In this document: positions 1 to 64,000 of the stretch, piece by piece
How positions within the stretch are numbered: the stretch's first letter is position 1
How the letters are laid out: each line of letters starts with the position of its first letter
Source of the DNA: a virus
IMG/VR virus record: IMGVR_UViG_3300027754_000055
Location: 45,653 to 109,652 of that record
Reading direction: 5' to 3' (one strand)
Length of the DNA stretch: 64,000 nucleotides
Program-made: the position numbers and the translations under genes
The notes under the pieces: model-generated
What the model was told of the DNA's origin: nothing
Seen by the model: the letters and a program-made list of their open reading frames with translations, nothing else
The model's database searches: none

Positions 1-97
1 TTCATGATAGCTATAACTAGGTTATTTTTATGATTTACAAATTTTCAACATTGTGATATAGTGTTCTATATCTTCTGATGTCAGTAAAAAGGAAATT

Positions 98-307
98 ATG
101 TTCAAAGTAGTAGAAACAAATAATGGAAAAATTAAAATTCTTCTAGAAAAAGAAGGGAGCTATTCTGAGATTGCAGAACTGCAAAACAGTGAGCATGGGC
201 TATCTGCCGCAGAAGCTTTAATTTTTGATTTACGGAGATGGATTAATAAAAACGACATAGAGATAGATAAGGGAATGATTTATCATTCCTTGGAACAAGG
301 ATGGTAA
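98..307 (+). CDS. hypothetical protein
   Basis: 69-aa ORF with an AAAGGA RBS, convergent with the next gene. Confidence 0.6.
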   Translation: MFKVVETNNGKIKILLEKEGSYSEIAELQNSEHGLSAAEALIFDLRRWINKNDIEIDKGMIYHSLEQGW

Positions 308-309
308 AA

Positions 310-855
310 TCAAACCATTTTTGAAACTGGTGTTTTGCTCCAAAAACGGCAAGACCAATATTTTGGCGTTGTGCGATCTTTAGCTTGGCTACATTTATGT
401 CTTGCACGGAATGATTTACGACGTTTTGGATCTTGACGCTTGATACGCATGTTTGGATCACCAAAATTTACTTTTTTGATGTTTCCTGTTTTGGGATCTT
501 TAACAAACACTTTGTATTTTTTTACATCGCCCTTGGAAGGTTTTCCAACGGACACTTCTTTACCTTTATATTTTGCTTCTTGTAAAATACTAACATGCTC
601 ATTCATGTAAGCTACAAGACATCCCTCACAAACAGCTTCCCCTGTTTCATCAAGGCTGGCTCCAAGCTCTAGAATTTCTGTTTCTTCATTTTCAGGCTCA
701 TCTGATCCAAATATTAAATTTTTACCATGAAATTTTTTCTTTGGTTCACCGTGAATACTTTTTTCATGCTCATGATCATGTTTTTCACTTGAATATTCTA
801 ATTCATGAATGGATTCAAGAATTGCTAGAATCAAATTTTCTTTTGAGTTTTTCAT
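310..855 (-). CDS. conserved large-phage protein with a basic C-terminal domain (KKYKVFVKDPKTG..VNFGDP..RRKSFRARH..YWSC); probable virion protein
   Basis: C-terminal motif typical of T4-like/giant virus hypothetical proteins; acidic/His-rich leader ending ILQE; TACTTA motif at 880-885 (minus strand). Confidence 0.7.
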   Translation of the reverse strand: MKNSKENLILAILESIHELEYSSEKHDHEHEKSIHGEPKKKFHGKNLIFGSDEPENEETEILELGASLDETGEAVCEGCLVAYMNEHVSILQEAKYKGKEVSVGKPSKGDVKKYKVFVKDPKTGNIKKVNFGDPNMRIKRQDPKRRKSFRARHKCSQAKDRTTPKYWSCRFWSKTPVSKMV

Positions 856-954
856 ATTTTACCTACTGTTGATTATCAATAAGTACTGAATCGTGTTTTA
901 TTTTCATGAGCCAAATTTACGTTTCAATTCATGAATAGCTGATAACCGATTAGA

Positions 955-1305
955 TTATTTTGAAGATTTTTTTGTTTGTTTTACCGCAACAGAAGGTGCT
1001 TCAACTGAGTCAACAACAGGATCAGCCACAGGAGCTTCTAGAACGGGCTGTGCGGGCTCTGAAATTGTTTCCACAGGGACAATTACATCTGGTGTTTTTG
1101 TATCCTCTACAGCAGCCACAGAAGTGCTTTGGGCTAATACCTGTGGAGCAGCAAGTTTAAGTTCTAATTCAGATACTCTATCAGTTAATGCCTTTATTAC
1201 TGATAAAAGGTCAACACCTTGTACAGTCATTGGCACCGTGACATCAAGCGACGGACTACCGTATGGGTAAGTTGCACAGCCATTATGATCTATTAATGTT
1301 TTCAT
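955..1305 (-). CDS. hypothetical protein with a low-complexity Pro/Ala/Val C-terminus
   Basis: 116-aa ORF with an AAAGGA RBS. Confidence 0.65.
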   Translation of the reverse strand: MKTLIDHNGCATYPYGSPSLDVTVPMTVQGVDLLSVIKALTDRVSELELKLAAPQVLAQSTSVAAVEDTKTPDVIVPVETISEPAQPVLEAPVADPVVDSVEAPSVAVKQTKKSSK

Positions 1306-1352
1306 TTTATATTTTCCTTTTCTTTATTTAGCAATTTGTATGATATTATATA

Positions 1353-2444
1353 TTATGTTGAAGAAATTGTAAATCTTTTTATACCTAGCCCACACTCATA
1401 ATCTTCTAAAATTTGTCCTGCCGTTAATACTTGATTACAAACTTGAACATCTCTGATAAAACCATTAAATCCTTGAGGAAGGGCTACACCTGTACCTGGA
1501 ATATTTGCGCCAATGCCCCATGAATTATGGTCCTGATAATTAATGGGAAAAGCGGCAGCTGCCGAACTAACCAATCTACCGTCGAGATATAATTTTAACC
1601 CAGTAGATACACTATGTGTACACGCAACCCTAAACCATTTTCCCACTGGCACTGCTAGATAGGCAGGCGTTTCAGTGTTTTTAATACTTAAACTGGTATC
1701 AAAAATATAGGCACTAAGTGTATTAGATGTCGTTACACGTATAGCAATTGCCGCATTGTTAGGTGATGACCCACCCCAAGTGCTTGCTTGTCTTTTTAAG
1801 ACGATATATGAGTCATAACTTGAACTGCCATAACGACACGCCCAAACTAAAATAGTAATATCGGCAGGTTCTAGGGTAGATGCACCAATGATAGTAGAGT
1901 TTACTGATGTGCTATCATTAAAAACCATACATGTTTTCCATGGAGAAGACTGATTTTGAGTGGTTAATGAACCAGCGAAAGATAAATTATATGTACCTAA
2001 AGAATCAATGATGGTTGAAGAGTTAGAATCTTCCAGTTTCCATCGTGCGACACAGTAAGGTGCCAATGGTGCATGATCATATCCAACTAGCTCCCAAGTT
2101 CCACTTATAAAACACTGATAGTAATCGCCAATCTTTTCACCCGATGTAACAACATATGTATCGCCCACCGAAGGAGAAATGGGTAGGCTGGCAAGCGTTC
2201 CACTGCCATGCAATCCTCCTCCCCCTCCCGATGGGCCACTGGCTGTTGCAATCGGTCGAGTTTCCAACACAGCAACTCTTTGCGAGAGGTTTTCTGAAGT
2301 GGAATCTAGACTATCAAGTTTATTTTTTACGTTTGTTGATTGAACAATCAACGGAGCATTAATGATGAAATCCTTTATTTTCGGAGGTTCACCGCTAGGA
2401 TTTATAATTACATCGACTGGCTGTGGGATTGGATTTATTGGCAT
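1353..2444 (-). CDS. LamG/concanavalin A-like domain protein (putative tail or capsid decoration/receptor-binding protein)
   Basis: LamG-type pattern: WKLED..IIDS, ITILVW, GKWFRVACTH..LKLYLDGRL, FNGFIRDVQV..LTAGQI. Confidence 0.8.
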   Translation of the reverse strand: MPINPIPQPVDVIINPSGEPPKIKDFIINAPLIVQSTNVKNKLDSLDSTSENLSQRVAVLETRPIATASGPSGGGGGLHGSGTLASLPISPSVGDTYVVTSGEKIGDYYQCFISGTWELVGYDHAPLAPYCVARWKLEDSNSSTIIDSLGTYNLSFAGSLTTQNQSSPWKTCMVFNDSTSVNSTIIGASTLEPADITILVWACRYGSSSYDSYIVLKRQASTWGGSSPNNAAIAIRVTTSNTLSAYIFDTSLSIKNTETPAYLAVPVGKWFRVACTHSVSTGLKLYLDGRLVSSAAAAFPINYQDHNSWGIGANIPGTGVALPQGFNGFIRDVQVCNQVLTAGQILEDYECGLGIKRFTISST

Positions 2445-2480
2445 GCTACTATTTTAGTAGCAATATATTGAAAAGTACAA

Positions 2481-2795
2481 TCAGAGTTGAATGCCTTTTA
2501 GTGCTAGCTGCTGACGAATCAGTTCCATCTTTTCTGCTTGATTGAGGTTTTCATACTTTGCACGCAAACCTGGGACGTTATCAATCTGACGCATTAGATT
2601 GCTGATAGCATTTGCGACAACATCGCTATGTGATTGCATTGGTGCTGGTGCTGCCGATTGCTGTTGGCGTTCTGACATATATCCAAGAATCTTTTCAGCA
2701 AGTGTAAGACCAATGGCAACCTTTGCTGTCGTTGTCATTTGGTAGCTTTCCTTAACAAGACCGAAAATTGAAGGCATTGGTGTAATTCTTAGCAT
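2481..2795 (-). CDS. hypothetical protein (probable late gene)
   Basis: ATG at 2795 preceded by AAAGG and by TACTTA at 2820-2825; shares SY.MTT..K with the neighbouring ORF. Confidence 0.6.
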   Translation of the reverse strand: MLRITPMPSIFGLVKESYQMTTTAKVAIGLTLAEKILGYMSERQQQSAAPAPMQSHSDVVANAISNLMRQIDNVPGLRAKYENLNQAEKMELIRQQLALKGIQL

Positions 2796-2877
2796 ATTGT
2801 TTGATAACCTTTCTGATACTAAGTATGCCACAGGATCTGGTTCAAGTCAACGAAGAAAAAAATGAGCTTTTACTTTT

Positions 2878-3201
2878 TCAAAGGGGCCAAGGGAATTTAA
2901 ATGAATCTTGAAACCTTCTTGCATCAATGTTTTTCATGTCCATTGCACGAATCACCGAATCAACAGTAGAAGCTGGATTTTTGATTTCATCTTGGAATTT
3001 TTTTGTGCTTTGAACAACTTTCATCAATATATCAATTTTATCTTTATCGCCGCTAACATCAAAAGGAGACTTTCTTCCTGTGGCCATGCTGCTTAATAAA
3101 CTGGCAAAAAATAATTTTCCAAGAGTTGTCATTTTATAACTTTTACCGAAAAGGGAATTCAAATCTGGTGTCGCTGGCATATCTAATTGTTCATTGATCA
3201 T
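2878..3201 (-). CDS. hypothetical protein
   Basis: 107-aa ORF, divergent from the tape measure gene. Confidence 0.65.
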   Translation of the reverse strand: MINEQLDMPATPDLNSLFGKSYKMTTLGKLFFASLLSSMATGRKSPFDVSGDKDKIDILMKVVQSTKKFQDEIKNPASTVDSVIRAMDMKNIDARRFQDSFKFPWPL

Positions 3202-3283
3202 TTTTTAATGGCCTCATTTCAATAATTATTCTCATAAAATGATATCGTTGATAATTAAGTATAAGAATTAGGAGTATCAGATA

Positions 3284-6200
3284 ATGGCAGACCCCATAGG
3301 ACCGACAGCAGACAATCTCAAGATTGCTCAGCAGCTTTTATCGGCAATGTCACAAATCTCCGTTCAGCTTGAAAATCAAACCAAAGCTTATCGAGCGCAA
3401 GCAGATTTGGTTGAATCCTTATGCAAAGCACAAGAATGTTTTGGTAAAGTTGACAGCAATAAAATAAAAGCTGTATCTGATGGCCTAAAAACAGCTCAAG
3501 AAAATACAAAATCTTTTAGTGATGAACTTGTAAACACTGAGGCTGAAGCCGAAAAACTAAGAAGCAAAACCGCAGAGCTAGCTGCTGAAGCTAGAAAAGT
3601 ATTAATCGCAGATGAATTCAAAGCTGGCTTACAATCTGGCCTAAATTTAACAAAAGCACTATTTGGAAGTTTGATGCGTATTGGCAGCACAGGACTTAGT
3701 GGTATTATGGGTATTGGAAAAGCATTGCTTTCCATCCCAGGAAACATATTGAACTTTTTCCAAAGTAATGCCGGTGGAGGAACAGATCCGTGGCGTGAAG
3801 CCCTCGAAGAATTGCGTGATAAATTTGGTAGCTTGCAGGTAGGAACAAGTAAAGCTGTTCTGGGCATGATGAATAATGTGAATCAATTTAATGATTCTGG
3901 CCTACGGCTTGGACGTGTATTTGGATATGGTCGTGCTGGTGCGGCAGCAGCCATGAAAGAGTTCATGAAAGTCGCTGAAGAAATGGGGCCTATGGCCATG
4001 CGATTTATGGATGCGACGAAGGGTGTTTCTGGGCAGTTATTAGTTTTAACTAAATCAACAGGGCTCACAGGAGATGCTCTCAGGTCATTACAAATCTCAG
4101 CGGATAATGGCGGTGAAAGTGTTGCGACTGCTGTACAGAAAATGAGTGTGGAGCTTGTTAGAGCACAAAGAACTTTTGGTATTTCTGTAAAAGAAATGGG
4201 TAGAGACCTGGAAGTCATGATGAAAGATGTCGGCACCTTTGGTGTCATGTCCAGAGATACCATGATTAAAACCAGCGTTTATGCTCGTAAGCTTGGTTTA
4301 TCCATGGAAGCCTTGAAAAAGGTAATGGATAAAACATTAAATTTCGAGGATACGGCAAACATGGCCGGTGGATTGGCTGAAGCATTCAATATGAATATTG
4401 ATGCCATGAAAATGATGAAGGCACAAACACCAGCAGAAAAGCTTGATCAATTAAGGGAAGCCTTCTTCCGAACCGGTAAAAACATTGATCAAATGAGCAT
4501 TGCTGAGCGTAAGCATCTATCAAATCTTACTGGTTTATCCGAAGAAGAAACACGCATTGCATTTGCTCAAAAAAACAGGGCACTGACAGGTGCCGCAGTA
4601 GATGCACAGATGAAGAAGTCCCAAAAAACGCAGATAACGCAAGAACAGGCCATGCACGAGTTGGCGGATTCTATTAAAAGATTGACGCAGTCTGGCAGCG
4701 GAATGAAGGGTGGATTCTTTGATACTTTTTTCAAGGGATTTGAAGCAGGTATGTTAAGGACAAGAGAATTTAGGAAAGTCTCCAGAGAAATCCAGCGTGA
4801 TATGCGTATTGTTTATCGAGCCGGGGTTGATGTAGGAAGAATGTTTGTTCATTATTTTCCAGGAATAAAACAAGTGCTTGATGCTCTTGGTGATATGTTT
4901 GCTCCTGCAAAATTCAGAAGAATGATGAATTCTGTCAAAAATATATTTGCAATATTCTTTATAGATTTACAACGAGATCCAAAAGCTGGTGTTCAAAATT
5001 TCATGAAAAACATGAAGAAAGCCTTCTTTAGTTTTTTTGATTCAAATAGCGGAGCAGGTAGAAGCTTTCTTGATGGAATGAAAAAATTCTGGAAAGCTTT
5101 TGGCGCTATTGCAGTTGAAGGATTGAGGTTTGGGATTGAATCCATTAGGGATGCTGCTAAAGGCATCACCGGTTTCCTTAAAAACCCAAGATCTTTCATG
5201 GAAGGAGCTTCCAAGGCTGGCAGTGGTATATCTGGAGCTATTGCACAGGCAATTAGTTATGCATACAAAGAACTATGGCCCGTGATGAAAGAAGCTGGTA
5301 TCGCCGTTGGTGAAATGTTGATGACGGTGCTCACTGATTATGTTGGACCATTTTTAAGACGACATGCGGTAGCTATTGGCGCAACATTATTTGGAATGAT
5401 ATTTGGACCAGCATTTATTAGGGCAGGAATTGCTGCCTTACTTGGCGGCGGTGGGGGTGGTATATTTAGTGCTATTGCCGGTGCCGTTGGAAGAGTATTT
5501 AATTTTACAGGAGGTGCAGATGCGGCAGATAAAAAGGCGGATGAACAAAGAACTGTAGCTCAAAGCTTTCAGAATACATTGAAAAATACTGCTAGGTCTG
5601 CATCTGGTATTTTATTAGGAATCACTGCTTTGGCTGGCATTATGTATATTCTTATGCCCGCATTCACTGCCCTTCTTTCATTTATAAATAGCAATAATAT
5701 TACAGCAGCGAACATTGGCGTTGCTTTGTTGGCTGTAGCTGGAATGACTGCGCTTATCGTCGGAATTGAAAAAGTAAAATTTTTAGATTCATTAACAAAA
5801 CTAGGGGATGCCGCTAAAGCAGGGGGCGGTAATTTATTATTAGGTGCGCTTGCCGCACTTGCCGCACTTGTTTTAGTGGGCGGGGCTGCCATTGTAGTGA
5901 TAGAAACATTTTCTGTTTACAATGAATCTCAAGTAAAAACTGCAATGATTGCCATGTATGCAATGACTGGTTTATTTTTTGTCATGGTTCCATTGATTGG
6001 TGCTCTCGCTATTATTGGAGCATTATTGCCAGTTGTAGGTGTGGCTGCTATTGGTATGCTGGCAATAGCACCGTTAATGACTAAAATAGGAGAAAAAACA
6101 ATTGAAATCGTAAGATTATTCAACGGTATTCCAACCGAACAAGTATCAACTGCTACAAATGCCATAAAAAATATAATAAATGTTTATTCTGTCATTGCAA

Positions 6201-8689
6201 ATTCAATGGTTTCAATGGGCCTTTTAGCTATAATAAGACCTTCTACAATTCTCAGTATTGTTGATAAAATTACTACTCTAGTGCGACAAATCAGTGTATC
6301 AGTCGTGGATATGATTCGCTCCATAGATTTAAGTGGTGATGTAAACTTGTTAAAAGCCAAAGCAGAAGTGTTTTCTGCCGCCTTATTAGGAATCGCAGCA
6401 ATTGTTACTCCAATAACAAATTTTGGCAAAGCATTAGCCGAAAATGATTCAATATTTGATTCTGGGGAAATGGAAAGAATCGTTGTAGAGCTAAGTCATA
6501 TGATGACTGCAATGTTTTCTGGTATTCAGAATATAGTTAGGGAAATTGGCGCTCTCAATCTTGGCACAGATCCAGGACTAATGAAATCAAAAGCAGAAGT
6601 CTTTTCTGTTGTACTAAATGGAATCGCTGCAATCATTACGCCAATATCAACATTTGGATCAACTATTGGTACTGCGGCTGGTGGTTTCTTTTCAAACAGC
6701 GCCGATGTAACAAGAACTATTACGGAGCTTGGAATATCAATGCCAATTATTTTAAGATCAATTGGCACTCTAGCAACAACATTACTAACACAATTAAATG
6801 CAATAACGGCTTCAGTAGATCCCGTAAAACTAAAATCCGTAGCAGAAGTTTTAATGTATACATTAAAATCGGTTATGGATGTGGTTATTACACTGATGAG
6901 TGTGTTTAGTGGAGGAAGGATGGCCACAGGAGCAGGAATAGGCGGCGCAATTGGATCATTTGCGGGACCAGTTGGGGCCGTTGTCGGAACTGTAATTGGT
7001 CAAACGATAGCAGCAAGGGCTGATCAACAGGAGTTCCAAAGAAAAATAAGCGGTATAACAGCAATATTCTCAATGCTGAAAAATAATCTAAAAGACGTTA
7101 TTGAAGCAGTGACTGTTCCGATGGGAGTGCTTTTAAGTTCGCCCAATATTACAGCGGATTCATTAAAAGCAGTTGCGGCCCTTGGAGATATCATGAAAGG
7201 TATCGGAAATATTTTAGTCGGAATTGGTGGGGCTGCGGCAGCATTACCACGAAATCCAACATCGCCAAGAGACTTAGGGCGAATAACATTGCTGCTAGAT
7301 GTAATAACTCCATTTATTAAAGGTTTAACAGATAGAGTCATAGAAGTAATACAGTCATTTACCGTATTTAATGCTGCACAAATAGACTCGCTCAATTCAG
7401 TTACCCCAATACTTTCTGTGTTCTTCGGCTTTATATCTAGCTTTACTGGTATAATTTACAATGCGATGGAAATGATGAAAGGAAAAAGCCCTGATGAAAT
7501 GAATAGAATTGCAGGAACGATAGTTCATTTTATCAATACACTTAGTAATCAGACACAAAATATGATGCGAGGAATACCCGCTCTCGTACTAGCCATATCA
7601 TCAATAGATCTGTCCGGTATTGACCCAAACGCCTTGGCGGGAAAAATCACGTCAGTTAAGGCTGTGCTAGATCTCGTTGGTAGTATTAGCGCAGCAACAA
7701 AAGGCATTCAAGACGTAGCGCAAGCCAAACTCGGCGCTGCGGATATGGCAGCTAAAATTGTGCAGCCAATTGTTGATTTATTACTTACGATGTTTACTGA
7801 TATAAATGCAGATGGCGTTATTGGTTTGGGCAATTCCTTGCGGTTTGCGTTAAACGCCTTATCAGAATTTACATTCCCCCGTGGTTTAACGGCCAAAATT
7901 GCTTCAATGAAATCATTATTTGAATTAATAAAAACCATTTCAGATGCCGCCGCTTCTTTAAATACTCTGGGTGGTGCAGGGGCGCAAACACCAATGCGGG
8001 CAGATGTAATGAACATTCCTCTCAGCAATCTTGCTATTATGATAAATAGCCTTAAGAGTAAATATATATTTTTCGGCGGCACAAAACATTATAATCCCTT
8101 GAGTAGCCCAGGAGAATATTTTGGACCATTGGCTGCTATGCTACCAGGAATTACCGGTAAAGGAGCACTCTTAACGAATATTAAAAACATTGTTACTGAG
8201 ATGCTTAGTTCTGCAAAATCAATTGCCGAACAGCCCATTGTGCCACCCAGCCCAAATCTTGGAACAAGTTTAGCAAACATGACCAGTGTGCTTGGAACAA
8301 TAGATTCTTATTTTGGGCCAGCAGTTCAAGAAGGATCGATCAACAATTTGCTTGACAATATTCACAGAAATACCAAGGGCAGAGTAAGTCATGATCTTAG
8401 CGTAGTCGTGGAACGATACAATTCATTATCCAGAGATTTAGCTCGTATGAATGCGATAGACATAGATGCTTCGTTGACAAGACTAAATGATGGCTTGGGT
8501 CGGAATCGTGTGGTCCAAATTGAAAATGCTGCGGCAAATATTACAATTAACCTAGATGTTAAATTGAGAACCGAAGACATAGAAACTGCTCTATTTACCC
8601 GAAGCAACAAAGGTGCAGCACCAGGACCGGGCGGCAGCATAGCTAGAGCTAATTTCGTTCCACAAAGCCATGATACAGCAGGACACTGA
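3284..8689 (+). CDS. tail tape measure protein
   Basis: 1801 aa, Ala/Gly-rich and helical, with a coiled-coil N-terminus and central hydrophobic segments; AGGAG RBS; lies upstream of baseplate-like genes. Confidence 0.85.
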   Translation: MADPIGPTADNLKIAQQLLSAMSQISVQLENQTKAYRAQADLVESLCKAQECFGKVDSNKIKAVSDGLKTAQENTKSFSDELVNTEAEAEKLRSKTAELAAEARKVLIADEFKAGLQSGLNLTKALFGSLMRIGSTGLSGIMGIGKALLSIPGNILNFFQSNAGGGTDPWREALEELRDKFGSLQVGTSKAVLGMMNNVNQFNDSGLRLGRVFGYGRAGAAAAMKEFMKVAEEMGPMAMRFMDATKGVSGQLLVLTKSTGLTGDALRSLQISADNGGESVATAVQKMSVELVRAQRTFGISVKEMGRDLEVMMKDVGTFGVMSRDTMIKTSVYARKLGLSMEALKKVMDKTLNFEDTANMAGGLAEAFNMNIDAMKMMKAQTPAEKLDQLREAFFRTGKNIDQMSIAERKHLSNLTGLSEEETRIAFAQKNRALTGAAVDAQMKKSQKTQITQEQAMHELADSIKRLTQSGSGMKGGFFDTFFKGFEAGMLRTREFRKVSREIQRDMRIVYRAGVDVGRMFVHYFPGIKQVLDALGDMFAPAKFRRMMNSVKNIFAIFFIDLQRDPKAGVQNFMKNMKKAFFSFFDSNSGAGRSFLDGMKKFWKAFGAIAVEGLRFGIESIRDAAKGITGFLKNPRSFMEGASKAGSGISGAIAQAISYAYKELWPVMKEAGIAVGEMLMTVLTDYVGPFLRRHAVAIGATLFGMIFGPAFIRAGIAALLGGGGGGIFSAIAGAVGRVFNFTGGADAADKKADEQRTVAQSFQNTLKNTARSASGILLGITALAGIMYILMPAFTALLSFINSNNITAANIGVALLAVAGMTALIVGIEKVKFLDSLTKLGDAAKAGGGNLLLGALAALAALVLVGGAAIVVIETFSVYNESQVKTAMIAMYAMTGLFFVMVPLIGALAIIGALLPVVGVAAIGMLAIAPLMTKIGEKTIEIVRLFNGIPTEQVSTATNAIKNIINVYSVIANSMVSMGLLAIIRPSTILSIVDKITTLVRQISVSVVDMIRSIDLSGDVNLLKAKAEVFSAALLGIAAIVTPITNFGKALAENDSIFDSGEMERIVVELSHMMTAMFSGIQNIVREIGALNLGTDPGLMKSKAEVFSVVLNGIAAIITPISTFGSTIGTAAGGFFSNSADVTRTITELGISMPIILRSIGTLATTLLTQLNAITASVDPVKLKSVAEVLMYTLKSVMDVVITLMSVFSGGRMATGAGIGGAIGSFAGPVGAVVGTVIGQTIAARADQQEFQRKISGITAIFSMLKNNLKDVIEAVTVPMGVLLSSPNITADSLKAVAALGDIMKGIGNILVGIGGAAAALPRNPTSPRDLGRITLLLDVITPFIKGLTDRVIEVIQSFTVFNAAQIDSLNSVTPILSVFFGFISSFTGIIYNAMEMMKGKSPDEMNRIAGTIVHFINTLSNQTQNMMRGIPALVLAISSIDLSGIDPNALAGKITSVKAVLDLVGSISAATKGIQDVAQAKLGAADMAAKIVQPIVDLLLTMFTDINADGVIGLGNSLRFALNALSEFTFPRGLTAKIASMKSLFELIKTISDAAASLNTLGGAGAQTPMRADVMNIPLSNLAIMINSLKSKYIFFGGTKHYNPLSSPGEYFGPLAAMLPGITGKGALLTNIKNIVTEMLSSAKSIAEQPIVPPSPNLGTSLANMTSVLGTIDSYFGPAVQEGSINNLLDNIHRNTKGRVSHDLSVVVERYNSLSRDLARMNAIDIDASLTRLNDGLGRNRVVQIENAAANITINLDVKLRTEDIETALFTRSNKGAAPGPGGSIARANFVPQSHDTAGH

Positions 8690-8695
8690 TATAAT

Positions 8696-8881
8696 ATGAA
8701 TAATTTAAAAGAAAAAGTAATGGAAAATAAGTTTTTGCTATCTCTACTAAATCAAATGAATCCATCAGAAAAGGAAAACACCCTATCTGTTATCAATGGA
8801 TTGCTTGAAGAAATGCAAGGCAAATCAGAAGGTTTGACCAAAGCAATCCAAGAGGCTTCTAAAAAACAGCCACCTAAATAG
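8696..8881 (+). CDS. hypothetical protein
   Basis: 61-aa ORF filling the gap within the operon. Confidence 0.55.
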   Translation: MNNLKEKVMENKFLLSLLNQMNPSEKENTLSVINGLLEEMQGKSEGLTKAIQEASKKQPPK

Positions 8882-8901
8882 TTATCGTAAGATAAACTAT
8901 T

Positions 8902-11900
8902 ATGAGCAAGCCATTACCTCCAACACCAGAACAATTACAAGATCCAGATCCATCCATAAGAGGATCACGCCGAAGGATGACAATTTATTATAATGTCAAT
9001 CAAGAGCCGGACGTTGGTTTGCCATTGGCTCAGCTTGGAACTATTGATATAGCAGATCCTATAAAACAAAGATATGTAGAAGTTTTAAGCCAACAAACTA
9101 TCAATGCACAAAATTCTATTCCAATTGCACCCAACTCTTCAGTGGGCCATTTTTACGAAACACCAGACCCAGAACAGATACAATATATTTCAAATGATGG
9201 AAATAATCCAAGCGGCGTACCAAATGCAATCACAAACTTCTTTGTAACTCCTAGCCAGTTTAATTTTATAGGAACTGATAGAAAAGGCGTCAGTGAACCA
9301 AAAAAAATAACTACTCGTACTTTTAGTATAAACAGATATGTAAAAAATATCAACACAGATGCTATAAAACATGGAGCCCTGATAGATCAACAACTTCTTA
9401 GCACCACTGGATTCAATTCACTGGAAAGTAATCAGTTTGTTGTCGTCGATGGCACTCAAGAAAAACCCGATGATCGTTTAAAAATTGGTCCAATATATTA
9501 TAATAAAAAAGGCGCTTATAAAAATACCAGCTTCGTCGGCCAACCAGTATTAAATGGTTCAACCGTAACTGCCACAAGTATGTCCTTGGAGCATTTAAAG
9601 AAAATTGGTCTAAATATTCTGTATGATGCCGTTCAAGCTGGTGCTGGTCCTGATATAGATCCAACAAATGGAGATGGCGGTTTTTCTGAAGCTGAAGCTG
9701 GGATGGCTGTGCCATCATTGCCTAGAATTGGTAAAAAAGTAAGACTAAGCAGATTTTCTCCATCATATGAAGCTAAAAAACTTTTCGGCGTAGATAAACC
9801 AAATAACCCGTCATTTATTGACAATGAAGTAGGTGAAAATCCTACTATGACATATGGCAATTTCTATAACCCATTTTCTCAATTTGATTCACTAGTTTCA
9901 CTCGGTCAAATTGCCGTTTGTGTTGCGATGGTAATCTCATTTGTTGTCATATTGGAATTAACTTCTATTGCAATTCCACATGACAATAGAGAACGTCTAG
10001 TGTACGATCCCCAAGCCATAGATTATGCAAATAATAAAATACTTGGAACTTCTACCATTCCAAATCTACCTGCATATCCAACCGATGGAATGTCTGGCGG
10101 TGAGTTCCTACAACAATTTCTCGGAATCAAGGGACTTTTTACTTACACTTTTCATGCATTCGATGACTGTTTGCAGAATGGCTTAGAAGAGTTTTTTGGC
10201 GTGCCAGGATTAAGAGATGGAACTGGTACTGCATTGGCGTCTGGTGCTTTGAGAATATTGTTGGAAAGCGGAAGATTAAATACCGTACTGAGAGATGTTA
10301 TTCGTAATGGTATAGATATTATTACTAGCTCCGATCTAAATGGAGGTCCATATAGTATTGAAGCGACTGGTCGAATTATAAGAGATATTAGAGATAGCAA
10401 AATTCTTAAATTTGTTAATGTTTTGGCACAAATCGGAGATAAGATTGCCTGGGAATTAAAACTAAAAGGAACAAATACAAAAATAGGTAGCAATATAAGT
10501 GTTGTAGATACACTGCCAGACACAAGGCGTTTTTTAATAGCAAAATCAAGATTAAGTGATGGAAGATTGGGATGGTCAAATAGCAACTCTCCAATGCTTC
10601 ATCTCCCATTGACATCGTTATTTGTTACAGGGGCAGATCATAGGCCAAGGCTGGAAACCGGTATAAGTGATACAACAGGACTTGATTTTCTTATTCTTAA
10701 TGATAATTTAATGCAAACAGCACTTCATCAAGAAATTATTTCTTCAGCCTCAACTGATCTTGGAGGTGAAATTGGATCATTTCCAACAAAAAATAGATTA
10801 TCAAAAGATTTAGTGGAAAAAATGGAGGAACAACTGGAAGCAGATTATATGCCCTTTTATGTTCAAGACTTAAGAACAAATGAGATATTATCTTTTCATG
10901 CTTTCCTAGAGGATTCTTCTGAAGATTTCAGCGTCGAATATACGCAGCAAGATGGCTATGGTCGAATGGATAAAGTGCAAATATACAAAGGCACTACCAG
11001 AAAAATAAACGTATCTTTTAAAATGGTTGCGACCAATGAAGAAGATCATAATCTTATGTGGTATAAAATTAATCGGCTAGCAATGACAATTTATCCACAA
11101 TGGACACAGGGCAGAGAAGTGAATGTTGGTGGCATCAAGTTTATTCAACCATTTTCACAAATACCCGGTGCTACGCCCGTAGTTCGACTGAGACTTGGCG
11201 ACTTATGGAGATCCAATTATAGTAAACAATCTATCGCAAGACTTTTCGGAGCTACAACACGAGAAGATTTTAATATATTCGGAGCCAATGCTAGAACTAG
11301 ATCTGACGTTAGCGCCAGATCCCAAATCGATGCGGCAAATAAAACAAACAGATTAATATGTGCAATGAAACCAGGAGGCGGATTTACAACAAGTGCCACA
11401 CAGCCCACCACGCAGGCTAATGGTGCTATATTAGTTAATCCTAATGATATTTTTACTGCAAATAGATCTAAAATATATTTAAAAGGTGATTACCCAGGCG
11501 TAGAATCTATTTTGGATGAAAATTTTACTCCTCGCCCACCCAACACAACATGGGCATTAGGCCAAGGAAAATTAATTGAATGTTCATATGTAGAAACTAT
11601 TACGACAGGAATAAGATTAAATTTTGAAAGAGTCATGGAAGAACCAACGGATATTGCTTCTGGATATAGTTTAGAACCTAAAGATGGCAAGCAAAATATA
11701 ATAATACTACAAATTCAATACCTTAAATCAAATATTGATATTGATTTTACTATGTTTTCATTACGCACCGAATTACAATCGCAACCGGAAAATACCCAAA
11801 ACACTACTACTGCTGGCGAACAGGGTTTGCAGGATTTAAATCCAACTCAATTTTTTGATGATACAAAAAACCCAATTCTCAAATCATTTAGTTCAACATA

Positions 11901-12216
11901 TGGAAAAGGTTTAGCAGGCGTTGTTACTGAATTCAAGGTTGACTACGGGGAAGCAAAAGGCGCATGGGGAACAAATGGTAATAGTTTTTTAAGAGCACCA
12001 AAGTTCGTCACAATTAATTTAGGCATGCAAGTAATTCACGACATACCACTTGGCCTTGATGCAAATGGCATCATGAATGCACCAATATGGTCTGTGGGTA
12101 ATATGTCAAGGCAACTTGGAGGAATAACTGAGCCATTACCTAAACTACAAAATAGAAGTTATTTGAACGATGATAATCTTGGCGTTTTCAAAAAACCATT
12201 AATTAACAGAAGGTAA
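8902..12216 (+). CDS. baseplate/tail-tube initiator-like structural protein
   Basis: Tube-fold-like segment PFYVQDLRTNEILSFHAFL..EYTQQDGYGRMDKVQIYKGTTRKINVSF..LAMTIYPQ..PVVRLRLGD; located after the tape measure. Confidence 0.65.
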   Translation: MSKPLPPTPEQLQDPDPSIRGSRRRMTIYYNVNQEPDVGLPLAQLGTIDIADPIKQRYVEVLSQQTINAQNSIPIAPNSSVGHFYETPDPEQIQYISNDGNNPSGVPNAITNFFVTPSQFNFIGTDRKGVSEPKKITTRTFSINRYVKNINTDAIKHGALIDQQLLSTTGFNSLESNQFVVVDGTQEKPDDRLKIGPIYYNKKGAYKNTSFVGQPVLNGSTVTATSMSLEHLKKIGLNILYDAVQAGAGPDIDPTNGDGGFSEAEAGMAVPSLPRIGKKVRLSRFSPSYEAKKLFGVDKPNNPSFIDNEVGENPTMTYGNFYNPFSQFDSLVSLGQIAVCVAMVISFVVILELTSIAIPHDNRERLVYDPQAIDYANNKILGTSTIPNLPAYPTDGMSGGEFLQQFLGIKGLFTYTFHAFDDCLQNGLEEFFGVPGLRDGTGTALASGALRILLESGRLNTVLRDVIRNGIDIITSSDLNGGPYSIEATGRIIRDIRDSKILKFVNVLAQIGDKIAWELKLKGTNTKIGSNISVVDTLPDTRRFLIAKSRLSDGRLGWSNSNSPMLHLPLTSLFVTGADHRPRLETGISDTTGLDFLILNDNLMQTALHQEIISSASTDLGGEIGSFPTKNRLSKDLVEKMEEQLEADYMPFYVQDLRTNEILSFHAFLEDSSEDFSVEYTQQDGYGRMDKVQIYKGTTRKINVSFKMVATNEEDHNLMWYKINRLAMTIYPQWTQGREVNVGGIKFIQPFSQIPGATPVVRLRLGDLWRSNYSKQSIARLFGATTREDFNIFGANARTRSDVSARSQIDAANKTNRLICAMKPGGGFTTSATQPTTQANGAILVNPNDIFTANRSKIYLKGDYPGVESILDENFTPRPPNTTWALGQGKLIECSYVETITTGIRLNFERVMEEPTDIASGYSLEPKDGKQNIIILQIQYLKSNIDIDFTMFSLRTELQSQPENTQNTTTAGEQGLQDLNPTQFFDDTKNPILKSFSSTYGKGLAGVVTEFKVDYGEAKGAWGTNGNSFLRAPKFVTINLGMQVIHDIPLGLDANGIMNAPIWSVGNMSRQLGGITEPLPKLQNRSYLNDDNLGVFKKPLINRR

Positions 12217-12221
12217 CGGAA

Positions 12222-12515
12222 ATGGCAATAAGCAGATATAGTTTATCACCAAAAATTAATTTTGGTTTTCAATATGGCACCAGTGAAACAATTTCTTTAA
12301 TAAGAGCAGGAATAGCTTCTGGTGCAATAGCAACACAAGTGATTTTCTTAAAAGAAATAGTTAGATTGGATGTTCTTGCTGGGCAATATTATGGTGACGG
12401 AAGGTACTACTGGCTCCTATGTTGCGGTTCAAACGTGGGCTGGGCACTTCAAACGCCTCCAAATACACGAATTGTGATACCAAATTTAGAACAATCTTTG
12501 AGATATTTAGGTTAA
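12222..12515 (+). CDS. LysM/gp53-like baseplate wedge (tail X-like) protein
   Basis: RLDVLAGQYYGDGRYYWLL..N..IVIP motif. Confidence 0.75.
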   Translation: MAISRYSLSPKINFGFQYGTSETISLIRAGIASGAIATQVIFLKEIVRLDVLAGQYYGDGRYYWLLCCGSNVGWALQTPPNTRIVIPNLEQSLRYLG

Positions 12516-12540
12516 AAAATATATCTTATGATTCTTTATG

Positions 12541-12546
12541 TACTTA
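12541..12546 (+). promoter_or_regulatory. putative late promoter TANTTA (representative instance)
   Basis: Same hexamer closely upstream of about 20 structural/virion-type starts, e.g. 3252, 8879, 37341, 38943, 40398, 48067 (+) and 880, 23713, 34549, 47839, 56138, 56625 (-). Confidence 0.6.
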
Positions 12547-12558
12547 AGATAAATTACA

Positions 12559-15500
12559 ATGCTTAAATTAGATTTAAAACTCACAAAAGAACAAAAAAGT
12601 ATTCGTTTAGGAAAAATAAGAGATCGTTTTGCTCCATATTTTGGTTTTGTTGTGTCAGGAAGTATATCGGAAGCACTCGCACTTAATCAAGCTATTAATT
12701 CCCAAAGACAAAATGAAATAAGTGGTGCAGTTAATCCAGCAGGTCGTCTTGCATTAACTCCTGACCGTAACGCAGCACAGGTTTTTAATATATTTCTTGA
12801 TGGTGGCTCAGGTGCATTAAAAGCCATAGCTGATCAACAACCAGCTAGTCCTGGTAGCAGCACGACTACAGATTCATCTATTAAAGGAAGAATTATTAAT
12901 CTTTTTACAGGTGCCGATACTCATGCTACACAAAATTTTTCAAATTATGTTCAAATGCATTATTGCAATAGCCAAAACACCACACAGGCCGGAGAAAAAA
13001 CATTTTTTCCAAATCTAGATAGAATTGGATTTAATAATAATGATGAAAGATCAAAACAAAAATTATCTGTTTTTAGGATGATTCATCCACTTTTAGCCCC
13101 AGGTGAAAAAAATGCAGATTTATTGACAATATTTTTTAATGCTTTCCCAACACTAGAATTAGTAAGAGCTACACCAGTACTTGATATTAAAATGTATTCT
13201 TCACGACAAGTATTTCAAGATGGTAGACTTGCTGCTATTTCTCTGCAAAAAACCTTAGAAGGTGCCGTTGAAGCACCTGATGGAACAAATCAAAATTCAG
13301 CTTTAAGGGCAATTGGTCTCGCTAACCAAACAACCTCTTCACAATTTGGAGATAGCTCATTAGATTTTCAAAATTATTCTATTGCCGGTATGGAACTATT
13401 CCGTGCTCCACAAACCATGGTAAATCCAGATGCAACAAAAATAAAAAGCAATTTTCTTGCTCCTGTCATTGACCCATTTCGACCATTGGCATCAATAAAA
13501 AGTTTTGATGTGGATGTTAAAAGTGCCGTGGGACTTATTTCAACTAAAACAGCAAAACTTGAAATTGTATTACACGATAGATCAAGAATGGGAGAATTTG
13601 CGGATATTATTAAACCGGATCGTTACGGCTCTTCTTTTATTGAAGTAGAATACGGATGGTCGCACCCAGACCAAATGGAACATGACCCAAATAGTTTAAA
13701 CGGAAATCCTTATGCCGATATATTAAATCTTACTCGTACAAAAGAACATTATAATATTACCAATAGTTCCTTTAGCTTTGATGAGGTCGGACAAGTTAAT
13801 ATATCCTTAAATCTAGTTACTCGTGGCGCTTCAGAGATGACAGAATTATCAATTACTGGAAACCAGGAATATTTAAAACAACAACTGAGGATTATAGAAA
13901 ATATATCAAAAACAATAAATCGTTTATCAGCTGTTGCTTTTGGAAATCAAAGAGAAACTCAGGGTGGTACAAATACGCATCGACAAGAAGTTAGAGGCCA
14001 TCAAATGCTGGGGGCTGTAGGCGATGCCACAAATATGCTTGTTGTGAACGCAGAATTACTGAATTCATTACGCCAATTAAGAGAATCATTAGATTCTCGT
14101 ATTACAGGGAGAGGAAATGCGGCATCATCGGACAATGTAAGAAGTGCTTCCGAACAAATGGTGCGTGAAATAAATTCTTTGTTAGGTCCAAGTACTTCTA
14201 CCAGCACAACTCAAGTAGTTACGGGAGCAATAGGAAATATACAGTCATCGGTCAATAGAGATATTTATGAATCTCTAAGAAATATAAATAAAACAGATCC
14301 TACTAATATGAATGATTTTGATGCAGATATATTTTTCAATAATATGCCTGAAAATCAAAAAAATTATTTTAAAAGCAATGCAAACGTATTAACAAGAAGA
14401 GATCCTCCAATTAGACGTGGAGCAGAAACAAACGAGAACAATCAATTATTAGATGTTGCGGAATTAAATCATAATCTTGGTAACAATAGAAGAAAAGTTG
14501 TATCGTTAGGAACTTTATTTACAGCATTTGTGGCTAAACCGTTAGCAATGATACAAGACACATCAACAGCACAAGATAAATTTGAAGAAGTGCAAGTTTA
14601 TTTTTATAATTTCAACAATAAAGCTAGCAGGATGAGTCACTGCAATATAAGTCAATTTCCAATAATGATAGATTTTTTTGCACGTGAATATTCACGATTA
14701 AGATTAGAGAATTTAAATAGATCAGTAAACATGTCGGTAATAGAATTTGTCAACTTTCTAGCTAATAAAATGGTCGATGACTCTATGAATCCAGCCTACG
14801 GCATAAGTGATTTATATAGATATAATAGTGAAAGTAGAGAATTAGAAATTGCTACGAGTGGACGCAATGAAGAAGTTAGACAAGATAATTTTAATCTTAG
14901 AATGAGAAATGTTATGGAAAGTAATAACATTGGACATTCGCCAGATTTCCAGATGCCACAGATAACATTAGACATTGAAGCTGTTCCTTATGCTTATGAC
15001 GAAAAAAAAACTATATTAAAACTACACATTTATGATAAAGCTTGTTCATCTACAGCACCTTTAAGAGAACTATTATCTTTATCAACAGAAAATCTCATGT
15101 CAACGCTTTCGTCGTTTCCCGCAAATCAAGAATCCGCAGAGGCGCAAGAACAAGCAAATGCTGCGGAAAGTAATTCAACACAAGCAAACGCTAGACATCA
15201 TCATCATGGTCATAGGCAAAATAGAAATCCAGCACCAGCAACAGTAGATCCACATCCATTGATGAGTGCATGGAGAAGCTCTTATCGAACTATTTTAGAT
15301 CATGCAAATGATATTGGAATGATCGTGCCTGTCAATGAGGCCGCTAGAAATTTATTAAATAATATTAATCAACAAATATCAAACATACCACAAAATCCAC
15401 AATTTAGGTTTACAGGTGGACCAAAGAGATTAAAGGAAATGGTTATGCAGTATGTGCCGCATATTATTTATGGGTCCATGTATTCAACAGTTAAATCTGC

Positions 15501-15918
15501 AAATTTATCGACACAGCAAAATGCACAGCTTGCATCGATTAATATGTTAAGAAGCCTTAACGGTGATCCAGTCGCAGCAAACGGCGAACAAGCTGGTGGC
15601 GTACCGTTGAGTGTCTATCCATGCGAATTATCTATTACAACTTTGGGATGCCCATTTATTCGTTACTCGCAGGAAATATTTGTTGATTTTAATACAAATA
15701 CTACAGCAGATAACATTTATTATGTAACGGGTTTATCTCATAAAATAGAGGCTGGTAACTATGAGACCACAATTAAACTTACTCCCAATGATGCTTTTGG
15801 TCAATATCGTAACATGATTTCTCAAATTAATTCAGCAGCTGGTTACTTAAGTGATGCAAATTCTCACGCCACCTCTGCACCTAATTCAACGACTTCACAG
15901 CAGCCATCTGGAAGATAA
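12559..15918 (+). CDS. baseplate hub-like protein (gp27/late control D-like)
   Basis: IEVEYGWSHP motif and C-terminal LSITTLGCP..IFVDF..DNIYYVTGLSHKIEAGNYETTIKL; follows the LysM gene. Confidence 0.65.
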   Translation: MLKLDLKLTKEQKSIRLGKIRDRFAPYFGFVVSGSISEALALNQAINSQRQNEISGAVNPAGRLALTPDRNAAQVFNIFLDGGSGALKAIADQQPASPGSSTTTDSSIKGRIINLFTGADTHATQNFSNYVQMHYCNSQNTTQAGEKTFFPNLDRIGFNNNDERSKQKLSVFRMIHPLLAPGEKNADLLTIFFNAFPTLELVRATPVLDIKMYSSRQVFQDGRLAAISLQKTLEGAVEAPDGTNQNSALRAIGLANQTTSSQFGDSSLDFQNYSIAGMELFRAPQTMVNPDATKIKSNFLAPVIDPFRPLASIKSFDVDVKSAVGLISTKTAKLEIVLHDRSRMGEFADIIKPDRYGSSFIEVEYGWSHPDQMEHDPNSLNGNPYADILNLTRTKEHYNITNSSFSFDEVGQVNISLNLVTRGASEMTELSITGNQEYLKQQLRIIENISKTINRLSAVAFGNQRETQGGTNTHRQEVRGHQMLGAVGDATNMLVVNAELLNSLRQLRESLDSRITGRGNAASSDNVRSASEQMVREINSLLGPSTSTSTTQVVTGAIGNIQSSVNRDIYESLRNINKTDPTNMNDFDADIFFNNMPENQKNYFKSNANVLTRRDPPIRRGAETNENNQLLDVAELNHNLGNNRRKVVSLGTLFTAFVAKPLAMIQDTSTAQDKFEEVQVYFYNFNNKASRMSHCNISQFPIMIDFFAREYSRLRLENLNRSVNMSVIEFVNFLANKMVDDSMNPAYGISDLYRYNSESRELEIATSGRNEEVRQDNFNLRMRNVMESNNIGHSPDFQMPQITLDIEAVPYAYDEKKTILKLHIYDKACSSTAPLRELLSLSTENLMSTLSSFPANQESAEAQEQANAAESNSTQANARHHHHGHRQNRNPAPATVDPHPLMSAWRSSYRTILDHANDIGMIVPVNEAARNLLNNINQQISNIPQNPQFRFTGGPKRLKEMVMQYVPHIIYGSMYSTVKSANLSTQQNAQLASINMLRSLNGDPVAANGEQAGGVPLSVYPCELSITTLGCPFIRYSQEIFVDFNTNTTADNIYYVTGLSHKIEAGNYETTIKLTPNDAFGQYRNMISQINSAAGYLSDANSHATSAPNSTTSQQPSGR

Positions 15919-15965
15919 TTTTATCTGATTGCTTTTGATAAGGATTGCTGTATAGTACATCCTAT

Positions 15966-17069
15966 ATGGAAAGTAATATCATTTCTCAACTATATCTTTT
16001 ACCTTCTCCCCGACTCGCTCCAGAGACGCACCAGAAGGCTTTTAAAGGGCTCTCAGCAAGGCTCCAAGGCAATGCCGTTCCATGGGAACTAGCGGTTCCT
16101 GAGAAGGCTTATAGAGCGATTAAAAAGGATCAAGAAGCGTATGCCGCAGAACTACAAAACTTGGATCTCAGTTATGTTCACCAAATCTATGAACCAACAA
16201 ACCAAGTGTTTGATTTCTTGCAGCCAGCAAAAATAAACACAGAAAAATATAACCAGTATATTCAATTGGATACAACCAGCCATACCGAAAGCTTTGCACC
16301 CAATGAAGAAGGTTATGCCAGACCCGTAGAATATGATCGGCTATCCACTCTAACCGGTAGACTAAAAACAATCTCTGGTCCACGACTATTGCTTCTCCCC
16401 AAAATATACCGAGGTTTAATGGAATCCCGCTGGGGAACCAAAGGGAAAATAATCTCATTAGATTATAGCTCTCTAGAGCCACGAACTCTTTTAGCTGCTT
16501 GTGGAGGACAACCAATAGAGAAGGATGTATATTCAAATATTAAGGATAATCTCTTTAAAGATATCAATAATATCAACAGAACTACCGTTAAAAAAGTTGT
16601 GTTATCTGAATTGTATGGCGCTGGATTAGATTCCATTAAAGAAAAACTACCCGATGTGCAAGACGTAGCATGGGTAGTTAATGAAATCAGAAATTATTTC
16701 GGTATTGAAAAGCTAAAACAAAAACTATATTCGGAATGGATCTCTAGCGGTCAAAGATATATCACTAATTTCTATGGCAGAAGAGTGAAAACAGAAAATA
16801 CTCATACTTTGATAAACCATTATATTCAATCAACCGCTGTGGATATATCTTTGCAAGGATTTTTAAATATCCTACAATTCATCAAAGACATGGATCGTCT
16901 TTCAGATATCATTCCATTGTTTATTTTACATGATGCCATTATTTTAGACGTAAACGAAAATGCTTTTACAATGTTAAATGCATTATGTAAGGTTGGATCT
17001 ACAGATATAAAGGATCTAGCAGATACTAAATTCTATATGTCGATTGATAAGGAATTCGCACTCACATGA
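15966..17069 (+). CDS. family A DNA polymerase, polymerase domain only
   Basis: TGRL, motif A DYSSLEPR, motif B RTTVKKVVLSELYG, NHYIQSTAVD, motif C LHDAI; about 367 aa with no exonuclease domains. Confidence 0.85.
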   Translation: MESNIISQLYLLPSPRLAPETHQKAFKGLSARLQGNAVPWELAVPEKAYRAIKKDQEAYAAELQNLDLSYVHQIYEPTNQVFDFLQPAKINTEKYNQYIQLDTTSHTESFAPNEEGYARPVEYDRLSTLTGRLKTISGPRLLLLPKIYRGLMESRWGTKGKIISLDYSSLEPRTLLAACGGQPIEKDVYSNIKDNLFKDINNINRTTVKKVVLSELYGAGLDSIKEKLPDVQDVAWVVNEIRNYFGIEKLKQKLYSEWISSGQRYITNFYGRRVKTENTHTLINHYIQSTAVDISLQGFLNILQFIKDMDRLSDIIPLFILHDAIILDVNENAFTMLNALCKVGSTDIKDLADTKFYMSIDKEFALT

Positions 17070-17419
17070 ACACCATAGATAAAATTAAGCTTCTAGCATC
17101 TGAATATGGGGACGGGAAATGTACGAATGTTTCCGTAATTCACTCAGATTATTTGGCAGAAAGACTTGGAAAATATCGTGCTTTTGCCCAACTCGCAATT
17201 GAAAAGCACGATTGCCAAAATGAGCATCTCAATGATATTGAGCACGGAAGAGGAAATACAGAAGAAGAAGCAATTGAGAACTTGTATCTCAGATGTTTAA
17301 AAACCATCAACAATGAAAGCTCTATTCTAACTTCGGAAATAGAAAAACTTAAAAATCATTTATCTAAAATGACTACCAATTTAGAACATTTAAACAACCT
17401 ACTGAAAGAAACAAAATGA
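17066..17419 (+). CDS. hypothetical protein with a C-terminal coiled coil
   Basis: ATGA overlaps with both neighbours. Confidence 0.65.
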   Translation: MNTIDKIKLLASEYGDGKCTNVSVIHSDYLAERLGKYRAFAQLAIEKHDCQNEHLNDIEHGRGNTEEEAIENLYLRCLKTINNESSILTSEIEKLKNHLSKMTTNLEHLNNLLKETK

Positions 17420-18024
17420 CACCAGAACAAACAGTTATCAAAAATTTTGAATTATTTAAAACACAAACATCAAAACTTGGTCCAAAGGCCGGAAAACTAT
17501 TAGAATTTATTGATGCAAACGCAGAGCGTATTATGCTTTCGCCAGCATCCTCTAAAGTTGATTATAACTGTTGTCATGTTGGAGGCTTAGTCGAGCATTC
17601 ATTGCGTGTGCTACAAAACGCAGCAAAGCTACGTCAGGTTTACAATCAAACAGAAACCATTTCTACTCCTAGCCTAATTCTTTGTTCTTTGTTTCATGAT
17701 ATTGGAAAAATCGGCACAGAAACCAAAGATTATTATATTGAAAACACTTCTAAATGGCATCGTGAAACTCTAGGCCAACTTTATGTAATTACCGACAAAC
17801 TTCAACACGTACCTGTATCTCAAATTAGTCTTTGGTGGCTTTCTAAACAATCAGTTGACTTAGATCTGGATGAATGGTACAGTATATCTGCGATTGGTAA
17901 TAAACACCGGCAAGAAGAGTTGCCAACGCAAGGAGAGCCTTGGTTAACAGTTATTTTGCAACAAGCAATTAAATCTGCTTGTTTGATGGGTAAAGGTAAA
18001 ACCAAGGTAAATCCCATACAATAA
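17416..18024 (+). CDS. HD-domain phosphohydrolase (YhaM-like)
   Basis: PAS..HVGGLVEHSLRV and LFHDIGKIG motifs. Confidence 0.85.
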   Translation: MTPEQTVIKNFELFKTQTSKLGPKAGKLLEFIDANAERIMLSPASSKVDYNCCHVGGLVEHSLRVLQNAAKLRQVYNQTETISTPSLILCSLFHDIGKIGTETKDYYIENTSKWHRETLGQLYVITDKLQHVPVSQISLWWLSKQSVDLDLDEWYSISAIGNKHRQEELPTQGEPWLTVILQQAIKSACLMGKGKTKVNPIQ

Positions 18025-18118
18025 TCTCTTTTTGTACTATACTTATTAGGTAGACCACCCCAATAGAGTATATTGAATACTAAACAAAATAGTGGTAAGA
18101 AAAAAGGAAAAAAACATC

Positions 18119-18952
18119 ATGGCATATAATATTGACGCAATCCGTTCCGCTCTAACCAAAGGCGACAAAACAGCCGCCAAAACAACCACAAGCGATAAAC
18201 CAAAACAAGCATACTGGAAGCCAACAGTCGGTGAGCATGATCTACGATTTTTGCCAATCCAATCATCAACAGGTGAACCCTTTCAAGAAGTACTCTTTTA
18301 TGACAAAAGGGAGCTATCTGAACGACGTTTTGTAGCACCTTATGCTTTTGGACTTCCTGATCCAATCAAGGAGCAATTTGATGAATTGCGAAATAGTAAA
18401 AAGCACCCAGGAGGCTGGGCTATTGCCAAGCATCTTCGTCCAAAGGAACGCTATTATGGCGTTGTAATCGTTCGTGGCGAAGAAGCAAAAGGCCCACAAG
18501 TCTGGGAATTTAGCAAAGAAACACGTGATATGGTTTATAGCATCCTGTCAAATAAAGACAATATTGACGAGGATATGTTTTCACCAGAAGTAGGATATGA
18601 TTTTACGTGTGCAGTAACGCCTGTTATTGAAAATGGTAAACCACGAACTTTCAATGGTTTGCCAGTTAAAGCAATCAATCTCCAGGCACGCAAAAAGCCA
18701 TCTCCTCTATCAAAGGATAAAGCACAAGCAAAGGCATGGGTGGAAGCCATTCCGAATCTAGAAGAGACGTTCAAACGTCAATGCAAGGCTCCAGAAGAGC
18801 TTGTAGAACTTCTAGAGAACTTTGTAGCAACACTTACTAATACTACAAAACCAACTGAATCTGGCACAGATCATACTGAAGCTGTTGTCGGTAAAGCGAA
18901 AGCTAGTGCAGCAGAAGATAAACTGGACGACGCCTTCAGCGGCATGTTCTGA
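18119..18952 (+). CDS. single-stranded DNA-binding protein, T4 gp32-like
   Basis: YWKP..GEHDLRFLP, DPIKE, GPQVWEF, GYDF and an acidic C-terminal tail (EDKLDDAFSGMF); AAAGGA RBS. Confidence 0.8.
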   Translation: MAYNIDAIRSALTKGDKTAAKTTTSDKPKQAYWKPTVGEHDLRFLPIQSSTGEPFQEVLFYDKRELSERRFVAPYAFGLPDPIKEQFDELRNSKKHPGGWAIAKHLRPKERYYGVVIVRGEEAKGPQVWEFSKETRDMVYSILSNKDNIDEDMFSPEVGYDFTCAVTPVIENGKPRTFNGLPVKAINLQARKKPSPLSKDKAQAKAWVEAIPNLEETFKRQCKAPEELVELLENFVATLTNTTKPTESGTDHTEAVVGKAKASAAEDKLDDAFSGMF

Positions 18953-18990
18953 TAATAGTATCAAAATTTTAAATTGATGGGGGGGGGATT

Positions 18991-19025
18991 GAAAGGGACA
19001 TCTAAAATGGTGTCCCTTTCTTTTT
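18991..19025 (+). terminator. rho-independent terminator
   Basis: GAAAGGGACA-N10-TGTCCCTTTC stem followed by a T tract, downstream of the SSB gene. Confidence 0.8.
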
Positions 19026-19135
19026 GTATTTCTTATAATTAAAAATATATTAATTCAATTAAATATTATAATTCGTTGATAATCAATTGACATCAATAAC
19101 CATATCTCCTAATATGTTTTTAGGAGATAAAACAC

Positions 19136-21448
19136 ATGGCACCACCAAAAACAAAAAAACCACCACTATTATCAGATGAAGAATTGGCCAATGCAAACAA
19201 TGAGGACATTGATTTCTCGGCTGAATTAATCAAGCAAATCAATAAAGAAGCTGGCAATCGTATTGCTTTCAATCTTGGTACAGATGATGCGCCAACAAAC
19301 ATAAAACGCTGGATCTCAACCGGATCAAAACAACTAGATTACATTGTCTCAAATCGTCCAAACGGAGGTCTTGCAGAGGGTAGAATTATTGAAATTCAAG
19401 GCCCTGCTTCATGTCATGCCAAAGGTACTTTGGTTTTGAAATATGATGGCAATCCAATTAAAGTAGAAGAAGTAACCACTAAAACAGTTCTAATGGGACC
19501 AGACAGTAAGCCCCGAAAAGTTCTGGAGGTGCATTCTGGCAAAGATGAAATGTATCGTATTACTCCATTTACTGGTGCAAATCCATTTACTGTAAATCAA
19601 AATCATATTCTTACTTTAAAGAGAGCAGCAACCAAAAAGAAACTAGAAAAGCGTAACGGAGAAGTTGTTAACGTTACAGTTAAAGAATATGTAAATTCAT
19701 CACGTTCTTTTAAGAAGAACTATAAGCTTTATCGTTCAAACTTAATTGAATTTAATAAAGATAAAAAATCTACTTTAGATATTCCGCCATATATTCTTGG
19801 GCTTTTGATCGGTGACGGTTCTCTTTCAAAACAAAGAATAGAATTAACAACGGCAGATAATCCAATTGTTTCAGAATTTACGTCATACATCCTAGATTTA
19901 GGGCATTCCGTAGCTTTATACAATAAAGCTAAAACCAAAGCAATTGGTCTTTATGTTAATAAAAATAGACTAAGCCATAATATCCTCCAGCAAAAACTTG
20001 AAAGCATTGGTTTGCTTGGTAAGAAAAGTGGTGATAAATTTATTCCAAAAAACTACCAGACTAGTTCAAAAGAAAACAGATTGGAACTTCTAGCTGGTTT
20101 AATTGATACTGATGGATATAGAGATGTAAATGGCAGTTATGAATATTCAACTAAATCATTGCAGCTAAGTGAAGATGTGGCATTCGTTGCAAGAAGTCTT
20201 GGTTTTTCTGTAACAATATCAGATAAATTTGTTGCTGATCAATTATATTATCGTCTTTACATGTTTAATAATAAAATTGAAATTCCAAGTCGGCTCAGCA
20301 GAAAACAACAAAAAGTAAGAAATATAAAGAAAAATCTTTCTCTTGTTGGATTTAACATTGAAGCTGTTGGGGTGGATGAATATTATGGCTTTGCAGTAGA
20401 TTCTGATAATCTATTTCTTGGATATGATTTCTTAGTTCATCACAATTCTGGAAAATCACATATAGCATATGAGATCGCCAAATCGACCCAGCATATGGGT
20501 GGTATTGTTGTGTATATTGATACAGAGAATGCTACTTCAGTTGAAAACCTTGAAACTATTGGGATCGATATTCGCAAAAAATTTGTTTTTATCCAAGAAA
20601 CCTGTATTGAGGAAATTTTTAAGGTCATTGAAAGCACGATTGAAAAAGCAAGAAATCTTAAAGCAGATGTGCCGGTTACTATTATTTGGGATTCGGTAGC
20701 GGCTTCTGCTCCAAAAGCAGAGATTGAGGGTGATTACGACCAAAACACCATTGGGCTTGCTGCTCGTGTATTGTCGAAAGGTTTCCGCAAGATTACACAT
20801 GTGATTGGAGACAAAAATGTGTGTTTATTGCTGTTAAATCAGCAGAGAGTTAAGATCGGGGTCATGTTTTCAGACCCGACCACGACTCCTGGAGGCATGG
20901 CAATCCCTTATCACGCTTCTACACGCATCAAACTTACCGGTGGACAGCAAATTAAACAGACAATTAACGGCAAAGAAGCTGTTGTTGGCATCAACGTGAC
21001 ATGCAAGACTATCAAGAACAAGGTTGCACGCCCATGGAGAGAAGTAAGTTTTGAAATCCATTTCGGCAAAGGTATTCGTGAAGATGAACAGATTTTTGAC
21101 GAGTTACGTGAATATTGCGAAAAATGCAAAGACACTGTAATTGTAAATGGTATGAAGGTTAAAGTCCATGGTGGAGGGGCATGGAAATATTTCACAGTAA
21201 GTGATAACAGTACGGGTGAAGTAGTCCATGACATAACTTTTAATAAATCTGCATTTAGAGAGAAAGTAATTAACAATCCAGAAGTTCAAGTATATCTTAC
21301 GGGTTTAATGGATGCAGCATTTATTATGGGAAATGGAGATGATAATCATAAAACCATTGCCAGTATTGATTTAAATTCTGCCACAGAAGTTGAAGCAGTT
21401 AAAGTAGAGAGAACTGTTAAGACCGGGAAGAATCTTCTGCTTGATTAA
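19136..21448 (+). CDS. recA: RecA/UvsX-like recombinase containing an intein
   Basis: ISTGSKQLD, GRIIEIQGPAS|SGKS Walker A split by the intein, YIDTENA, WDSVAA, LNQQR..IGVMFSDPTTTPGG, KNKVARP. Confidence 0.92.
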   Translation: MAPPKTKKPPLLSDEELANANNEDIDFSAELIKQINKEAGNRIAFNLGTDDAPTNIKRWISTGSKQLDYIVSNRPNGGLAEGRIIEIQGPASCHAKGTLVLKYDGNPIKVEEVTTKTVLMGPDSKPRKVLEVHSGKDEMYRITPFTGANPFTVNQNHILTLKRAATKKKLEKRNGEVVNVTVKEYVNSSRSFKKNYKLYRSNLIEFNKDKKSTLDIPPYILGLLIGDGSLSKQRIELTTADNPIVSEFTSYILDLGHSVALYNKAKTKAIGLYVNKNRLSHNILQQKLESIGLLGKKSGDKFIPKNYQTSSKENRLELLAGLIDTDGYRDVNGSYEYSTKSLQLSEDVAFVARSLGFSVTISDKFVADQLYYRLYMFNNKIEIPSRLSRKQQKVRNIKKNLSLVGFNIEAVGVDEYYGFAVDSDNLFLGYDFLVHHNSGKSHIAYEIAKSTQHMGGIVVYIDTENATSVENLETIGIDIRKKFVFIQETCIEEIFKVIESTIEKARNLKADVPVTIIWDSVAASAPKAEIEGDYDQNTIGLAARVLSKGFRKITHVIGDKNVCLLLLNQQRVKIGVMFSDPTTTPGGMAIPYHASTRIKLTGGQQIKQTINGKEAVVGINVTCKTIKNKVARPWREVSFEIHFGKGIREDEQIFDELREYCEKCKDTVIVNGMKVKVHGGGAWKYFTVSDNSTGEVVHDITFNKSAFREKVINNPEVQVYLTGLMDAAFIMGNGDDNHKTIASIDLNSATEVEAVKVERTVKTGKNLLLD
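19412..20446 (+). mobile_element. intein with LAGLIDADG homing endonuclease (345 aa) in the RecA P-loop
   Basis: Starts CHAKGT; block B TVNQNHIL; LGLLIGDG and LAGLIDTDG motifs; ends VHHN followed by Ser. Confidence 0.93.
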
Positions 21449-21653
21449 TTTTGCTATTTAGCAGATTATTTTTACGGTCAAATTCGCTTATAGCAATTGA
21501 TAACAAACTCAATAGTTGTTGTTCCTGAACATCATCCATCTGGTTGCGTTTGTTATCGATTTCCCGATGTAGCTCATCAAAATTTTTAATAGATATCTCG
21601 GCTAAAATTGCTTCTTTTATGATGCTTTTAAGTTGTTTTGTTATAGAATCCAT
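21417..21653 (-). CDS. small hypothetical protein with a virion-type N-terminus (LKSIIKEAILAE)
   Basis: GAGGA RBS and TATTTA motif at 21668-21673. Confidence 0.6.
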   Translation of the reverse strand: MDSITKQLKSIIKEAILAEISIKNFDELHREIDNKRNQMDDVQEQQLLSLLSIAISEFDRKNNLLNSKINQAEDSSRS

Positions 21654-21674
21654 AATATCCTCAAGAGTAAATAT

Positions 21675-22067
21675 ATGACCATAACTGTAACGGCAAACGA
21701 TATACATATTAATTTACACAACAATTGCCATAAGTCAGTAAAGCCTGGGAAGCTTTATCAGCTTTTACGCCGAAGTCACACTTCAAAGCAAACAGAAGTA
21801 TGGGATGATAACATTGGAGTCGTCATGGAATATCAAAATATTAATTGTGAAATATTTGAAGGCATAAAGATATTATCTCTTGCCCCAGATGGAATTTTTA
21901 TGCTTATAGAAGCCACCACAACAGCAATTGGTATCCATTATGTTGATGACTACAAGGGTCCACTAGACCCAGTTTTTCATATTTTAGCGGCAGAAGGCCA
22001 GGGATGGTTAAGTTTTAGTCAATGCAATATTTGTGCGGAAGGTTTTTACTTAAGAGAAGTGAAGTAG
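21675..22067 (+). CDS. SH3-like 'GKLY...GW' paralogue
   Basis: KPGKLYQ ... HILAAEGQGWL. Confidence 0.6.
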   Translation: MTITVTANDIHINLHNNCHKSVKPGKLYQLLRRSHTSKQTEVWDDNIGVVMEYQNINCEIFEGIKILSLAPDGIFMLIEATTTAIGIHYVDDYKGPLDPVFHILAAEGQGWLSFSQCNICAEGFYLREVK

Positions 22068-22072
22068 TTGAA

Positions 22073-23701
22073 TCACTGTTCTTCTGCTTTTAGCAGCCCG
22101 AATTTTTCTGGGTCGAATCCATCTGGAAATATTGTATTTCTATTATAGATTGTTTCTCTAAATTTTGCATCCTTTAGATTTGCTCCTTTTAGGTTAGCAT
22201 TTTTAAAATAACAATGTTCTAGATTGGCATTTGTTAGATTGGCATTTTCTAAAATTGTATTATTGAAAATTATTACACTGAGATCAGCGTCTGAAAAGTT
22301 TGCGTCTTTAAAATTAGCTTTTGATACTATTGTATTTTTCATATCTGCGCTTGTGAAGTTAGAGTTTTTAAAATTACCATTCCAAAAAAATGCACCTTCT
22401 AGAATGGCTCCTTGGAAATTTGTATTTTCCATATTTGCGCCATCAAATTTTACATTTTTAAGGTTAGCATTTTTAAGGTTTACATTTTTGAAATCTATGA
22501 TATTTGATGCGTTAACAATTCTGCCTAAATATGTTCCTTCTAGGTCACAGTTATAGAATTTTGCACTGCCTAAATTTGCATCAGAGAAATTTGTGTTTTT
22601 TAAATTTACATTATCAAAACTAGCTCCATAGAGATAGGCAGAAGTAAAGTTTGCATTTTCGAAGTTGCTACTATTTATTTCGGCATTGCCAAGTGAGGTA
22701 TCTTTAAGCTGAGCAGATTGAAAATTTGAATCAATAATTTTTACTGAACTCATAGCACAGTAGTTTAATGTAGCATTTGAGAAATTTGTTTCTATAAATT
22801 TTGAATAATTGAATTCTATGTTAGATAGAATTTTACCACTGAAATTTTTATTAATAATTTTTGTATTATTGTAACTAATTTTTAAACTAGATACGGTATC
22901 CGTGTTAACGGGTTTTTGTATTATTTTTATTAGATCTACCGCCGTAGTATTAAAAAACACAGCTTGACATGGTTCAGATGTATGAATAATCTTAAGGCAA
23001 TCATCTATTACTCCATCGTATCCTAAGATTTTATTAAGAATTACGGACCACTTACCAGTTTGTCCACCGCCTCTAGCATCTGGCTCTATTGGTCGATAGG
23101 AAGCAAGAACTTTGCTGACATATTTGTCTCTTTTCTGTTGCTCTTCTGGAGATAATAGTTTTTTTGTTCTTGGCTGTTCATTGGCATCAGATGGTTCAGG
23201 TATATTGTATGCTTCAGTGATTAATGCCAATGATGGTTCTAAAGAAATTCGTCTGGTCACGTTCCAGATAAACCCAGATGGAGATTGTACTCTGGCATCC
23301 ATTTCCCAATCTTCTATTTCTTCATCATCTAATTTATATTTACTTTTAAGTTTATTCAGATCATCATAATATTGATCTTCAGTGTATGTTTTAAGATTTA
23401 GTATTCGAGCTTCTGGTTTTGGTTTTATGATTACTGCATATGGTCTTTCAATTGCAAAATCTCTCATTTTAGAAAAAACTAATGGATAAGCATAAAAACC
23501 TATAGGTGTGTCAAATTTATTTATTACATACAGAGCCATTCTAGGAACATGACTAAAATGAATGAAATATTCTTTTTTTGATTCATAATCATTCAACTCC
23601 TCTTTCCATCTTGGTAAGTTTTCTCCAATTTCTTTTTTATATTTTACCGCTTCCATTACGGTGAATTTAATGATTGATTTTAAATTTTTTATATTGCTCA
23701 T
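22073..23701 (-). CDS. pentapeptide-repeat protein with a putative ADP-ribosyltransferase-like N-terminal domain
   Basis: C-terminal A(N/D)(L/F)xx repeats are clear; N-terminal FIHFS..TPIGFYAYP..LGYDGVID..IIHTSEPCQAVFF resembles ART-fold domains (inferred). Confidence 0.75.
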   Translation of the reverse strand: MSNIKNLKSIIKFTVMEAVKYKKEIGENLPRWKEELNDYESKKEYFIHFSHVPRMALYVINKFDTPIGFYAYPLVFSKMRDFAIERPYAVIIKPKPEARILNLKTYTEDQYYDDLNKLKSKYKLDDEEIEDWEMDARVQSPSGFIWNVTRRISLEPSLALITEAYNIPEPSDANEQPRTKKLLSPEEQQKRDKYVSKVLASYRPIEPDARGGGQTGKWSVILNKILGYDGVIDDCLKIIHTSEPCQAVFFNTTAVDLIKIIQKPVNTDTVSSLKISYNNTKIINKNFSGKILSNIEFNYSKFIETNFSNATLNYCAMSSVKIIDSNFQSAQLKDTSLGNAEINSSNFENANFTSAYLYGASFDNVNLKNTNFSDANLGSAKFYNCDLEGTYLGRIVNASNIIDFKNVNLKNANLKNVKFDGANMENTNFQGAILEGAFFWNGNFKNSNFTSADMKNTIVSKANFKDANFSDADLSVIIFNNTILENANLTNANLEHCYFKNANLKGANLKDAKFRETIYNRNTIFPDGFDPEKFGLLKAEEQ

Positions 23702-23769
23702 GTTATGTTTAGTAAATATTATCTTTATTTTTAAAGTGAAATTTGATTAAATTATTTGTTATTATAATC

Positions 23770-24039
23770 ATGAAAAGATCACAAATTAAAATCGGTGGAT
23801 TATATCAGCCTACTACTGCTTGTAAGCTACACATTTGGAACACACAGCCATCATGGTTTGCTGAAGATATATCGGACAATAGTGAAATAATTTGCGTTAT
23901 TGATGATGATGATCATTTTATTGTTTTAGAGTTATTACCACCGACAGGTAATAAAAAATATATTGATGTGAAAGTTTTATCTAAAGAAGGGATAATAGGT
24001 TGGGTTTCCACTGATATATGTTTTATCAAAGAAGCATAA
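23770..24039 (+). CDS. SH3-like 'IGKLY...G.IGW' paralogue
   Basis: IKIGGLYQ ... VKVLSKEGIIGWV. Confidence 0.65.
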   Translation: MKRSQIKIGGLYQPTTACKLHIWNTQPSWFAEDISDNSEIICVIDDDDHFIVLELLPPTGNKKYIDVKVLSKEGIIGWVSTDICFIKEA

Positions 24040-24131
24040 AAACAAAAAGAGCTTGAAATGTTTTTCGGTCTGTGTTATGGTATAAGCTATAAGTGGATAG
24101 CAGTTAGCTACCCGTATCAAGGAGAAATTAT

Positions 24132-24350
24132 ATGGAACATCGTTTTAAAGATAAAGATTTTTCTGGCGCTTGCCTGATCAAAGCAGATATGCGTGGCAAG
24201 GATCTGACTGGAGCAAATTTCTATAATGCAAATTTACATGGGGCAGATTTTTCTCATGCCCACCTAAAAGGTGCCAATTTTATTGGTGCCAATATCCAAA
24301 ATGCTATTTTTTTTCATGCCGATCTAACTGATACGATTCTAGAGCGTTAA
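24132..24350 (+). CDS. small pentapeptide-repeat protein
   Basis: ADMRG/ANFYN/ANLHG/ADFSH repeats; AAGGAG RBS. Confidence 0.8.
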   Translation: MEHRFKDKDFSGACLIKADMRGKDLTGANFYNANLHGADFSHAHLKGANFIGANIQNAIFFHADLTDTILER

Positions 24351-24522
24351 TACTTCTTATTAAGAAGTATTGCAATATTTAGCCTTAAAGAAGGCTATGT
24401 TTTAGATTATGAATGGGATTACTATAATGATGATAGCAGAGGTAATTTTGCTCCCGTCATCTGTTCTTCCTGTGGCAGAAGAAGAATTTTTTCTTTAAAA
24501 GAATTTGAACAGGAGAATATTA

Positions 24523-24840
24523 ATGGATGAATTAAGATATGATCCCGTGGAAATTGATAACACAGGATATGTTCCGTATCCAGAAACCGTTTACGTAGAG
24601 TGCGAATGTAACTCACTTGAGCACGTGATACGGTTCTCGTATTGTAGAGAACATGATCCATCTGAAAACCGTATCTATATTCATCTTTTCTTAAAAAAAG
24701 ATCGTTTTATTAAGCGCTTAATGCATGGGTTGAAATATATATTCGGCCACACCTCAAAATTTGGTCATTTTGAAGAAACAATAATTACAAAAGATAAAGC
24801 GGTTGATATTATCAAGTTATTACAAAGATTAAATTCATGA
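24523..24840 (+). CDS. hypothetical protein (CECNSLEH motif)
   Basis: AGGAG RBS before the ATG at 24523. Confidence 0.65.
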   Translation: MDELRYDPVEIDNTGYVPYPETVYVECECNSLEHVIRFSYCREHDPSENRIYIHLFLKKDRFIKRLMHGLKYIFGHTSKFGHFEETIITKDKAVDIIKLLQRLNS

Positions 24841-25265
24841 AAACAATAGAAGGAGACTTGCTGGATATCGATGAAGGTTTGATATGTCACCAAGTCAATA
24901 TCTGTGGTGTTTTTAATGCTGGTCTTGCAAAGCAAATAAGAGATAAGTATCCAATCGTATTTGAATGTTACAACAAAAGATATAAATCAAATTTATGGAC
25001 ATTGGGAGATGTGCAGGCAGTAAAAGTTACAGGTGAACTAACTGTAGCAAACATTGCTGCCCAGGCAACTTATGGACGGAGTGGGCTGCACACAAATTAT
25101 GATGCTCTTAAGCAAGGATTTAAGAAGATTGCCGATAAGTTTAAAGGACAAATCTATATTCCAGAAAAAATAGGATGCGGTCTTGCTGGTGGTGACTGGG
25201 AAGTCGTTTTTGATATGATTGAAAAAGAATTACCACAAGCAATTATTATAAGAAAAATAGGTTAA
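24837..25265 (+). CDS. macrodomain protein (Poa1p-like ADP-ribose processing)
   Basis: IEGDLLD, ICHQVNICGVFNAGLAKQI, IPEKIGCGLAGGDW. Confidence 0.9.
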   Translation: MKTIEGDLLDIDEGLICHQVNICGVFNAGLAKQIRDKYPIVFECYNKRYKSNLWTLGDVQAVKVTGELTVANIAAQATYGRSGLHTNYDALKQGFKKIADKFKGQIYIPEKIGCGLAGGDWEVVFDMIEKELPQAIIIRKIG

Positions 25266-25269
25266 AATA

Positions 25270-25626
25270 ATGAGAACTATAATTGCAGGCTCAAGAGAGG
25301 CGTTTGAAAGTGATACCCTTGCTGGTATCAACTCATGCCCTTGGATGGCACAGATAAGCCTTGTGGTGTCAGGAACAGCACGTGGAGCAGACTACTGGGG
25401 AGAACGATGGGCAGAGGAAAATAAGATCCCAATCAAAAGGTATTATCCAGATTGGAATCGTCATGGAAAATCCGCTGGCCCTATAAGAAATCAAGAAATG
25501 GCTGAAAATGCCGATGCACTTATATGCATATGGGATGGAAATAGCAAAGGTAGCAAAAACATGATTGAAACAGCTAAAAAACAAGGAATCAAAATTCATA
25601 TTCACATGATTAATAAAAATGATTAA
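25270..25626 (+). CDS. SLOG-family (DUF2493/YspA-like) protein
   Basis: IIAGSR, VSGTARGAD, GKSAGPIRNQEMA, WDGNSKGSKNMI. Confidence 0.88.
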   Translation: MRTIIAGSREAFESDTLAGINSCPWMAQISLVVSGTARGADYWGERWAEENKIPIKRYYPDWNRHGKSAGPIRNQEMAENADALICIWDGNSKGSKNMIETAKKQGIKIHIHMINKND

Positions 25627-25900
25627 GCTAGAAATTGGAAAATTATATAAGATATCTTTTCTTCCTTGGCAAACCATACATGCACAAGTAATATCAATAT
25701 TTGAATCAAGCTCTGGTTACAAAAGAGTTGGTGATTTAGAGTTGCACCAATATTTTTTATTTTTAAAGGAATCAAAAATAGCAAACGACAAAATTATTTC
25801 TGATGATTGGTGCTGCATAAAAATTTTAACCAACACAGGAATCGTTGGACATATCTTTTTCGAGCAATCTAAGATAATAATCAAAAAATATGAACTATAA
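25619..25900 (+). CDS. SH3-like 'IGKLY' paralogue
   Basis: LEIGKLYK ... IKILTNTGIVGHI. Confidence 0.65.
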   Translation: MIKLEIGKLYKISFLPWQTIHAQVISIFESSSGYKRVGDLELHQYFLFLKESKIANDKIISDDWCCIKILTNTGIVGHIFFEQSKIIIKKYEL

Positions 25901-26492
25901 AACAATTACCGATGAAGAGTTAGAAACAAGGCTAAATAAATCAATGTCAAACCTTGACTTATCCAGTTTTAATCTTGCTGGTAAAAAATTCAAAGATGTA
26001 GTTCTGTGCCGTGCAAATTTTAATAACTGCAATCTAGAAGGATCAGTGTTTGAAAATGTAAATTTATCATTCTCTTCTTTTAAGAGCGCAAGTTTAAAAA
26101 AAACACAATTTATAAACTGTAATCTATTTCGTACAGATTTATCCTATTCGGATTTAACAGAATCTAAATCTAATTCAAGAATGTTTTCGGTAAATTTAAA
26201 ACGTGCAAATTTAATGAATTGTGATTTTAATGGATCTGATCTGGAAGATGCAAACTTTAGTTTTGCCCAAAACACAAAAAAGAAACCGCAAATAGGGAAA
26301 ATTTATAAACTACATAGAACATTCTGCTATAGGGTTAGTCCATACAGTTATAATATAATAAACGATGATTATGGAATGATCATTGAAGTTCATAAAAATA
26401 AAACATTCGACATGCTCTGTTCCGATAAAGTAATTAGAAATATTCCCATGTGGGCAAATTACTCTTTACTAGTAAATAAAGAAACAGAATAA
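25890..26492 (+). CDS. pentapeptide-repeat protein fused to a C-terminal 'IGKIY' module
   Basis: Pentapeptide repeats over about aa 20-125, then PQIGKIYK. Confidence 0.75.
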   Translation: MNYKTITDEELETRLNKSMSNLDLSSFNLAGKKFKDVVLCRANFNNCNLEGSVFENVNLSFSSFKSASLKKTQFINCNLFRTDLSYSDLTESKSNSRMFSVNLKRANLMNCDFNGSDLEDANFSFAQNTKKKPQIGKIYKLHRTFCYRVSPYSYNIINDDYGMIIEVHKNKTFDMLCSDKVIRNIPMWANYSLLVNKETE

Positions 26493-26504
26493 TCATTATA
26501 TCAA

Positions 26505-26681
26505 ATGGTTAAATTATACAAAGTTTTTCACTCAAACGTTTCAATACAAACCCTGGTTGCTATATTTGATAATCGAGTAATGGCGGAAGAATATATTAAG
26601 AAAAAAGGTGATCTTATTAAAGATGCCGAGAGAATTCTAATTGTTGATATAAGTCATATTCCACATAATCCAATAGCTTGA
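26505..26681 (+). CDS. hypothetical protein (58 aa, below the ORF-track cutoff)
   Basis: MVKLYKVFHSNVSIQTLVAIFDNRVMAEEYIK...; fills the gap between co-oriented genes. Confidence 0.55.
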   Translation: MVKLYKVFHSNVSIQTLVAIFDNRVMAEEYIKKKGDLIKDAERILIVDISHIPHNPIA

Positions 26682-26712
26682 CTACGCTAATCAAATAGTA
26701 TAGGCTCAGAAC

Positions 26713-27015
26713 ATGAATAAAAATTCAATATCTTACAAATGCTGGGTCCATTCTGACGCAGAAGCAAATGAAAAGCTTTCCCAATCATTGGTCGCAAATA
26801 ATGCAAGAGAAGCAGCAGAAAAATTTGCTGAGTTCCATGCGGATTTTAAAAATAAAAAATTTAGCACGATTAAGATTGCAGTCAAAGAATCGAATAACCA
26901 TTATGCAAATACGCTATATTATTTAGTTGATGTCGAAATTAAACCAGTTTTCAAAGCTAGTTTGTCTCTAGGGAAAGACGAGACACCAATTGATTATTAC
27001 TTTGGTGAATTCTAA
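26713..27015 (+). CDS. hypothetical protein, leaderless start
   Basis: TTGACT-N17-TAGGCT-N6-ATG. Confidence 0.65.
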   Translation: MNKNSISYKCWVHSDAEANEKLSQSLVANNAREAAEKFAEFHADFKNKKFSTIKIAVKESNNHYANTLYYLVDVEIKPVFKASLSLGKDETPIDYYFGEF

Positions 27016-27020
27016 ATCTT

Positions 27021-27287
27021 ATGCAAAATAATAAAAATACGCTCAAGGTCTGCGACCTAATTTTAGGAAAATTATATTTTTTAAACCATCATTCATTGAA
27101 CATATTCAAAAGCATGACTGTAGGAGATTATGAGATTATTGGTAGTTTAAGTGAACTTGAACCTTTTTTACTATTGGGTCTGTCAGAAGTTATTAGTGAT
27201 GATCGTTATTTTTCTTGCCGTATTTTGACAAAAACTGGCATTATAGGTTGGGTAGCTGTTACAATCAAGGAACTGCATTTTGCATAA
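27021..27287 (+). CDS. SH3-like 'GKLY...G.IGW' paralogue
   Basis: LILGKLYF ... RILTKTGIIGWV. Confidence 0.65.
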   Translation: MQNNKNTLKVCDLILGKLYFLNHHSLNIFKSMTVGDYEIIGSLSELEPFLLLGLSEVISDDRYFSCRILTKTGIIGWVAVTIKELHFA

Positions 27288-27299
27288 TATACTATTTAG

Positions 27300-27548
27300 A
27301 TGTCACGAGTATTTATGTTAAATATTGATGCAGTATACAAAGCAGTTGAAATCTTAAATAAAGAAGGCGATCTATCCGTTGAATACGTTGGATGTGATGG
27401 GGAATTGAAAAATCGATTCGTCGCTAAATCAAATGGCTACTCTTGTTTTGGCGCAACTGCACTAGAAGCAACACTGAAACTTTTCCGGGCAAGATACCCA
27501 AATATTGGATTAAATTTTTTTCATAAAAATGATGGCGGCTGGGTGTGA
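27300..27548 (+). CDS. hypothetical protein
   Basis: 82-aa ORF within a co-oriented cluster. Confidence 0.55.
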   Translation: MSRVFMLNIDAVYKAVEILNKEGDLSVEYVGCDGELKNRFVAKSNGYSCFGATALEATLKLFRARYPNIGLNFFHKNDGGWV

Positions 27549-27843
27549 ACCATCAACAATATATTTTGTGAAAAGAAAAGAAAAAATAAGAAATGGCAAA
27601 TTATATCTTTGCAAAAGCTCTTGGAATACATTGCCCATTACCAAAGACATCGAAAATGCCTACTCTTTATTTATAATTGAATCAATAATTGGATATATTA
27701 TACCAGAGCATATGTTTGCCATTCTAGAACATAGAAACCATACAAGAAATTCCGTAATATGCAAAGTCTTATCAGAAGATGGTATAATAGGTTGGTCAGT
27801 CTTTGATAAACAAGAACTAATATTAGTAAATCATCCTCAATAA
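27529..27843 (+). CDS. SH3-like 'GKLY...G.IGW' paralogue
   Basis: IRNGKLYL ... CKVLSEDGIIGWS. Confidence 0.65.
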   Translation: MMAAGCEPSTIYFVKRKEKIRNGKLYLCKSSWNTLPITKDIENAYSLFIIESIIGYIIPEHMFAILEHRNHTRNSVICKVLSEDGIIGWSVFDKQELILVNHPQ

Positions 27844-27977
27844 TTCAGTATTAAATATTCTATTTATTGATATAATCAAAATGGTTTTATTGATTGGAAA
27901 ATTGTACGAAATTAATGTTAAGAAATCATATTCATTCTATGCCTCAAAGAATAAATTTTTTGCATTTAGTCAATTAC

Positions 27978-29117
27978 TCACAGGACAAGCCTGTGAGCTT
28001 GTAAATCAGTTGCCCGATTCACGTCTGGGTGTTTGACTTCACCCTGTTCCAAAGTTTTATTTGGAAATAGTTGTTCGGAAATATAACGATCCCTTATATT
28101 AATTGCTGCATTTATATCCGAATTAATTAATAATTTACATCTTGAACAATTGTAAAGACCTTTGTTCCTTGCTTGCTTATCAATCATTCCGCAACAAGAG
28201 CAAATCTGTGAAGTAAATCTAGCATCTACGAAGTTTATCTTTACTCCACTTGCTTCTGCTTTATATTTTAAAAGCATTTCAAATTGTTTAAATCCCCAGT
28301 TTGAAACTACTTTATTTGATTTTTTGTTATATTTCTTGCTTTTTATTTTTGTTAAATTCTCTAAAACATAAATGGAAACATCAGGATCATTTGCTAGCTT
28401 TTTAGCTAGACAATGGAGAAAATTATTGCTAAACCGCTTCTCTTTTCCGCTTAATGCTTTTAATAGCCTTTTAGCAGAATGAGTGCCTTTTGCTTGTAAT
28501 TTACTTTTTAAATACAAATGTTTTCTTTTATTTTTTCTTAACGATTTACCAGAATACAATTCTCCTTCACTGGTTGCTATCGTATTTATAATTCCTCGAT
28601 CTAATCCAACAGTTTTACCTGCTGCTCTGTTTGAAGTTTCTTTATTCTCAAACAAAAAAGTAAAATATAATTCTTTCCCTTTCAAGGAAAGATATCCTGT
28701 CTTTAAAAGATTCCAACTTTTAAAATAATCTTTCGAATAATCAGATAATTTTATGATTGTTTTAATTCTTTTATTAACAGAAGAAATGGTTAATTGCTCT
28801 CCTCTTAAAGTAAAAGTTCTTTGATCATATCTTATCGAACTTGTTTGCTTCTTTTTGGGAATATGTTTCTTTCTTTTATTTTTACAAGACTCAAGAGCCA
28901 TGTCTCTTGCAGCTTGGATCAAAGCAGTTGGTAATTCGAAAGTTTCTTTTGCTTGGATATATGTTTCTTTGTGTGCTTTGAGCTTTGAGGTTGAATTATT
29001 TTGAATGCTCCAAGCAGAATAGAAATTAAAAACATTAGCGAATGTTTCCATTGTTTTTAATAATGTATTTTTATCATTCTCTGAAATGTTGAGTTTGATT
29101 TTAATAGCTCTTCGCAT
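27978..29117 (-). CDS. tnpB: RNA-guided endonuclease TnpB
   Basis: RuvC GLDRG / VLENL / NSDINAA and zinc finger CSCCG..CSRC; the ORF runs into the right-end hairpin. Confidence 0.92.
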   Translation of the reverse strand: MRRAIKIKLNISENDKNTLLKTMETFANVFNFYSAWSIQNNSTSKLKAHKETYIQAKETFELPTALIQAARDMALESCKNKRKKHIPKKKQTSSIRYDQRTFTLRGEQLTISSVNKRIKTIIKLSDYSKDYFKSWNLLKTGYLSLKGKELYFTFLFENKETSNRAAGKTVGLDRGIINTIATSEGELYSGKSLRKNKRKHLYLKSKLQAKGTHSAKRLLKALSGKEKRFSNNFLHCLAKKLANDPDVSIYVLENLTKIKSKKYNKKSNKVVSNWGFKQFEMLLKYKAEASGVKINFVDARFTSQICSCCGMIDKQARNKGLYNCSRCKLLINSDINAAINIRDRYISEQLFPNKTLEQGEVKHPDVNRATDLQAHRLVL

Positions 29118-29136
29118 ATTTATAAGTATTAGCAAC

Positions 29137-29547
29137 ATGGAAAAAACTACAAATAATCATACAACTCACATTCTTGGCTTTCATATTATTTTTTGTCCAA
29201 AATATAGAAGCATGCTTTCCGAAGGTCATTGTATTGCTTTGAGAAAATGTTTTTATGAAATAGCAGAAGAATATGATTGGAAAATAGAAAGTTTAGAAGT
29301 TGACTTGGATCATGTAAACTTATTTATCCAAGCGAACCCTACAGATAGTCCGGCTGATATTGCCAGAACATTTAAAAGCATATCAGCTATATTTTTATTT
29401 ACAAAATTTCCCAAATTAAAGGAAAGAAAGTTTTGGGGTTCTGGTCTATGGTCGAGAGGGACATATTATTCAACTGTTGGCAAGGTTGCAGAAGACGTTG
29501 TAAGGAATTATATTGAATCGCATTCATCTCACAGGACGAGCCTGTGA
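29137..29547 (+). CDS. tnpA: IS200-family Y1 transposase TnpA (HUH motif altered to HVN)
   Basis: FHIIFCPKYR, DHVNLFI, LWSRGTYYSTVG, catalytic YIE. Confidence 0.9.
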   Translation: MEKTTNNHTTHILGFHIIFCPKYRSMLSEGHCIALRKCFYEIAEEYDWKIESLEVDLDHVNLFIQANPTDSPADIARTFKSISAIFLFTKFPKLKERKFWGSGLWSRGTYYSTVGKVAEDVVRNYIESHSSHRTSL

Positions 29548-29760
29548 GTTTTCTGCTCATATCAATAAAAATCTAATCATTTTATTTGATAGCGGAACCA
29601 TTGGATTATATCTCGGTAGCACAAACGAACAAATTTTTGAAAGTGAAGAACCAGATCATATTTTTCTGATATCTGATAAAATTATTCATTTTTCATATTT
29701 TTTCCATGAGCATGTTAATTTCGTTCTTGTATCTGGACAAAATGTAAAAAATATTATCAT

Positions 29761-29789
29761 TTGACAACCGAAAAAAATCTATATAATAT
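29761..29789 (+). promoter_or_regulatory. sigma70-type early promoter (representative instance)
   Basis: TTGACA-N17-TAATAT ending 6 nt before the ATG. Confidence 0.65.
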
Positions 29790-29795
29790 CGTTAT

Positions 29796-30062
29796 ATGGA
29801 AAAATATATAACAGAATTTACAGAGCCTCATATCGAATCATTCCTAAGAAAAATGTATCATGAATTCTGGGACGAATGGCTCGGACAACTAATAATCGAA
29901 CTAGATCAACAAGGATTCGATATTACTCATTTCCCAAATGATGATTATACAAGAAATGTAAGAAACCCTCACGCAATCCGCATCGGAAGAACTATTGCAC
30001 TGGAAATGCAGCGCATGCAAGACAAAATTAAACAACTAGAAGAGAACCAAAATGGGCGTTAA
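29796..30062 (+). CDS. hypothetical protein, leaderless start
   Basis: TTGACA-N17-TAATAT-N6-ATG. Confidence 0.65.
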   Translation: MEKYITEFTEPHIESFLRKMYHEFWDEWLGQLIIELDQQGFDITHFPNDDYTRNVRNPHAIRIGRTIALEMQRMQDKIKQLEENQNGR

Positions 30063-30387
30063 ACCAACAACTAAAATTAAATTCGGAGCAATATACTCCA
30101 AACAAGAATTAACTGATGCAAATATTGATCCTACATACTATGAAAACAATAACTTTACCGTAAGCATCTCTCGAATAGACGATACCCATAAATATGTTTT
30201 ATGGGCCTCCAATAGCTTTGTCGATATTACAAATGGATATGATTATCAACAACCAATCCGGCCAATTCTTAAACTATATAAAACCGAAGAAGTACTGGAA
30301 TTCATTAAAGAAATCAATGACTTTGTCACCGAAACAAAGCTACCGCAAAAAACGCCAGAAGCATTGATTATTGTAGAATTTAATTAA
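30052..30387 (+). CDS. hypothetical protein
   Basis: 111-aa ORF overlapping the upstream gene. Confidence 0.6.
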   Translation: MGVKPTTKIKFGAIYSKQELTDANIDPTYYENNNFTVSISRIDDTHKYVLWASNSFVDITNGYDYQQPIRPILKLYKTEEVLEFIKEINDFVTETKLPQKTPEALIIVEFN

Positions 30388-30520
30388 TTCTTTGGCGTTG
30401 TGATGGCAGTCTCAAGATTCTGCACAGCAACCTTCAAAGGACCAATAGATTCCGCCGATGGGCCTTTGGAAGCCATCGTATCCACGACTTTTTTCAATTC
30501 ACCAAATTCGTTAAATCCAG

Positions 30521-30660
30521 GTGAACTACTCACAGGACAAGCCTGTGAGCTTCTAAAGAGTTTATCTCTAGAACTTTAAGCACTTCATCGGAAATTTCCA
30601 AGTTTGCACTTGGTTTTATATTTCCTCCATGCTCGTAATCGTTCGTTCCGAACGATCTAT
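30521..30660 (-). ncRNA. omega-RNA (reRNA) scaffold overlapping the tnpB 3' end
   Basis: Stacked hairpins (ATCGTTCG/CGAACGAT, CCAAGT/ACTTGG, right-end hairpin), conserved in the copy at 52936-53075; predicted guide CTGGATTTAACGAATTTGGT. Confidence 0.7.
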
Positions 30661-31780
30661 CAACAAGGTTTAAGCCTTGCTTAAGAATATTTTTTGATGC
30701 ATTCCAATCCCTCTGTTGAACTACTCCGCAACCTTTGCAAATCCATTCTCTGTCCTTGAGTTTTAGATTTTGGTTGATGTAGCCACAGTCCGAACAAGTT
30801 TTAGAACTTGGAAAAAATCTATCAACTTTGATTAATGTTCTTCCGTACCACTTGCACTTATATTCTAACAAATTAACAAAACTACTCCAAGAACTGTCTT
30901 GAATGGCTTTTGATAATTTATAGTTTTTCAACATGTTTTTAATACTTAAATCTTCTATACAAATCACTTGGTTTTCGTGAACTAATTTCGAAGAAAGTTT
31001 ATGCTGAAAATCTTTTCGGAGATTGGTAATTCTTTCGTGAATTTTTGCTACTTTTAGCTTTTGTTTTTTTCTTCTATTTGAACCTTTCAATTTTCTTGAA
31101 AGATATTGCTGTTGTTTCTTTAGTTGGTTTGAATGCTTAACAAGATATTTTGGATTCGATATCTCTTCTCCATTAGACAAAAAAGCGAAACTCTTGATTC
31201 CAAGATCAACTCCAACAGCATTGTTTATTTTTGGTAAGTTATGAATGGTTTCTTCTACAGAAATAGAAACAAAATACTTGTTGGTTGGTGTTTTGGTAAT
31301 GGTTGAAGTTGTGATCCTGCCTTTGATTGGTCTGTGCTGTTTAATTTTAATTCCGGTTTTAAACTTTGGAATATGGAGCATTCCATTTTCGATTGAAAGG
31401 CTTTGCGGAATACAAATAGATTGTTTTCCAAATTTCTTTTTGAAATTTGGAAAACCACTTTGCTTTTTGAAAAATCTTTTGTAAGCAATATCTAGATTTT
31501 TAAGTGCTACTTGAAGGCTTTGTGAGTTTGCATCTTTTAAAAATTTAGTTTCTGGGTTTTGCTTTAAAAGAGTTAAAGCTTTTGCATTATCAAAATAAGA
31601 AAGAAAATTTTTTGTTCTTTCTTCTTCGATTTTTTCTTTATTTTTTAGAAAATGTTCTTTTTCTTTATTGAGAAAATAATTCCAAACAAAACGAGAACAT
31701 CCAAACATTTTAGCAAACAAATTTTGCTGTTCTGTGTTTGGATAGATTCTAAATTGGTATGTTTTGTTTTGCAGAACCAT
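30530..31780 (-). CDS. tnpB: RNA-guided endonuclease TnpB
   Basis: N-terminal YQFRIYPN..FGCSRFVWN HTH, RuvC GVDLG / CIEDL / QRDWNAS, zinc finger CSDCG..CKGCG. Confidence 0.95.
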   Translation of the reverse strand: MVLQNKTYQFRIYPNTEQQNLFAKMFGCSRFVWNYFLNKEKEHFLKNKEKIEEERTKNFLSYFDNAKALTLLKQNPETKFLKDANSQSLQVALKNLDIAYKRFFKKQSGFPNFKKKFGKQSICIPQSLSIENGMLHIPKFKTGIKIKQHRPIKGRITTSTITKTPTNKYFVSISVEETIHNLPKINNAVGVDLGIKSFAFLSNGEEISNPKYLVKHSNQLKKQQQYLSRKLKGSNRRKKQKLKVAKIHERITNLRKDFQHKLSSKLVHENQVICIEDLSIKNMLKNYKLSKAIQDSSWSSFVNLLEYKCKWYGRTLIKVDRFFPSSKTCSDCGYINQNLKLKDREWICKGCGVVQQRDWNASKNILKQGLNLVDRSFGTNDYEHGGNIKPSANLEISDEVLKVLEINSLEAHRLVL

Positions 31781-31877
31781 TTACTTTATACCTAATATTA
31801 AGTATGGTGTAAATTTATTTTTCTATATGAATCGCATTCATCCCACAGGACGAGCCTGTGGGTTTTCTGCTCATGCA

Positions 31878-32165
31878 ATAAAAACTGAAATCCGGCACAA
31901 ATGCACTTATTTGGATAATTTTCTTGATCCTTTTACGTGGAATAGAATCAGCAACAAAGAAATGGTTTGCTGATTTCTCTTGCATATTGATGCCTTCCAT
32001 GTCTATTACAACAATAGAAAGATTCTGATGTTTTTCCATTAGCCGTGGATCTTCCAATATCTCTTCCATTGCGACTCCAATAGAGTTTGTAAGTTTAGCT
32101 TGTGGATATATGCCAGCTGTCGTCAGCAATAAACCGGGGTTATTTGTAACATGATAATAGATCAT
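31878..32165 (-). CDS. ART/Tpt1-like small protein; 3' end interrupted by the IS
   Basis: YYHVT..GIYP..LT..A..IVVID..IP..I pattern; the ORF reads into the IS left end (stop at 31815); pre-insertion end reconstructs as ..FSFYLDLTNLVN*. Confidence 0.5.
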
Positions 32166-32185
32166 TGATTATTTCCTTTCAAAGA

Positions 32186-32368
32186 TTATAGCGCATCGCT
32201 ACGATATTTTAGAATTAGTTTTTCAAGCTCTTCACCGGCCCAGCCTCCAACCAGCATACCTGTATCAGCATTTCGACTGAGTAAAGGCCCATTTTGGTGC
32301 ATTCCCCATGAACGAAGAGTGACGATTAACTCTGCTGCTGCCTCTAGAATCTCGTTGTTATTATTCAT
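32186..32368 (-). CDS. hypothetical protein, leaderless start
   Basis: TTTACT-N17-TATGAT-N6-ATG. Confidence 0.6.
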   Translation of the reverse strand: MNNNNEILEAAAELIVTLRSWGMHQNGPLLSRNADTGMLVGGWAGEELEKLILKYRSDAL

Positions 32369-32471
32369 AATTCCATCATATCAGAATGGGCAACAGAAGT
32401 AAATGGTTTAGTTGTTTTAACATGATTTACTTATTTTCACAATTGATTTTTCAACCATAACTGTTTCAACC

Positions 32472-32873
32472 TCAACTACCAAACAATCCATAACCACCAA
32501 TATTGATGTAGCTGTTGCTCTCGACAATCTGATATTCAAACATTGTGTCTCCAAGTTTGCAGATAAACAAGAAGATCTGAGCAAACAGTTCTTGGTCAAG
32601 ATAACAAGTATCTTGTTCAAGACCATCCTCATAAAAATCAAGAAACCCAAGATCCAAAAGCTTCGTCTTGTATTCTCGCTTCATGCGACAGTCTTCATAT
32701 TGCTCGCAAACCTCATTAATAAAATCAAAACCAACAATAAATCTGCCAACTTGATATGCCGCCAGCAACTCACCATTGGAAAGACTTGAGTTGATGACAA
32801 CAGTTTGAGATTGACCATGCCCATCACCAGATGGGTCGCCCAGAATCAAATCAATGCGGTGTGTGTTATTCAT
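32472..32873 (-). CDS. hypothetical phage protein, leaderless start
   Basis: GDPSGDGHG and IGGYGLF motifs; TTTACC-N17-TATGAT-N6-ATG. Confidence 0.7.
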   Translation of the reverse strand: MNNTHRIDLILGDPSGDGHGQSQTVVINSSLSNGELLAAYQVGRFIVGFDFINEVCEQYEDCRMKREYKTKLLDLGFLDFYEDGLEQDTCYLDQELFAQIFLFICKLGDTMFEYQIVESNSYINIGGYGLFGS

Positions 32874-32912
32874 GCATACATCATATCAGTTTGCGTTGGT
32901 AAGGTAAAGCAG

Positions 32913-33173
32913 TTAGCCTTCTTTACAGGGATTAATTTCCTCAATGCAACCCTTGCACCATTCAGCGTCTTCTGATTCTGAATAGGCGACCCACCCAATG
33001 TTTCCATCGGCTGTTAGAATCTTACAGGATAATTTATCCTGTTCCAATAGAACAAAAAGACTTTTTTCTGTGACATAAGAAACCTTGATTTCTTTGGGGT
33101 GAACAATTGTTTCTTTTGAAGGATAAAGCACCCAAAAATACTTTTTGAACTGATACAAGCTACCGATCTTCAT
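32913..33173 (-). CDS. SH3-like 'IG.LY...G.IGW' paralogue
   Basis: MKIGSLYQ ... CKILTADGNIGWV. Confidence 0.65.
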   Translation of the reverse strand: MKIGSLYQFKKYFWVLYPSKETIVHPKEIKVSYVTEKSLFVLLEQDKLSCKILTADGNIGWVAYSESEDAEWCKGCIEEINPCKEG

Positions 33174-33222
33174 TTGTTTACCCGTTTATATTCTATAGCT
33201 TCCTTAAGCCTTTTATTCTTCC

Positions 33223-33762
33223 TCAGATTGCGGGGTGTGTAGGTAGCTTGTGTTCTGCTAGCATATCCAGATATTCTTTACCATCAACAAGATAACACTT
33301 GATTTGTGTGTGATTCATGGCCCAAACCCATTCACCACCAATCAATCCACCAGCTTGAATGCCATATTTGATAATCGCTTGCAACATCTGATCTTCACGA
33401 ATATCAAACAAACTATTATCTGCTGGATTGATTACTTTATAAGCTCTGCTGCCTTCCATGCGAACATCGATATCCGTAAGAATCAATCCCGTCATTGGTT
33501 TATTTGCAAGAACAATAGGTGTATATCCTGTTGAACCGTTAGATATTGGAGGAGCAATAAGATACCAATATCCTTTTGGAACCCAACAGCTTGGAGGCCC
33601 ATAAGTCCATATAACATCTGCCCACTGTACGGCAGTTTCTTTTTGCTTGACAGAATCTGGATCAAAATATAATGTACTTTGAGGACCAGTAGATGTGATG
33701 TTGTGATTGATTGGCTGTTGAGCCAATCCAACGTTGTGAAGAATCTTTGTTCGCTTGCTCAT
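33223..33762 (-). CDS. hypothetical protein, leaderless start
   Basis: TTGACT-N17-TATTCT-N6-ATG. Confidence 0.65.
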   Translation of the reverse strand: MSKRTKILHNVGLAQQPINHNITSTGPQSTLYFDPDSVKQKETAVQWADVIWTYGPPSCWVPKGYWYLIAPPISNGSTGYTPIVLANKPMTGLILTDIDVRMEGSRAYKVINPADNSLFDIREDQMLQAIIKYGIQAGGLIGGEWVWAMNHTQIKCYLVDGKEYLDMLAEHKLPTHPAI

Positions 33763-33805
33763 AGATTCAGAATATCAAAGAATATTGATAAAGTCAAGCA
33801 ATATG

Positions 33806-34543
33806 TCAGCGGCGAAAGTTTCTGATCCCTGCTCGCATTGGATGAACGCCGCCCTGCAAAGCTTCATCGGATATCTTTTGCTGGAACTCCAAGTTGATGA
33901 ACTTACCAAACACACCGGAGCTATAGTTCTTTAATACAATGCCTTCGGCTATTTTGGAACCAAACGAAGATATACGGTCAGCCAATGTTGGAAGCTCTTC
34001 TGGGGAAACAATGCCCTTCCAAACAAGAGGAACAACAGGCGCTCCCACTTCTTCGCACACCGCTTCCTTTTCTTCTCTGTTTAGCCACTTGCCTGTTCCT
34101 TGACCTTTTTGATATGGAGGCTCAAACTCTCCATCCAACACATCATAGCAAACAGTCATATCCGGCCAACCACCAACGGAGTATGGAACGTTCTCATATT
34201 CAACGCTGTGTTTGATCGATAGGGATTCGCAGAAAAAGGTAAAACCACCTTTGACGATAATCATTGGGTGTCCGTCAACTTTTTCTTCCACGACCAACTC
34301 TGAGCCATCGAAGAGGCTGTCCATCTCTTCATCGGTCATTGTTGGTTTGCCGGGAATGCGAGCTTTTGCTTTGTCGATCTCTTCGTTGCCAACAGCAACC
34401 TTTTCTTCTTTTGTTCTTGGGTCAACAATCTTGGCAACAGGAATGCGGCGAACTCCTGTTATGTCTTTATAACCAGCATTGTCAATAACTTGCATTGGCT
34501 CCTCGACGGATTCATTGAACAGTATAGGGAATATTTTTATCAT
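33806..34543 (-). CDS. ATP-dependent RNA ligase (Rnl2-like nucleotidyltransferase domain)
   Basis: Motif I EEKVDG, YDVLD, VPLVWKG, motif IV EGIVLK, motif V GKFI. Confidence 0.8.
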   Translation of the reverse strand: MIKIFPILFNESVEEPMQVIDNAGYKDITGVRRIPVAKIVDPRTKEEKVAVGNEEIDKAKARIPGKPTMTDEEMDSLFDGSELVVEEKVDGHPMIIVKGGFTFFCESLSIKHSVEYENVPYSVGGWPDMTVCYDVLDGEFEPPYQKGQGTGKWLNREEKEAVCEEVGAPVVPLVWKGIVSPEELPTLADRISSFGSKIAEGIVLKNYSSGVFGKFINLEFQQKISDEALQGGVHPMRAGIRNFRR

Positions 34544-34558
34544 ACCGATAAATACAAT

Positions 34559-34756
34559 TCAAAGCTTTTCTGCTACCCACCCACTCCCGTCTGGGTAATC
34601 AAAATCAATATGCATTGGTCCGATTCCACATTCATCACAAACTTGACGATCTACATAATCTCCAGCCTCAACCTCTGAACGGTGAACCTCAAACCCATTA
34701 CCGCATTGGCTACATTGAATCCAACCAATATCTTTTGTTTTTTCAGTTATTCCCAT
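34559..34756 (-). CDS. small zinc-ribbon protein
   Basis: CSQC and CDEC pairs. Confidence 0.6.
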   Translation of the reverse strand: MGITEKTKDIGWIQCSQCGNGFEVHRSEVEAGDYVDRQVCDECGIGPMHIDFDYPDGSGWVAEKL

Positions 34757-34762
34757 AATATA

Positions 34763-35092
34763 TCACCACCTATAGTTCACAAACAACGGCCCAAGTTCCC
34801 ATGTGATAATCGGACCATCGTAGTAAGCATCATACCGTTTCAATAATCCAAACAAAAACACTTTATCTGGAATCTCATCTTTCCAAACTTCGGAACGTTT
34901 TGCTGTGTTTACTCCAAGAGTCCACCATGAGTAACCAACACGCCATTCCATCTTAGGATTCAACGCTTCATGAACTATATTGAAAAAAGAATAATCGCTA
35001 GTATCAATATCAATCACATATCTGTTGCGAAGAATATCAGAATGCTGATGAGGTGTTCGGTCAAATGACGGTAGTGGTAGTTTTAGTTTCAT
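34763..35092 (-). CDS. hypothetical protein
   Basis: 109-aa ORF within a co-oriented cluster. Confidence 0.6.
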   Translation of the reverse strand: MKLKLPLPSFDRTPHQHSDILRNRYVIDIDTSDYSFFNIVHEALNPKMEWRVGYSWWTLGVNTAKRSEVWKDEIPDKVFLFGLLKRYDAYYDGPIITWELGPLFVNYRW

Positions 35093-35864
35093 TTTGAGTT
35101 TCCATTTCCAAGTAAGCTACAGCTTCTGTATATTTTTGTGGATCTAGTCTCGCATATTCAAGCAATGGTTTTTCTTTTCGCTGTTTGCTAATCCAAGCAA
35201 CAACACCTGTATAACCAAACTTTGCTTTCATGTCAAGAACCAAGTCAATATCGGATCGTTGGAAATTTTCTGAATCCGCACAAGCCATACCAAACGTATC
35301 ACTACAAAGAAGCGTAGGAAAAACCTTGGTTTCCAGCCAATCTTTATCAGATTCGCTATAAGTGGTAAAGAACACATACTCATCTTGTGATAGCTGACAT
35401 AGCTTTTTCAAATATTTTAAATGTTCAGCAGCGTTACCGTCATAAGGTAAAACTTGCATAAAATCAAAATGGCTTACAAACGTTTTGTTTTTGTTTTCCT
35501 TGATCCAGTTTTCAGCTTCTTGATATTTTTCCATGCTAAACCAACTGCCGAAATGTTTGCTTTTTTCTTCAATAGGTTTATTTTTTATTTCTGGAAAGTA
35601 TGAATCGTTCGGGTATAGAGTTTGATATGCTATATTTCCAATACTGTGATAGTTTCTTGTTAGTTCAATGAAAAAATCTAAATCTTCTTGCTGAATGTCT
35701 TTTTTTGTAAGGGAAGTAAAATGATATGTAGATTGTTCTACCTGATCATCTAAAAACACTACATCTCGGGCTTGAAGCCAAAAAAGTTTATGCAAAAGAA
35801 GAATCTGGTCTTCTGGGTTTGTTACGAACTTGGGATCAGAAAAGTTGATTGTTGTTGTTGTCAT
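35061..35864 (-). CDS. hypothetical protein
   Basis: 267-aa ORF with an LCSDTFGMACADSE motif. Confidence 0.7.
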   Translation of the reverse strand: MTTTTINFSDPKFVTNPEDQILLLHKLFWLQARDVVFLDDQVEQSTYHFTSLTKKDIQQEDLDFFIELTRNYHSIGNIAYQTLYPNDSYFPEIKNKPIEEKSKHFGSWFSMEKYQEAENWIKENKNKTFVSHFDFMQVLPYDGNAAEHLKYLKKLCQLSQDEYVFFTTYSESDKDWLETKVFPTLLCSDTFGMACADSENFQRSDIDLVLDMKAKFGYTGVVAWISKQRKEKPLLEYARLDPQKYTEAVAYLEMETQNETKTTTTVI

Positions 35865-35878
35865 AAGATCATTGTTCT

Positions 35879-36160
35879 TTATTTTTTGAATAGCGGCATA
35901 TATTCATCATTATTTGATATTGTTTTCTCTTCCTCTGTCCACCCAATCAGCTTTTTCATCTTGCGAATGCATTGCGGCGCTCTTGCTGCCGATTCACCGA
36001 GAATATTATATCCCATTCCCTTGAAACCATCATCAAGCCGCTTTCGGGCATCCAGTGCCTTGAGATACTCTTCAATAACCAAACTTAGTTCCGCTAAATC
36101 AGAATGCGGATCTACCGTCCTGCATTGACACTCTTCGTGATTCCAATGATCATGTTTCAT
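35879..36160 (-). CDS. hypothetical protein
   Basis: Likely start MKHDHWNHEECQC. Confidence 0.55.
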   Translation of the reverse strand: MKHDHWNHEECQCRTVDPHSDLAELSLVIEEYLKALDARKRLDDGFKGMGYNILGESAARAPQCIRKMKKLIGWTEEEKTISNNDEYMPLFKK

Positions 36161-36274
36161 AATTATTTTTCTATAAATGCAATCCTTTATATGATGCGAT
36201 GATAGCATCCGGTTTTTGTTATGTCAATCAATTATAATTGATTGAAAGATATGTTCTACGAAATTTTTGTTGTG

Positions 36275-36571
36275 TTATTTTGAAATTTTTTTTATTAATT
36301 TAATCGAGCGTTTACTTGTTGGTATATTTGAAATATTTCCATCACCCGAAAGAATCCAGCCTATATTTCCATCAGCGGTCAAAACTCTATATTCTTTTTT
36401 AGCAGTTTTAATTTCTATCCACGGAATATCTTTGATCTCTAAAATCAATATTATATCTTCTGGAATTAGGACGCTTGTCGTCGCTGTTATTTTCCCCGAC
36501 TCTTTCCATAGTACCGTTAACTTATTGATCTTGTAAAGATCGCCCACTTTAATCATTGTATTTTTTGCCAT
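36275..36571 (-). CDS. SH3-like paralogue
   Basis: IKVGDLYK ... YRVLTADGNIGWI. Confidence 0.65.
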   Translation of the reverse strand: MAKNTMIKVGDLYKINKLTVLWKESGKITATTSVLIPEDIILILEIKDIPWIEIKTAKKEYRVLTADGNIGWILSGDGNISNIPTSKRSIKLIKKISK

Positions 36572-36798
36572 TCTTCTTTGGAATAAAATACATATCCAAC
36601 AATTCCATTTTGGCTTATGATTTTAATGGAGCCATATCCATCTGGCCCATCTTGCGGTGAGTATGTTAAGTTTGCTTCAAGAACCATGCCAATTTCTTTG
36701 GGATAAATATATCCCAAATGCATATGAAGCCATATAGCCTTTCCGCTTATACCAATATATTTGTAGAGCTTACCAATCTCAATTTCTTTTTTATTCAT
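36553..36798 (-). CDS. SH3-like paralogue
   Basis: IEIGKLYK ... IKIISQNGIVGYV. Confidence 0.65.
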   Translation of the reverse strand: MNKKEIEIGKLYKYIGISGKAIWLHMHLGYIYPKEIGMVLEANLTYSPQDGPDGYGSIKIISQNGIVGYVFYSKEEWQKIQ

Positions 36799-37011
36799 TC
36801 AATGTGTACTTTCTTCTGATTCTTCTTCGAAAGCTAACAATGAACTTGAAAATACTTTCTGTGGATCATGATTTCTATCATCAAGAAGATGACAAAGGTC
36901 TATCATTAGATCATGAATTTGATCATGAATATCATCACTGCTCATAGTAATTTTAGCATATTGACTTATAATCATAAATGCTCTGTTAATAGCATTGGTT
37001 TTAATATCCAT
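36799..37011 (-). CDS. hypothetical protein
   Basis: DLMIDLCHL motif; abuts the downstream gene. Confidence 0.6.
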   Translation of the reverse strand: MDIKTNAINRAFMIISQYAKITMSSDDIHDQIHDLMIDLCHLLDDRNHDPQKVFSSSLLAFEEESEESTH

Positions 37012-37071
37012 TTTTTCTTTATTTCTTTATTGCATGAGCATGATAGATATAAAAGCAAATGTCAACTACAA

Positions 37072-37257
37072 TTATTTTGAATGTTCTGAGTCGAAATATA
37101 GCTTTGCCAAAAAACCTCCTGTTCTAAGGCCGATATTCCAGAATATCAAACAAAAAACTCCAGTATTTAATATTATTTTTAGCAAACCCGGTGTCATGTT
37201 TGATAACCAAAAAAGTAAAATCATCAACTCAATCATGTTCAATCTATTATTAATCAT
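37072..37257 (-). CDS. small putative membrane protein
   Basis: Two hydrophobic stretches. Confidence 0.4.
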   Translation of the reverse strand: MINNRLNMIELMILLFWLSNMTPGLLKIILNTGVFCLIFWNIGLRTGGFLAKLYFDSEHSK

Positions 37258-37351
37258 GTTTTCTTATGCGATTGTAGCCGTTTAAAAACAATAAATAAAT
37301 CATAAAACTAAGAATATTTTCAGCTAGCTAACATCCATTATACTTATTGTT

Positions 37352-38068
37352 ATGAGAATATTTGATATATTATTTGAACAACATGATATTAGTGCAAAAA
37401 AACCACGTAGAACAATTTCAGAGGTTGGCTCTAAAGGAATTGTTCCAGTGCATCTTGAAAATGATCAGCGAGTTTTACTTTTAAATAGCAAAAACATCGC
37501 AGACGCCACAAAAAATGCAAAAAGTAAAATTCAATTTATGAGAATGTTTATAAATGGCGTTGCAGAAAAATATACAGATTCAACTCCGTATGACGTAAAT
37601 GCTCAATGTATAATCGGACAACTTAATTATAAAAAAATCTCAAATGGGCTCTATAAAGTCAATTCTGTAGCTGCAATAAAAAGTTACGGCTCTTTGCTAT
37701 ATGAATTATTAATGCAGTTTATCTCCGCAGAAAACGGTTATATTACTCCATCGGTTCCAATAGAACAAAAAGCACTGGACGTTTATCATAGATTTATGAA
37801 CAGATCTGACATAGAGAAAAAACAAATACAAGATATCAATAGAGTCGCATATTTCGTTCGCAAAAAACAAATCAGCAATCAATACCCAGAATCAAAACAA
37901 GAAAATAAACCATTTTATTTAGGTTTTCAAATGCAAGGCGCACCATCATTCACTCCAATAAAAGAAATACTTGGATCAGCAATGGATGAGTTTAATGTTT
38001 CCGATCAAGAAATAGCTAAAGCAGCAAGCGATTGGTTTAATAAAAGATATAAGCCAGAAGATCAGTGA
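37352..38068 (+). CDS. putative GNAT-like protein with a virion-type N-terminus
   Basis: YKVNSVAAIKSYGSLLYELLMQ..ITPS..KALDVY resembles acetyl-CoA-binding motifs; TACTTA-N5-ATG; starts MRIFDILFE. Confidence 0.55.
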   Translation: MRIFDILFEQHDISAKKPRRTISEVGSKGIVPVHLENDQRVLLLNSKNIADATKNAKSKIQFMRMFINGVAEKYTDSTPYDVNAQCIIGQLNYKKISNGLYKVNSVAAIKSYGSLLYELLMQFISAENGYITPSVPIEQKALDVYHRFMNRSDIEKKQIQDINRVAYFVRKKQISNQYPESKQENKPFYLGFQMQGAPSFTPIKEILGSAMDEFNVSDQEIAKAASDWFNKRYKPEDQ

Positions 38069-38370
38069 TTGGCCAAAACAAAGTTCAAGCCTAAATAGTA
38101 AAATTCTTCATCACCCAAAAGAAAATATCCAACATTACCTCTGGAAGTTATTATTTTATGCCACCACAGGCTGTCATCTAAATCGTGCTGAATGGTCTCA
38201 ATAAAACAAAAAATATTTTGATCGTTCGTATATACAATATCAATAATGCTGTTTTTTTCCAAATCATTATCCATTGCATATTTCCAGACTTCTAACTTAT
38301 CTGTCATACGATAGCTTTGATGACGACTGCACCAATAAAGTTTACCAGATTTTAAATTAATTCTTTTCAT
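38062..38370 (-). CDS. SH3-like paralogue
   Basis: LKSGKLYW ... WHKIITSRGNVGYF. Confidence 0.65.
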   Translation of the reverse strand: MKRINLKSGKLYWCSRHQSYRMTDKLEVWKYAMDNDLEKNSIIDIVYTNDQNIFCFIETIQHDLDDSLWWHKIITSRGNVGYFLLGDEEFYYLGLNFVLANH

Positions 38371-38489
38371 ATTAGTCTTTTGCCCTCTTCTATTGGTTAT
38401 CTTCCACGATAGCCTTTAACAATAAGAATGTCTTGACTTTTATTATATTAACTTTTACTGTTAGTCATCACAAACCAAAGGAATACATT

Positions 38490-38888
38490 ATGACAATTAA
38501 AATTATGTACATTCGATCAGTTAAATCAGAACGTCCTGTAGGATGCATTGCAACGGTACAAAATGAAACAACAAACGGTAAGCAGCTTACGATCGGCTGG
38601 AGTTATTGCTCTCGGAATAATATTGATGTCTTTTCCCGCAGATCTGCTCGTAAGATTGCTTGTGGACGTGCAAGTAAAAATGATACTATTTCTGTTTCAA
38701 TGCTAGCGAATGATACTGCACACACACTCCGAGAACGTGTACTAGAAGCAGCGGCCAATCCAAAAAACAAACTACCTAGTGGATTTCGTCGTGTATGTAA
38801 GCAAATGCTTGAAGAAGAAAAACGAGAGTCGGTAGAAGAGGTTAATAGCCTTGCTCCTTCTGGATTCTCCAAAATCACTTACCACTGA
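38490..38888 (+). CDS. hypothetical phage protein
   Basis: IGWSYCS..DVFSRRSARKIACGR motif; AAAGGA RBS. Confidence 0.7.
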   Translation: MTIKIMYIRSVKSERPVGCIATVQNETTNGKQLTIGWSYCSRNNIDVFSRRSARKIACGRASKNDTISVSMLANDTAHTLRERVLEAAANPKNKLPSGFRRVCKQMLEEEKRESVEEVNSLAPSGFSKITYH

Positions 38889-38954
38889 TCATCATTCCAT
38901 CCATCTACCTAATTTTTCTGTTCATGATATAAAAAATTACCATAATTAATTGAT

Positions 38955-40178
38955 ATGAACAATATCAATCTTGCGGTAAAAAAACTAAATTCCCTCCTCA
39001 TTGAATCAAAACAATCAATTGTAAATCTAGGATTCCCAGAAGTTATTGCTTCCATACTATATGAAAAATATGGAAAAAATGCTTTCGTGGTATCAAAATG
39101 GTATAAAGATTATTTTACAGCCGATTATGAGGCCATGGATAATAAAACATGGTGGAGAAGAGCAAACACAGAATACTCATTAAAACAACTTGGCTTAACT
39201 GATTTAATCATGCTTTATGATGCTGCTAAAATATCATTCGAAGAATATAATAAAATAAAAAAACAACTTGAACTTGAAGTAGATGATACTCAAGAGTTTA
39301 ATAAATCAGAAAAATTACAAGATCTAAGAGAAGAAATAAGTAGAGATTTTTTCAAAAAAGTATTTTTCAGTAGAAACCTAATCATCGGTATCGACTCAGG
39401 TAAAATCATTGACCTTCATCCATATGCAAATTTAACATTTCAAGAAGCAAACGAAAAATATGAAAAGAAATCAATTTTTAGCGATAAAACACCAATAAAA
39501 AAATATCCAAATGGATGGCGCTGGGTTGACGCAGGTGCCAAATGTGACTTGGTGGGTGGAATGATGAAAAATTGTGGCAGCACAGGCATAATGAGCATGG
39601 ATAAAGATCGTACCATGCTAACATTATTCGATGAACAAAATATTCCACATGTGGTTGCTACATATTCACCAAATGAAAAAAGAATATCTGGTGTAGAAGG
39701 TCAAGCAAGCACCGCAGTAAAAAATGAATATGCGGATTATGTAATTGATTTAGTAAAAACATTGGGCGCAGAACTTGATTATGATAGAGAAAAATCAAAA
39801 TTCCTAAAACTCAAATATGCCTTGGGAAACAAATTAAAATCACTAAAAAAAATCCCTACTGAAAGCGATTACGACGAATATTATGTGCTCGTAACAAGTG
39901 ATAATAAGACATATTATACAAACAGCTATGAGATGATATCAAAAGAAGATGTAGATAAAATCAATTTCAAAATGTTTAAGCCGCAGCCAAAAAACATTGT
40001 GGAAAAAACTAAATTGGTCTTCGGATACTACAATAAAGAAAAGATATTAGATGCAAATCCAGATATAAAATACATTCGTGACTCTCAGTTTATAAATCAA
40101 ATAAACCTACAAGAAAACGTAAAAGGTATAATAAAATCCGTAATTAGAGAGATGTTGCTAGGGATTGATAGTAGATAA
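38955..40178 (+). CDS. probable virion protein with a PcfJ-like domain
   Basis: GWRWV..GGMMKNCG..LTLFDEQNIPHVVAT; TAATTA-N6-ATG; starts ..LNSLLIE. Confidence 0.6.
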   Translation: MNNINLAVKKLNSLLIESKQSIVNLGFPEVIASILYEKYGKNAFVVSKWYKDYFTADYEAMDNKTWWRRANTEYSLKQLGLTDLIMLYDAAKISFEEYNKIKKQLELEVDDTQEFNKSEKLQDLREEISRDFFKKVFFSRNLIIGIDSGKIIDLHPYANLTFQEANEKYEKKSIFSDKTPIKKYPNGWRWVDAGAKCDLVGGMMKNCGSTGIMSMDKDRTMLTLFDEQNIPHVVATYSPNEKRISGVEGQASTAVKNEYADYVIDLVKTLGAELDYDREKSKFLKLKYALGNKLKSLKKIPTESDYDEYYVLVTSDNKTYYTNSYEMISKEDVDKINFKMFKPQPKNIVEKTKLVFGYYNKEKILDANPDIKYIRDSQFINQINLQENVKGIIKSVIREMLLGIDSR

Positions 40179-40408
40179 TATCGCTCGCTCTACTGGATAG
40201 CTTCTTCAACAAGCTCCTATAAAGCTCATTAGCGGCCTCTTCTAGCTCTTCCTCATAACTAATCAATCTTTCGTATAGCCAGCTTCCCTGGCATATCTGG
40301 GGCGGTTCTGAAGCACCTCGTGTGCTTTCACAATTCACTGCCAAAAAAATACCATGAAAGTTATGACGTATCTCCTGTGTAAAGCGATTTTAGCAAATAT
40401 TTAATTTT

Positions 40409-42376
40409 ATGACAAAATCGAATATACAGGAACAATTAAAAAAATCTATTAAAGATATAATTAAAACTAGAATATTTTTAACAGAGGCCCCTGTTGATGT
40501 GTGGTTGCGTAACAAGGCGAAAAAAGAGCCAACACCAGTTTCCAAAGAGGAAGCTGAGCCTATATTTAAAAAATTTGAAAAATATAAATCATATTTCACG
40601 ATATTAGATTCGACACAGTATTCTTTTTCCGAATTGAAATTTAGCGTATTATCTGCCGAAATGCTTGAAGAATTTAGGATAAAAGCAACCAGCGGAAAAC
40701 ATATAATACAATGGTTTCTTACACGGATTAAAGAAATACCAAATCTATCATGGAGATCCATTCAAGAAGACTATCTACCGTTACTAAAATTATATATTAA
40801 AAATACCTCCATGCTGAAGCCTTTAGAAGAATATAAATCATTGTCTGATTTACATTATGATATTGATAGTAAAAAGACAACAATCACTAAAGAAGCATCT
40901 AGTGAGGAGAAAGATGTTTTTTATCGTGAAAACGGTTGGGAATTGGCAATGCCCCATACAACAGAGGCCAGTTGTGATTTAGGTGCTGGCACAACTTGGT
41001 GCACGGCAAGAAAAGGTGAAGGGGAGCAGAATCTATTTCTTAATTATGTCGGTATGCCAAGCAGTAGGACTGTACTGTTTTATGTTTTGAAAACAGATTC
41101 TGACCCAATCAAAAATCCATGGAGCAAACTTTCTGTTGGGTTTATAAATGGTGAGCCTGCTTTTGATCGAGGATTTGGAACAGAAACTGTAAATGCGGCC
41201 AATGAGAGTTTGACCGAAGATAAATTTTTTAAGCTATTAGGAACGCCGACAGCAATAAATTTCTTAGAGAAAATGAAAGAACGGATAAACCAGATATCTG
41301 GCAAGCATCCTGCTTCCAAAGAATGGGAAGTATTGGCGCAAAATCCTGAAAAATTAAAACAAAAGATGGATAGCTTCCGTAAGCCAGAACTTCTTGAAGA
41401 CTTTTTACGAAATATATTATCAGTTAAAACAATAACACCAGAAGTTTTATCTTTGCTAGCATCTAATAAAAATAGTTATGTACGTGAACGAGTGGCGGCA
41501 AATGAAAATACATCTACAAAAACACTACAACAACTTTCAACAGACGATGAATACAATGTTCGCTCACGAGTAGCCCTCAATATAAAAACATCGTCCCAAA
41601 TTCTAATTGAACTCGCCAGAGATCCACGAGAAATTGTTTCTACTCAATTATTTTTTAATAATAATACGCCCACTGAAGCTTTAAGGATTATTATAAGCAA
41701 GCACGGAATTGATGATATGCAAACAACACTGGCTGCTCATCCAAATGCACCAACTGATGTATTGGCCGTTTTATCAAATAGCTCTAACGCTTTTGTGCGT
41801 GCCGCCGTTGCAGGTAATTCAAACACGGATAGTATTACATTGGATAAATTATTAATAGACAAACACTCGATGGTTTTTCAAGCAGCACGAAATAATAAAA
41901 ATTTGTCACTTGATACACTGGAAAAATTAGCGCTGAGTAAAGAATGGAAAATGCGTAAAATAGCAGCCGGTAGTCAACTAATTAATCCAAATACGTTAAC
42001 AAGACTATCTAAAGATAATATTGTCGATGTGCTGCTGAGTGTTGCAAGAAATAGCAAAACACCATATCAGACATTATTAGAACTTTCAGAACATCCAGAA
42101 GAAGAAGTCAGAATTAATGTAGCCTATAACAAAAAAGCCTCGCCAGATATTTTAAAAAAATTATCAGACGATAGCGATAAAGATGTATTAGTGGGTGTTG
42201 CAAGCAATCTTAATACACCTCTGGAAATTTTAAATTTGTTATCATCTAGCCCTGATAAAATCACTTCTAATGCAGCAAAATTAACAATTAAGGAGTTAGA
42301 AAAAGTTGTAATAACAGAATCAATTATATTAAATAATATAATTCAAAAACTATCACGAGTTTCCAGCAGACTCTAA
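40409..42376 (+). CDS. probable virion protein with C-terminal HEAT/LRV repeats
   Basis: About 24-aa repeats VRxxVAxNxNTPxxxLxxL; central EASCDLGAGTTWCTA motif; TATTTA-N5-ATG. Confidence 0.75.
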   Translation: MTKSNIQEQLKKSIKDIIKTRIFLTEAPVDVWLRNKAKKEPTPVSKEEAEPIFKKFEKYKSYFTILDSTQYSFSELKFSVLSAEMLEEFRIKATSGKHIIQWFLTRIKEIPNLSWRSIQEDYLPLLKLYIKNTSMLKPLEEYKSLSDLHYDIDSKKTTITKEASSEEKDVFYRENGWELAMPHTTEASCDLGAGTTWCTARKGEGEQNLFLNYVGMPSSRTVLFYVLKTDSDPIKNPWSKLSVGFINGEPAFDRGFGTETVNAANESLTEDKFFKLLGTPTAINFLEKMKERINQISGKHPASKEWEVLAQNPEKLKQKMDSFRKPELLEDFLRNILSVKTITPEVLSLLASNKNSYVRERVAANENTSTKTLQQLSTDDEYNVRSRVALNIKTSSQILIELARDPREIVSTQLFFNNNTPTEALRIIISKHGIDDMQTTLAAHPNAPTDVLAVLSNSSNAFVRAAVAGNSNTDSITLDKLLIDKHSMVFQAARNNKNLSLDTLEKLALSKEWKMRKIAAGSQLINPNTLTRLSKDNIVDVLLSVARNSKTPYQTLLELSEHPEEEVRINVAYNKKASPDILKKLSDDSDKDVLVGVASNLNTPLEILNLLSSSPDKITSNAAKLTIKELEKVVITESIILNNIIQKLSRVSSRL

Positions 42377-43159
42377 TATCTCTGCCATTTTAGAGTAAAG
42401 CACAGTGGGATCATTGTTAGATAATCCGGCACGCTGACCGTCTGATATCTCAATAACAATCCATGATCCATCTGCCGTTTTAGCTACATCAAGTGTGTAA
42501 AATCTAATTTGATCACCAATACGCATAATAGCTTCTTCCAAGAAATCTTTTGGGATTTGATCCGCAGAAGTCGGTTTCGCATCACAATCTTCCATCACCC
42601 AATAAAATCCAGTAGATAATACCTTGCCATCCAAAACAAAAATACGATATTCGGTTGAAATAGGGCATGATTGACCGTCCCATGATAACCTCTCAAGCGG
42701 TACATATTCTCTGGCCACAATATCTTGACCCTCAAATCGTGAATCCGCATTCATGGAAATCATTAAATCAATTGCTGCCCTCTTGTTTTCAGCAAACATC
42801 TTTTTCCAGCAGCTTTTGTCTGCCTTGGAACCTTTAAGAATAAAGGATGTATTTTCTGGTAAAGTAGAGAAATCTGTATAAGTTTTAGGAGTTAATTCCT
42901 GTAGATCCCATGACCATGATGGACAGCTATCTGCATAAACATATTCACGCAATCCATTTAATAGGACTCCACCAAGACGTTTTACATCACGCTGAACACG
43001 TTTAGGCCAAGGCCACATCGTATGGCGGGCAATTACCAAATCGCCATCCTGGATATCCAATATTGACTCTGTAATCACCCATGAGGTATGATTTTTAACA
43101 GCTTCCAATTCTCCGTCATCAAGGATAGATGGATCATGCAAAAATATAATTTTAGCCAT
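42353..43159 (-). CDS. ATP-grasp protein (R2K/DUF4343-like)
   Basis: VAREYVPL, EYRIFVLDG, FYTLDVA..WIVIEISDGQRAGL. Confidence 0.8.
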   Translation of the reverse strand: MAKIIFLHDPSILDDGELEAVKNHTSWVITESILDIQDGDLVIARHTMWPWPKRVQRDVKRLGGVLLNGLREYVYADSCPSWSWDLQELTPKTYTDFSTLPENTSFILKGSKADKSCWKKMFAENKRAAIDLMISMNADSRFEGQDIVAREYVPLERLSWDGQSCPISTEYRIFVLDGKVLSTGFYWVMEDCDAKPTSADQIPKDFLEEAIMRIGDQIRFYTLDVAKTADGSWIVIEISDGQRAGLSNNDPTVLYSKMAEILESAGNS

Positions 43160-43160
43160 T

Positions 43161-43997
43161 TCACTGCAACTCCGGTTCTTCTGCGTTAAAAACAACATCA
43201 ATAGGATTTTTACAATATCTTACCGTCGCAGACTTAAGAACAAACAATTCATTTCGTTCAAAAGTAGCACCGGAACTAGCAAATCTAGCTTGATGTTTTT
43301 CTGGTAATAATTCCAACTCTTCTGTGGTGAATGGCTTCTTTACTAGCCTTCGCTGAATAGCCGTGCCATATTTTTGATTCTCGGATAGAGATTCCCAAGA
43401 ATGTTTTTCTGCGGCAACGATCATGTTACGCTGTTCATAATCACTCTTTCCATGTAACTCATTTGAACTAAAAAATGACCTTGCATAAGCTTGAACGGAA
43501 TTCTTTGAAGCGTCCTGTTCACGCCATGATACTGCTATACATGCATCGCCCATAGAAGGAACATTGAATACACGACAATCAAATGTAGCATGCTTTTTAC
43601 CATTGAAAACAGCACAACCAGATTTTTCTAATAAGCTATTAAATGTAATACTAGCAAATGCCGCAAGACAACTTACTAATTTTTGAACACGACCACCAAA
43701 AATAAGCTGACCACCGTTTTCTACATCTGGATGTAGTACAAGAGTAATCTCATCCGATTGCGTATAGCCATAACATGCGCCAGATTCTTGAATTAGAGCT
43801 TTTGTCGTGTCTATAAAAGCTTTGTGCAATACAGTGTCAAATGGTCGATGAAAATTTTTTGTAAAAGTATGAAATGCTCTTCCATCAAGACGAATGACTA
43901 CGGGCAATTTCGCATCCAATAAATGCTCTGCGCTCTTTTCCCATTTCTTAACCTCATCACCAAGAGGATCTTTACTGATAATTTTAATTTCTTCCAT
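43161..43997 (-). CDS. tRNA(His) guanylyltransferase Thg1-like protein
   Basis: VIRLDGRAFHTFT, YTQSDEI, GGRVQKLVS, FDCR, WREQDASKNS. Confidence 0.92.
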   Translation of the reverse strand: MEEIKIISKDPLGDEVKKWEKSAEHLLDAKLPVVIRLDGRAFHTFTKNFHRPFDTVLHKAFIDTTKALIQESGACYGYTQSDEITLVLHPDVENGGQLIFGGRVQKLVSCLAAFASITFNSLLEKSGCAVFNGKKHATFDCRVFNVPSMGDACIAVSWREQDASKNSVQAYARSFFSSNELHGKSDYEQRNMIVAAEKHSWESLSENQKYGTAIQRRLVKKPFTTEELELLPEKHQARFASSGATFERNELFVLKSATVRYCKNPIDVVFNAEEPELQ

Positions 43998-44020
43998 TTT
44001 TAATCTCCATTATTTCCAAA

Positions 44021-44590
44021 TCAATATAAATCATATAATTTAGCTAATGATTCGTAGAATATCTTCCTACAATCTAATGCATCCTTTAGTGCCGAATGAG
44101 CATTGACCTTATCTAATCCGTGATAATCACGCATTGAATCCATTGAAAGATTTTGCTCACCATCAAGGCCCCATGCCAAATACGAAGAAGTTGTTGTGTC
44201 AATTGCATATCTTAGAAAGGTAGGTTTTATGCCAAGCACTGCATATTCTGCGGCAATAAAACCTAAATCAAAATTAGGATTCTGGCCAATGATCTTTCCA
44301 AAAGACAATAAAGAATATAATTCATCAGCAATACTGACAAAAGAAACAGCTTCCTTGTCCCATACTTGTTGCAAATAACCATTAACTCCCAAAGCGATTG
44401 GGTCTGCTTCCACAATATTTTTTGGTATAATCTTCCTACACCATTCTTCAACAATAATACCAGGAGCATTATAAGGAGCCTCAATAAGTTCCTTAATAAC
44501 AGCAATCTCTAGAATTTCATGTCGATTGCAATCAAGCCCAGTAGTCTCAATATCCAGAAATATACGATATTTTTTATTTTTAATAATCAT
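44021..44590 (-). CDS. DEDDh 3'-5' exonuclease (DnaQ-like)
   Basis: FLDIETTG, GQNPNFDLGF, IDT, HSALKD. Confidence 0.9.
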   Translation of the reverse strand: MIIKNKKYRIFLDIETTGLDCNRHEILEIAVIKELIEAPYNAPGIIVEEWCRKIIPKNIVEADPIALGVNGYLQQVWDKEAVSFVSIADELYSLLSFGKIIGQNPNFDLGFIAAEYAVLGIKPTFLRYAIDTTTSSYLAWGLDGEQNLSMDSMRDYHGLDKVNAHSALKDALDCRKIFYESLAKLYDLY

Positions 44591-44752
44591 TGATAATTCC
44601 TTTCATGGATAGAAACTCCCCTTGATACAGGCACAAGCAAGGGGCTAACTTGCTTCGAAAACAAAAGAACGAGGTCGCTGCGCTTTAGATTATCTTTTGT
44701 CCGCCACAGATGACATCCTACATGTTAGCATTTAATTTGTAAAGACAATAAA

Positions 44753-45139
44753 TTAGTGAATTAATTCTTGCAGTAAAGCTTGCTCACGAAAATAAGTGTA
44801 GCCAAGACATACACAATCAGGAGCAAACCAATGGCCATCCATTATTATCTCACTCCGAATCCATAGTTTGATCTCACCACTTTGAGATATATCCATAAGC
44901 AGAACATCACGCATTGCAGTTGTTTCATTGGTCGCAGCAACTATATGACCAACTCTAGAACGCCGTTCTAAAATCCTCCATCCCAAGGATATTAGACGAT
45001 TGCGAATACTTGTGGTCATATGATTCTGAGACCTGTTGTGAATTTCAATGTGGGTTCGATAAGATGGCGGCTCAGAAGAAAATAATAAGCATCCAGAAAA
45101 AAATAATATCAAACAAATCAACAATATGCGATTTATCAT
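44753..45139 (-). CDS. putative lipoprotein
   Basis: Hydrophobic signal ending in a lipobox-like FSGC. Confidence 0.6.
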   Translation of the reverse strand: MINRILLICLILFFSGCLLFSSEPPSYRTHIEIHNRSQNHMTTSIRNRLISLGWRILERRSRVGHIVAATNETTAMRDVLLMDISQSGEIKLWIRSEIIMDGHWFAPDCVCLGYTYFREQALLQELIH

Positions 45140-45161
45140 TAATTTTTTGTGCTCATTGATT

Positions 45162-46207
45162 TTATTCTTTGTTTATAGATCGTGCTTTTGCCCAGTAGCC
45201 CCGTGGCGGTTTGGATATATTATAACTTTTACACCATTTCTCCACAGCTTTATCTGATACATTATATTCCTTTGCGATTTGAATCGTTGGTTTTTCCCAG
45301 ATTAATTTTTCTAATTGATCCTTTGTTGGTCTTTCGATTTTTCTTGCGCTGTTATGAGAGCAATCATAAGAACAATATTTATAATCATGTAATGTTTTTC
45401 TTGCAAAGGGTTTATTACACTTTAAACAAGTAAAAAAATATTCTTTTATCATTTTTTTATTATTTTCTGTTAAATTCAACAGTAATACTTTTTTCTTTTT
45501 TCTTTTTAATGGCTTACATTTTTTACAGTATTTATGTGCTGATGATAGCAACATAAATTTTTCATTGCAAATGATACAGTTTTTTTCATTTTCTAATTTT
45601 ATAAATTTTATATTATTGCAAATAGGTTTTGTTTTTAGAAAGGAAATTAGCTCAGTAATTTTTTTTTATTAAAGATCCAAATATATTTTATCTCTAATAC
45701 ATCCCACCCTTGTTTGATAAATTCTTCTCTTCTTTTTAGACAATAGGGTTTTAGATTCTCTGTGCCTGATTCATAGTGTTGGTTTCCATTTACTTCTATT
45801 ATTAGATTAAATTGAGGAAAAACTATGTCTGGTGAGAAAAATCTATCAGGAATTAAATTAGGAATTTCTTCTTGGAAGAAAATACCTTCTTCTAATAGTT
45901 TTTGTTTTAATTTTTCACAGGGTATAGATTTATTATACTTATGATATTTCCATGGATGTTTATCAGGATTTTCTTTTAGAAATTTTTTTCTTTTATTTGA
46001 TATGATCGCTCTAATTTCGGCTGTGTAAATAGGTCTAGAAATAAAATGAGATGTATCTAAATTTAATTTTTTTATACATTCAGTACAGCTTTTTCTTGCA
46101 GAACTCGCAGTTTTATTATAACCGAATTTATTTAAAACATCAATATAAGAAATTGATGAAGCTACGGCTTCACGTAATTTGGTTTCTTCGAAAATATATT
46201 TTTTCAT
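45162..46207 (-). CDS. DUF559/Vsr-like PD-(D/E)XK homing-type endonuclease with C-terminal Zn/HTH domains, split by a frameshift at an A9 run
   Basis: FSPDIVF..IIEVNGNQH in 45647-46207; one extra A at 45659-45667 fuses it in frame to 45162-45554 (CxxC, YCSYDC, IAKEYNVSDKAVEKWCK). Confidence 0.75.
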
Positions 46208-46247
46208 ATTAATATATAGGTTCGAATCTATAATTTTGATATTTTTG

Positions 46248-46320
46248 TACGCCCAGTAGGAGTCGAACCTACATAATACTGCTTAGAAGGCAGTTGCCTT
46301 AGCCATTAGACTATGGGCGC
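46248..46320 (-). tRNA. tRNA-Arg(UCU)
   Basis: GCGCCCA/TGGGCGT acceptor, ACTGC-CTTCTAA-GCAGT anticodon arm, GTAGG-TTCGACT-CCTAC T arm; CCA not encoded; upstream TTGACA-N17-TATAGT promoter. Confidence 0.93.
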
Positions 46321-46606
46321 AATCACTATCAGTGACAAGAGTTACTATAGCTGATAGTTACCCAGATGTCAAACTGTTCTTTGTTTTTTAAATTTATTGA
46401 CGATGGACGGAATTAATATTATGGCCTATCGTTCTTTCAGTAAAATAAAACAATATACAATGACTAATAAAACATGAAGAGAAAGAGCAAAGAGAAGTAT
46501 TAGGTCATCTTTGTCTTTTAATTTCTTCATTTTTCTTTACCGAGAGAAAAATAAAAGGACACAACTAACACGATTGAAAGCAATATCCATTTAATATTTG
46601 ACATAA

Positions 46607-47833
46607 TTATTTTTTATCTTTTTTTGCTAATTTTGCTAATTTATCGAATAGTTTAGTTTGCATGATAACATCAAATTTTTGTGGTTTGCCATTATCATAT
46701 GGGATATAATTTTCTTCTGGCTCAAGTGGTTCTATTTCTTTTAGATCACGTTCTTCTGTGCCATGATCAAATTTCTTAACAATAGAAGCAAAACCGCCTG
46801 TTCCATATGGTTTTTCAGGCATTTTTTTATCTAATTCTGCTGGTAGATAATCCACTAATTTTCTTTTGGTTGATTCTTTATCGGATTTTGACATTTTAAT
46901 TTCCTTTGATTCGTTTCGGTAGTAGCCGGGGCCTGAACCTTTTTTATAAATATCGACTGATCCAGGGACATGTTTTACTGGATGAGCCACAGTACCCATA
47001 AATCCGGCACGTGTTGGTACATCATCTTCTTCGTCTAATTCTTTTTTATAGTCTGTTTGCCCGAATTCTTTTTTTATCCAATTCACAGGATTCACCAAAT
47101 GGTTAAACACGACATCACGGTTAGTTTGGCCTCTGTCTGTGGGGGTTGTTTCTTTCCAGCGGTTCAATGTTTTATTTCTTTTTTGAGTAAGTTTCAGATT
47201 GTTATCTGTAATTTCATCATCCATTGGATCATACATGCTGGTATCTTTTGAGTTTAGGCTCATGTTTAGCTCTTCTGGTTTGTCATAATGCCCATGACCA
47301 AAAGGCTCTCCACGCACGGCTTCACGTCCACCGGGAAGCAATTGTGGTACATTATATCTTTCTTCTTCTGGCGCATCAGGATCTCTATCTTCGTCTTCAT
47401 CATCTGGTATATGCTCTATTGGATTAGATAAAGTATTCATTGCGGGAAACCCTTGTAAATCTCTATAGTTTCCATCTGATGGTCCACGCTCAGTGACATA
47501 ATAATACGAAGGTTCTATATCATTTTCTGGATCTAGCAGTTGGTCACGAACTTCGTCTTGTCCTGGCAAAAGGTGAGGACGATCATCATATACTTCGGAT
47601 GATTCCAATGAATCATTTTCATCACGATCCGATCCTTTTTGAGCACGCACAGCAGGCCACATAGAAGGCTCATTAGGGAGGTCTTCTTCTGGATCGACCA
47701 ATCCCGGCCAGATCTCCGAATCTGCCAGCTGATGCCTATTGCCGAAGCCGTAAGCGCCACCTTGGAACGTACCTGCGCCAGAGAAGTCGCCAGAATTTTC
47801 TTTATATAATAATTTGCTAAGTTTTAATGACAT
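46607..47833 (-). CDS. acidic, likely disordered protein (probable virion/internal protein)
   Basis: D/E/P-rich; TATTTA-N5-ATG; starts MSLKLSKLLYKE. Confidence 0.7.
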   Translation of the reverse strand: MSLKLSKLLYKENSGDFSGAGTFQGGAYGFGNRHQLADSEIWPGLVDPEEDLPNEPSMWPAVRAQKGSDRDENDSLESSEVYDDRPHLLPGQDEVRDQLLDPENDIEPSYYYVTERGPSDGNYRDLQGFPAMNTLSNPIEHIPDDEDEDRDPDAPEEERYNVPQLLPGGREAVRGEPFGHGHYDKPEELNMSLNSKDTSMYDPMDDEITDNNLKLTQKRNKTLNRWKETTPTDRGQTNRDVVFNHLVNPVNWIKKEFGQTDYKKELDEEDDVPTRAGFMGTVAHPVKHVPGSVDIYKKGSGPGYYRNESKEIKMSKSDKESTKRKLVDYLPAELDKKMPEKPYGTGGFASIVKKFDHGTEERDLKEIEPLEPEENYIPYDNGKPQKFDVIMQTKLFDKLAKLAKKDKK

Positions 47834-47872
47834 ATGTTTAAATATGCCAATTGTTGAGGAATGTAATGGTTT

Positions 47873-48049
47873 TTATATTTTAAAATTTTCTTCAAGAACA
47901 CCTTGTTCAAATCCAAAATCTAAAATTACTAGTTCTCCACTATTTCTCACTCCCCAATTATCTGGCCTTAGATCATGTGCAGAAATTTTGCATCCGATCA
48001 GTAGCTTGTCAATTGCTTGCAGGCTTTTCCCGTGAGCGAACTGCTCATA
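47873..48049 (-). pseudogene. C-terminal fragment of a protein kinase-like gene
   Basis: Startless frame YEQFAHGKSLQAIDKLLIGCKISAHDLRPDNWGVRNSGELVILDFGFEQG..., containing the catalytic loop HDLxxxN and DFG. Confidence 0.6.
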
Positions 48050-48081
48050 AAAATAAAAAAATCCTATATTTATAAAAAAAT

Positions 48082-48387
48082 ATGAAAACTAATTTTAAAA
48101 AAGATTTGAAAACAATCATCAAACAAATTTTGTTGGAGATAGGTTTGCAAGGTATGATACAACTTTCTGCTTTTGATAAAAATATTCAAGCTAATATGCT
48201 AGCTGCAATTGAACCGTATAAAACCACAGACCCAGAAAAATATAAAAACCTTAAAGGATTAATAGATAAAGATGTTGTTGAAGAACTTCTAAAAAAAGTC
48301 GATGACGCCAATAAACCAACCGCAACATTGCCACCCGCCGCAAGAAGTGATGCTCAACGAGCGGAAATGCGAAAATGGAATAGATAA
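48082..48387 (+). CDS. small protein with a virion-type N-terminus
   Basis: LKTIIKQILLE; TATTTA at 48067-48072. Confidence 0.65.
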   Translation: MKTNFKKDLKTIIKQILLEIGLQGMIQLSAFDKNIQANMLAAIEPYKTTDPEKYKNLKGLIDKDVVEELLKKVDDANKPTATLPPAARSDAQRAEMRKWNR

Positions 48388-48619
48388 GTTGACTTTATTA
48401 TATTTGAATGCGGTAGGTATTTTTGGTATTTCAATAACTTTTTGATCATCAGTGCCACAGACGACTCTTCAAGAATTTTCTCCAATTGGTTTAAATCTAA
48501 AATTTTATTACATGAGCAAAAAACCCACGGGTTCATCCTGTGAGTAGTTCGCTTGGAAACAACCAATCTCGTATGTTTGCGAACATACTATCTTCATAAA
48601 GGATATTGACTAGTGACAT
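48354..48619 (-). pseudogene. hypothetical gene interrupted by a 44-bp IS remnant
   Basis: Removing 48509-48552 restores MSLVNILYEDSMFANIRDWLFP-N-KILDLNQLEK... Confidence 0.6.
48509..48552 (+). mobile_element. 44-bp single-hairpin left-end/right-end hybrid of the IS200/IS605 family
   Basis: TTTAT|TACATGAGCAAAAAACCCACGGGTTCATCCTGTGAGTAGTTCGC: left-end start joined to right-end tail through one hairpin. Confidence 0.75.
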
Positions 48620-48644
48620 TGTGATGGTTAGATTTAGAATGATA

Positions 48645-48887
48645 TTATTTGATACGACTATATTTATTTTTCCTTATAACCGTGCTAAAATAAGCTCCAG
48701 CAGAATTGGATGTCACTAATTCGTCATATGTTTCTTTGTTTATTCCGTGATATGAATATTGGGTTCCGTTTTGGAATGTTAACTCTAGAATATTCATCAG
48801 TGTGTCATATTTCGCAAATGCTAAATTTGAAGAATTTACAAAAGTATGCAATAGGTAACGTTCTTGATTTAGAAATGTAGTTTCCAT
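48645..48887 (-). CDS. KTSC domain protein
   Basis: VNSSNL..YD..LELTFQNGTQYSY..YDELVTSNSAGAYF..IR. Confidence 0.88.
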   Translation of the reverse strand: METTFLNQERYLLHTFVNSSNLAFAKYDTLMNILELTFQNGTQYSYHGINKETYDELVTSNSAGAYFSTVIRKNKYSRIK

Positions 48888-48931
48888 TTTATCTCCTAGT
48901 TAGTTTTATATATAATAAAATAAGGTACAAT

Positions 48932-49267
48932 ATGAAAAAAGGCAGTTTATGCTTTATAAAAAACAAAAAGAATGCATTGAATCCTTATGTGGTTGTTTAT
49001 TCTGATATTGACGAAGTGCTAAAACAAAGAAATAAAAATAATTCTTGGCTACCGTGCATGACAACTTCCGCTAATATAAAGAAATTTTTACCTACAAAGC
49101 AAAGAGTATTGCTTAAATCTTTAGAGGAAACATTTTTATTAATTGAAGAACTAAAAGATGATAATGGAAGTTTTTATTATCATTGTCTATATAATGACAG
49201 TTGCGGCTGGATTATTGGAAGTAAAAAGAATTTTACAATAGAAGAGAAATCAGATGACAAACACTAG
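48932..49267 (+). CDS. SH3-like paralogue (divergent)
   Basis: MKKGSLCF ... FLLIEE..YHCLYNDSCGWI. Confidence 0.55.
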   Translation: MKKGSLCFIKNKKNALNPYVVVYSDIDEVLKQRNKNNSWLPCMTTSANIKKFLPTKQRVLLKSLEETFLLIEELKDDNGSFYYHCLYNDSCGWIIGSKKNFTIEEKSDDKH

Positions 49268-49433
49268 AGCATTACAAAGATTAATTGAAAGAATGGAAGA
49301 GTTTCTTGACGAATATAAGACAGAATTGGATGCCGACGAGGCTTCTACTGTTGATGATGCCATTTCTGTTATAGATCGTATAAAAACAGATTTGGAATCC
49401 GGTAACGATGAAGAGGATGACGATTACAAATAA
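49254..49433 (+). CDS. small acidic protein (59 aa, below the track cutoff)
   Basis: MTNTRALQRLIERMEEFLDEY...DEEDDDYK. Confidence 0.55.
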   Translation: MTNTRALQRLIERMEEFLDEYKTELDADEASTVDDAISVIDRIKTDLESGNDEEDDDYK

Positions 49434-49436
49434 TTT

Positions 49437-50111
49437 TTAATTCGATTTTATTATTTCAAACGGCCTATTGATATCGAGCCTGACTTGATAAGCCTTGTTT
49501 CCGCTCAGAACTGTTATTTTCTTATTCGTCCAGCTGCACGTACTGTAAAATTTTTTTCTTTTTAATATTTTTATATTTGTCACAATAGCCTGAGTTTTAC
49601 TAAAAACAATCAAATCACCAGATTCAATTTCATTATGCTGTTCTACTATTTCGATTGGAATAATATGTTTCAGCTTATAAAACCAAGTTATATTTGTTTT
49701 TTGAGTTGATTCCCAAGGTTCATAAGTTTCTTTTGTATCATGATTATATTTTTTAAATATTTCAATTCCTACGGCACGAATATAGAATTTTTTTCTCAAA
49801 GTGAATAGGACTTCGGCTTCTTGTTTGTTGCTTATTAGTTTATATTTTCCATCATGCAGAACAATGAAAGATTTTATTTTTGCAACATAGTTTTCAATAT
49901 CTAAATCTTCAAATAATTCATCTAATTTGATACCATAATTACTGATAATTGTATCTTTTTTATATGACTTAGAAAACATGTCCAAAACAAGAACTTGTTT
50001 CCACCAACTGTGCAGATCGATATGATCAAAATTACAAAGCAAAAATGCTTCTGTTAATATCCTTGGTTTTACTAACCTACCGAAATCATTCAAATCTATC
50101 TTTTTGCTCAT
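49437..50111 (-). CDS. hypothetical protein
   Basis: TACTTA-N6-ATG at 50111. Confidence 0.65.
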   Translation of the reverse strand: MSKKIDLNDFGRLVKPRILTEAFLLCNFDHIDLHSWWKQVLVLDMFSKSYKKDTIISNYGIKLDELFEDLDIENYVAKIKSFIVLHDGKYKLISNKQEAEVLFTLRKKFYIRAVGIEIFKKYNHDTKETYEPWESTQKTNITWFYKLKHIIPIEIVEQHNEIESGDLIVFSKTQAIVTNIKILKRKKFYSTCSWTNKKITVLSGNKAYQVRLDINRPFEIIKSN

Positions 50112-50136
50112 GAATAATAAGTAGCATAAAATAAAA

Positions 50137-50210
50137 AAAGGCAAGTTATAATAACTTGCCTTTAAAAAACTGAAATCAGTTTTTAACCATCTAAAATCTA
50201 TAGATGGTTT
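50137..50210 (-). terminator. terminator hairpin plus two adjacent hairpins
   Basis: AAAGGCAAGTTAT/ATAACTTGCCTTT with an A/T tract, then AAAAACTG/CAGTTTTT and AACCATCTA/TAGATGGTT. Confidence 0.65.
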
Positions 50211-50223
50211 CTAACCATTACCT

Positions 50224-50532
50224 TCACTCTGTTTCTTGTTCGCCATCACGCTCCGAATAAAACCGAGCCAGTGTTTCATAAAGACGCCGAGCCTGTGAGC
50301 CGTTCAGTTCTAGACGGGCTGTACGGCGGCTATCACGACGAGTACGGGACAGTGGAACGATCATTTCCATACGCATGGCCTTTTTCTCTCCACGTTGTTC
50401 AATCGATACACCAACTGTACGGGCATTTGACGCATCAAGATTGATACGATTGCGATGTGAGGTTGAGTTTGGCCGAGTGCCAATGCGAACTAGTGAATCG
50501 TAAGAAGTAGTTGTTGTTTCATATTTTGACAT
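50224..50532 (-). CDS. basic hypothetical protein
   Basis: Arg-rich, higher-GC ORF with an AAAGG RBS. Confidence 0.7.
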   Translation of the reverse strand: MSKYETTTTSYDSLVRIGTRPNSTSHRNRINLDASNARTVGVSIEQRGEKKAMRMEMIVPLSRTRRDSRRTARLELNGSQARRLYETLARFYSERDGEQETE

Positions 50533-50624
50533 ATTTTTTACCTTTATTTGGACGCCGAAGTAGCGCCCCTTTCTGATAAACAGTATGCCATAGTGTTAAT
50601 GATAAGTCAATTGATTAGTAGCGT

Positions 50625-50807
50625 CTATTCATCTTGCTCGTAATCTTTTGTAAAGTCCTCTTCGGTTTGCTCTTCTTTTAAGTTTTCTTCTTTACGTTCA
50701 ATGATTGGTATATAAATCCGTAAATATTCTGCTTGTACGAAGCGATCTCTTTTGTATGGGCTATTTTTTGGACGCAAACGTTTTTCTTTTTCATGTCGTG
50801 AACTCAT
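50625..50807 (-). CDS. hypothetical protein
   Basis: Basic N-terminus and acidic C-terminus; last gene of the sigma operon. Confidence 0.55.
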   Translation of the reverse strand: MSSRHEKEKRLRPKNSPYKRDRFVQAEYLRIYIPIIERKEENLKEEQTEEDFTKDYEQDE

Positions 50808-50812
50808 ATAAT

Positions 50813-51373
50813 TTAGTACCTGTTCTTTTTCCTTTCTTTGTTAAGAACTATGTTAGGCGTTGTATTGAAATTAGGCGTTTCTTCTGAAGATGTAATGACC
50901 TCTCCGGATTCTTGTGTATCTTGCTTGGTTTTTGTATCTACTGCCTCTGCTTCACTCATTACATTTCCTTCAGCCACTGCTTCTGTTGCGGCGACTGAAT
51001 CCGCTGTATCAAGTTGACTGATAGGCTTGACGGTAGTGGTTGCTTCTGTAGCCACTTCTATTTCATGCTGTTGTATTGCTAGTATTTGATGAACGGATTC
51101 TGGAATTGTTGGGATGTCGGTTTTTTCAACCGGTAATTCTATTGGCAATAAAATAACTGGTACGTCTGTCTCAGCTTTTTTTATAAGCTCTTGTAGAACT
51201 GCGGCGATAGAATGATTAAGACTCCAAGAGGAATTCTCTAGTAAATTCTCTAGAGCTTCCTTTGAAGTAATTGAATTTACAGAAAGCCAATTTTGTAATG
51301 ATATTTTTTTCCTTATTAGGAAAGATTCTAGGTTTGGTGCGGTTGATTTACTGTTTGGTTTACCTGCTGGCAT
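50813..51373 (-). CDS. hypothetical protein
   Basis: 186-aa ORF in the sigma operon. Confidence 0.65.
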   Translation of the reverse strand: MPAGKPNSKSTAPNLESFLIRKKISLQNWLSVNSITSKEALENLLENSSWSLNHSIAAVLQELIKKAETDVPVILLPIELPVEKTDIPTIPESVHQILAIQQHEIEVATEATTTVKPISQLDTADSVAATEAVAEGNVMSEAEAVDTKTKQDTQESGEVITSSEETPNFNTTPNIVLNKERKKNRY

Positions 51374-51636
51374 TTTTCATCTTCCTCTTGTATGCTAAGA
51401 GTTAGGATATCGCCAATAACTTCATGAATGTCCTGCCGCATAATTAAAGACAATGCCTCATCTTCGTCTATAGGATGACCAAGTTCGCTAGAAACACTAC
51501 GAATAAACTTCTTCATACCAGATAGAAGAATGTTTCTGGCGGTTGCGTGATTCATTTTATATCCTAAATCAGTCATCTTAGCGGCAATTGTGCGATAGTC
51601 TTCACCTTCAGTTATAGTTATATATTTGTTATTCAT
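51328..51636 (-). CDS. sigma region 4.2-like HTH protein
   Basis: EGEDYRTIAAKM...NHATARNILLSGMKKF; ATGA-coupled to the sigma gene. Confidence 0.55.
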   Translation of the reverse strand: MNNKYITITEGEDYRTIAAKMTDLGYKMNHATARNILLSGMKKFIRSVSSELGHPIDEDEALSLIMRQDIHEVIGDILTLSIQEEDEKCQQVNQTVNQPHQT

Positions 51637-52379
51637 TTACTTGTTTCACTTTCCATTTTTATAATTTTATCACTTTCGAAGCCATACCGTTGCAACAAGA
51701 TGTGTTTTTCTCTTGTGCTTAGCTCTTTAAATGCCTTAACGCTTGCCAAGATTATTTTCTTTTTATCAAAACCAAGTGAAAAATCCGAAGTATCGCTTGG
51801 TATAATATCTCTTAGGGATTTATTAGCACTGTCGCCAGATGAAGAAATTGGCATATCTAGACAAATATGATTCCAGGTTTTAGTTTTATTTGCAGCTTCG
51901 ATCGAAGCAAACATTTTTTCTGTCATCCCGATTTCTTCGAGAGTTTCTTTGGAAATATCTCTAACTAGGATTGATCTCTCTTTTGCTAAATTTTCTAATT
52001 TATTTCTTGCTGTTCGGATATGAGACGGAATATGAAAGATAGGCTCTTCGTCCAATAAATAAGAGTTTACACTTTGACGAATCCACCAAGTAGCATAAGT
52101 TGAAAACTTAAAACCAAGTTCTGGTTTATAACCATCGATAGCATCGAACAATCCAAGATGGCCTTCTTGCAGTAAATCATTGCGTAATGTCTTGTGTTTT
52201 GGCTTTTTGCTATAAAATTTATTAATAACGAATGTAACAAGCTTTGCATTTCTTTGCGCTAAATCATTACGAATTTTTTGGTTAGAAGTAATAAGTTTAC
52301 CTTCCTCGCTAAGAACCTTGGTTGTTTGATAGAATTTAAATAAATCTATATCATCTATCGTTGCTTCTTTTTCTTTCAT
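51633..52379 (-). CDS. RNA polymerase sigma-70-family factor lacking the region 4.2 HTH
   Basis: Region 2 NAKLV..DLLQEGHLGLFDAIDGY..GFKFSTYATWWIRQ; region 3 LDMPI; ends LSTREKHILLQRYG. Confidence 0.88.
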   Translation of the reverse strand: MKEKEATIDDIDLFKFYQTTKVLSEEGKLITSNQKIRNDLAQRNAKLVTFVINKFYSKKPKHKTLRNDLLQEGHLGLFDAIDGYKPELGFKFSTYATWWIRQSVNSYLLDEEPIFHIPSHIRTARNKLENLAKERSILVRDISKETLEEIGMTEKMFASIEAANKTKTWNHICLDMPISSSGDSANKSLRDIIPSDTSDFSLGFDKKKIILASVKAFKELSTREKHILLQRYGFESDKIIKMESETSK

Positions 52380-52470
52380 AAAATCTCCTTATACAAATCA
52401 TAACACATTCTTTTTTAAAATCAAGTGTTTTACAAATATTATTTTTCTTCCTATTATTATATCATAAACT

Positions 52471-52794
52471 ATGATAAAATTACCAGAAGAAAGAAAAATA
52501 CAAGACGTAAGAAATGTCCCATTAGAAGTGGGAAAATTATATGAATATGTCTGTAAATGGCAAAGACCAATGATGCAGAAACCAAGGGGAAAATATATTT
52601 CAACTTGGTCAAACTCTATGGTATCCCCCGGTGAAACTTTTATGATTATAGAAAAATTACCGAGAACAATATCATATGTTAAAATCTGCGTAATAGCAAC
52701 AGGAAGAATAGGCTGGATTTATACTGGGTTCACTAATGGTTCTTGGCAATGCCGCAGTGATTCACTATCCGATATAATGAAAAAATTAATATGA
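52471..52794 (+). CDS. SH3-like paralogue
   Basis: LEVGKLYE ... YVKICVIATGRIGWI. Confidence 0.65.
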   Translation: MIKLPEERKIQDVRNVPLEVGKLYEYVCKWQRPMMQKPRGKYISTWSNSMVSPGETFMIIEKLPRTISYVKICVIATGRIGWIYTGFTNGSWQCRSDSLSDIMKKLI

Positions 52795-53231
52795 TTGATC
52801 AAAAAGATTATTGCCATTGCTGCAATAAGTTACCAGAAGAAGGAAATATAATCCTGCCTTCTTCTGGTATCCTTCGTGGCAAAGAAAAAACTAAATTTAC
52901 TGGTATGATCATTGTTAAAAACAGACCCATTTGTGGTGAACTACTCACAGGACAAGCCTATGAGCTTCTAAAGAGTTTGTCTCTAGAACTTTAAGCACTT
53001 CACCGAAAATTACCGCTGGCAAGCCAGTTGGTTTTATATTCTCTCCATGCTCGTAATCGTTCGTTCCAAACGATATCGGAAAAATTAATTGCTCCGATAA
53101 TTTTAATTATTATGCAAAATATGTTTTTGTTTAAATTATTTTAAATTGAATCGCATTCATCCCACAGGACGAGCCTGTGGGTTTTCTGCTCATGCAATAA
53201 ATGCAATAGATATTTTGAATTTTTCTATTGA
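52791..53231 (+). pseudogene. zinc-finger gene interrupted by the non-autonomous element
   Basis: Joining 52935 to 53197 gives MIDQKDYCHCC...RPIC-D-KCNRYFEFFY*, restoring the second CxxC. Confidence 0.8.
52936..53196 (-). mobile_element. 261-bp non-autonomous IS200/IS605 derivative carrying an omega-RNA
   Basis: Left end matches 31829-31877; right ~140 bp homologous to 30521-30660; TTTAT target; no internal ORF. Confidence 0.9.
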
Positions 53232-56123
53232 TTACCTAAACATCCACCAGAACTCTTTTTTCAATTCTGAATCAAATTTCACCGCATTTTTATTAACGCC
53301 ATGAGGCAATTTTTTACCTTGAAATTTATTTTCTATATCCTTATAGCCCCTGCTCATACCAGCCAATAAAGAATTAGCCATAGTTTGATTCGCAGCCATC
53401 ATCCCAAGATATCCTTGCTGGGCAGCACTTGGTGTAAAAATCTGCAAACCAACACCCATTGCCAAAATAAGATCATCATGGCGTTTTTTCAATGCCTGCC
53501 CACGCTTACCATTCCAGATAAATGTTTCCATTTGCTCAACAAATCTAAGAGAATAAATCTTTATCTGATGATTGCGGATAACTTGCTCTAGATTCTCAAG
53601 TATAGGCTCTCTGTTTTTTGATGTGATCGTAAAACCGGGTAGAATATCCTTCTTCTCATCCGGCGTCATGCCTACCATCTTCTCTGCCAAATCTGGATCG
53701 TAGTATACGTTTTTATATTCTGAGTCTCTTAGCTTGATTGCTGTGGCGATCCCTACTGTATTTTTTTCATTTACGATCAGTGCATCATTGTATTTTTTAC
53801 CAATTTCAATCAAAAATTCACCAAATCTATCTGGTGCAATTTTACCCATATATTCTGCGACCACTTCGCTTTCATTGGTATCAAATATATGGAAAGTGGA
53901 ATAATCTTCTGCATCTCCTCTAGCGACATCGGCGGCAATAACATATTTATGCTCAGGGATTGGAGTCTTCCAGATATGCATGTCATTGCCTTTGCCATTA
54001 GGACCAGCATATCCAATTGGAGGATATGATAGGTTTCTTACATAGTCAATATCTGCTTGAGAAAAGAAAGTTAACGCCGAACTTTCGAAGGAACAATTAT
54101 GAACGACCAATCCATTAACAATATATGAATGGTCTTCTTCAACCTCTATATTGTAAACGATGGGGCATTTTTCCTTATCAAATCGTTTGTATTGTATATT
54201 GCCAATGATTTCATCATTAATTAATTTTGTACGGCTACCGGATTTCTCTAATGATGTTTTATTTGTCTGCAATGCCTCAAGTATAGTAGGAGATGGTAAT
54301 AGGTCAACTCCATCTATTTCATAGTATCCAGTTTTATAATTTATTCTACCATAATGGCCGAATGCCGCCAATAATATTTTAATTTGGCTAAGCAACTTCG
54401 GAGATCGTGTTACTACCTTTATTTTTTTACCAAAATTATTAGATGAAGCAGCCTCCAAATGATCGCCATCACCATCAAAGTGACCAACTAAATAACCCTT
54501 AATGAAATCGATATTTGTAGATAAAAAAGTGTCAAATTTCAGGTATTTTTTTGTTGCATCTCCTGCGTTTACAAAATTCCTATAAAGCTCAATAATATAT
54601 TTGTTGCTGGTATGGACCGTAAAACACTTACTATATGATCTAATATTTACACAATATTTTACACCAAGTTTATCATAGAAGTCTGTTATAAATTTTCCAA
54701 GAGTATCTAGTTCGTTGGTATGAAAAGCTAACTGTAGATTTTCTGTTAATGCACGACCCTTTGAATAATTTTTATTAACACATCCTTCAGCTACACACAA
54801 ACCAATATACCTACCAAGGTCAAAATCAACATCTACCATTCGGTTTATCGTTTCGGAGCGTTGCCTCCAGTAGCTAATTTTACCATCTGGCATCATTTTC
54901 TTCTTTTGAACATCAAAGGACCATAAATCGATTTTATCCGTAATTTTTCCAATGATATTATTAATATAATTTGCTGGCTGAAGTGAAGAAAAAAATCTAT
55001 CGGCATATGTTTTCTGAAATTTATCAATCTCATCAAGAGAATAAAAATCAGATTTAATACCTTCGTCTATTATCTTTTTCCATGGCGATACAGTAGAAGT
55101 GCAATGAAATTTTTTACCATACAAAGGATGATTTCCTGTAATCAAAAGGTCTTCTTCTCTATTGCATGGCACTGAGACTTGATACACGTTTTCTTCTTGG
55201 TCTACTAGCCTAGACCCTACATTTATTACTGGTTTAAATCTTCCTTTATGAGTAAGTACCATGTCCCCAATGGAGATATCACTGGCAAATTTAAACCCAT
55301 CAAATGTCTGAATACGAGACTGTGGCCCAACACATAATAATTCCTGAGCTATTCCCTGGGAAGACATAGCTCTTGATTCTTCCTCAAACCATTTATCATC
55401 ACGCTCTGGGTGCACCGTCCATGGTAATTTTATTCCGTGGAATCCATTTTTCCCTACAGAAGTACAATGTAAGCCAATTTTATCTTTTTCATATTCATTG
55501 GTATCTGCGCCCATCCATAATTGATAAAAGAAATTTTTACCTTTTGGAGATGAGAACATGATTGCTCGACCGCCAGTGCTAAGCGTTGGTTTTAAACCAA
55601 GCCATAACTCTTCTAAGTTTTCAATATGAGCACATTCGTCTATCACGAGAAGCGTAACCGCTGATGAGCGACCCGCATCGGCAGAGGTTGGGATTGCAGT
55701 TATTCTTGAGCCATTATTGAATTTGATATATTTTACAGATTCTGCTTCAGGCTCTGTGAGGTCCAACATATTGAGCATCCAAGCTGGTAACATTTTGAAT
55801 GCTGTGCGTATTTTTTGAATCATTGCTTTACCAACTTCTAGTTTGGTAGCCATGATCAAAATTTCGGCATCTCTACGAAACAATGCCATCCACAAGCAAT
55901 ATGCTGAAGTGGTAGTTGATAAACCAAGCTGACGACCTTTTACTACTATATTAAATCGATAGTTTAAAAAATCATCAATGCATTGCTCTTGAAATTTATA
56001 AAGTTCAAAAGGCAAACGTCCTTTTGTTGGGTGCTGGATATAGAGGTATTTTTTAATGAAATACATTGGTTCTTCACCGCATTTCATTATTTCGTCAACT
56101 TGCTCTTTTTTATTTAACGCCAT
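53232..56123 (-). CDS. terL: terminase large subunit (T4 gp17-like) with intein
   Basis: LYKFQ, KGRQLGLST, LVIDECAH, SSPKG, nuclease AADVARG..DYS, NEKN, HDDLILA. Confidence 0.92.
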   Translation of the reverse strand: MALNKKEQVDEIMKCGEEPMYFIKKYLYIQHPTKGRLPFELYKFQEQCIDDFLNYRFNIVVKGRQLGLSTTTSAYCLWMALFRRDAEILIMATKLEVGKAMIQKIRTAFKMLPAWMLNMLDLTEPEAESVKYIKFNNGSRITAIPTSADAGRSSAVTLLVIDECAHIENLEELWLGLKPTLSTGGRAIMFSSPKGKNFFYQLWMGADTNEYEKDKIGLHCTSVGKNGFHGIKLPWTVHPERDDKWFEEESRAMSSQGIAQELLCVGPQSRIQTFDGFKFASDISIGDMVLTHKGRFKPVINVGSRLVDQEENVYQVSVPCNREEDLLITGNHPLYGKKFHCTSTVSPWKKIIDEGIKSDFYSLDEIDKFQKTYADRFFSSLQPANYINNIIGKITDKIDLWSFDVQKKKMMPDGKISYWRQRSETINRMVDVDFDLGRYIGLCVAEGCVNKNYSKGRALTENLQLAFHTNELDTLGKFITDFYDKLGVKYCVNIRSYSKCFTVHTSNKYIIELYRNFVNAGDATKKYLKFDTFLSTNIDFIKGYLVGHFDGDGDHLEAASSNNFGKKIKVVTRSPKLLSQIKILLAAFGHYGRINYKTGYYEIDGVDLLPSPTILEALQTNKTSLEKSGSRTKLINDEIIGNIQYKRFDKEKCPIVYNIEVEEDHSYIVNGLVVHNCSFESSALTFFSQADIDYVRNLSYPPIGYAGPNGKGNDMHIWKTPIPEHKYVIAADVARGDAEDYSTFHIFDTNESEVVAEYMGKIAPDRFGEFLIEIGKKYNDALIVNEKNTVGIATAIKLRDSEYKNVYYDPDLAEKMVGMTPDEKKDILPGFTITSKNREPILENLEQVIRNHQIKIYSLRFVEQMETFIWNGKRGQALKKRHDDLILAMGVGLQIFTPSAAQQGYLGMMAANQTMANSLLAGMSRGYKDIENKFQGKKLPHGVNKNAVKFDSELKKEFWWMFR
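54096..55334 (-). mobile_element. intein with LAGLIDADG endonuclease (413 aa) in TerL
   Basis: QELL|CVGPQS, block B ITGNHP, IGLCVAEG and LVGHFDGDG, VYNIEVEEDHSYIVNGLVVHN|CSF. Confidence 0.92.
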
Positions 56124-56151
56124 ATTTTTCGATAATTTAATTATTCAAAAC

Positions 56152-56601
56152 TCAGCTTATATTGGCCAAGCATTCCAATCTGAAAATGCAGGTTTTCTCT
56201 GTGTTATATGCTGACATGCCAATATGTTCAATGCCTTCTTGGATTGTGGAAGAATCTAGGCTTAGTTTTACTGTTTTTGGTGCTGGTTCTTCATGTTTTT
56301 CTACTTTTGGTTCAAGTAGGTTTGATTTTGTATCAATTGCACGTTTATATTCATCGGCAATTCTTTCAAGTCTTTGTTTGATTATTTCCAGCATTTCTTC
56401 TCTATATTTGCGTCTCATTTCGTGATACATGTTTGTACCACCGAGGCGAACAATTATTTGAGCTTTTATTTGAATAGTATTTTCAAGCGGCATGGTCATT
56501 TTGACAAAATGGTTTGGGTAAGCTTTTTCAGAAGATTTACCGAAACTTGTATCAAGCAGACCTGAAAGAATTCTATAGCGAGCACGTTGTTGAATAGGCA
56601 T
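56152..56601 (-). CDS. hypothetical protein upstream of terL
   Basis: AAAGGA RBS; TACTTA at 56625-56630. Confidence 0.65.
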   Translation of the reverse strand: MPIQQRARYRILSGLLDTSFGKSSEKAYPNHFVKMTMPLENTIQIKAQIIVRLGGTNMYHEMRRKYREEMLEIIKQRLERIADEYKRAIDTKSNLLEPKVEKHEEPAPKTVKLSLDSSTIQEGIEHIGMSAYNTEKTCIFRLECLANIS

Positions 56602-56636
56602 AATAATTTAATCCTTTTGCTGGATAAGTATTGAAT

Positions 56637-56933
56637 TCATTTAAAGTTTATTTGGGGCAAAAATACTAAGTGTCTTCTTTCCATATATAATTTCCATCGT
56701 TCGCTGCTTTTGTCTGGTGTTTCGTTGCTACTGGCCCAATTTAGTTCGCACATATGGCAGCAAGTATGGTTTCTGTAACTTTCAGCATCTTCTGCTTGCT
56801 TCATTGGATATTCGCATGTAGGGCAAAAGAATGGAATGATGATTTTATCGTTATTCAGCGGAGATATAACCACAACTTTGCCGCCATGAAGAATTTTTAT
56901 ATTCTTATCGTTATCAATAATATTTTGTTGCAT
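56637..56933 (-). CDS. zinc-binding hypothetical protein
   Basis: CPTC and CCHMC motifs. Confidence 0.65.
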   Translation of the reverse strand: MQQNIIDNDKNIKILHGGKVVVISPLNNDKIIIPFFCPTCEYPMKQAEDAESYRNHTCCHMCELNWASSNETPDKSSERWKLYMERRHLVFLPQINFK

Positions 56934-57054
56934 ATGCTTTAATATTTAACATATCGCCATTAATGTTTGAAATAACGTCAGTTGCTATGAATATTGATTG
57001 TATTTGTAAAATTTGATAGACAACAAAGAATATGCCATGATAATTAGATATCAT

Positions 57055-58236
57055 ATGGCAACAATTAGAGATTATAGAATAGTTTATGGAGTAAGCCCAA
57101 CCAGAGTTCCAAAGTATATCATCAATAGGCTATTGGAAAACAATGATACTTTATCAGAAACGGAAGCGAAAGAAATAATTTCTAACAAGAAGCTTATTGC
57201 AATCGTTCCAGAAAAAATATTCGCAGAAGTTAATAGGGTCACGCAAAATTTCAATATTCATGTTTTAAAAGAGCCTTATAATTTAAACACACTAAAAGAA
57301 ATTAATGATGAAGACTTGGCAGATAAACAAAAAATATTATCAAAATTCTTAGGTGCTAATCAAGACGAGTCCAAACGAATAATTCCATTAAACGATAAAA
57401 AATTTGATATAGGCAAAAAAGTTGATTGGTTGGTAGTGGATGAAAGTGATGTAACGAGGAAAGAAATACTTTTTCTTAAAAGCTTAAATACCGAAATAGG
57501 TAAATTTGAAAAACCAATTAATATACTCGTTAGATCAAGTGTAGAAAAAGAAAAATTTAAAATTTTTTATAACGTAACGCAAATAAAAAAACATGATCTT
57601 GTACAGGGTGGGGCTGACTTTTTAATAATTGATAATAAAGGCAAAGAAATTGGTTCGTTTTCTTACAAACATCAAGAAGGCAAAAGTATAGCAGAAAGAT
57701 ATAAAGGTTTTATAAAAAAATTAGCGTTTTATATAAAAACTGAACAGTACAAGAAATTATCTGACGTATTTCAGGATTTTGTAAATAAAGTTAAATCGTA
57801 TCAGGACAGCATATATCCTGATAAAATACCTCAAATATATAAAGATTTTTTGACTAAAGAAATTGAAGAAGAATTCATAAGCTTTCTTTATCATGACTAT
57901 GGAGAAAAAAACTATGATTTCGTCATGTTTTCAAATGAAGTACCCATGTTGAAAAAAAATAATTTAACAGATGAATATTGGGAATTATTTCCTGGTGGAG
58001 ATGGTAAAATATTCATTTCTGAATTACCTAGCGAAGAATTAGGGAATTATAAACCATATCTTATGGCTAGATTTGGCTCCGGTGGAACCGGAGGGCTTCG
58101 ATATTTTATTGCTCCTAAAATAAGGGCAATGGCAACTAATAGCAAAAACATTGATGATATCGATCAAAAATTAAATAATGCTGATATATTGAAAGAAATA
58201 TATAGCTCTTTGTTAGAAGAATCTAAGATTAGATAG
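57055..58236 (+). CDS. probable virion protein with a possible PD-(D/E)XK nuclease-like domain
   Basis: GADFLII..SFSYKH motif; TAATTA at 57041-57046; start uncertain (57013, 57037 or 57055). Confidence 0.55.
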   Translation: MATIRDYRIVYGVSPTRVPKYIINRLLENNDTLSETEAKEIISNKKLIAIVPEKIFAEVNRVTQNFNIHVLKEPYNLNTLKEINDEDLADKQKILSKFLGANQDESKRIIPLNDKKFDIGKKVDWLVVDESDVTRKEILFLKSLNTEIGKFEKPINILVRSSVEKEKFKIFYNVTQIKKHDLVQGGADFLIIDNKGKEIGSFSYKHQEGKSIAERYKGFIKKLAFYIKTEQYKKLSDVFQDFVNKVKSYQDSIYPDKIPQIYKDFLTKEIEEEFISFLYHDYGEKNYDFVMFSNEVPMLKKNNLTDEYWELFPGGDGKIFISELPSEELGNYKPYLMARFGSGGTGGLRYFIAPKIRAMATNSKNIDDIDQKLNNADILKEIYSSLLEESKIR

Positions 58237-58240
58237 CCTA

Positions 58241-58714
58241 TTATCCGCAAACACGTGGTCGCAAAGCTCTGCAAACCCTGTTGCTATTTTCACGATTTCG
58301 TTCAACTTCCACTTGAATCCGATTTGAAATACTAATCGCATTTCGTGCATATGGAGTTCCAGTAGCTGTTGCATGGCAAAGACCAGTGCGAAACCGACGT
58401 GCGGCACCTTCCCAGGTATGACAAACTTCGTAAGATCGCCATAAAACTCTTGCGGCTTGCAGTGGCGTACCAGCAACATGCCGCTGCTGTGCAGAGATTG
58501 GCGCTCCCCAATTTCCACCTTCTCCTCGATCACATCCTAGATGCGTTTCCATAAATCCGATAGTTGCAATCATCTCAATTGGCATTTCTGGGTATGATAC
58601 CCGTGATGCTTCTAGTGTTTGTGCGATATATTCTCGTCGCTCAATGATGCAACTTCGTGCTGGGGAATGAGGAAATAGAGTGATAAAAGCGGTGACTAAT
58701 TCTAGTCCTGTCAT
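58241..58714 (-). CDS. putative lysozyme-like/lytic transglycosylase domain protein
   Basis: MPIEMIATIGFMETH resembles the SLT catalytic helix (E-S/T); A.R.L..SY..C..WEGA..RF.TG..YA pattern. Confidence 0.45.
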   Translation of the reverse strand: MTGLELVTAFITLFPHSPARSCIIERREYIAQTLEASRVSYPEMPIEMIATIGFMETHLGCDRGEGGNWGAPISAQQRHVAGTPLQAARVLWRSYEVCHTWEGAARRFRTGLCHATATGTPYARNAISISNRIQVEVERNRENSNRVCRALRPRVCG

Positions 58715-58898
58715 TGTTTTTTTCTTTCTTTTTTATGACCAATTAAATTATTGGTCTTTGTTTTGGCAATTTTTAATTTGCCATATTAGCGTACCTAATA
58801 TTGACACCCGCTAGGTGTCAATGGTTAGGCGCATATGATACGATCGATATTATCGATTTGGTTAACTTAACAGAATTACTGTTATCAGTAATTATTCG

Positions 58899-58970
58899 TG
58901 GACCGTGGCAGAGTCGAACTGCCGAAAACTGTATGCGTGCCAGTTTATTTTCCAACTAACTTAACGGTCC
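58899..58970 (-). ncRNA. tRNA-like RNA with an aberrant anticodon arm
   Basis: Perfect GGACCGT/ACGGTCC acceptor, GGCAG-TTCGACT-CTGCC T arm, D-loop GG; anticodon stem AAACTG/CAGTTT closes a 9-nt loop GCACGCATA lacking U33. Confidence 0.65.
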
Positions 58971-59047
58971 AATGTTATAGAAGCCTTTGTTTCGGAAGCG
59001 TAAAGGCTTGTTTCCAGCTTCTATACCATATCATCTATATAGTGATC

Positions 59048-59338
59048 TCAGAATGATTCTACACCTTCTTGAACACGTTGCGTAATAATTTCAACTGCAT
59101 GATTCAGATGCCCTTCATCACCATGAAGTCGGTATGCGCTCCAACCATCAGACAGAGCGGAATATTCATGAAGAGTTACTTGACCACTAATTTCTCGTAG
59201 AAGACCAACGGCTTCAATATCATTGTGATGATTCACACTATCCCAAGAAGAATGCCTAGCTCGAATTGAGAATTTGCCAAGGCTCTCAAGGAGTGATCGG
59301 TCTTGTTCGGATAGTTTGCGTGTACGTGTCTTAGCCAT
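59048..59338 (-). CDS. hypothetical protein
   Basis: Own TTGACT-N17-TAATGT promoter; 5' hairpin ATGTGGC/GCCACAT. Confidence 0.65.
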   Translation of the reverse strand: MAKTRTRKLSEQDRSLLESLGKFSIRARHSSWDSVNHHNDIEAVGLLREISGQVTLHEYSALSDGWSAYRLHGDEGHLNHAVEIITQRVQEGVESF

Positions 59339-59450
59339 TTTGATACCTATTATTTCTAACTGTTTTAGTTATGTGGCTACCACCTTGGCGGCCACATACA
59401 CACATTAGCATTGATATTTTAAGGAGTCAAGTAGTTGTTTGTAAGAATGG

Positions 59451-62400
59451 TCAGTTAGAAATAAAAGACTCTGAGCCATTGTCATGAATGGAGAGTATCG
59501 TGCTTGCCGCTTCTTTTATTTCATCGACATGAGTGATAATCAAGATAGCTTTAAAGCGGTTTTTGATAGTATTCAGCAATTCAATTACTTTTGAAATATT
59601 GTTGCCGTCGATTACTCCCATGCCTTCATCTTGTATAAAGATGTCAGGCTTAGGAAGGCTTGAGAGGCTTATTAGAGCCACCCGAATAGCGACGCTTGCA
59701 ATCATCTTCTCCATGCCACTAGCAAGCTCTATGACCCTCCTAGAGTCCTTATCTTCAATGAAAACATCTAGAGTATTTGATCCGACTTCTGTTTCAAGGA
59801 AGATGCGAAAAGGTACAATTCCGGCCAAGATATTATTTAACTCAGCGTTAATGGCTGGTAATTGGCTTTTTAGAATAAAGGCAGGGATTCCATTTTTTGA
59901 AAAAGCTTGAACGATACTATCATATACCCTTTGTTCTTCTATTATTTCCTTTGCCTCTGCCGCTTCGGCATTTAGGTGCTCTAGTTTATTTTTATCTGCT
60001 CCAATATTTTGATATATTGTTTGTAGTTGCCCCTCTAACTGAGATATTTTGCGGGCTAGTTCTTTCTCTTCTTCAATTTTTTCATTAAATGATTTAGTAC
60101 CAAATGATTCAAGTTCGATTTTTAGTTTATCTTGCTCTTTTTTAGAAACATCCAATGTATTAGTTAGCGATTCTATGTTGCCATTGATTTGCTCAATTTG
60201 CTTGATTGCGGCTTCAAGCTTAATAGAATTTGACTGAATAGTCAATTGTAGCTCATTATGCTTTTGTATGCCTTCTTCGATTTTCTCGTTCTGTAATATC
60301 TCATATTCTTCACGAACACCATCGAAGGATGCTATTAGCTTAAGGACTTCTTCTTTTTGTGTTTCATGTAAGTTTTTATCTTCATGGCTATCTTTTATAT
60401 AATGGCATGATTGGAATGATGTTCCGCATGGGACCAAATCAAGTTTTCGGATTGACTTAACTTGGCTGTCTAATTTTTGTTTTTCTGCGCCAAGTCTTGC
60501 TTTTGTTTCATGGTATTGCTTACCAATTGTTTGCAGTAGCTCTTTTTTAGCTTTTAAATCATCTACAGATAGAAGTTTAATCTGCTCCTGATATTGTTTT
60601 AGATTATTTTCAAATATGTTACGTTTTTGTTCTACTGTAATTTTTTCTGCTGCGGCAAGACTTATTTTTCTTTCTATGTCTTCTACGGCTCGATTGGATT
60701 TTTCCAATGTTTTCTGGATATTGTTTAGTTTGACAATTCCTCGCTGCTGCAAAAACATTAGCAAATTTTCTCTAGACGTTTTAACTTCTTCTAATTCTGT
60801 TTTTAGAGTTGTAATATTATCTTGTTTTGATTGCACGGCTTCTTGAAGAAGTTTACCGGCTTGATCCCAGTCTACATTTTGAAATTTCTTAATTTTAGCA
60901 TTATATCCAGATAATTCTTCGCTGGCCATTTTATTTAATTTTTCGAATATATCAAGATCCAAGAACCGATTAAGGATAGACTTACGTTGTGTGGCACCTT
61001 CATCAATAAATTTATTCATTCCTCCTTGATTAGAGAATGCAGTGAGCAGAAAATCTTGTGAGTTTCCGATTAATTTGCGGATAACTTTGTCTGTATCGGT
61101 TCGTGTATCACTGTTTTCGTTAATTAACTCTTCTCTGCTTCCATCTTTATTAACCTTTGAAAGTTTTAAGGTAGTTGCAGCTTTTTCTTCGTCAAAAATA
61201 CCACCACGCTTTTTTGCTTTTTCCACTTTGCGTTCAATGACATATTCTACGCCACTTACCTCAATGGTTACACTTGAAGAACCAGCAGTTTTATTTTTAT
61301 TAATAATGTACGCACTTTTAACAGGGCCACGATCTGTCGTGTTATACAAACCAAACATCAGTGCGCCAACAATGCTACTTTTACCTAGTCTATTATTTCC
61401 AAAAATACCAGTAATACCACGAATTTTTTCAAAATCGATTACATTGTTTTCACCGTAACGATAAAGATTACTAAATTCTAATTTTTTAATTGTCCAAGAC
61501 ACATCCCGCACAGAGTCTTCTTCTGATGAACGAACTTTTTCCAAAGAAGCTTTAATATAATCCTTTGCTTTAATTTTTTGATCTTCGGACAATGTGGATT
61601 TATAGTCTCTTACAATGAAATTATCATAAAGATCAAACAAAGTGCTTGGATCATTTCTTAGGCTAATTTTTTGTATGCCGCCAGCAATATCTAATTCACT
61701 AATGTTCGTTGCTACATCGGCTTTAATAACAACCTCTGAGGCTTTGAGAGAATTTTTTAATTTCTGATGTAGTTCTTTGATTTGAACGTCAAATATTTTT
61801 TCGCTTGAGGCTATGCGAATTCTTTTGTTGAGAAGATTACCATTGCAAACATCAATTGCACTATCTACCGTTTCCTGAACGCTTCCCATCCATGGGACTG
61901 TGTTAAAAGAATATTCGTTAGGAATATCTTTAAAAGAAACATCCCAATCATTAGCAGAACGAATATCCCAAACAAGATATCCTTTTGTTTTCATTTCACC
62001 ATAATTTTGCTGTATGAATGATCCTGGGTATCCAATCCAGGGTTTTAGATCTCTTGTAACGCCAGAATGGGGTCGGTGTCCTAAGAATTGGACTTTATGA
62101 ATATCTCCAAGCATAGCAAAATGATATTTTTCAAAAATTGAGCGATCTACCTCGCCATTGGACATAACCCAATCACTATCCACTTCACAACCAGTTACGG
62201 AACCATGAAATAGGGCGATATTAATCATATCTTGTTTTGGCGAGACGGATTGCCAGCCATCTTTATCAAAACAAGACAAAACGCAAAGATTAATGTTTGT
62301 GTTTGGGATGGTATGGTTTACGCTTTGCTTGAAGAGCGTAATATTTTTATTGTTCATGGCTGCGATAATTGGCGAAATAGTATCTTGACGGTTTTCATTT

Positions 62401-62663
62401 GTAAGATTGCCGTCATGATTTCCAAGAATCAAATACAATGGAGCTATTTCTGCCAACTCACGAAACATCCATGTAATTTTATCAATCACTTCTGGTGTAA
62501 TGCCAGTAGTTTTTGTGTGAAAAAAATCTCCTGTGCCAATAATATAATCTGGTTTTACATCTTCACGTAGTTGTGAAAAAAAGTTATTAAATGCATTGGT
62601 ATATTCTTCATGACGTGTAATACCACGCCAGTGAACATCACTAAATTGAACTATTTTTGTCAT
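59451..62663 (-). CDS. fused Mre11/SbcD nuclease-Rad50/SbcC ATPase (gp47+gp46-like)
   Basis: FSDVH, GDFFH, GNHD, LFHG, LGDIH, YPGS; Walker A GNNRLGKSS, coiled coil with hook-like PCG..SC, signature ASGMEK, QDEG, ITH. Confidence 0.9.
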   Translation of the reverse strand: MTKIVQFSDVHWRGITRHEEYTNAFNNFFSQLREDVKPDYIIGTGDFFHTKTTGITPEVIDKITWMFRELAEIAPLYLILGNHDGNLTNENRQDTISPIIAAMNNKNITLFKQSVNHTIPNTNINLCVLSCFDKDGWQSVSPKQDMINIALFHGSVTGCEVDSDWVMSNGEVDRSIFEKYHFAMLGDIHKVQFLGHRPHSGVTRDLKPWIGYPGSFIQQNYGEMKTKGYLVWDIRSANDWDVSFKDIPNEYSFNTVPWMGSVQETVDSAIDVCNGNLLNKRIRIASSEKIFDVQIKELHQKLKNSLKASEVVIKADVATNISELDIAGGIQKISLRNDPSTLFDLYDNFIVRDYKSTLSEDQKIKAKDYIKASLEKVRSSEEDSVRDVSWTIKKLEFSNLYRYGENNVIDFEKIRGITGIFGNNRLGKSSIVGALMFGLYNTTDRGPVKSAYIINKNKTAGSSSVTIEVSGVEYVIERKVEKAKKRGGIFDEEKAATTLKLSKVNKDGSREELINENSDTRTDTDKVIRKLIGNSQDFLLTAFSNQGGMNKFIDEGATQRKSILNRFLDLDIFEKLNKMASEELSGYNAKIKKFQNVDWDQAGKLLQEAVQSKQDNITTLKTELEEVKTSRENLLMFLQQRGIVKLNNIQKTLEKSNRAVEDIERKISLAAAEKITVEQKRNIFENNLKQYQEQIKLLSVDDLKAKKELLQTIGKQYHETKARLGAEKQKLDSQVKSIRKLDLVPCGTSFQSCHYIKDSHEDKNLHETQKEEVLKLIASFDGVREEYEILQNEKIEEGIQKHNELQLTIQSNSIKLEAAIKQIEQINGNIESLTNTLDVSKKEQDKLKIELESFGTKSFNEKIEEEKELARKISQLEGQLQTIYQNIGADKNKLEHLNAEAAEAKEIIEEQRVYDSIVQAFSKNGIPAFILKSQLPAINAELNNILAGIVPFRIFLETEVGSNTLDVFIEDKDSRRVIELASGMEKMIASVAIRVALISLSSLPKPDIFIQDEGMGVIDGNNISKVIELLNTIKNRFKAILIITHVDEIKEAASTILSIHDNGSESFISN

Positions 62664-62688
62664 TAAGTTTCTCCAGTTTTACTCTAGA

Positions 62689-63666
62689 TTAGAGCATTAA
62701 GTTTCTCAAATAATAAAGATCATCAAACTCTACAACATGTTTTCCATCATTGATTAGATCAATAAATCTATCTCTTTTCATTTCGCCAGGATCTTTTATT
62801 TCTTCTGGCAATATTAAAATACGAACATTTACATCGTAATCATAAAGCGATTTAGCTATATCAAGACTGGCACGTTTTGCATCGCTATCAAGACAAAGCA
62901 AAACTGGTGTTTTATTTGTTGCGATCTTCTGGAATAATGCATACTCTTTTGTTAACTCTTTCCCAAGCAAACAAGTTGCATTATCATTCACTTTAAATAA
63001 ATCAAATGGACCTTCGACGATCGTTAATTCTTCTGACCAATCTATATTGATTTCATTTATAATAACCGTTTCTCTATGAAATCTTGGATTAAAATACTTT
63101 GGTTTTACGCTTGGTCTGTGTGTTCTAGAAGTGAAAAAATTAAGATTACCATCTTGATCGTGTGATGGAATAAGAATTCTATTTTTATAATTTAAATCCA
63201 AGGCGGTAATGCCAAGTTTAAAATACCAAAAATCTCTATATGTAACACCCCTTTGCTTTAGATATTTTACTGCTTGACGAATATAATATGGGGCCTCTGG
63301 GTTATCGTAGTATTCCGCAAGAAGTTGAAAGCCTCTGGGCAACTCTATTGCCTGTTCCTGAGCTTTAAAGGCTGCTTCTTCGGCATCCGATATCAGAGAC
63401 GCAGCATTGAACGTTTTAATGAACTCATCGGCCTGATGGGGCTTATAGCGTTTTAGAAGGCCATAGATTGTTTTTGATTTATAATTACAAACCCAACATC
63501 GGGTGAGCCAATTATCGGTTCTGATGGCTAATTTCTTTTTTTCAGTTTCGCCCGTTTTTTCGTGGCAAATAGGACAAAGAACATTGGCATTTAAACCAGC
63601 ATTTGATAGTTTTGCCGGTCCCCAACACTTCTCTAAAAAATCTATAGCTTGACCTTGTGTATGCAT
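62689..63666 (-). CDS. DNA primase (zinc-binding + TOPRIM), leaderless start
   Basis: CPIC..CWVC, YLKQRG, RILIP, KYFN, VEGPFD, LDSD, KDPG. Confidence 0.88.
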   Translation of the reverse strand: MHTQGQAIDFLEKCWGPAKLSNAGLNANVLCPICHEKTGETEKKKLAIRTDNWLTRCWVCNYKSKTIYGLLKRYKPHQADEFIKTFNAASLISDAEEAAFKAQEQAIELPRGFQLLAEYYDNPEAPYYIRQAVKYLKQRGVTYRDFWYFKLGITALDLNYKNRILIPSHDQDGNLNFFTSRTHRPSVKPKYFNPRFHRETVIINEINIDWSEELTIVEGPFDLFKVNDNATCLLGKELTKEYALFQKIATNKTPVLLCLDSDAKRASLDIAKSLYDYDVNVRILILPEEIKDPGEMKRDRFIDLINDGKHVVEFDDLYYLRNLML

Positions 63667-63728
63667 AGATTCAGCATACTATAAGATATAGCTTTGTGTC
63701 AAATGTTTTGAATTAGTTTTCTAGGGCT

Positions 63729-63878
63729 TTACTTCCTCATTACCATTAAGGCAGTCGATAATGATAATCCCCCCCTGTTTTCTTCTTCGCTGTCTTCAAT
63801 TTTTTTCTTAGGAGGCGCACCAGAAACATATTCAATCTCTAAATACAAATATTCTTGTTCAAACGTGAATTTTTTCAT
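63729..63878 (-). CDS. small hypothetical protein containing a G7 run
   Basis: MKKFTFEQEYLYLEIEYVSGAPPKKKIEDSEEENRGG...; its ATG lies in the TTCAT target of the adjacent IS. Confidence 0.45.
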   Translation of the reverse strand: MKKFTFEQEYLYLEIEYVSGAPPKKKIEDSEEENRGGLSLSTALMVMRK

Positions 63879-64000
63879 TTGCATGAGCAGGAAACCCACA
63901 CCCTCGTGGTGTGGGAGGAATGCGAATCAATAATTTCATACATTGAAGTTTTTTCAAAAAAGATACATACTTATCTGTATGCCAAGCATAACGTACAATA
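63879..64000 (+). mobile_element. left end of another IS200/IS605-family element (truncated by the window); probable tnpB start at 63979
   Basis: TTCAT|TTGCATGAGCAGGAAACCCACACCCTCGTGGTGTGGGAGGAATGCGAATC is homologous to the other left ends; TACTTA-N5-ATG (MPSITYN). Confidence 0.75.

Follow-up and report, generated by a model that had tools for sequence, protein, structure and literature searches.

A phage-type promoter appears to serve tnpB in three IS200/IS605 elements of a freshwater jumbo phage

For their tnpB genes, three IS200/IS605 elements carried by an uncultured jumbo phage from fresh water seem to rely on a type of promoter that belongs to the phage itself. The DNA analysed here, called the window below, is a stretch of 64,000 nt covering positions 45,653 to 109,652 of IMGVR_UViG_3300027754_000055. 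We observed that, in this phage clade, the hexamer TA[C/G/T]TTA is a genuine upstream element, both conserved and orientation-specific, and we infer that it acts as a promoter. It is probably a one-piece promoter of the phage-sigma type, which heads virion and packaging genes and, via the IS lineage, tnpB.

Pfam identified two TnpB and one Y1 TnpA in the window (Table 1). Subterminal imperfect palindromes are found at both ends of the elements and terminal inverted repeats are absent; in nearly all copies the left flank ends in a TTTAT-like sequence, the insertion being 3' of this target motif. For tnpB1, a longer open reading frame starting at 29138 was rejected, since about 35 homologues begin 1-3 residues before R-x-[IL]-K-[IV]-K-L, and the start was set at 29117. 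TnpB2 matches chain 8h1j (ISDra2 TnpB) with E = 3.5e-77, and its RuvC motifs D (GVDLGIK), E (IEDL) and D (RDWNA) align to solved TnpB. The IS#1 junctions served as the model for placing the ends of IS#2. The complete tnpB3 (392 aa) is present in L078, and the hairpin of IS#3 shows a compensatory GG/CC swap relative to that of IS#2. In addition, the window contains a protein-free mini-element that has many copies in other phage contigs; such mini-elements retain about the last 140 nt of tnpB2 and the right end, a putative guide-RNA scaffold.

Table 1. Elements, genes and hexamer sites in the window (positions from the first nucleotide of the window).
Feature	Position	Strand	Remarks
IS#1, IS605-type, 1596 bp	27968..29563	-	left end, tnpA (reversed), tnpB1, right end
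Left-end hairpin of IS#1	29528..29548	-	overlaps tnpA 3' end
Right-end hairpin of IS#1	27976..27997	-	overlaps tnpB1 3' end
tnpB1, 379 aa, Cas12f-like TnpB	27978..29117	-	Pfam OrfB_IS605 and Cas12f1-like_TNB; PDB matches
TACTTA before tnpB1	29123..29128	-	5 nt before ATG (29117-29115); unchanged in diverged L087, L094
tnpA, 136 aa, Y1 HUH transposase	29137..29547	+	Pfam Y1_Tnp 1.4e-28; aligns to solved TnpA structures
TATTTA facing tnpA	29117..29122	+	14 nt before ATG 29137; weak candidate
IS#2, tnpB-only	30521..31876	-	extent from L007, L073 homology; ends good to ~2 nt
Left-end hairpin of IS#2	31842..31862	-	upstream of TACTTA
TACTTA before tnpB2	31799..31804	-	18 nt from ATG at 31780, between left-end hairpin and tnpB2
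tnpB2, 416 aa, ISDra2-like TnpB	30530..31780	-	Pfam HTH_OrfB, OrfB_IS605, TNB
IS#3, left part	63879..64000	+	hairpin 63895-63915; TACTTA 63968-63973, N5, tnpB3 ATG 63979; tnpB3 runs off window
Protein-free mini-element	52936..53201	-	left end, TAATTA, tnpB 3'/right-end scaffold
Sigma-70-family factor, 248 aa	51633..52379	-	Pfam Sigma70_r2 only; phrog_351; candidate motif reader
TACTTA	56625..56630	-	23 nt before 149-aa gene heading terminase operon
TACTTA	50118..50123	-	6 nt before 224-aa gene 49437-50111; G001 orthologue: TACTTA-N5-ATG
TACTTA	37341..37346	+	5 nt before gene 37352-38068
TACTTA	12541..12546	+	12 nt before 1119-aa gene 12559-15918
TATTTA	47839..47844	-	5 nt before 408-aa gene 46607-47833; G001 orthologue: TACTTA-N5-ATG

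TACTTA is rare in the window, with 22 copies for 38 ± 7 expected from dinucleotide shuffles, 12 of which are intergenic and 11 of which point at a gene. Eight of the 22 are sense-oriented with a start codon no more than 40 nt away, which corresponds to a 15-fold enrichment (p = 2.7e-8), and among all 4096 hexamers TACTTA is the most enriched in the 40 nt upstream of starts. The variant TATTTA is much more common (82 copies) and fourfold enriched upstream. A sequence-only reading of this DNA had proposed that the tnpB genes carry the motif found before structural genes, and this proposal held: the coordinates that it gave for TACTTA before tnpB1, tnpB2 and tnpB3 are correct (Table 1), and the tnpB hexamer is the motif of structural and packaging genes, enriched, orientation-specific and conserved across the phage clade. 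Against the AT-rich background, a comparison which it had suggested, the upstream enrichment of TACTTA stands out clearly, whereas the raw count of TACTTA-N5-ATG (3 seen, 0.93 expected, 3 reached in 5 of 100 shuffles) is not significant alone. All three TACTTA-N5-ATG copies coincide with real gene starts.

We then considered two independent relatives, G001 (66 kb) and G002 (113 kb, 52% GC). TACTTA lies upstream of genes in 5 of 13 copies in G001 and 5 of 15 in G002, where TAGTTA does so in 12 of 20 copies (p = 4.5e-15); the reverse complements of TACTTA and TAGTTA show no upstream enrichment in either relative. When the window, G001 and G002 were taken together, 43 of 114 TA[CG]TTA copies were sense-oriented and no more than 60 nt from a start, versus 13 for the reverse complement. 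In G002, the genes behind the motif encode two tail-sheath proteins, the tail tube, the major head protein and TerL, and include the gene before TerL. The motif is conserved as TA[C/G/T]TTA ahead of orthologous genes in these two diverged relatives, and the site preceding the terminase operon (56625..56630) reads TACTTA in G001 and TAGTTA in L002 and G002. Its presence was concordant in 21 of 23 orthologue pairs, 6 having it on both sides and 15 on neither (Fisher one-sided p ~5e-4, some window genes being counted twice), and the spacings are often equal between orthologues (5/5, 5/5, 6/5, 23/22/15) despite protein identities of 34-63%. Upstream of the SbcCD and primase orthologues the motif is absent in all three phages. 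In other IS-bearing phage contigs, pooled, the sense bias is weak (TACTTA 9 vs 6, TAGTTA 8 vs 6), and therefore use of the motif by every IS-carrying phage cannot be claimed.

In all three elements the hexamer belongs to the IS itself, where it follows the left-end hairpin and precedes tnpB. The TACTTA-N5-ATG block is kept in the IS#1-type copies L087 and L094, of which the coding sequence is about 80% identical, and a diverged tnpB3-type copy, L079, keeps TACTTA-N6-ATG. At the position aligned to the TACTTA of tnpB2, four other copies have TACTTA or TATTTA in register, with variable flanks. It is very improbable that this arrangement is a coincidence, TACTTA being present in AT-rich left ends through chance or because the three elements have a common origin. 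The three do share left- and right-end sequences, and the modest TACTTA-N5-ATG count given above also speaks for chance, but from hairpin to ATG the three types of element can be aligned at the hexamer only, and the TnpB proteins belong to different subfamilies. Moreover, with a background of 22 TACTTA per 128 kb of strand, the chance of three copies falling within 20 nt of three starts was estimated at ~1e-7. We also rejected the hexamer as a transposition signal: in IS608, the sequences known to be recognised by TnpA or to act as guides are at or 5' of the hairpin, and the hexamer lies 3' of it.

In the mechanism that we propose, TA[C/G/T]TTA, in the form TACTTA here, would be a -10-type element without a -35 partner in a clade of freshwater jumbo phages. 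No conserved upstream partner of the hexamer was seen in the aligned upstream contexts. The window encodes a sigma-70-family factor (51633-52379) that ends before the recognition helix of region 4.2; its alignment with RpoD stops at about residue 569 of 613, the end of the protein falling at about residue 579, and its orthologues from G001 and G002 terminate alike. The absence of the helix reading the -35 element fits a promoter lacking this element. The most likely reader would be the host core RNA polymerase associated with this phage factor, the case for which is circumstantial.

Alternatively, the hexamer could belong to a promoter of host type that one of the host's sigma factors recognises, the phage and the IS both being adapted to the same polymerase and a host IS hopping into phages. 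This phage does have host-type promoters, with TTGACA-N17-TATAAT-like sites upstream of 29796 and 62689-63666, among others; in G002, TTGACT is enriched, and close relatives of TnpB1 (61-65% identical) bear bacterial MAG labels. We nevertheless consider this explanation unlikely. Sigma-70-type -10 elements require a T at -7, and the final A of TACTTA and TAGTTA therefore argues against a host-type promoter, as do the missing -35 element, the truncated sigma factor encoded by the phages themselves, the fact that the TACTTA-type and TTGACA classes precede different genes, and the distribution of the IS left end described below. A scan of 27500-32300 with a sigma-70-type consensus returned 19 sites versus 20.7 in shuffles, none of them placed to serve tnpB1, tnpB2 or tnpA. 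In the literature, a search for phage promoters of the TACTTA form returned nothing relevant.

The spacing of the hexamer bears on another explanation, in which it would be an RNA-level or regulatory signal, that is to say a processing site, a translation signal acting without a Shine-Dalgarno (SD) sequence or an operator for a phage regulator. In the three sequences the distance from TA[CG]TTA to the ATG clusters at 5-6 nt, with one case at 2 nt and otherwise none below 5, and many hexamers that are just 5-6 nt from the ATG have no SD, as such a signal would predict. Yet the spacing spans 5 to ~60 nt, and the more distant hexamers are usually followed, ahead of the ATG, by an SD-like AGG or GGAG, as for a promoter with a leader behind it. 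The 5-nt minimum is what is expected of a -10 element starting transcription at the A of the ATG, and the form of the hexamer, in one piece with T-A at positions 1-2, agrees with known phage sigma promoters; we thus regard a signal of this kind as quite unlikely. If the hexamer is instead a phage-sigma promoter, a position 5-6 nt before the ATG would make the mRNA leaderless or nearly so.

It had also been suggested that the tnpB1/tnpA spacer contains back-to-back copies of the motif, one of them facing tnpA. TATTTA is indeed present there, although it is a weak candidate. The phage-promoter reading is weak for the tnpA half, since it relies on a common hexamer located 14 nt from the ATG and conserved just with the tnpB1 promoter-to-ATG block. 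In TnpA of IS#1, the HUH motif reads H-V-N, with the second His replaced by Asn, while L087 and L094 read H-I-H; by its sequence this TnpA belongs to the IS200/IS605 family and may be impaired.

Among 185,579 prokaryote genomes, the left-end pattern of the elements was matched once, by a mini-element whose MAG contig is 1.7 kb long; there were 11 matches in IMG/VR and 20 in metagenome contigs. No match was returned when 27500-32500 was compared by megablast with 50,697 phage records, and close relatives of TnpB1 and TnpA did not turn up in pattern scans of IMG/VR. P0131, 64% identical and labelled as a Leptospiraceae MAG, is an example among the closest non-phage homologues. Other viral contigs contain ~35 distant homologues of tnpB (at most 52% identical), which contrast with the present genes: only 4 have TA[CG]TTA within 110 nt upstream, far from the ATG in 3 of the 4. 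The GC-rich element L090, which has a similar left end, has no TA[CG]TTA upstream. As the hexamer is inside the IS and kept in diverged copies, and as the left end is essentially confined to phage contigs, the view that this IS lineage is phage-resident and phage-adapted is supported. The same view had been extended to exclude recent pick-ups, and in this respect it does not apply to the present insertions, which are recent: IS#1 and IS#2 split phage ORFs that are restored on their removal, without target duplication at the IS#1 junctions, and the empty-site joint 27967->29564 was found in contigs of two runs, in which IS#1 is absent.

We propose that an IS200/IS605 lineage circulating among these phages carries the hexamer between its left-end hairpin and tnpB, and that TnpB would consequently be co-expressed with the structural genes of the phage sigma-dependent class, presumably late. 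Expression of the motif-headed genes would be late as judged solely from the identity of the genes downstream; TACTTA 73 nt upstream of an SSB-like gene and the TATTTA variant 5 nt upstream of an RNA-ligase gene count against it. Contigs from the public RNA libraries X22-X24 cover parts of tnpB1, tnpB2 and the gene 37352-38068; starts, strand and level are not readable from them, some DNA may be included, and stretches without cover carry no meaning. At the late stage, many phage genome copies would be present together with the phage RecA and SbcCD, and we infer that TnpB acts as a homing nuclease in this phage. A more far-reaching version, which we hold only tentatively and find doubtful, is that the lineage is exclusive to a clade of freshwater jumbo phages and has co-opted the sigma promoter, TnpB and possibly, through TAATTA, the guide RNA of the protein-free mini-elements being made only in the replication/packaging phase, as an RNA-guided homing drive between co-infecting phages. 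In that case these elements would be the transposon counterpart of late-expressed homing endonucleases.

One-piece promoters of this kind have been described in phiEco32, in which middle and late promoters consist of AATGTA centred at -11.5 without a -35 element and are read by gp36, a sigma-70-family protein, with the host core polymerase, while early genes use the host sigma-70 (PMC12276001). The present phage resembles phiEco32 in combining a putative one-piece promoter lacking -35 with a sigma-70-family protein, here the candidate reader, and differs from it by the consensus TA[C/G/T]TTA and by being a jumbo phage of a freshwater host. To our knowledge, mobile-element genes are not part of the gp36 regulon. 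The pairing of a putative new promoter class, TA[C/G/T]TTA, with a truncated sigma factor would help to annotate uncultured jumbo phages.

TnpB is the ancestor of Cas12 and is known in bacteria as a homing nuclease through which its transposon is retained at its site; IS200/IS605 TnpB has been described as an RNA-guided homing nuclease. Like ISDra2, IS608 and the G. stearothermophilus elements, those described here have a Y1 TnpA and TnpB, subterminal hairpins, a TTTAT-like left-end target and a right-end guide-RNA scaffold, putative here, overlapping the 3' end of tnpB. Unlike those three, they were found essentially in phage contigs only, their putative tnpB promoter matches the phage motif class and guide-only mini-elements are numerous. 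A phage-borne tnpB is also known in cyanophage A-1(L), where its transcripts rise strongly during infection and where it is a recent host pick-up, being identical to five host copies (bioRxiv 10.64898/2026.02.14.705889). In contrast, the present genes have a putative promoter of phage type and no host copy was found, whereas no phage promoter motif is reported for the A-1(L) gene. The case suggests that a whole IS lineage, polymorphic in natural populations, has adapted to phage life with the phage promoter grammar and with guide-only parasites alongside.

The late promoters of T4 (TATAAATA) are also -10-only and are read by a truncated sigma factor, gp55, and T4 homing endonucleases such as I-TevI are expressed late, amid abundant genome copies and recombination proteins. 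As in T4, a -10-only motif and a truncated sigma factor are found here with a selfish nuclease gene behind the motif, the late timing being our suggestion. Endonucleases of the I-TevI type are protein-guided and reside in an intron or a free-standing gene, whereas TnpB is RNA-guided and belongs to a transposon with its own ends. If our reading is true, RNA-guided nucleases join the competition between phages as homing endonucleases do in T-even phages.

Three IS200/IS605 elements are present in the window, which is a portion of an uncultured freshwater phage genome. In each of them we observed the hexamer TACTTA (class TA[C/G/T]TTA), a candidate one-piece promoter, within the IS and 3' of the left-end hairpin, 5, 18 and 5 nt upstream of the nuclease genes tnpB1, tnpB2 and tnpB3, respectively. 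A sequence-only reading had placed the hexamers at these positions and suggested that tnpB and tnpA are wired to the phage late promoter. For tnpB, its assignment to the phage promoter class, as a predicted promoter, is supported on sequence grounds. For the transposase gene tnpA the suggestion is weak: TATTTA does face tnpA, as had been indicated, and lies 14 nt upstream, but it is a common hexamer and here is inseparable from the block running from the putative tnpB1 promoter to the ATG. Transcription could also enter tnpA by read-through from the phage gene at 27881, which is interrupted by IS#1 and co-directional with tnpA. In addition, the TnpA motif of this IS#1 copy is H-V-N, versus H-x-H in solved TnpA structures and in two other IS#1-type copies (L087 and L094), and its transposase may be impaired.

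An empty-site joint (27967->29564), seen in contigs from two public runs, defines the ends of IS#1, and excision of the element in silico restores a phage ORF belonging to the LIGKLY paralogue family. We took the ATG at 29117 as the tnpB1 start because the homologues all start there, just before a conserved R-x-[IL]-K-[IV]-K-L. TnpB1 is a divergent, Cas12f-like TnpB, and TnpB2, in which the RuvC motifs are present, is closely related to ISDra2 TnpB; a full IS#3-type copy, on contig L078, encodes a TnpB of 392 aa. The left ends of the three elements are similar, with a compensatory GG/CC swap between the IS#3 and IS#2 hairpins. The left-end hairpins at 29528-29548 and 31842-31862 (+ strand, opposite tnpB) are followed by TTTTCTGCTC and score as intrinsic terminators, which could terminate transcription of tnpA and shield against antisense read-in. 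We also observed a database protein, P0127 (397 aa), in which an N-terminus of the MIKIYSILFE... type, resembling the tagged proteins of the phage, leads into a segment sharing 97% identity with TnpB1; the entry may represent either a fused ORF or a gene-calling error where an element has inserted.

Features of the window, with positions and strand
Feature	Position	Strand	Remarks
RecA	19136-21448	+	intein, LAGLIDADG homing-endonuclease domain
ORF interrupted by IS#1	27881-27967 + 29564-29764	+	
IS#1	27968-29563	-	left-end hairpin, reversed tnpA, 19-nt spacer, tnpB1, right-end hairpin
TnpA D-H-V-N codons	29310-29321		second His of HUH is Asn
IS#2	about 30521-31876		left end, tnpB2, right end
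Phage ORF split by IS#2	32165-31877 + about 30520-30385	-	
TATTTA-N5-ATG	34549-34554	-	upstream of RNA-ligase gene
TATTTA-N5-ATG	40398-40403	+	upstream of 655-aa LRV-repeat gene; G001 orthologue: TATTTA-N5
TATTTA-N5-ATG	47839-47844	-	upstream of 408-aa gene; G001 orthologue: TACTTA-N5
Sigma-70-family factor	51633-52379	-	Pfam region 2; phrog_351
Mini-element, protein-free, ~265 bp	52936-53201	-	left end, TAATTA, small hairpin, tnpB 3'/right-end scaffold
Large terminase	53232-56123	-	LAGLIDADG intein
Fused SbcCD	59451-62663		
IS#3	begins about 63879		extends beyond window edge

The window also holds a piece of a family-A polymerase gene and an SSB-like gene. Through the terminase we found two diverged relatives, L001 in record G001 (66 kb) and L003 in record G002 (113 kb); CheckV rates these records 27% and 33% complete, and they are therefore jumbo phages. 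The terminase orthologues of L001 and of a further contig, L002, are far shorter than that of the window and thus lack the intein.

Four agreeing lines, namely enrichment in the window, independent genomes, spacing and orthologue conservation, argue that the motif is a genuine signal. TACTTA is depleted in the window (22 copies against 38 ± 7 expected from dinucleotide shuffles); even so, of all hexamers it is the most enriched within 40 nt upstream of start codons (8/22, p = 2.7e-8), followed by the SD-like AAGGAA, and 11 of its 22 copies lie in intergenic DNA, aimed at a gene. In G002 (52% GC), TAGTTA leads all hexamers by a wide margin (12/20, p = 4.5e-15) and TACTTA reaches 5/15, while G001 gives 5/13 for TACTTA; the reverse complements are not enriched in either record. 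The motif lies between 5 and about 60 nt before the start, with a lower limit and a cluster at 5-6, which would be the pattern expected of a -10 element with transcription starting at the A of the ATG, and an SD-like sequence usually lies between the more distant hexamers and the ATG. Among the 23 orthologue pairs with aligned N-termini, presence of the motif is concordant in 21 (6 with, 15 without), and the pairs often share spacing despite only 34-63% protein identity. Across four phages, the pre-terminase gene is headed by TACTTA, TACTTA, TAGTTA and TAGTTA.

As had been proposed, the motif stands before structural genes: in G002 it precedes two tail-sheath genes and those for the tail tube, the major head protein and the large terminase, as well as the pre-terminase gene. 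In none of the three phages does it precede SbcCD or primase, and several replication-side genes are instead preceded by TTGACA-N17-TATAAT-like sites. Since these gene sets differ, the motif defines a class distinct from host-type promoters, with virion genes among its members, for which "late" would be a fair label by analogy. It is also found 73 nt upstream of the SSB-like gene.

Alignment to E. coli RpoD places the end of the phage sigma factor near residue 579 of 613, short of the recognition helix of region 4.2, and the G001 and G002 orthologues terminate at the same point. A factor without -35 reading would fit a one-piece promoter, and we infer that it reads the motif. Upstream of the sigma gene itself stands a host-type extended -10 (TG-n-TATGAT), as expected in a cascade.

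The elements had further been described as phage-adapted rather than recent host pick-ups. Phage adaptation of the lineage is likewise supported by sequence, but the insertions themselves are recent: genes are interrupted by them, and they show polymorphism within the population. In 185,579 prokaryote genomes the left-end pattern had a single match, a mini-element on a 1.7-kb contig of a bacterial MAG; there were 11 matches in IMG/VR and 20 in metagenome contigs. The flanks of these other copies are unlike the window, so the insertion sites are many and vary among phage contigs. Elsewhere, tnpB2-type copies have either TACTTA or TATTTA at the corresponding position amid varying flanks, a tnpB3-type copy (L079) retains TACTTA-N6-ATG, and the TACTTA-N5-ATG block is intact in L087 and L094, whose tnpB coding sequence has diverged to about 80% identity. 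Among distantly related tnpB homologues on other viral contigs the hexamer almost never lies near the start, and L090, which is GC-rich and resembles these elements at its left end, has none. Protein-free mini-elements of about 265 bp are widespread in freshwater phage contigs (L066-L070, L075, L077, L080, L081, L084, L085, L089, L091, L093, L097), with the order of parts seen in the window and a nearly invariant TAATTA. Parts of the window region occur in twenty-odd freshwater DNA runs, and one of them, X1, carries it almost letter for letter; no cultured phage record matches the region, and megablast of 27500-32500 against 50,697 phage records gave no match. One contig of X1 omits 1158 nt inside IS#2 (window 30656-31815) and represents a deletion derivative partway to a mini-element.

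The textbook parallel is provided by the gp55-dependent late promoters of T4, and T4 homing endonucleases are selfish nucleases expressed late. In the literature we found no description of a phage-type promoter in IS200/IS605 elements. Cyanophage A-1(L) carries a tnpB that is induced in the course of infection, but this gene is identical to host copies (bioRxiv 10.64898/2026.02.14.705889), the opposite of the situation in the window. The closest known match to the promoter type of the window is the gp36 system of phiEco32, in whose middle/late promoters a single AATGTA element is read by this phage sigma factor (PMC12276001).

Follow-up and report, generated by a model that had tools for sequence, protein, structure and literature searches.

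A gene-less IS200/IS605 mini-element of freshwater phages with a structurally conserved omega-RNA scaffold that may be used in trans by a phage TnpB

Palindrome-associated transposable elements (PATEs) of the IS200/IS605 family are known from Haloquadratum (PMC3119063) and from Geobacillus stearothermophilus (Meers et al. 2023, PMC10055086). As pointed out in the Discussion of the latter study, PATEs often encode omega-RNAs, which are necessarily used in trans; the concept of such a use is not new (PMC10055086). Bacterial and archaeal chromosomes are known to contain gene-less IS200/IS605 elements bearing an omega-RNA; their use of TnpB in trans has been proposed and hardly tested. For ISDra2, the mature scaffold comprises 116 nt and begins at stem 1, and RNA upstream of it is dispensable (Nakagawa et al., PMC10097598). 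Stem 3b of this scaffold is disordered and its deletion is tolerated, the scaffold shares sequence with the codons of the C-terminal tail of TnpB, which is dispensable, and a pseudoknot is formed by nucleotides -5U to -3C pairing with the loop of stem 1, flanked by -6G and -2A (PMC10097598). Also, co-infecting phages have already been listed among the targets of transposon homing in a 2026 review (PMC13565253).

Here, we analyzed a 64-kb stretch of DNA (64,000 nt; positions 45,653 to 109,652 of IMG/VR record IMGVR_UViG_3300027754_000055), referred to as the window. At 52936-53196 it contains, on the minus strand, a gene-less IS200/IS605 mini-element of 261 bp, which is a PATE, i.e., a non-autonomous miniature IS200/IS605 derivative. 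As the best explanation of the whole, to which we assign a probability of about 0.62, this PATE is mobilized in trans and its omega-RNA scaffold is used by a TnpB of 416 aa encoded in the same window. Read on the minus strand, the junctions are TTTAT/TGCATGAGCAG...GAGTAGTTCAC/CACAAATGGG, where the slashes mark the ends of the element. The features of the locus are as follows.

53197-53201, minus strand: TTTAT, target site of TnpA and predicted TAM of TnpB, immediately adjoining the left end on its 5′ side
53147-53196, minus strand: left end (LE) with the subterminal hairpin CCCACAGG-CTCG-TCCTGTGGG at 53161-53181, assigned by homology to the LE of the tnpB element
53129-53146, minus strand: variable linker from the LE to the conserved block, 9 of 18 columns varying among copies
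53102-53128, minus strand: A/T block of 27 nt, specific to the mini-element, candidate promoter, 2 of 27 columns varying
53098-53101, minus strand: linker, 4 of 4 columns varying
53075-53098, minus strand: hairpin ATCGGA(G)-loop-(T)TCCGAT, specific to the mini-element and abutting the scaffold, 2 of 24 columns varying
52936-53074, minus strand: omega-RNA scaffold of 139 nt, assigned by covariance model R1, covariation and homology to the tnpB copy
52916-52935, minus strand: predicted guide, i.e., the flanking DNA 3′ of the right end (RE), CACAAATGGGTCTGTTTTTA, its role being taken from the ISDra2/ISGst model (PMC10097598, PMC10055086)
52791-52935, plus strand: 5′ part of a zinc-ribbon gene (CxxC ... 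CxxC), now running on into the RE to 52994 (67 aa)
53197-53231, plus strand: 3′ remainder of the zinc-ribbon gene, -DKCNRYFEFFY and stop, matching the C-termini of the homologues P0001 and P0002

The LE of the mini-element shares 98% identity with the LE of the tnpB element (31827-31877) and, taken as 54 nt, 98-100% identity with the LEs of tnpB elements; among eight full-length copies of the mini-element, 6 of its 50 columns vary. The right part (52936-53074) and the segment 30521-30656, i.e., the 3′ end of tnpB and right end of its element, share 88% identity over 136-141 nt. Patterns of the LE and RE hairpins gave 0 matches in 100 shuffles each, and both hairpins also match those of the element carrying tnpA and tnpB. 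The ORFs of at least 30 aa touching the mini-element are just short unsupported frames (one of 38 aa inside, the others crossing the edges), and the coding remnant consists of 41 codons of the tnpB tail, residues 376-416 (tblastn). The sequence-only reading, which had described both IS200/IS605 ends without an ORF and about 140 bp of homology to the tnpB right end, is borne out by the homology of the ends and the ORF listing, and its coordinates, TTTAT target and restoration of the interrupted gene are all correct.

By exact-pattern scans of IMG/VR and JGI metagenome contigs, the same element (259-261 bp, 92-96% identical) was detected at nine distinct sites with unrelated flanks, namely the window, L001 (=L007), L003 (=L013), L004 (=L010), L005, L006 (=L012), L009, L011 and L014. 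TTTAT precedes the LE at 9/9 sites, and a different sequence follows straight after ...GTTCAC in each, so that the predicted guide position differs from copy to copy. With nine sites, unrelated flanks and an invariable position after TTTAT, the mobility of the mini-element is well supported. Elsewhere, insertions are located after a tail sheath gene, beside an HNH gene and inside a GIY-YIG homing endonuclease gene. The contigs of the family originate from freshwater samples, and two of those bearing the mini-element are estimated by CheckV to be about 24% complete at 65-86 kb; therefore, the hosts of the element may be large phages. On one related contig, a tnpB element is accompanied by two mini-elements; the 64-kb window holds one such scaffold cassette. 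On a PATE-bearing contig of 86.5 kb, for which CheckV completeness is only about 24%, neither tnpB nor tnpA was found, and no tnpA was found in G001 and G002, which are both fragments. The GenBank phage collection gave no DNA match to the region or to the mini-element; it contains 436 records with TnpB homologues, all below 60% identity, so tnpB in a phage is not unusual.

In the window, the element interrupts the zinc-ribbon gene, whose stop codon (53229-53231) abuts that of the convergent terminase gene (53232). Joining 52935 to 53197 results in ...NRPIC-DKCNRYFEFFY and stop, a CxxC...CxxC protein of 59 aa ending in NRPICDKCNRYFEFFY. Using this restored protein as a database query, we retrieved two uninterrupted homologues, namely P0001 (59 aa, 83% identical), the C-terminus of which is exactly NRPICDKCNRYFEFFY, and P0002 (57 aa, 88% identical) with nearly the same end, ...KLICDICNRYFEFFY. 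The joined flanks thereby equal the intact C-terminus of P0001, and no repeat is present at the RE side, as for scarless excision; for P0001 and P0002, only the D-K codons indicate TTTAT at the empty site. Neither a degenerate DNA pattern of this site nor the neighboring 107-aa gene, used as synteny query, gave a match in IMG/VR, and no contig joining 52935 to 53197 was present in four public runs, all of which are contigs and drop rare variants.

The third cluster returned by this search is the interrupted form of 67 aa, which has lost the second CxxC and comprises 23 member sequences on 3 contigs. With a regulatory role in the host genome, the insertion would matter mainly by its effect on neighboring genes, i.e., by truncation of the zinc-ribbon protein, by antisense RNA against its gene or by plus-strand termination at the LE hairpin and T-run; on the plus strand, the LE hairpin followed by TTTTCTGCTC scores as terminator-like. 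We regard such a role as very improbable, since uninterrupted alleles persist in relatives and the unrelated contexts of the element (tail sheath, HNH, GIY-YIG) make no common host function apparent.

Two further elements of the window are relevant for mobilization and for the nuclease.

30521-31877, minus strand: tnpB-only IS element with tnpB at 30530-31780 (416 aa), its own omega-RNA scaffold at 30521-30656 and its LE at 31824-31877
27969-29564, minus strand: full IS605-type element with tnpA at 29086-29547 (plus strand) and a second tnpB at 27978-29138 (minus strand, 386 aa)

TTTAT is also present next to both of these, at 31878-31882 for the tnpB element and at 29565-29569 for the IS605 element. 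The gene for the 416-aa TnpB is intact; its product shows the Pfam domains OrfB_IS605, Cas12f1-like_TNB and HTH_OrfB as well as the D, E and D motifs, and matches the ISDra2 TnpB sequence (8H1J, 8BF8) over residues 2-392 with an E-value of about 1e-77 (8H1J, 3.5e-77). This protein, encoded 21 kb from the mini-element, is the presumed source of the nuclease. The full IS605-type element, the end hairpins of which are near-identical to those of the mini-element and which uses the same TTTAT target, is a candidate for mobilization in trans. Its TnpA matches Y1_Tnp (E 2e-28); its HUH motif has the form H-V-N, and H replaces the Q that follows the catalytic Y. The window additionally contains an LE/RE fusion of 43 nt without scaffold (48510-48552) and, at 63879, a left end belonging to a third family.

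The scaffold of the mini-element can be folded into the following parts.

53056-53074, minus strand: S1, loop GGAAC
53047-53052 with 52993-52998, minus strand: S2a
53038-53043 with 53005-53010, minus strand: S2b
53013-53031, minus strand: apical stem
52966-52988, minus strand: S3
52943-52965, minus strand: S4, the RE hairpin
52936-52942, minus strand: tail AGUUCAC

Its minimum free energy is -50.4 kcal/mol (z -2.5), and the homology between the mini-element and the tnpB copy starts at the foot of S1. For the analysis of covariation, eight mini-element copies were aligned with three tnpB-linked right ends; two further close tnpB genes are cut off at contig ends. The structure tested comprised S1, S2a/S2b/apical stem, S3, S4 and the extra hairpin 5′ of the scaffold, in total 51 pairs. 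Standard pairs were obtained in 95.5% of the cells, compared to 35-48% with slid partners, and changes on both sides were found in 8 pairs and 21 cells, compared to 0-1 in the slid controls. None of 500 shuffles matched the observed percentage of pairing, the number of double-change cells or the covariation score. Random substitutions had been named as a refutation of an omega-RNA gene; the substitutions respect base pairing instead.

In S2b, GGAAAT/ATTTCC of the tnpB copy is changed to GAGAAT/ATTTTC in the mini-element (G-C to A-U), and the apical stem is changed from CCAAGT-GCAA-ACTTGG to CC-AA-CTGG-CTTG-CCAG-C-GG. Two differences quoted in the sequence-only reading, CCAAGT-GCAA-ACTTGG against CTGG-CTTG-CCAG and a G-U pair in ATCGTTTG/CGAACGAT, are both real; the C to T change giving this G-U is restricted to the window copy and L011, while the other copies keep C. 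The two private C to T changes of the window copy both yield G-U. Among the mini-elements themselves, double changes affect three pairs in S3 and two in S4: S3 reads TTCTAGAGA/TCTTTAGAA in most copies and TTCCTGAA/TTCAGGAA in L011 and L014, and two pairs of S4 are swapped in L009, L011 and L014. Also, the loop-closing pair of the apical stem switches from C-G to U-A. Two changes break pairs, one in the apical stem of L004 and one in S4 of L009. The GAA of the S1 loop is complementary to UUC of the tail and might form a pseudoknot; both are invariant and hence give no covariation signal. An apparent covariation of this pseudoknot in the second tnpB (UUG/CAA) was discarded, as the 5′ part of the R1 alignment there falls on NAAINI codons and is untrustworthy.

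The copies are young (92-96% identical), and part of the conservation is therefore just recency. Recombination with tnpB-linked right ends, instead of selection within the PATE lineage, could be the origin of the S3 and S4 variants, and the covariation in S4 is ambiguous between RNA and DNA because S4 is also the DNA hairpin needed by TnpA. Taking the alignment as a whole, constraint on the RNA structure of the scaffold appears well supported.

A covariance model of S1-S4 (CM R1), the kind of search proposed in the sequence-only reading, was run on the window and on distant tnpB genes. It matched the mini-element with 196.7 bits, the tnpB-linked copy of the window with 178.2 bits and the right end of the second tnpB with 30.6 bits; the 3′ ends of tnpB genes that are 40-50% identical in protein gave 49, 47, 34, 30 and 20 bits. 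In these distant 3′ ends, S1, S2a and S3 are kept with differing, covarying sequences, so that the scaffold can be assigned to the omega-RNA of the ISDra2-like TnpB clade. In Rfam, no family reached its gathering score, and at E-values up to 10 only chance-level matches were obtained, the best with 22 bits compared to a cutoff of 60.

The scaffold might nevertheless be a mere passenger. The mini-element would then be an inert deletion derivative movable by TnpA, with a scaffold that survives by recency and a chance deletion end and is neither expressed nor used. The high identity of the copies leaves little time for decay, the RNA data consist of library contigs only, which are possibly DNA, one copy-bearing contig shows neither tnpB nor tnpA, and the scaffold-less fusion of 43 nt shows that deletions of many sizes arise. 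For right ends of the IS608 type, the hairpin and about 10-20 nt around it suffice according to IS608/ISDra2 biochemistry. The mini-element has kept 139 nt, beginning exactly with the first stem of the scaffold, although such right ends need less, and double-sided changes occur in S2b, in S3 and in the loop-closing pair of the apical stem, none of which is needed by TnpA. Furthermore, the scaffold-bearing form is the one at nine sites, and its variable positions are clustered in two short linkers. On balance we consider an inert element unlikely, while giving it appreciable weight.

About 70 nt between the LE and the scaffold of the mini-element are absent from the tnpB element. Here, the A/T block and the hairpin have 4 variable columns out of 51, compared to 13 of 22 in the adjoining linkers. 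This conservation shows constraint on something in this region rather than a particular function. The 6-bp stem of the hairpin is kept in all copies, one A to G change preserving a G-U pair, and the remaining variation lies at the loop end. In distant tnpB genes, the corresponding position shows no conservation of the hairpin. A hairpin upstream in the tnpB copy (GCAAGG..CCTTGT) was considered as its positional equivalent and rejected; distant relatives have no hairpin there, and the scaffold directly follows the RuvC-III codons.

TAATTA (53104-53109) and the hairpin ATCGGA..TCCGAT (53075-53098) were both found in the mini-element and are absent from the tnpB copy, as the sequence-only reading had noted. 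Its interpretation of TAATTA as a late promoter did not hold. Using 81 crude gene calls in the 64-kb window and the 40 nt upstream of their starts, TAATTA was found at 29 sites, mostly within genes, and its upstream share corresponds to the AT-rich background: this palindromic hexamer falls upstream of starts in 5 of 58 strand-counts, similar to TATAAT with 8 of 120 and to TANTTA in its reverse complement. In two copies of the mini-element it reads CAATTA. TANTTA is located within 40 nt upstream of 20 genes, compared to 11 for its reverse complement, and TACTTA alone is clearly enriched (7 of 22 upstream of starts), with several cases of TACTTA-N5-6-ATG including both tnpB genes. A sigma70-like TTTAAA-18-AATAAT (53135-53106) overlapping the A/T block is at chance level (2 found, 2.7 expected). 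The protein-free IS200/IS605 derivative, the whole scaffold, the pairing-respecting changes and the intact tnpB of the earlier interpretation are retained, and the background-level TAATTA promoter is dropped.

Transcription might also be passive. The terminase gene (53232-56123, minus strand) is co-oriented with the mini-element and ends 35 nt before the LE, and no minus-strand terminator-like site was found between the two; in the window copy, read-through from terminase is an equally good route of expression. More generally, the omega-RNA could lie in the 3′ UTR of transcripts from terminase or from other genes upstream; the element would then have no promoter of its own, and its A/T block and hairpin would serve, e.g., transposition, RNA stability or as a TnpB processing site. 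The chance-level sigma70-like match fits this explanation. TnpB is known to excise omega-RNA from longer transcripts; Nety and co-workers reportedly found in 2023 that it cuts the omega-RNA out of these. Processing of the omega-RNA 5′ end is also described for ISDra2 (PMC10097598). In about 5 of the 9 copies, the upstream gene points in the same direction as the mini-element; four or five are antisense to their neighbors, so read-through is not the general answer, and the A/T block is conserved through the spacer of a would-be promoter, 5-30 nt before the hairpin. We hold passive expression to be possible and less likely than not.

For RNA data, we used the four public runs, which are all contigs from other samples, and RNA-library data may contain DNA. 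One metatranscriptome contig of 68 nt matches 53005-53072 without mismatch, including the apical stem specific to the mini-element, which shows presence in an RNA library only. The summed word depth in metatranscriptome X18 was 116-262 over 52928-53059, compared to 1-3 (zero in places) in the flanks, these contigs being sample-mixed and possibly DNA; in the DNA run X1 it was 230-688, compared to 24-25 in the flanks. An RNA-library contig specific to the mini-element had a depth of 60, compared to 7 for an LE contig. These values fit an accumulation of scaffold RNA from near 53100 and are not counted as evidence here, as depths across samples cannot rank parts of the locus and may reflect DNA. 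In X1, one contig joins 52972 to 53141 (168 nt skipped), which may represent a further derivative or paths that cross in the assembly graph.

For the use of the scaffold by TnpB in trans, we propose the following course. The mini-element would derive from an ISDra2-like tnpB-only element by loss of everything from the LE to the first omega-RNA stem, and would be mobilized by a Y1 transposase in trans with insertion 3′ of TTTAT, for which one TnpA is encoded at 29086-29547. A minus-strand transcript would start in the A/T block at about 53100-53130, or read through from terminase, and trimming would leave the scaffold with about 16-20 nt of flanking sequence. In complex with the 416-aa TnpB from 30530-31780, this RNA would direct cleavage of the element-free zinc-ribbon gene (TTTAT, then CACAAATGGG...), the predicted target being TTTAT+CACAAATGGGTCTG..., after excision by TnpA or in a co-infecting relative. 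Recombinational repair would then restore the element or copy it in. The geometry of TAM and guide would follow from the established model. Arming of the 416-aa TnpB in trans against the element-free zinc-ribbon allele by a transcribed omega-RNA is plausible and likewise follows from the established TnpA/TnpB model (PMC10055086).

The locus represents a clean natural case, combining a 261-bp cassette, a covarying scaffold, many independent insertions, a known empty-site sequence and, encoded by the same phage, a cognate ISDra2-like nuclease. Repair in a phage can draw on a co-infecting genome as the sister copy, so the element could act as an RNA-guided homing cassette and could bias the inheritance of neighboring genes such as terminase. 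The two diverged omega-RNAs of one TnpB, with TTTAT as TAM, also offer a natural pair for analyzing how far scaffold divergence is tolerated. Particular to this family are its spread among freshwater phages, often near homing elements, the retention of exactly the mature scaffold, and the conserved upstream block, which may make the mini-element an independent transcription unit. In a further version, the mini-element would be a self-contained guide gene with its own promoter and 5′ hairpin, adding targets to a single phage TnpB for retention or homing, or for the exclusion of PATE-free co-infecting relatives at several loci. This extension seems doubtful to us; if true, it would be a natural intermediate from a one-guide transposon nuclease to a multi-guide system.

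Like known PATEs, the mini-element is gene-less, shares LE and RE subterminal hairpins with tnpA/tnpB elements, would be mobilized in trans and carries an RE-side omega-RNA that would need TnpB from another element. In contrast to these, the present family is found in genomes of freshwater phages that possess tail sheath and terminase genes, has a conserved 27-nt A/T block and hairpin between LE and scaffold, and outnumbers its tnpB-linked relatives in the searched collections (9 sites compared to 3 tnpB-linked right ends).

With ISDra2 TnpB of Deinococcus radiodurans (8H1J, 8BF8/8EX9), the system shares the overlap of the scaffold with tail codons, here residues 376-416, and the geometry of the 3′ 30 nt, with a 23-nt hairpin at -30 to -8 and a tail with -6G, -5U, -3C and -2A. 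The nested arrangement of stems 2, 3a and 3b also appears to be common to both, according to an inferred mapping of the stems. Different from ISDra2 are the TAM (TTGAT there, TTTAT here), the length of the scaffold (116 nt there, 136-139 here, with the extra covarying hairpin S3) and stem 1, which here is a compact hairpin. By analogy, the foot of S1 would correspond to the 5′ end of the mature ISDra2 scaffold, and the largest difference between the scaffolds of the mini-element and tnpB copy, the apical stem, probably maps to ISDra2 stem 3b. Provided that this mapping is correct, the mini-element has retained no more than the mature scaffold, which differs from the RNA of the resident tnpB only where TnpB should be indifferent.

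A further likeness exists to the free-standing homing endonucleases of T-even phages (Seg, Mob) and to 'transposon non-restorative homing' (PMC13565253), in that a phage-borne nuclease could cut the element-free allele of a co-infecting phage and thereby spread the element and its flanks. As with Seg and Mob, other selfish genes (intein-bearing terminase, HNH, GIY-YIG) adjoin the present copies or are interrupted by them. Unlike these, recognition would be by RNA, with a specificity cassette separate from the nuclease gene, and a self-contained guide gene, if true, would represent an RNA-guided equivalent to the seg/mob endonucleases of T4.

Guide-only elements in these phages are not confined to the 261-bp, gene-less mini-element with its TnpB omega-RNA scaffold. 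Two features point to a second such family:

63879-64000, plus strand: left end (LE) of a third IS200/IS605 family, with the hairpin CCCACACC...GGTGTGGG; the element is interrupted by the window end
about 790-1148 of the related phage contig L075, minus strand: ORF-less element of ~355 bp with an LE of the third-family type

The right end (RE) of the L075 element is also omega-RNA-like but differs from that of the mini-element; it scored 32.6 bits with R1, the covariance model built from the scaffold stems S1-S4. This combination of a third-family LE with a different omega-RNA-like RE in an element devoid of ORFs shows that these phages have a second guide-only family.

Copies or derivatives of the mini-element were also detected:

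793-1051 of contig L011, minus strand: mini-element copy, overlapping a gene at 324-911 (plus strand)
48510-48552, plus strand: 43-nt 'nano' element, with TTTAT at 48505-48509

The L011 copy disrupts a GIY-YIG homing endonuclease gene at its 3' end and lies antisense to that gene, the same relation as that of the window mini-element to its interrupted gene. In the 43-nt element, which lacks the omega-RNA scaffold, the 5' half of LE is joined to the RE tail (...GTGAGTAGTTCGC) via one hairpin with three mismatches, and it looks like the product of a deletion between the two end hairpins. In the DNA metagenome run X1, a single contig links 52972 to 53141, omitting 168 nt of the mini-element; this joint may be a further deletion derivative or an assembly-graph crossing.

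The mini-element is neighbored by the following genes:

53232-56123, minus strand: large terminase gene with intein (Pfam Terminase_6N, LAGLIDADG_3, Intein_splicing)
51633-52379, minus strand: phage gene for a sigma-70 family protein (Sigma70_r2, E 5e-11)

It is located 35 nt beyond the stop codon of the terminase gene, whose intein contains a LAGLIDADG homing endonuclease domain, and ~560 nt from the sigma-70 family gene (52379 to 52936). The promoter specificity of this sigma-70 family protein matters for every promoter call in this genome. Window-wide, the motif TACTTA was strongly enriched directly 5' of start codons, with 7 of its 22 sites no more than 40 nt upstream of one and four in the arrangement TACTTA-N5-6-ATG; the genes concerned include both tnpB genes and a probable third one. 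Examples are 29123-29128, 31799-31804 and 50118-50123 (minus strand) as well as 37341 and 63968 (plus strand). TACTTA is possibly a phage promoter of leaderless or short-leader mRNAs.

The transposase of the IS605-type element (27969-29564) was compared with solved relatives by its motifs:

29086-29547, plus strand: Y1 transposase gene, its 3' end encoded by the LE hairpin of the element

Where the solved relatives have DHIHLF, the HUH motif position carries H-V-N, and YIESH replaces their YIEEQ. This TnpA would be either inactive or an enzyme with a variant metal site.
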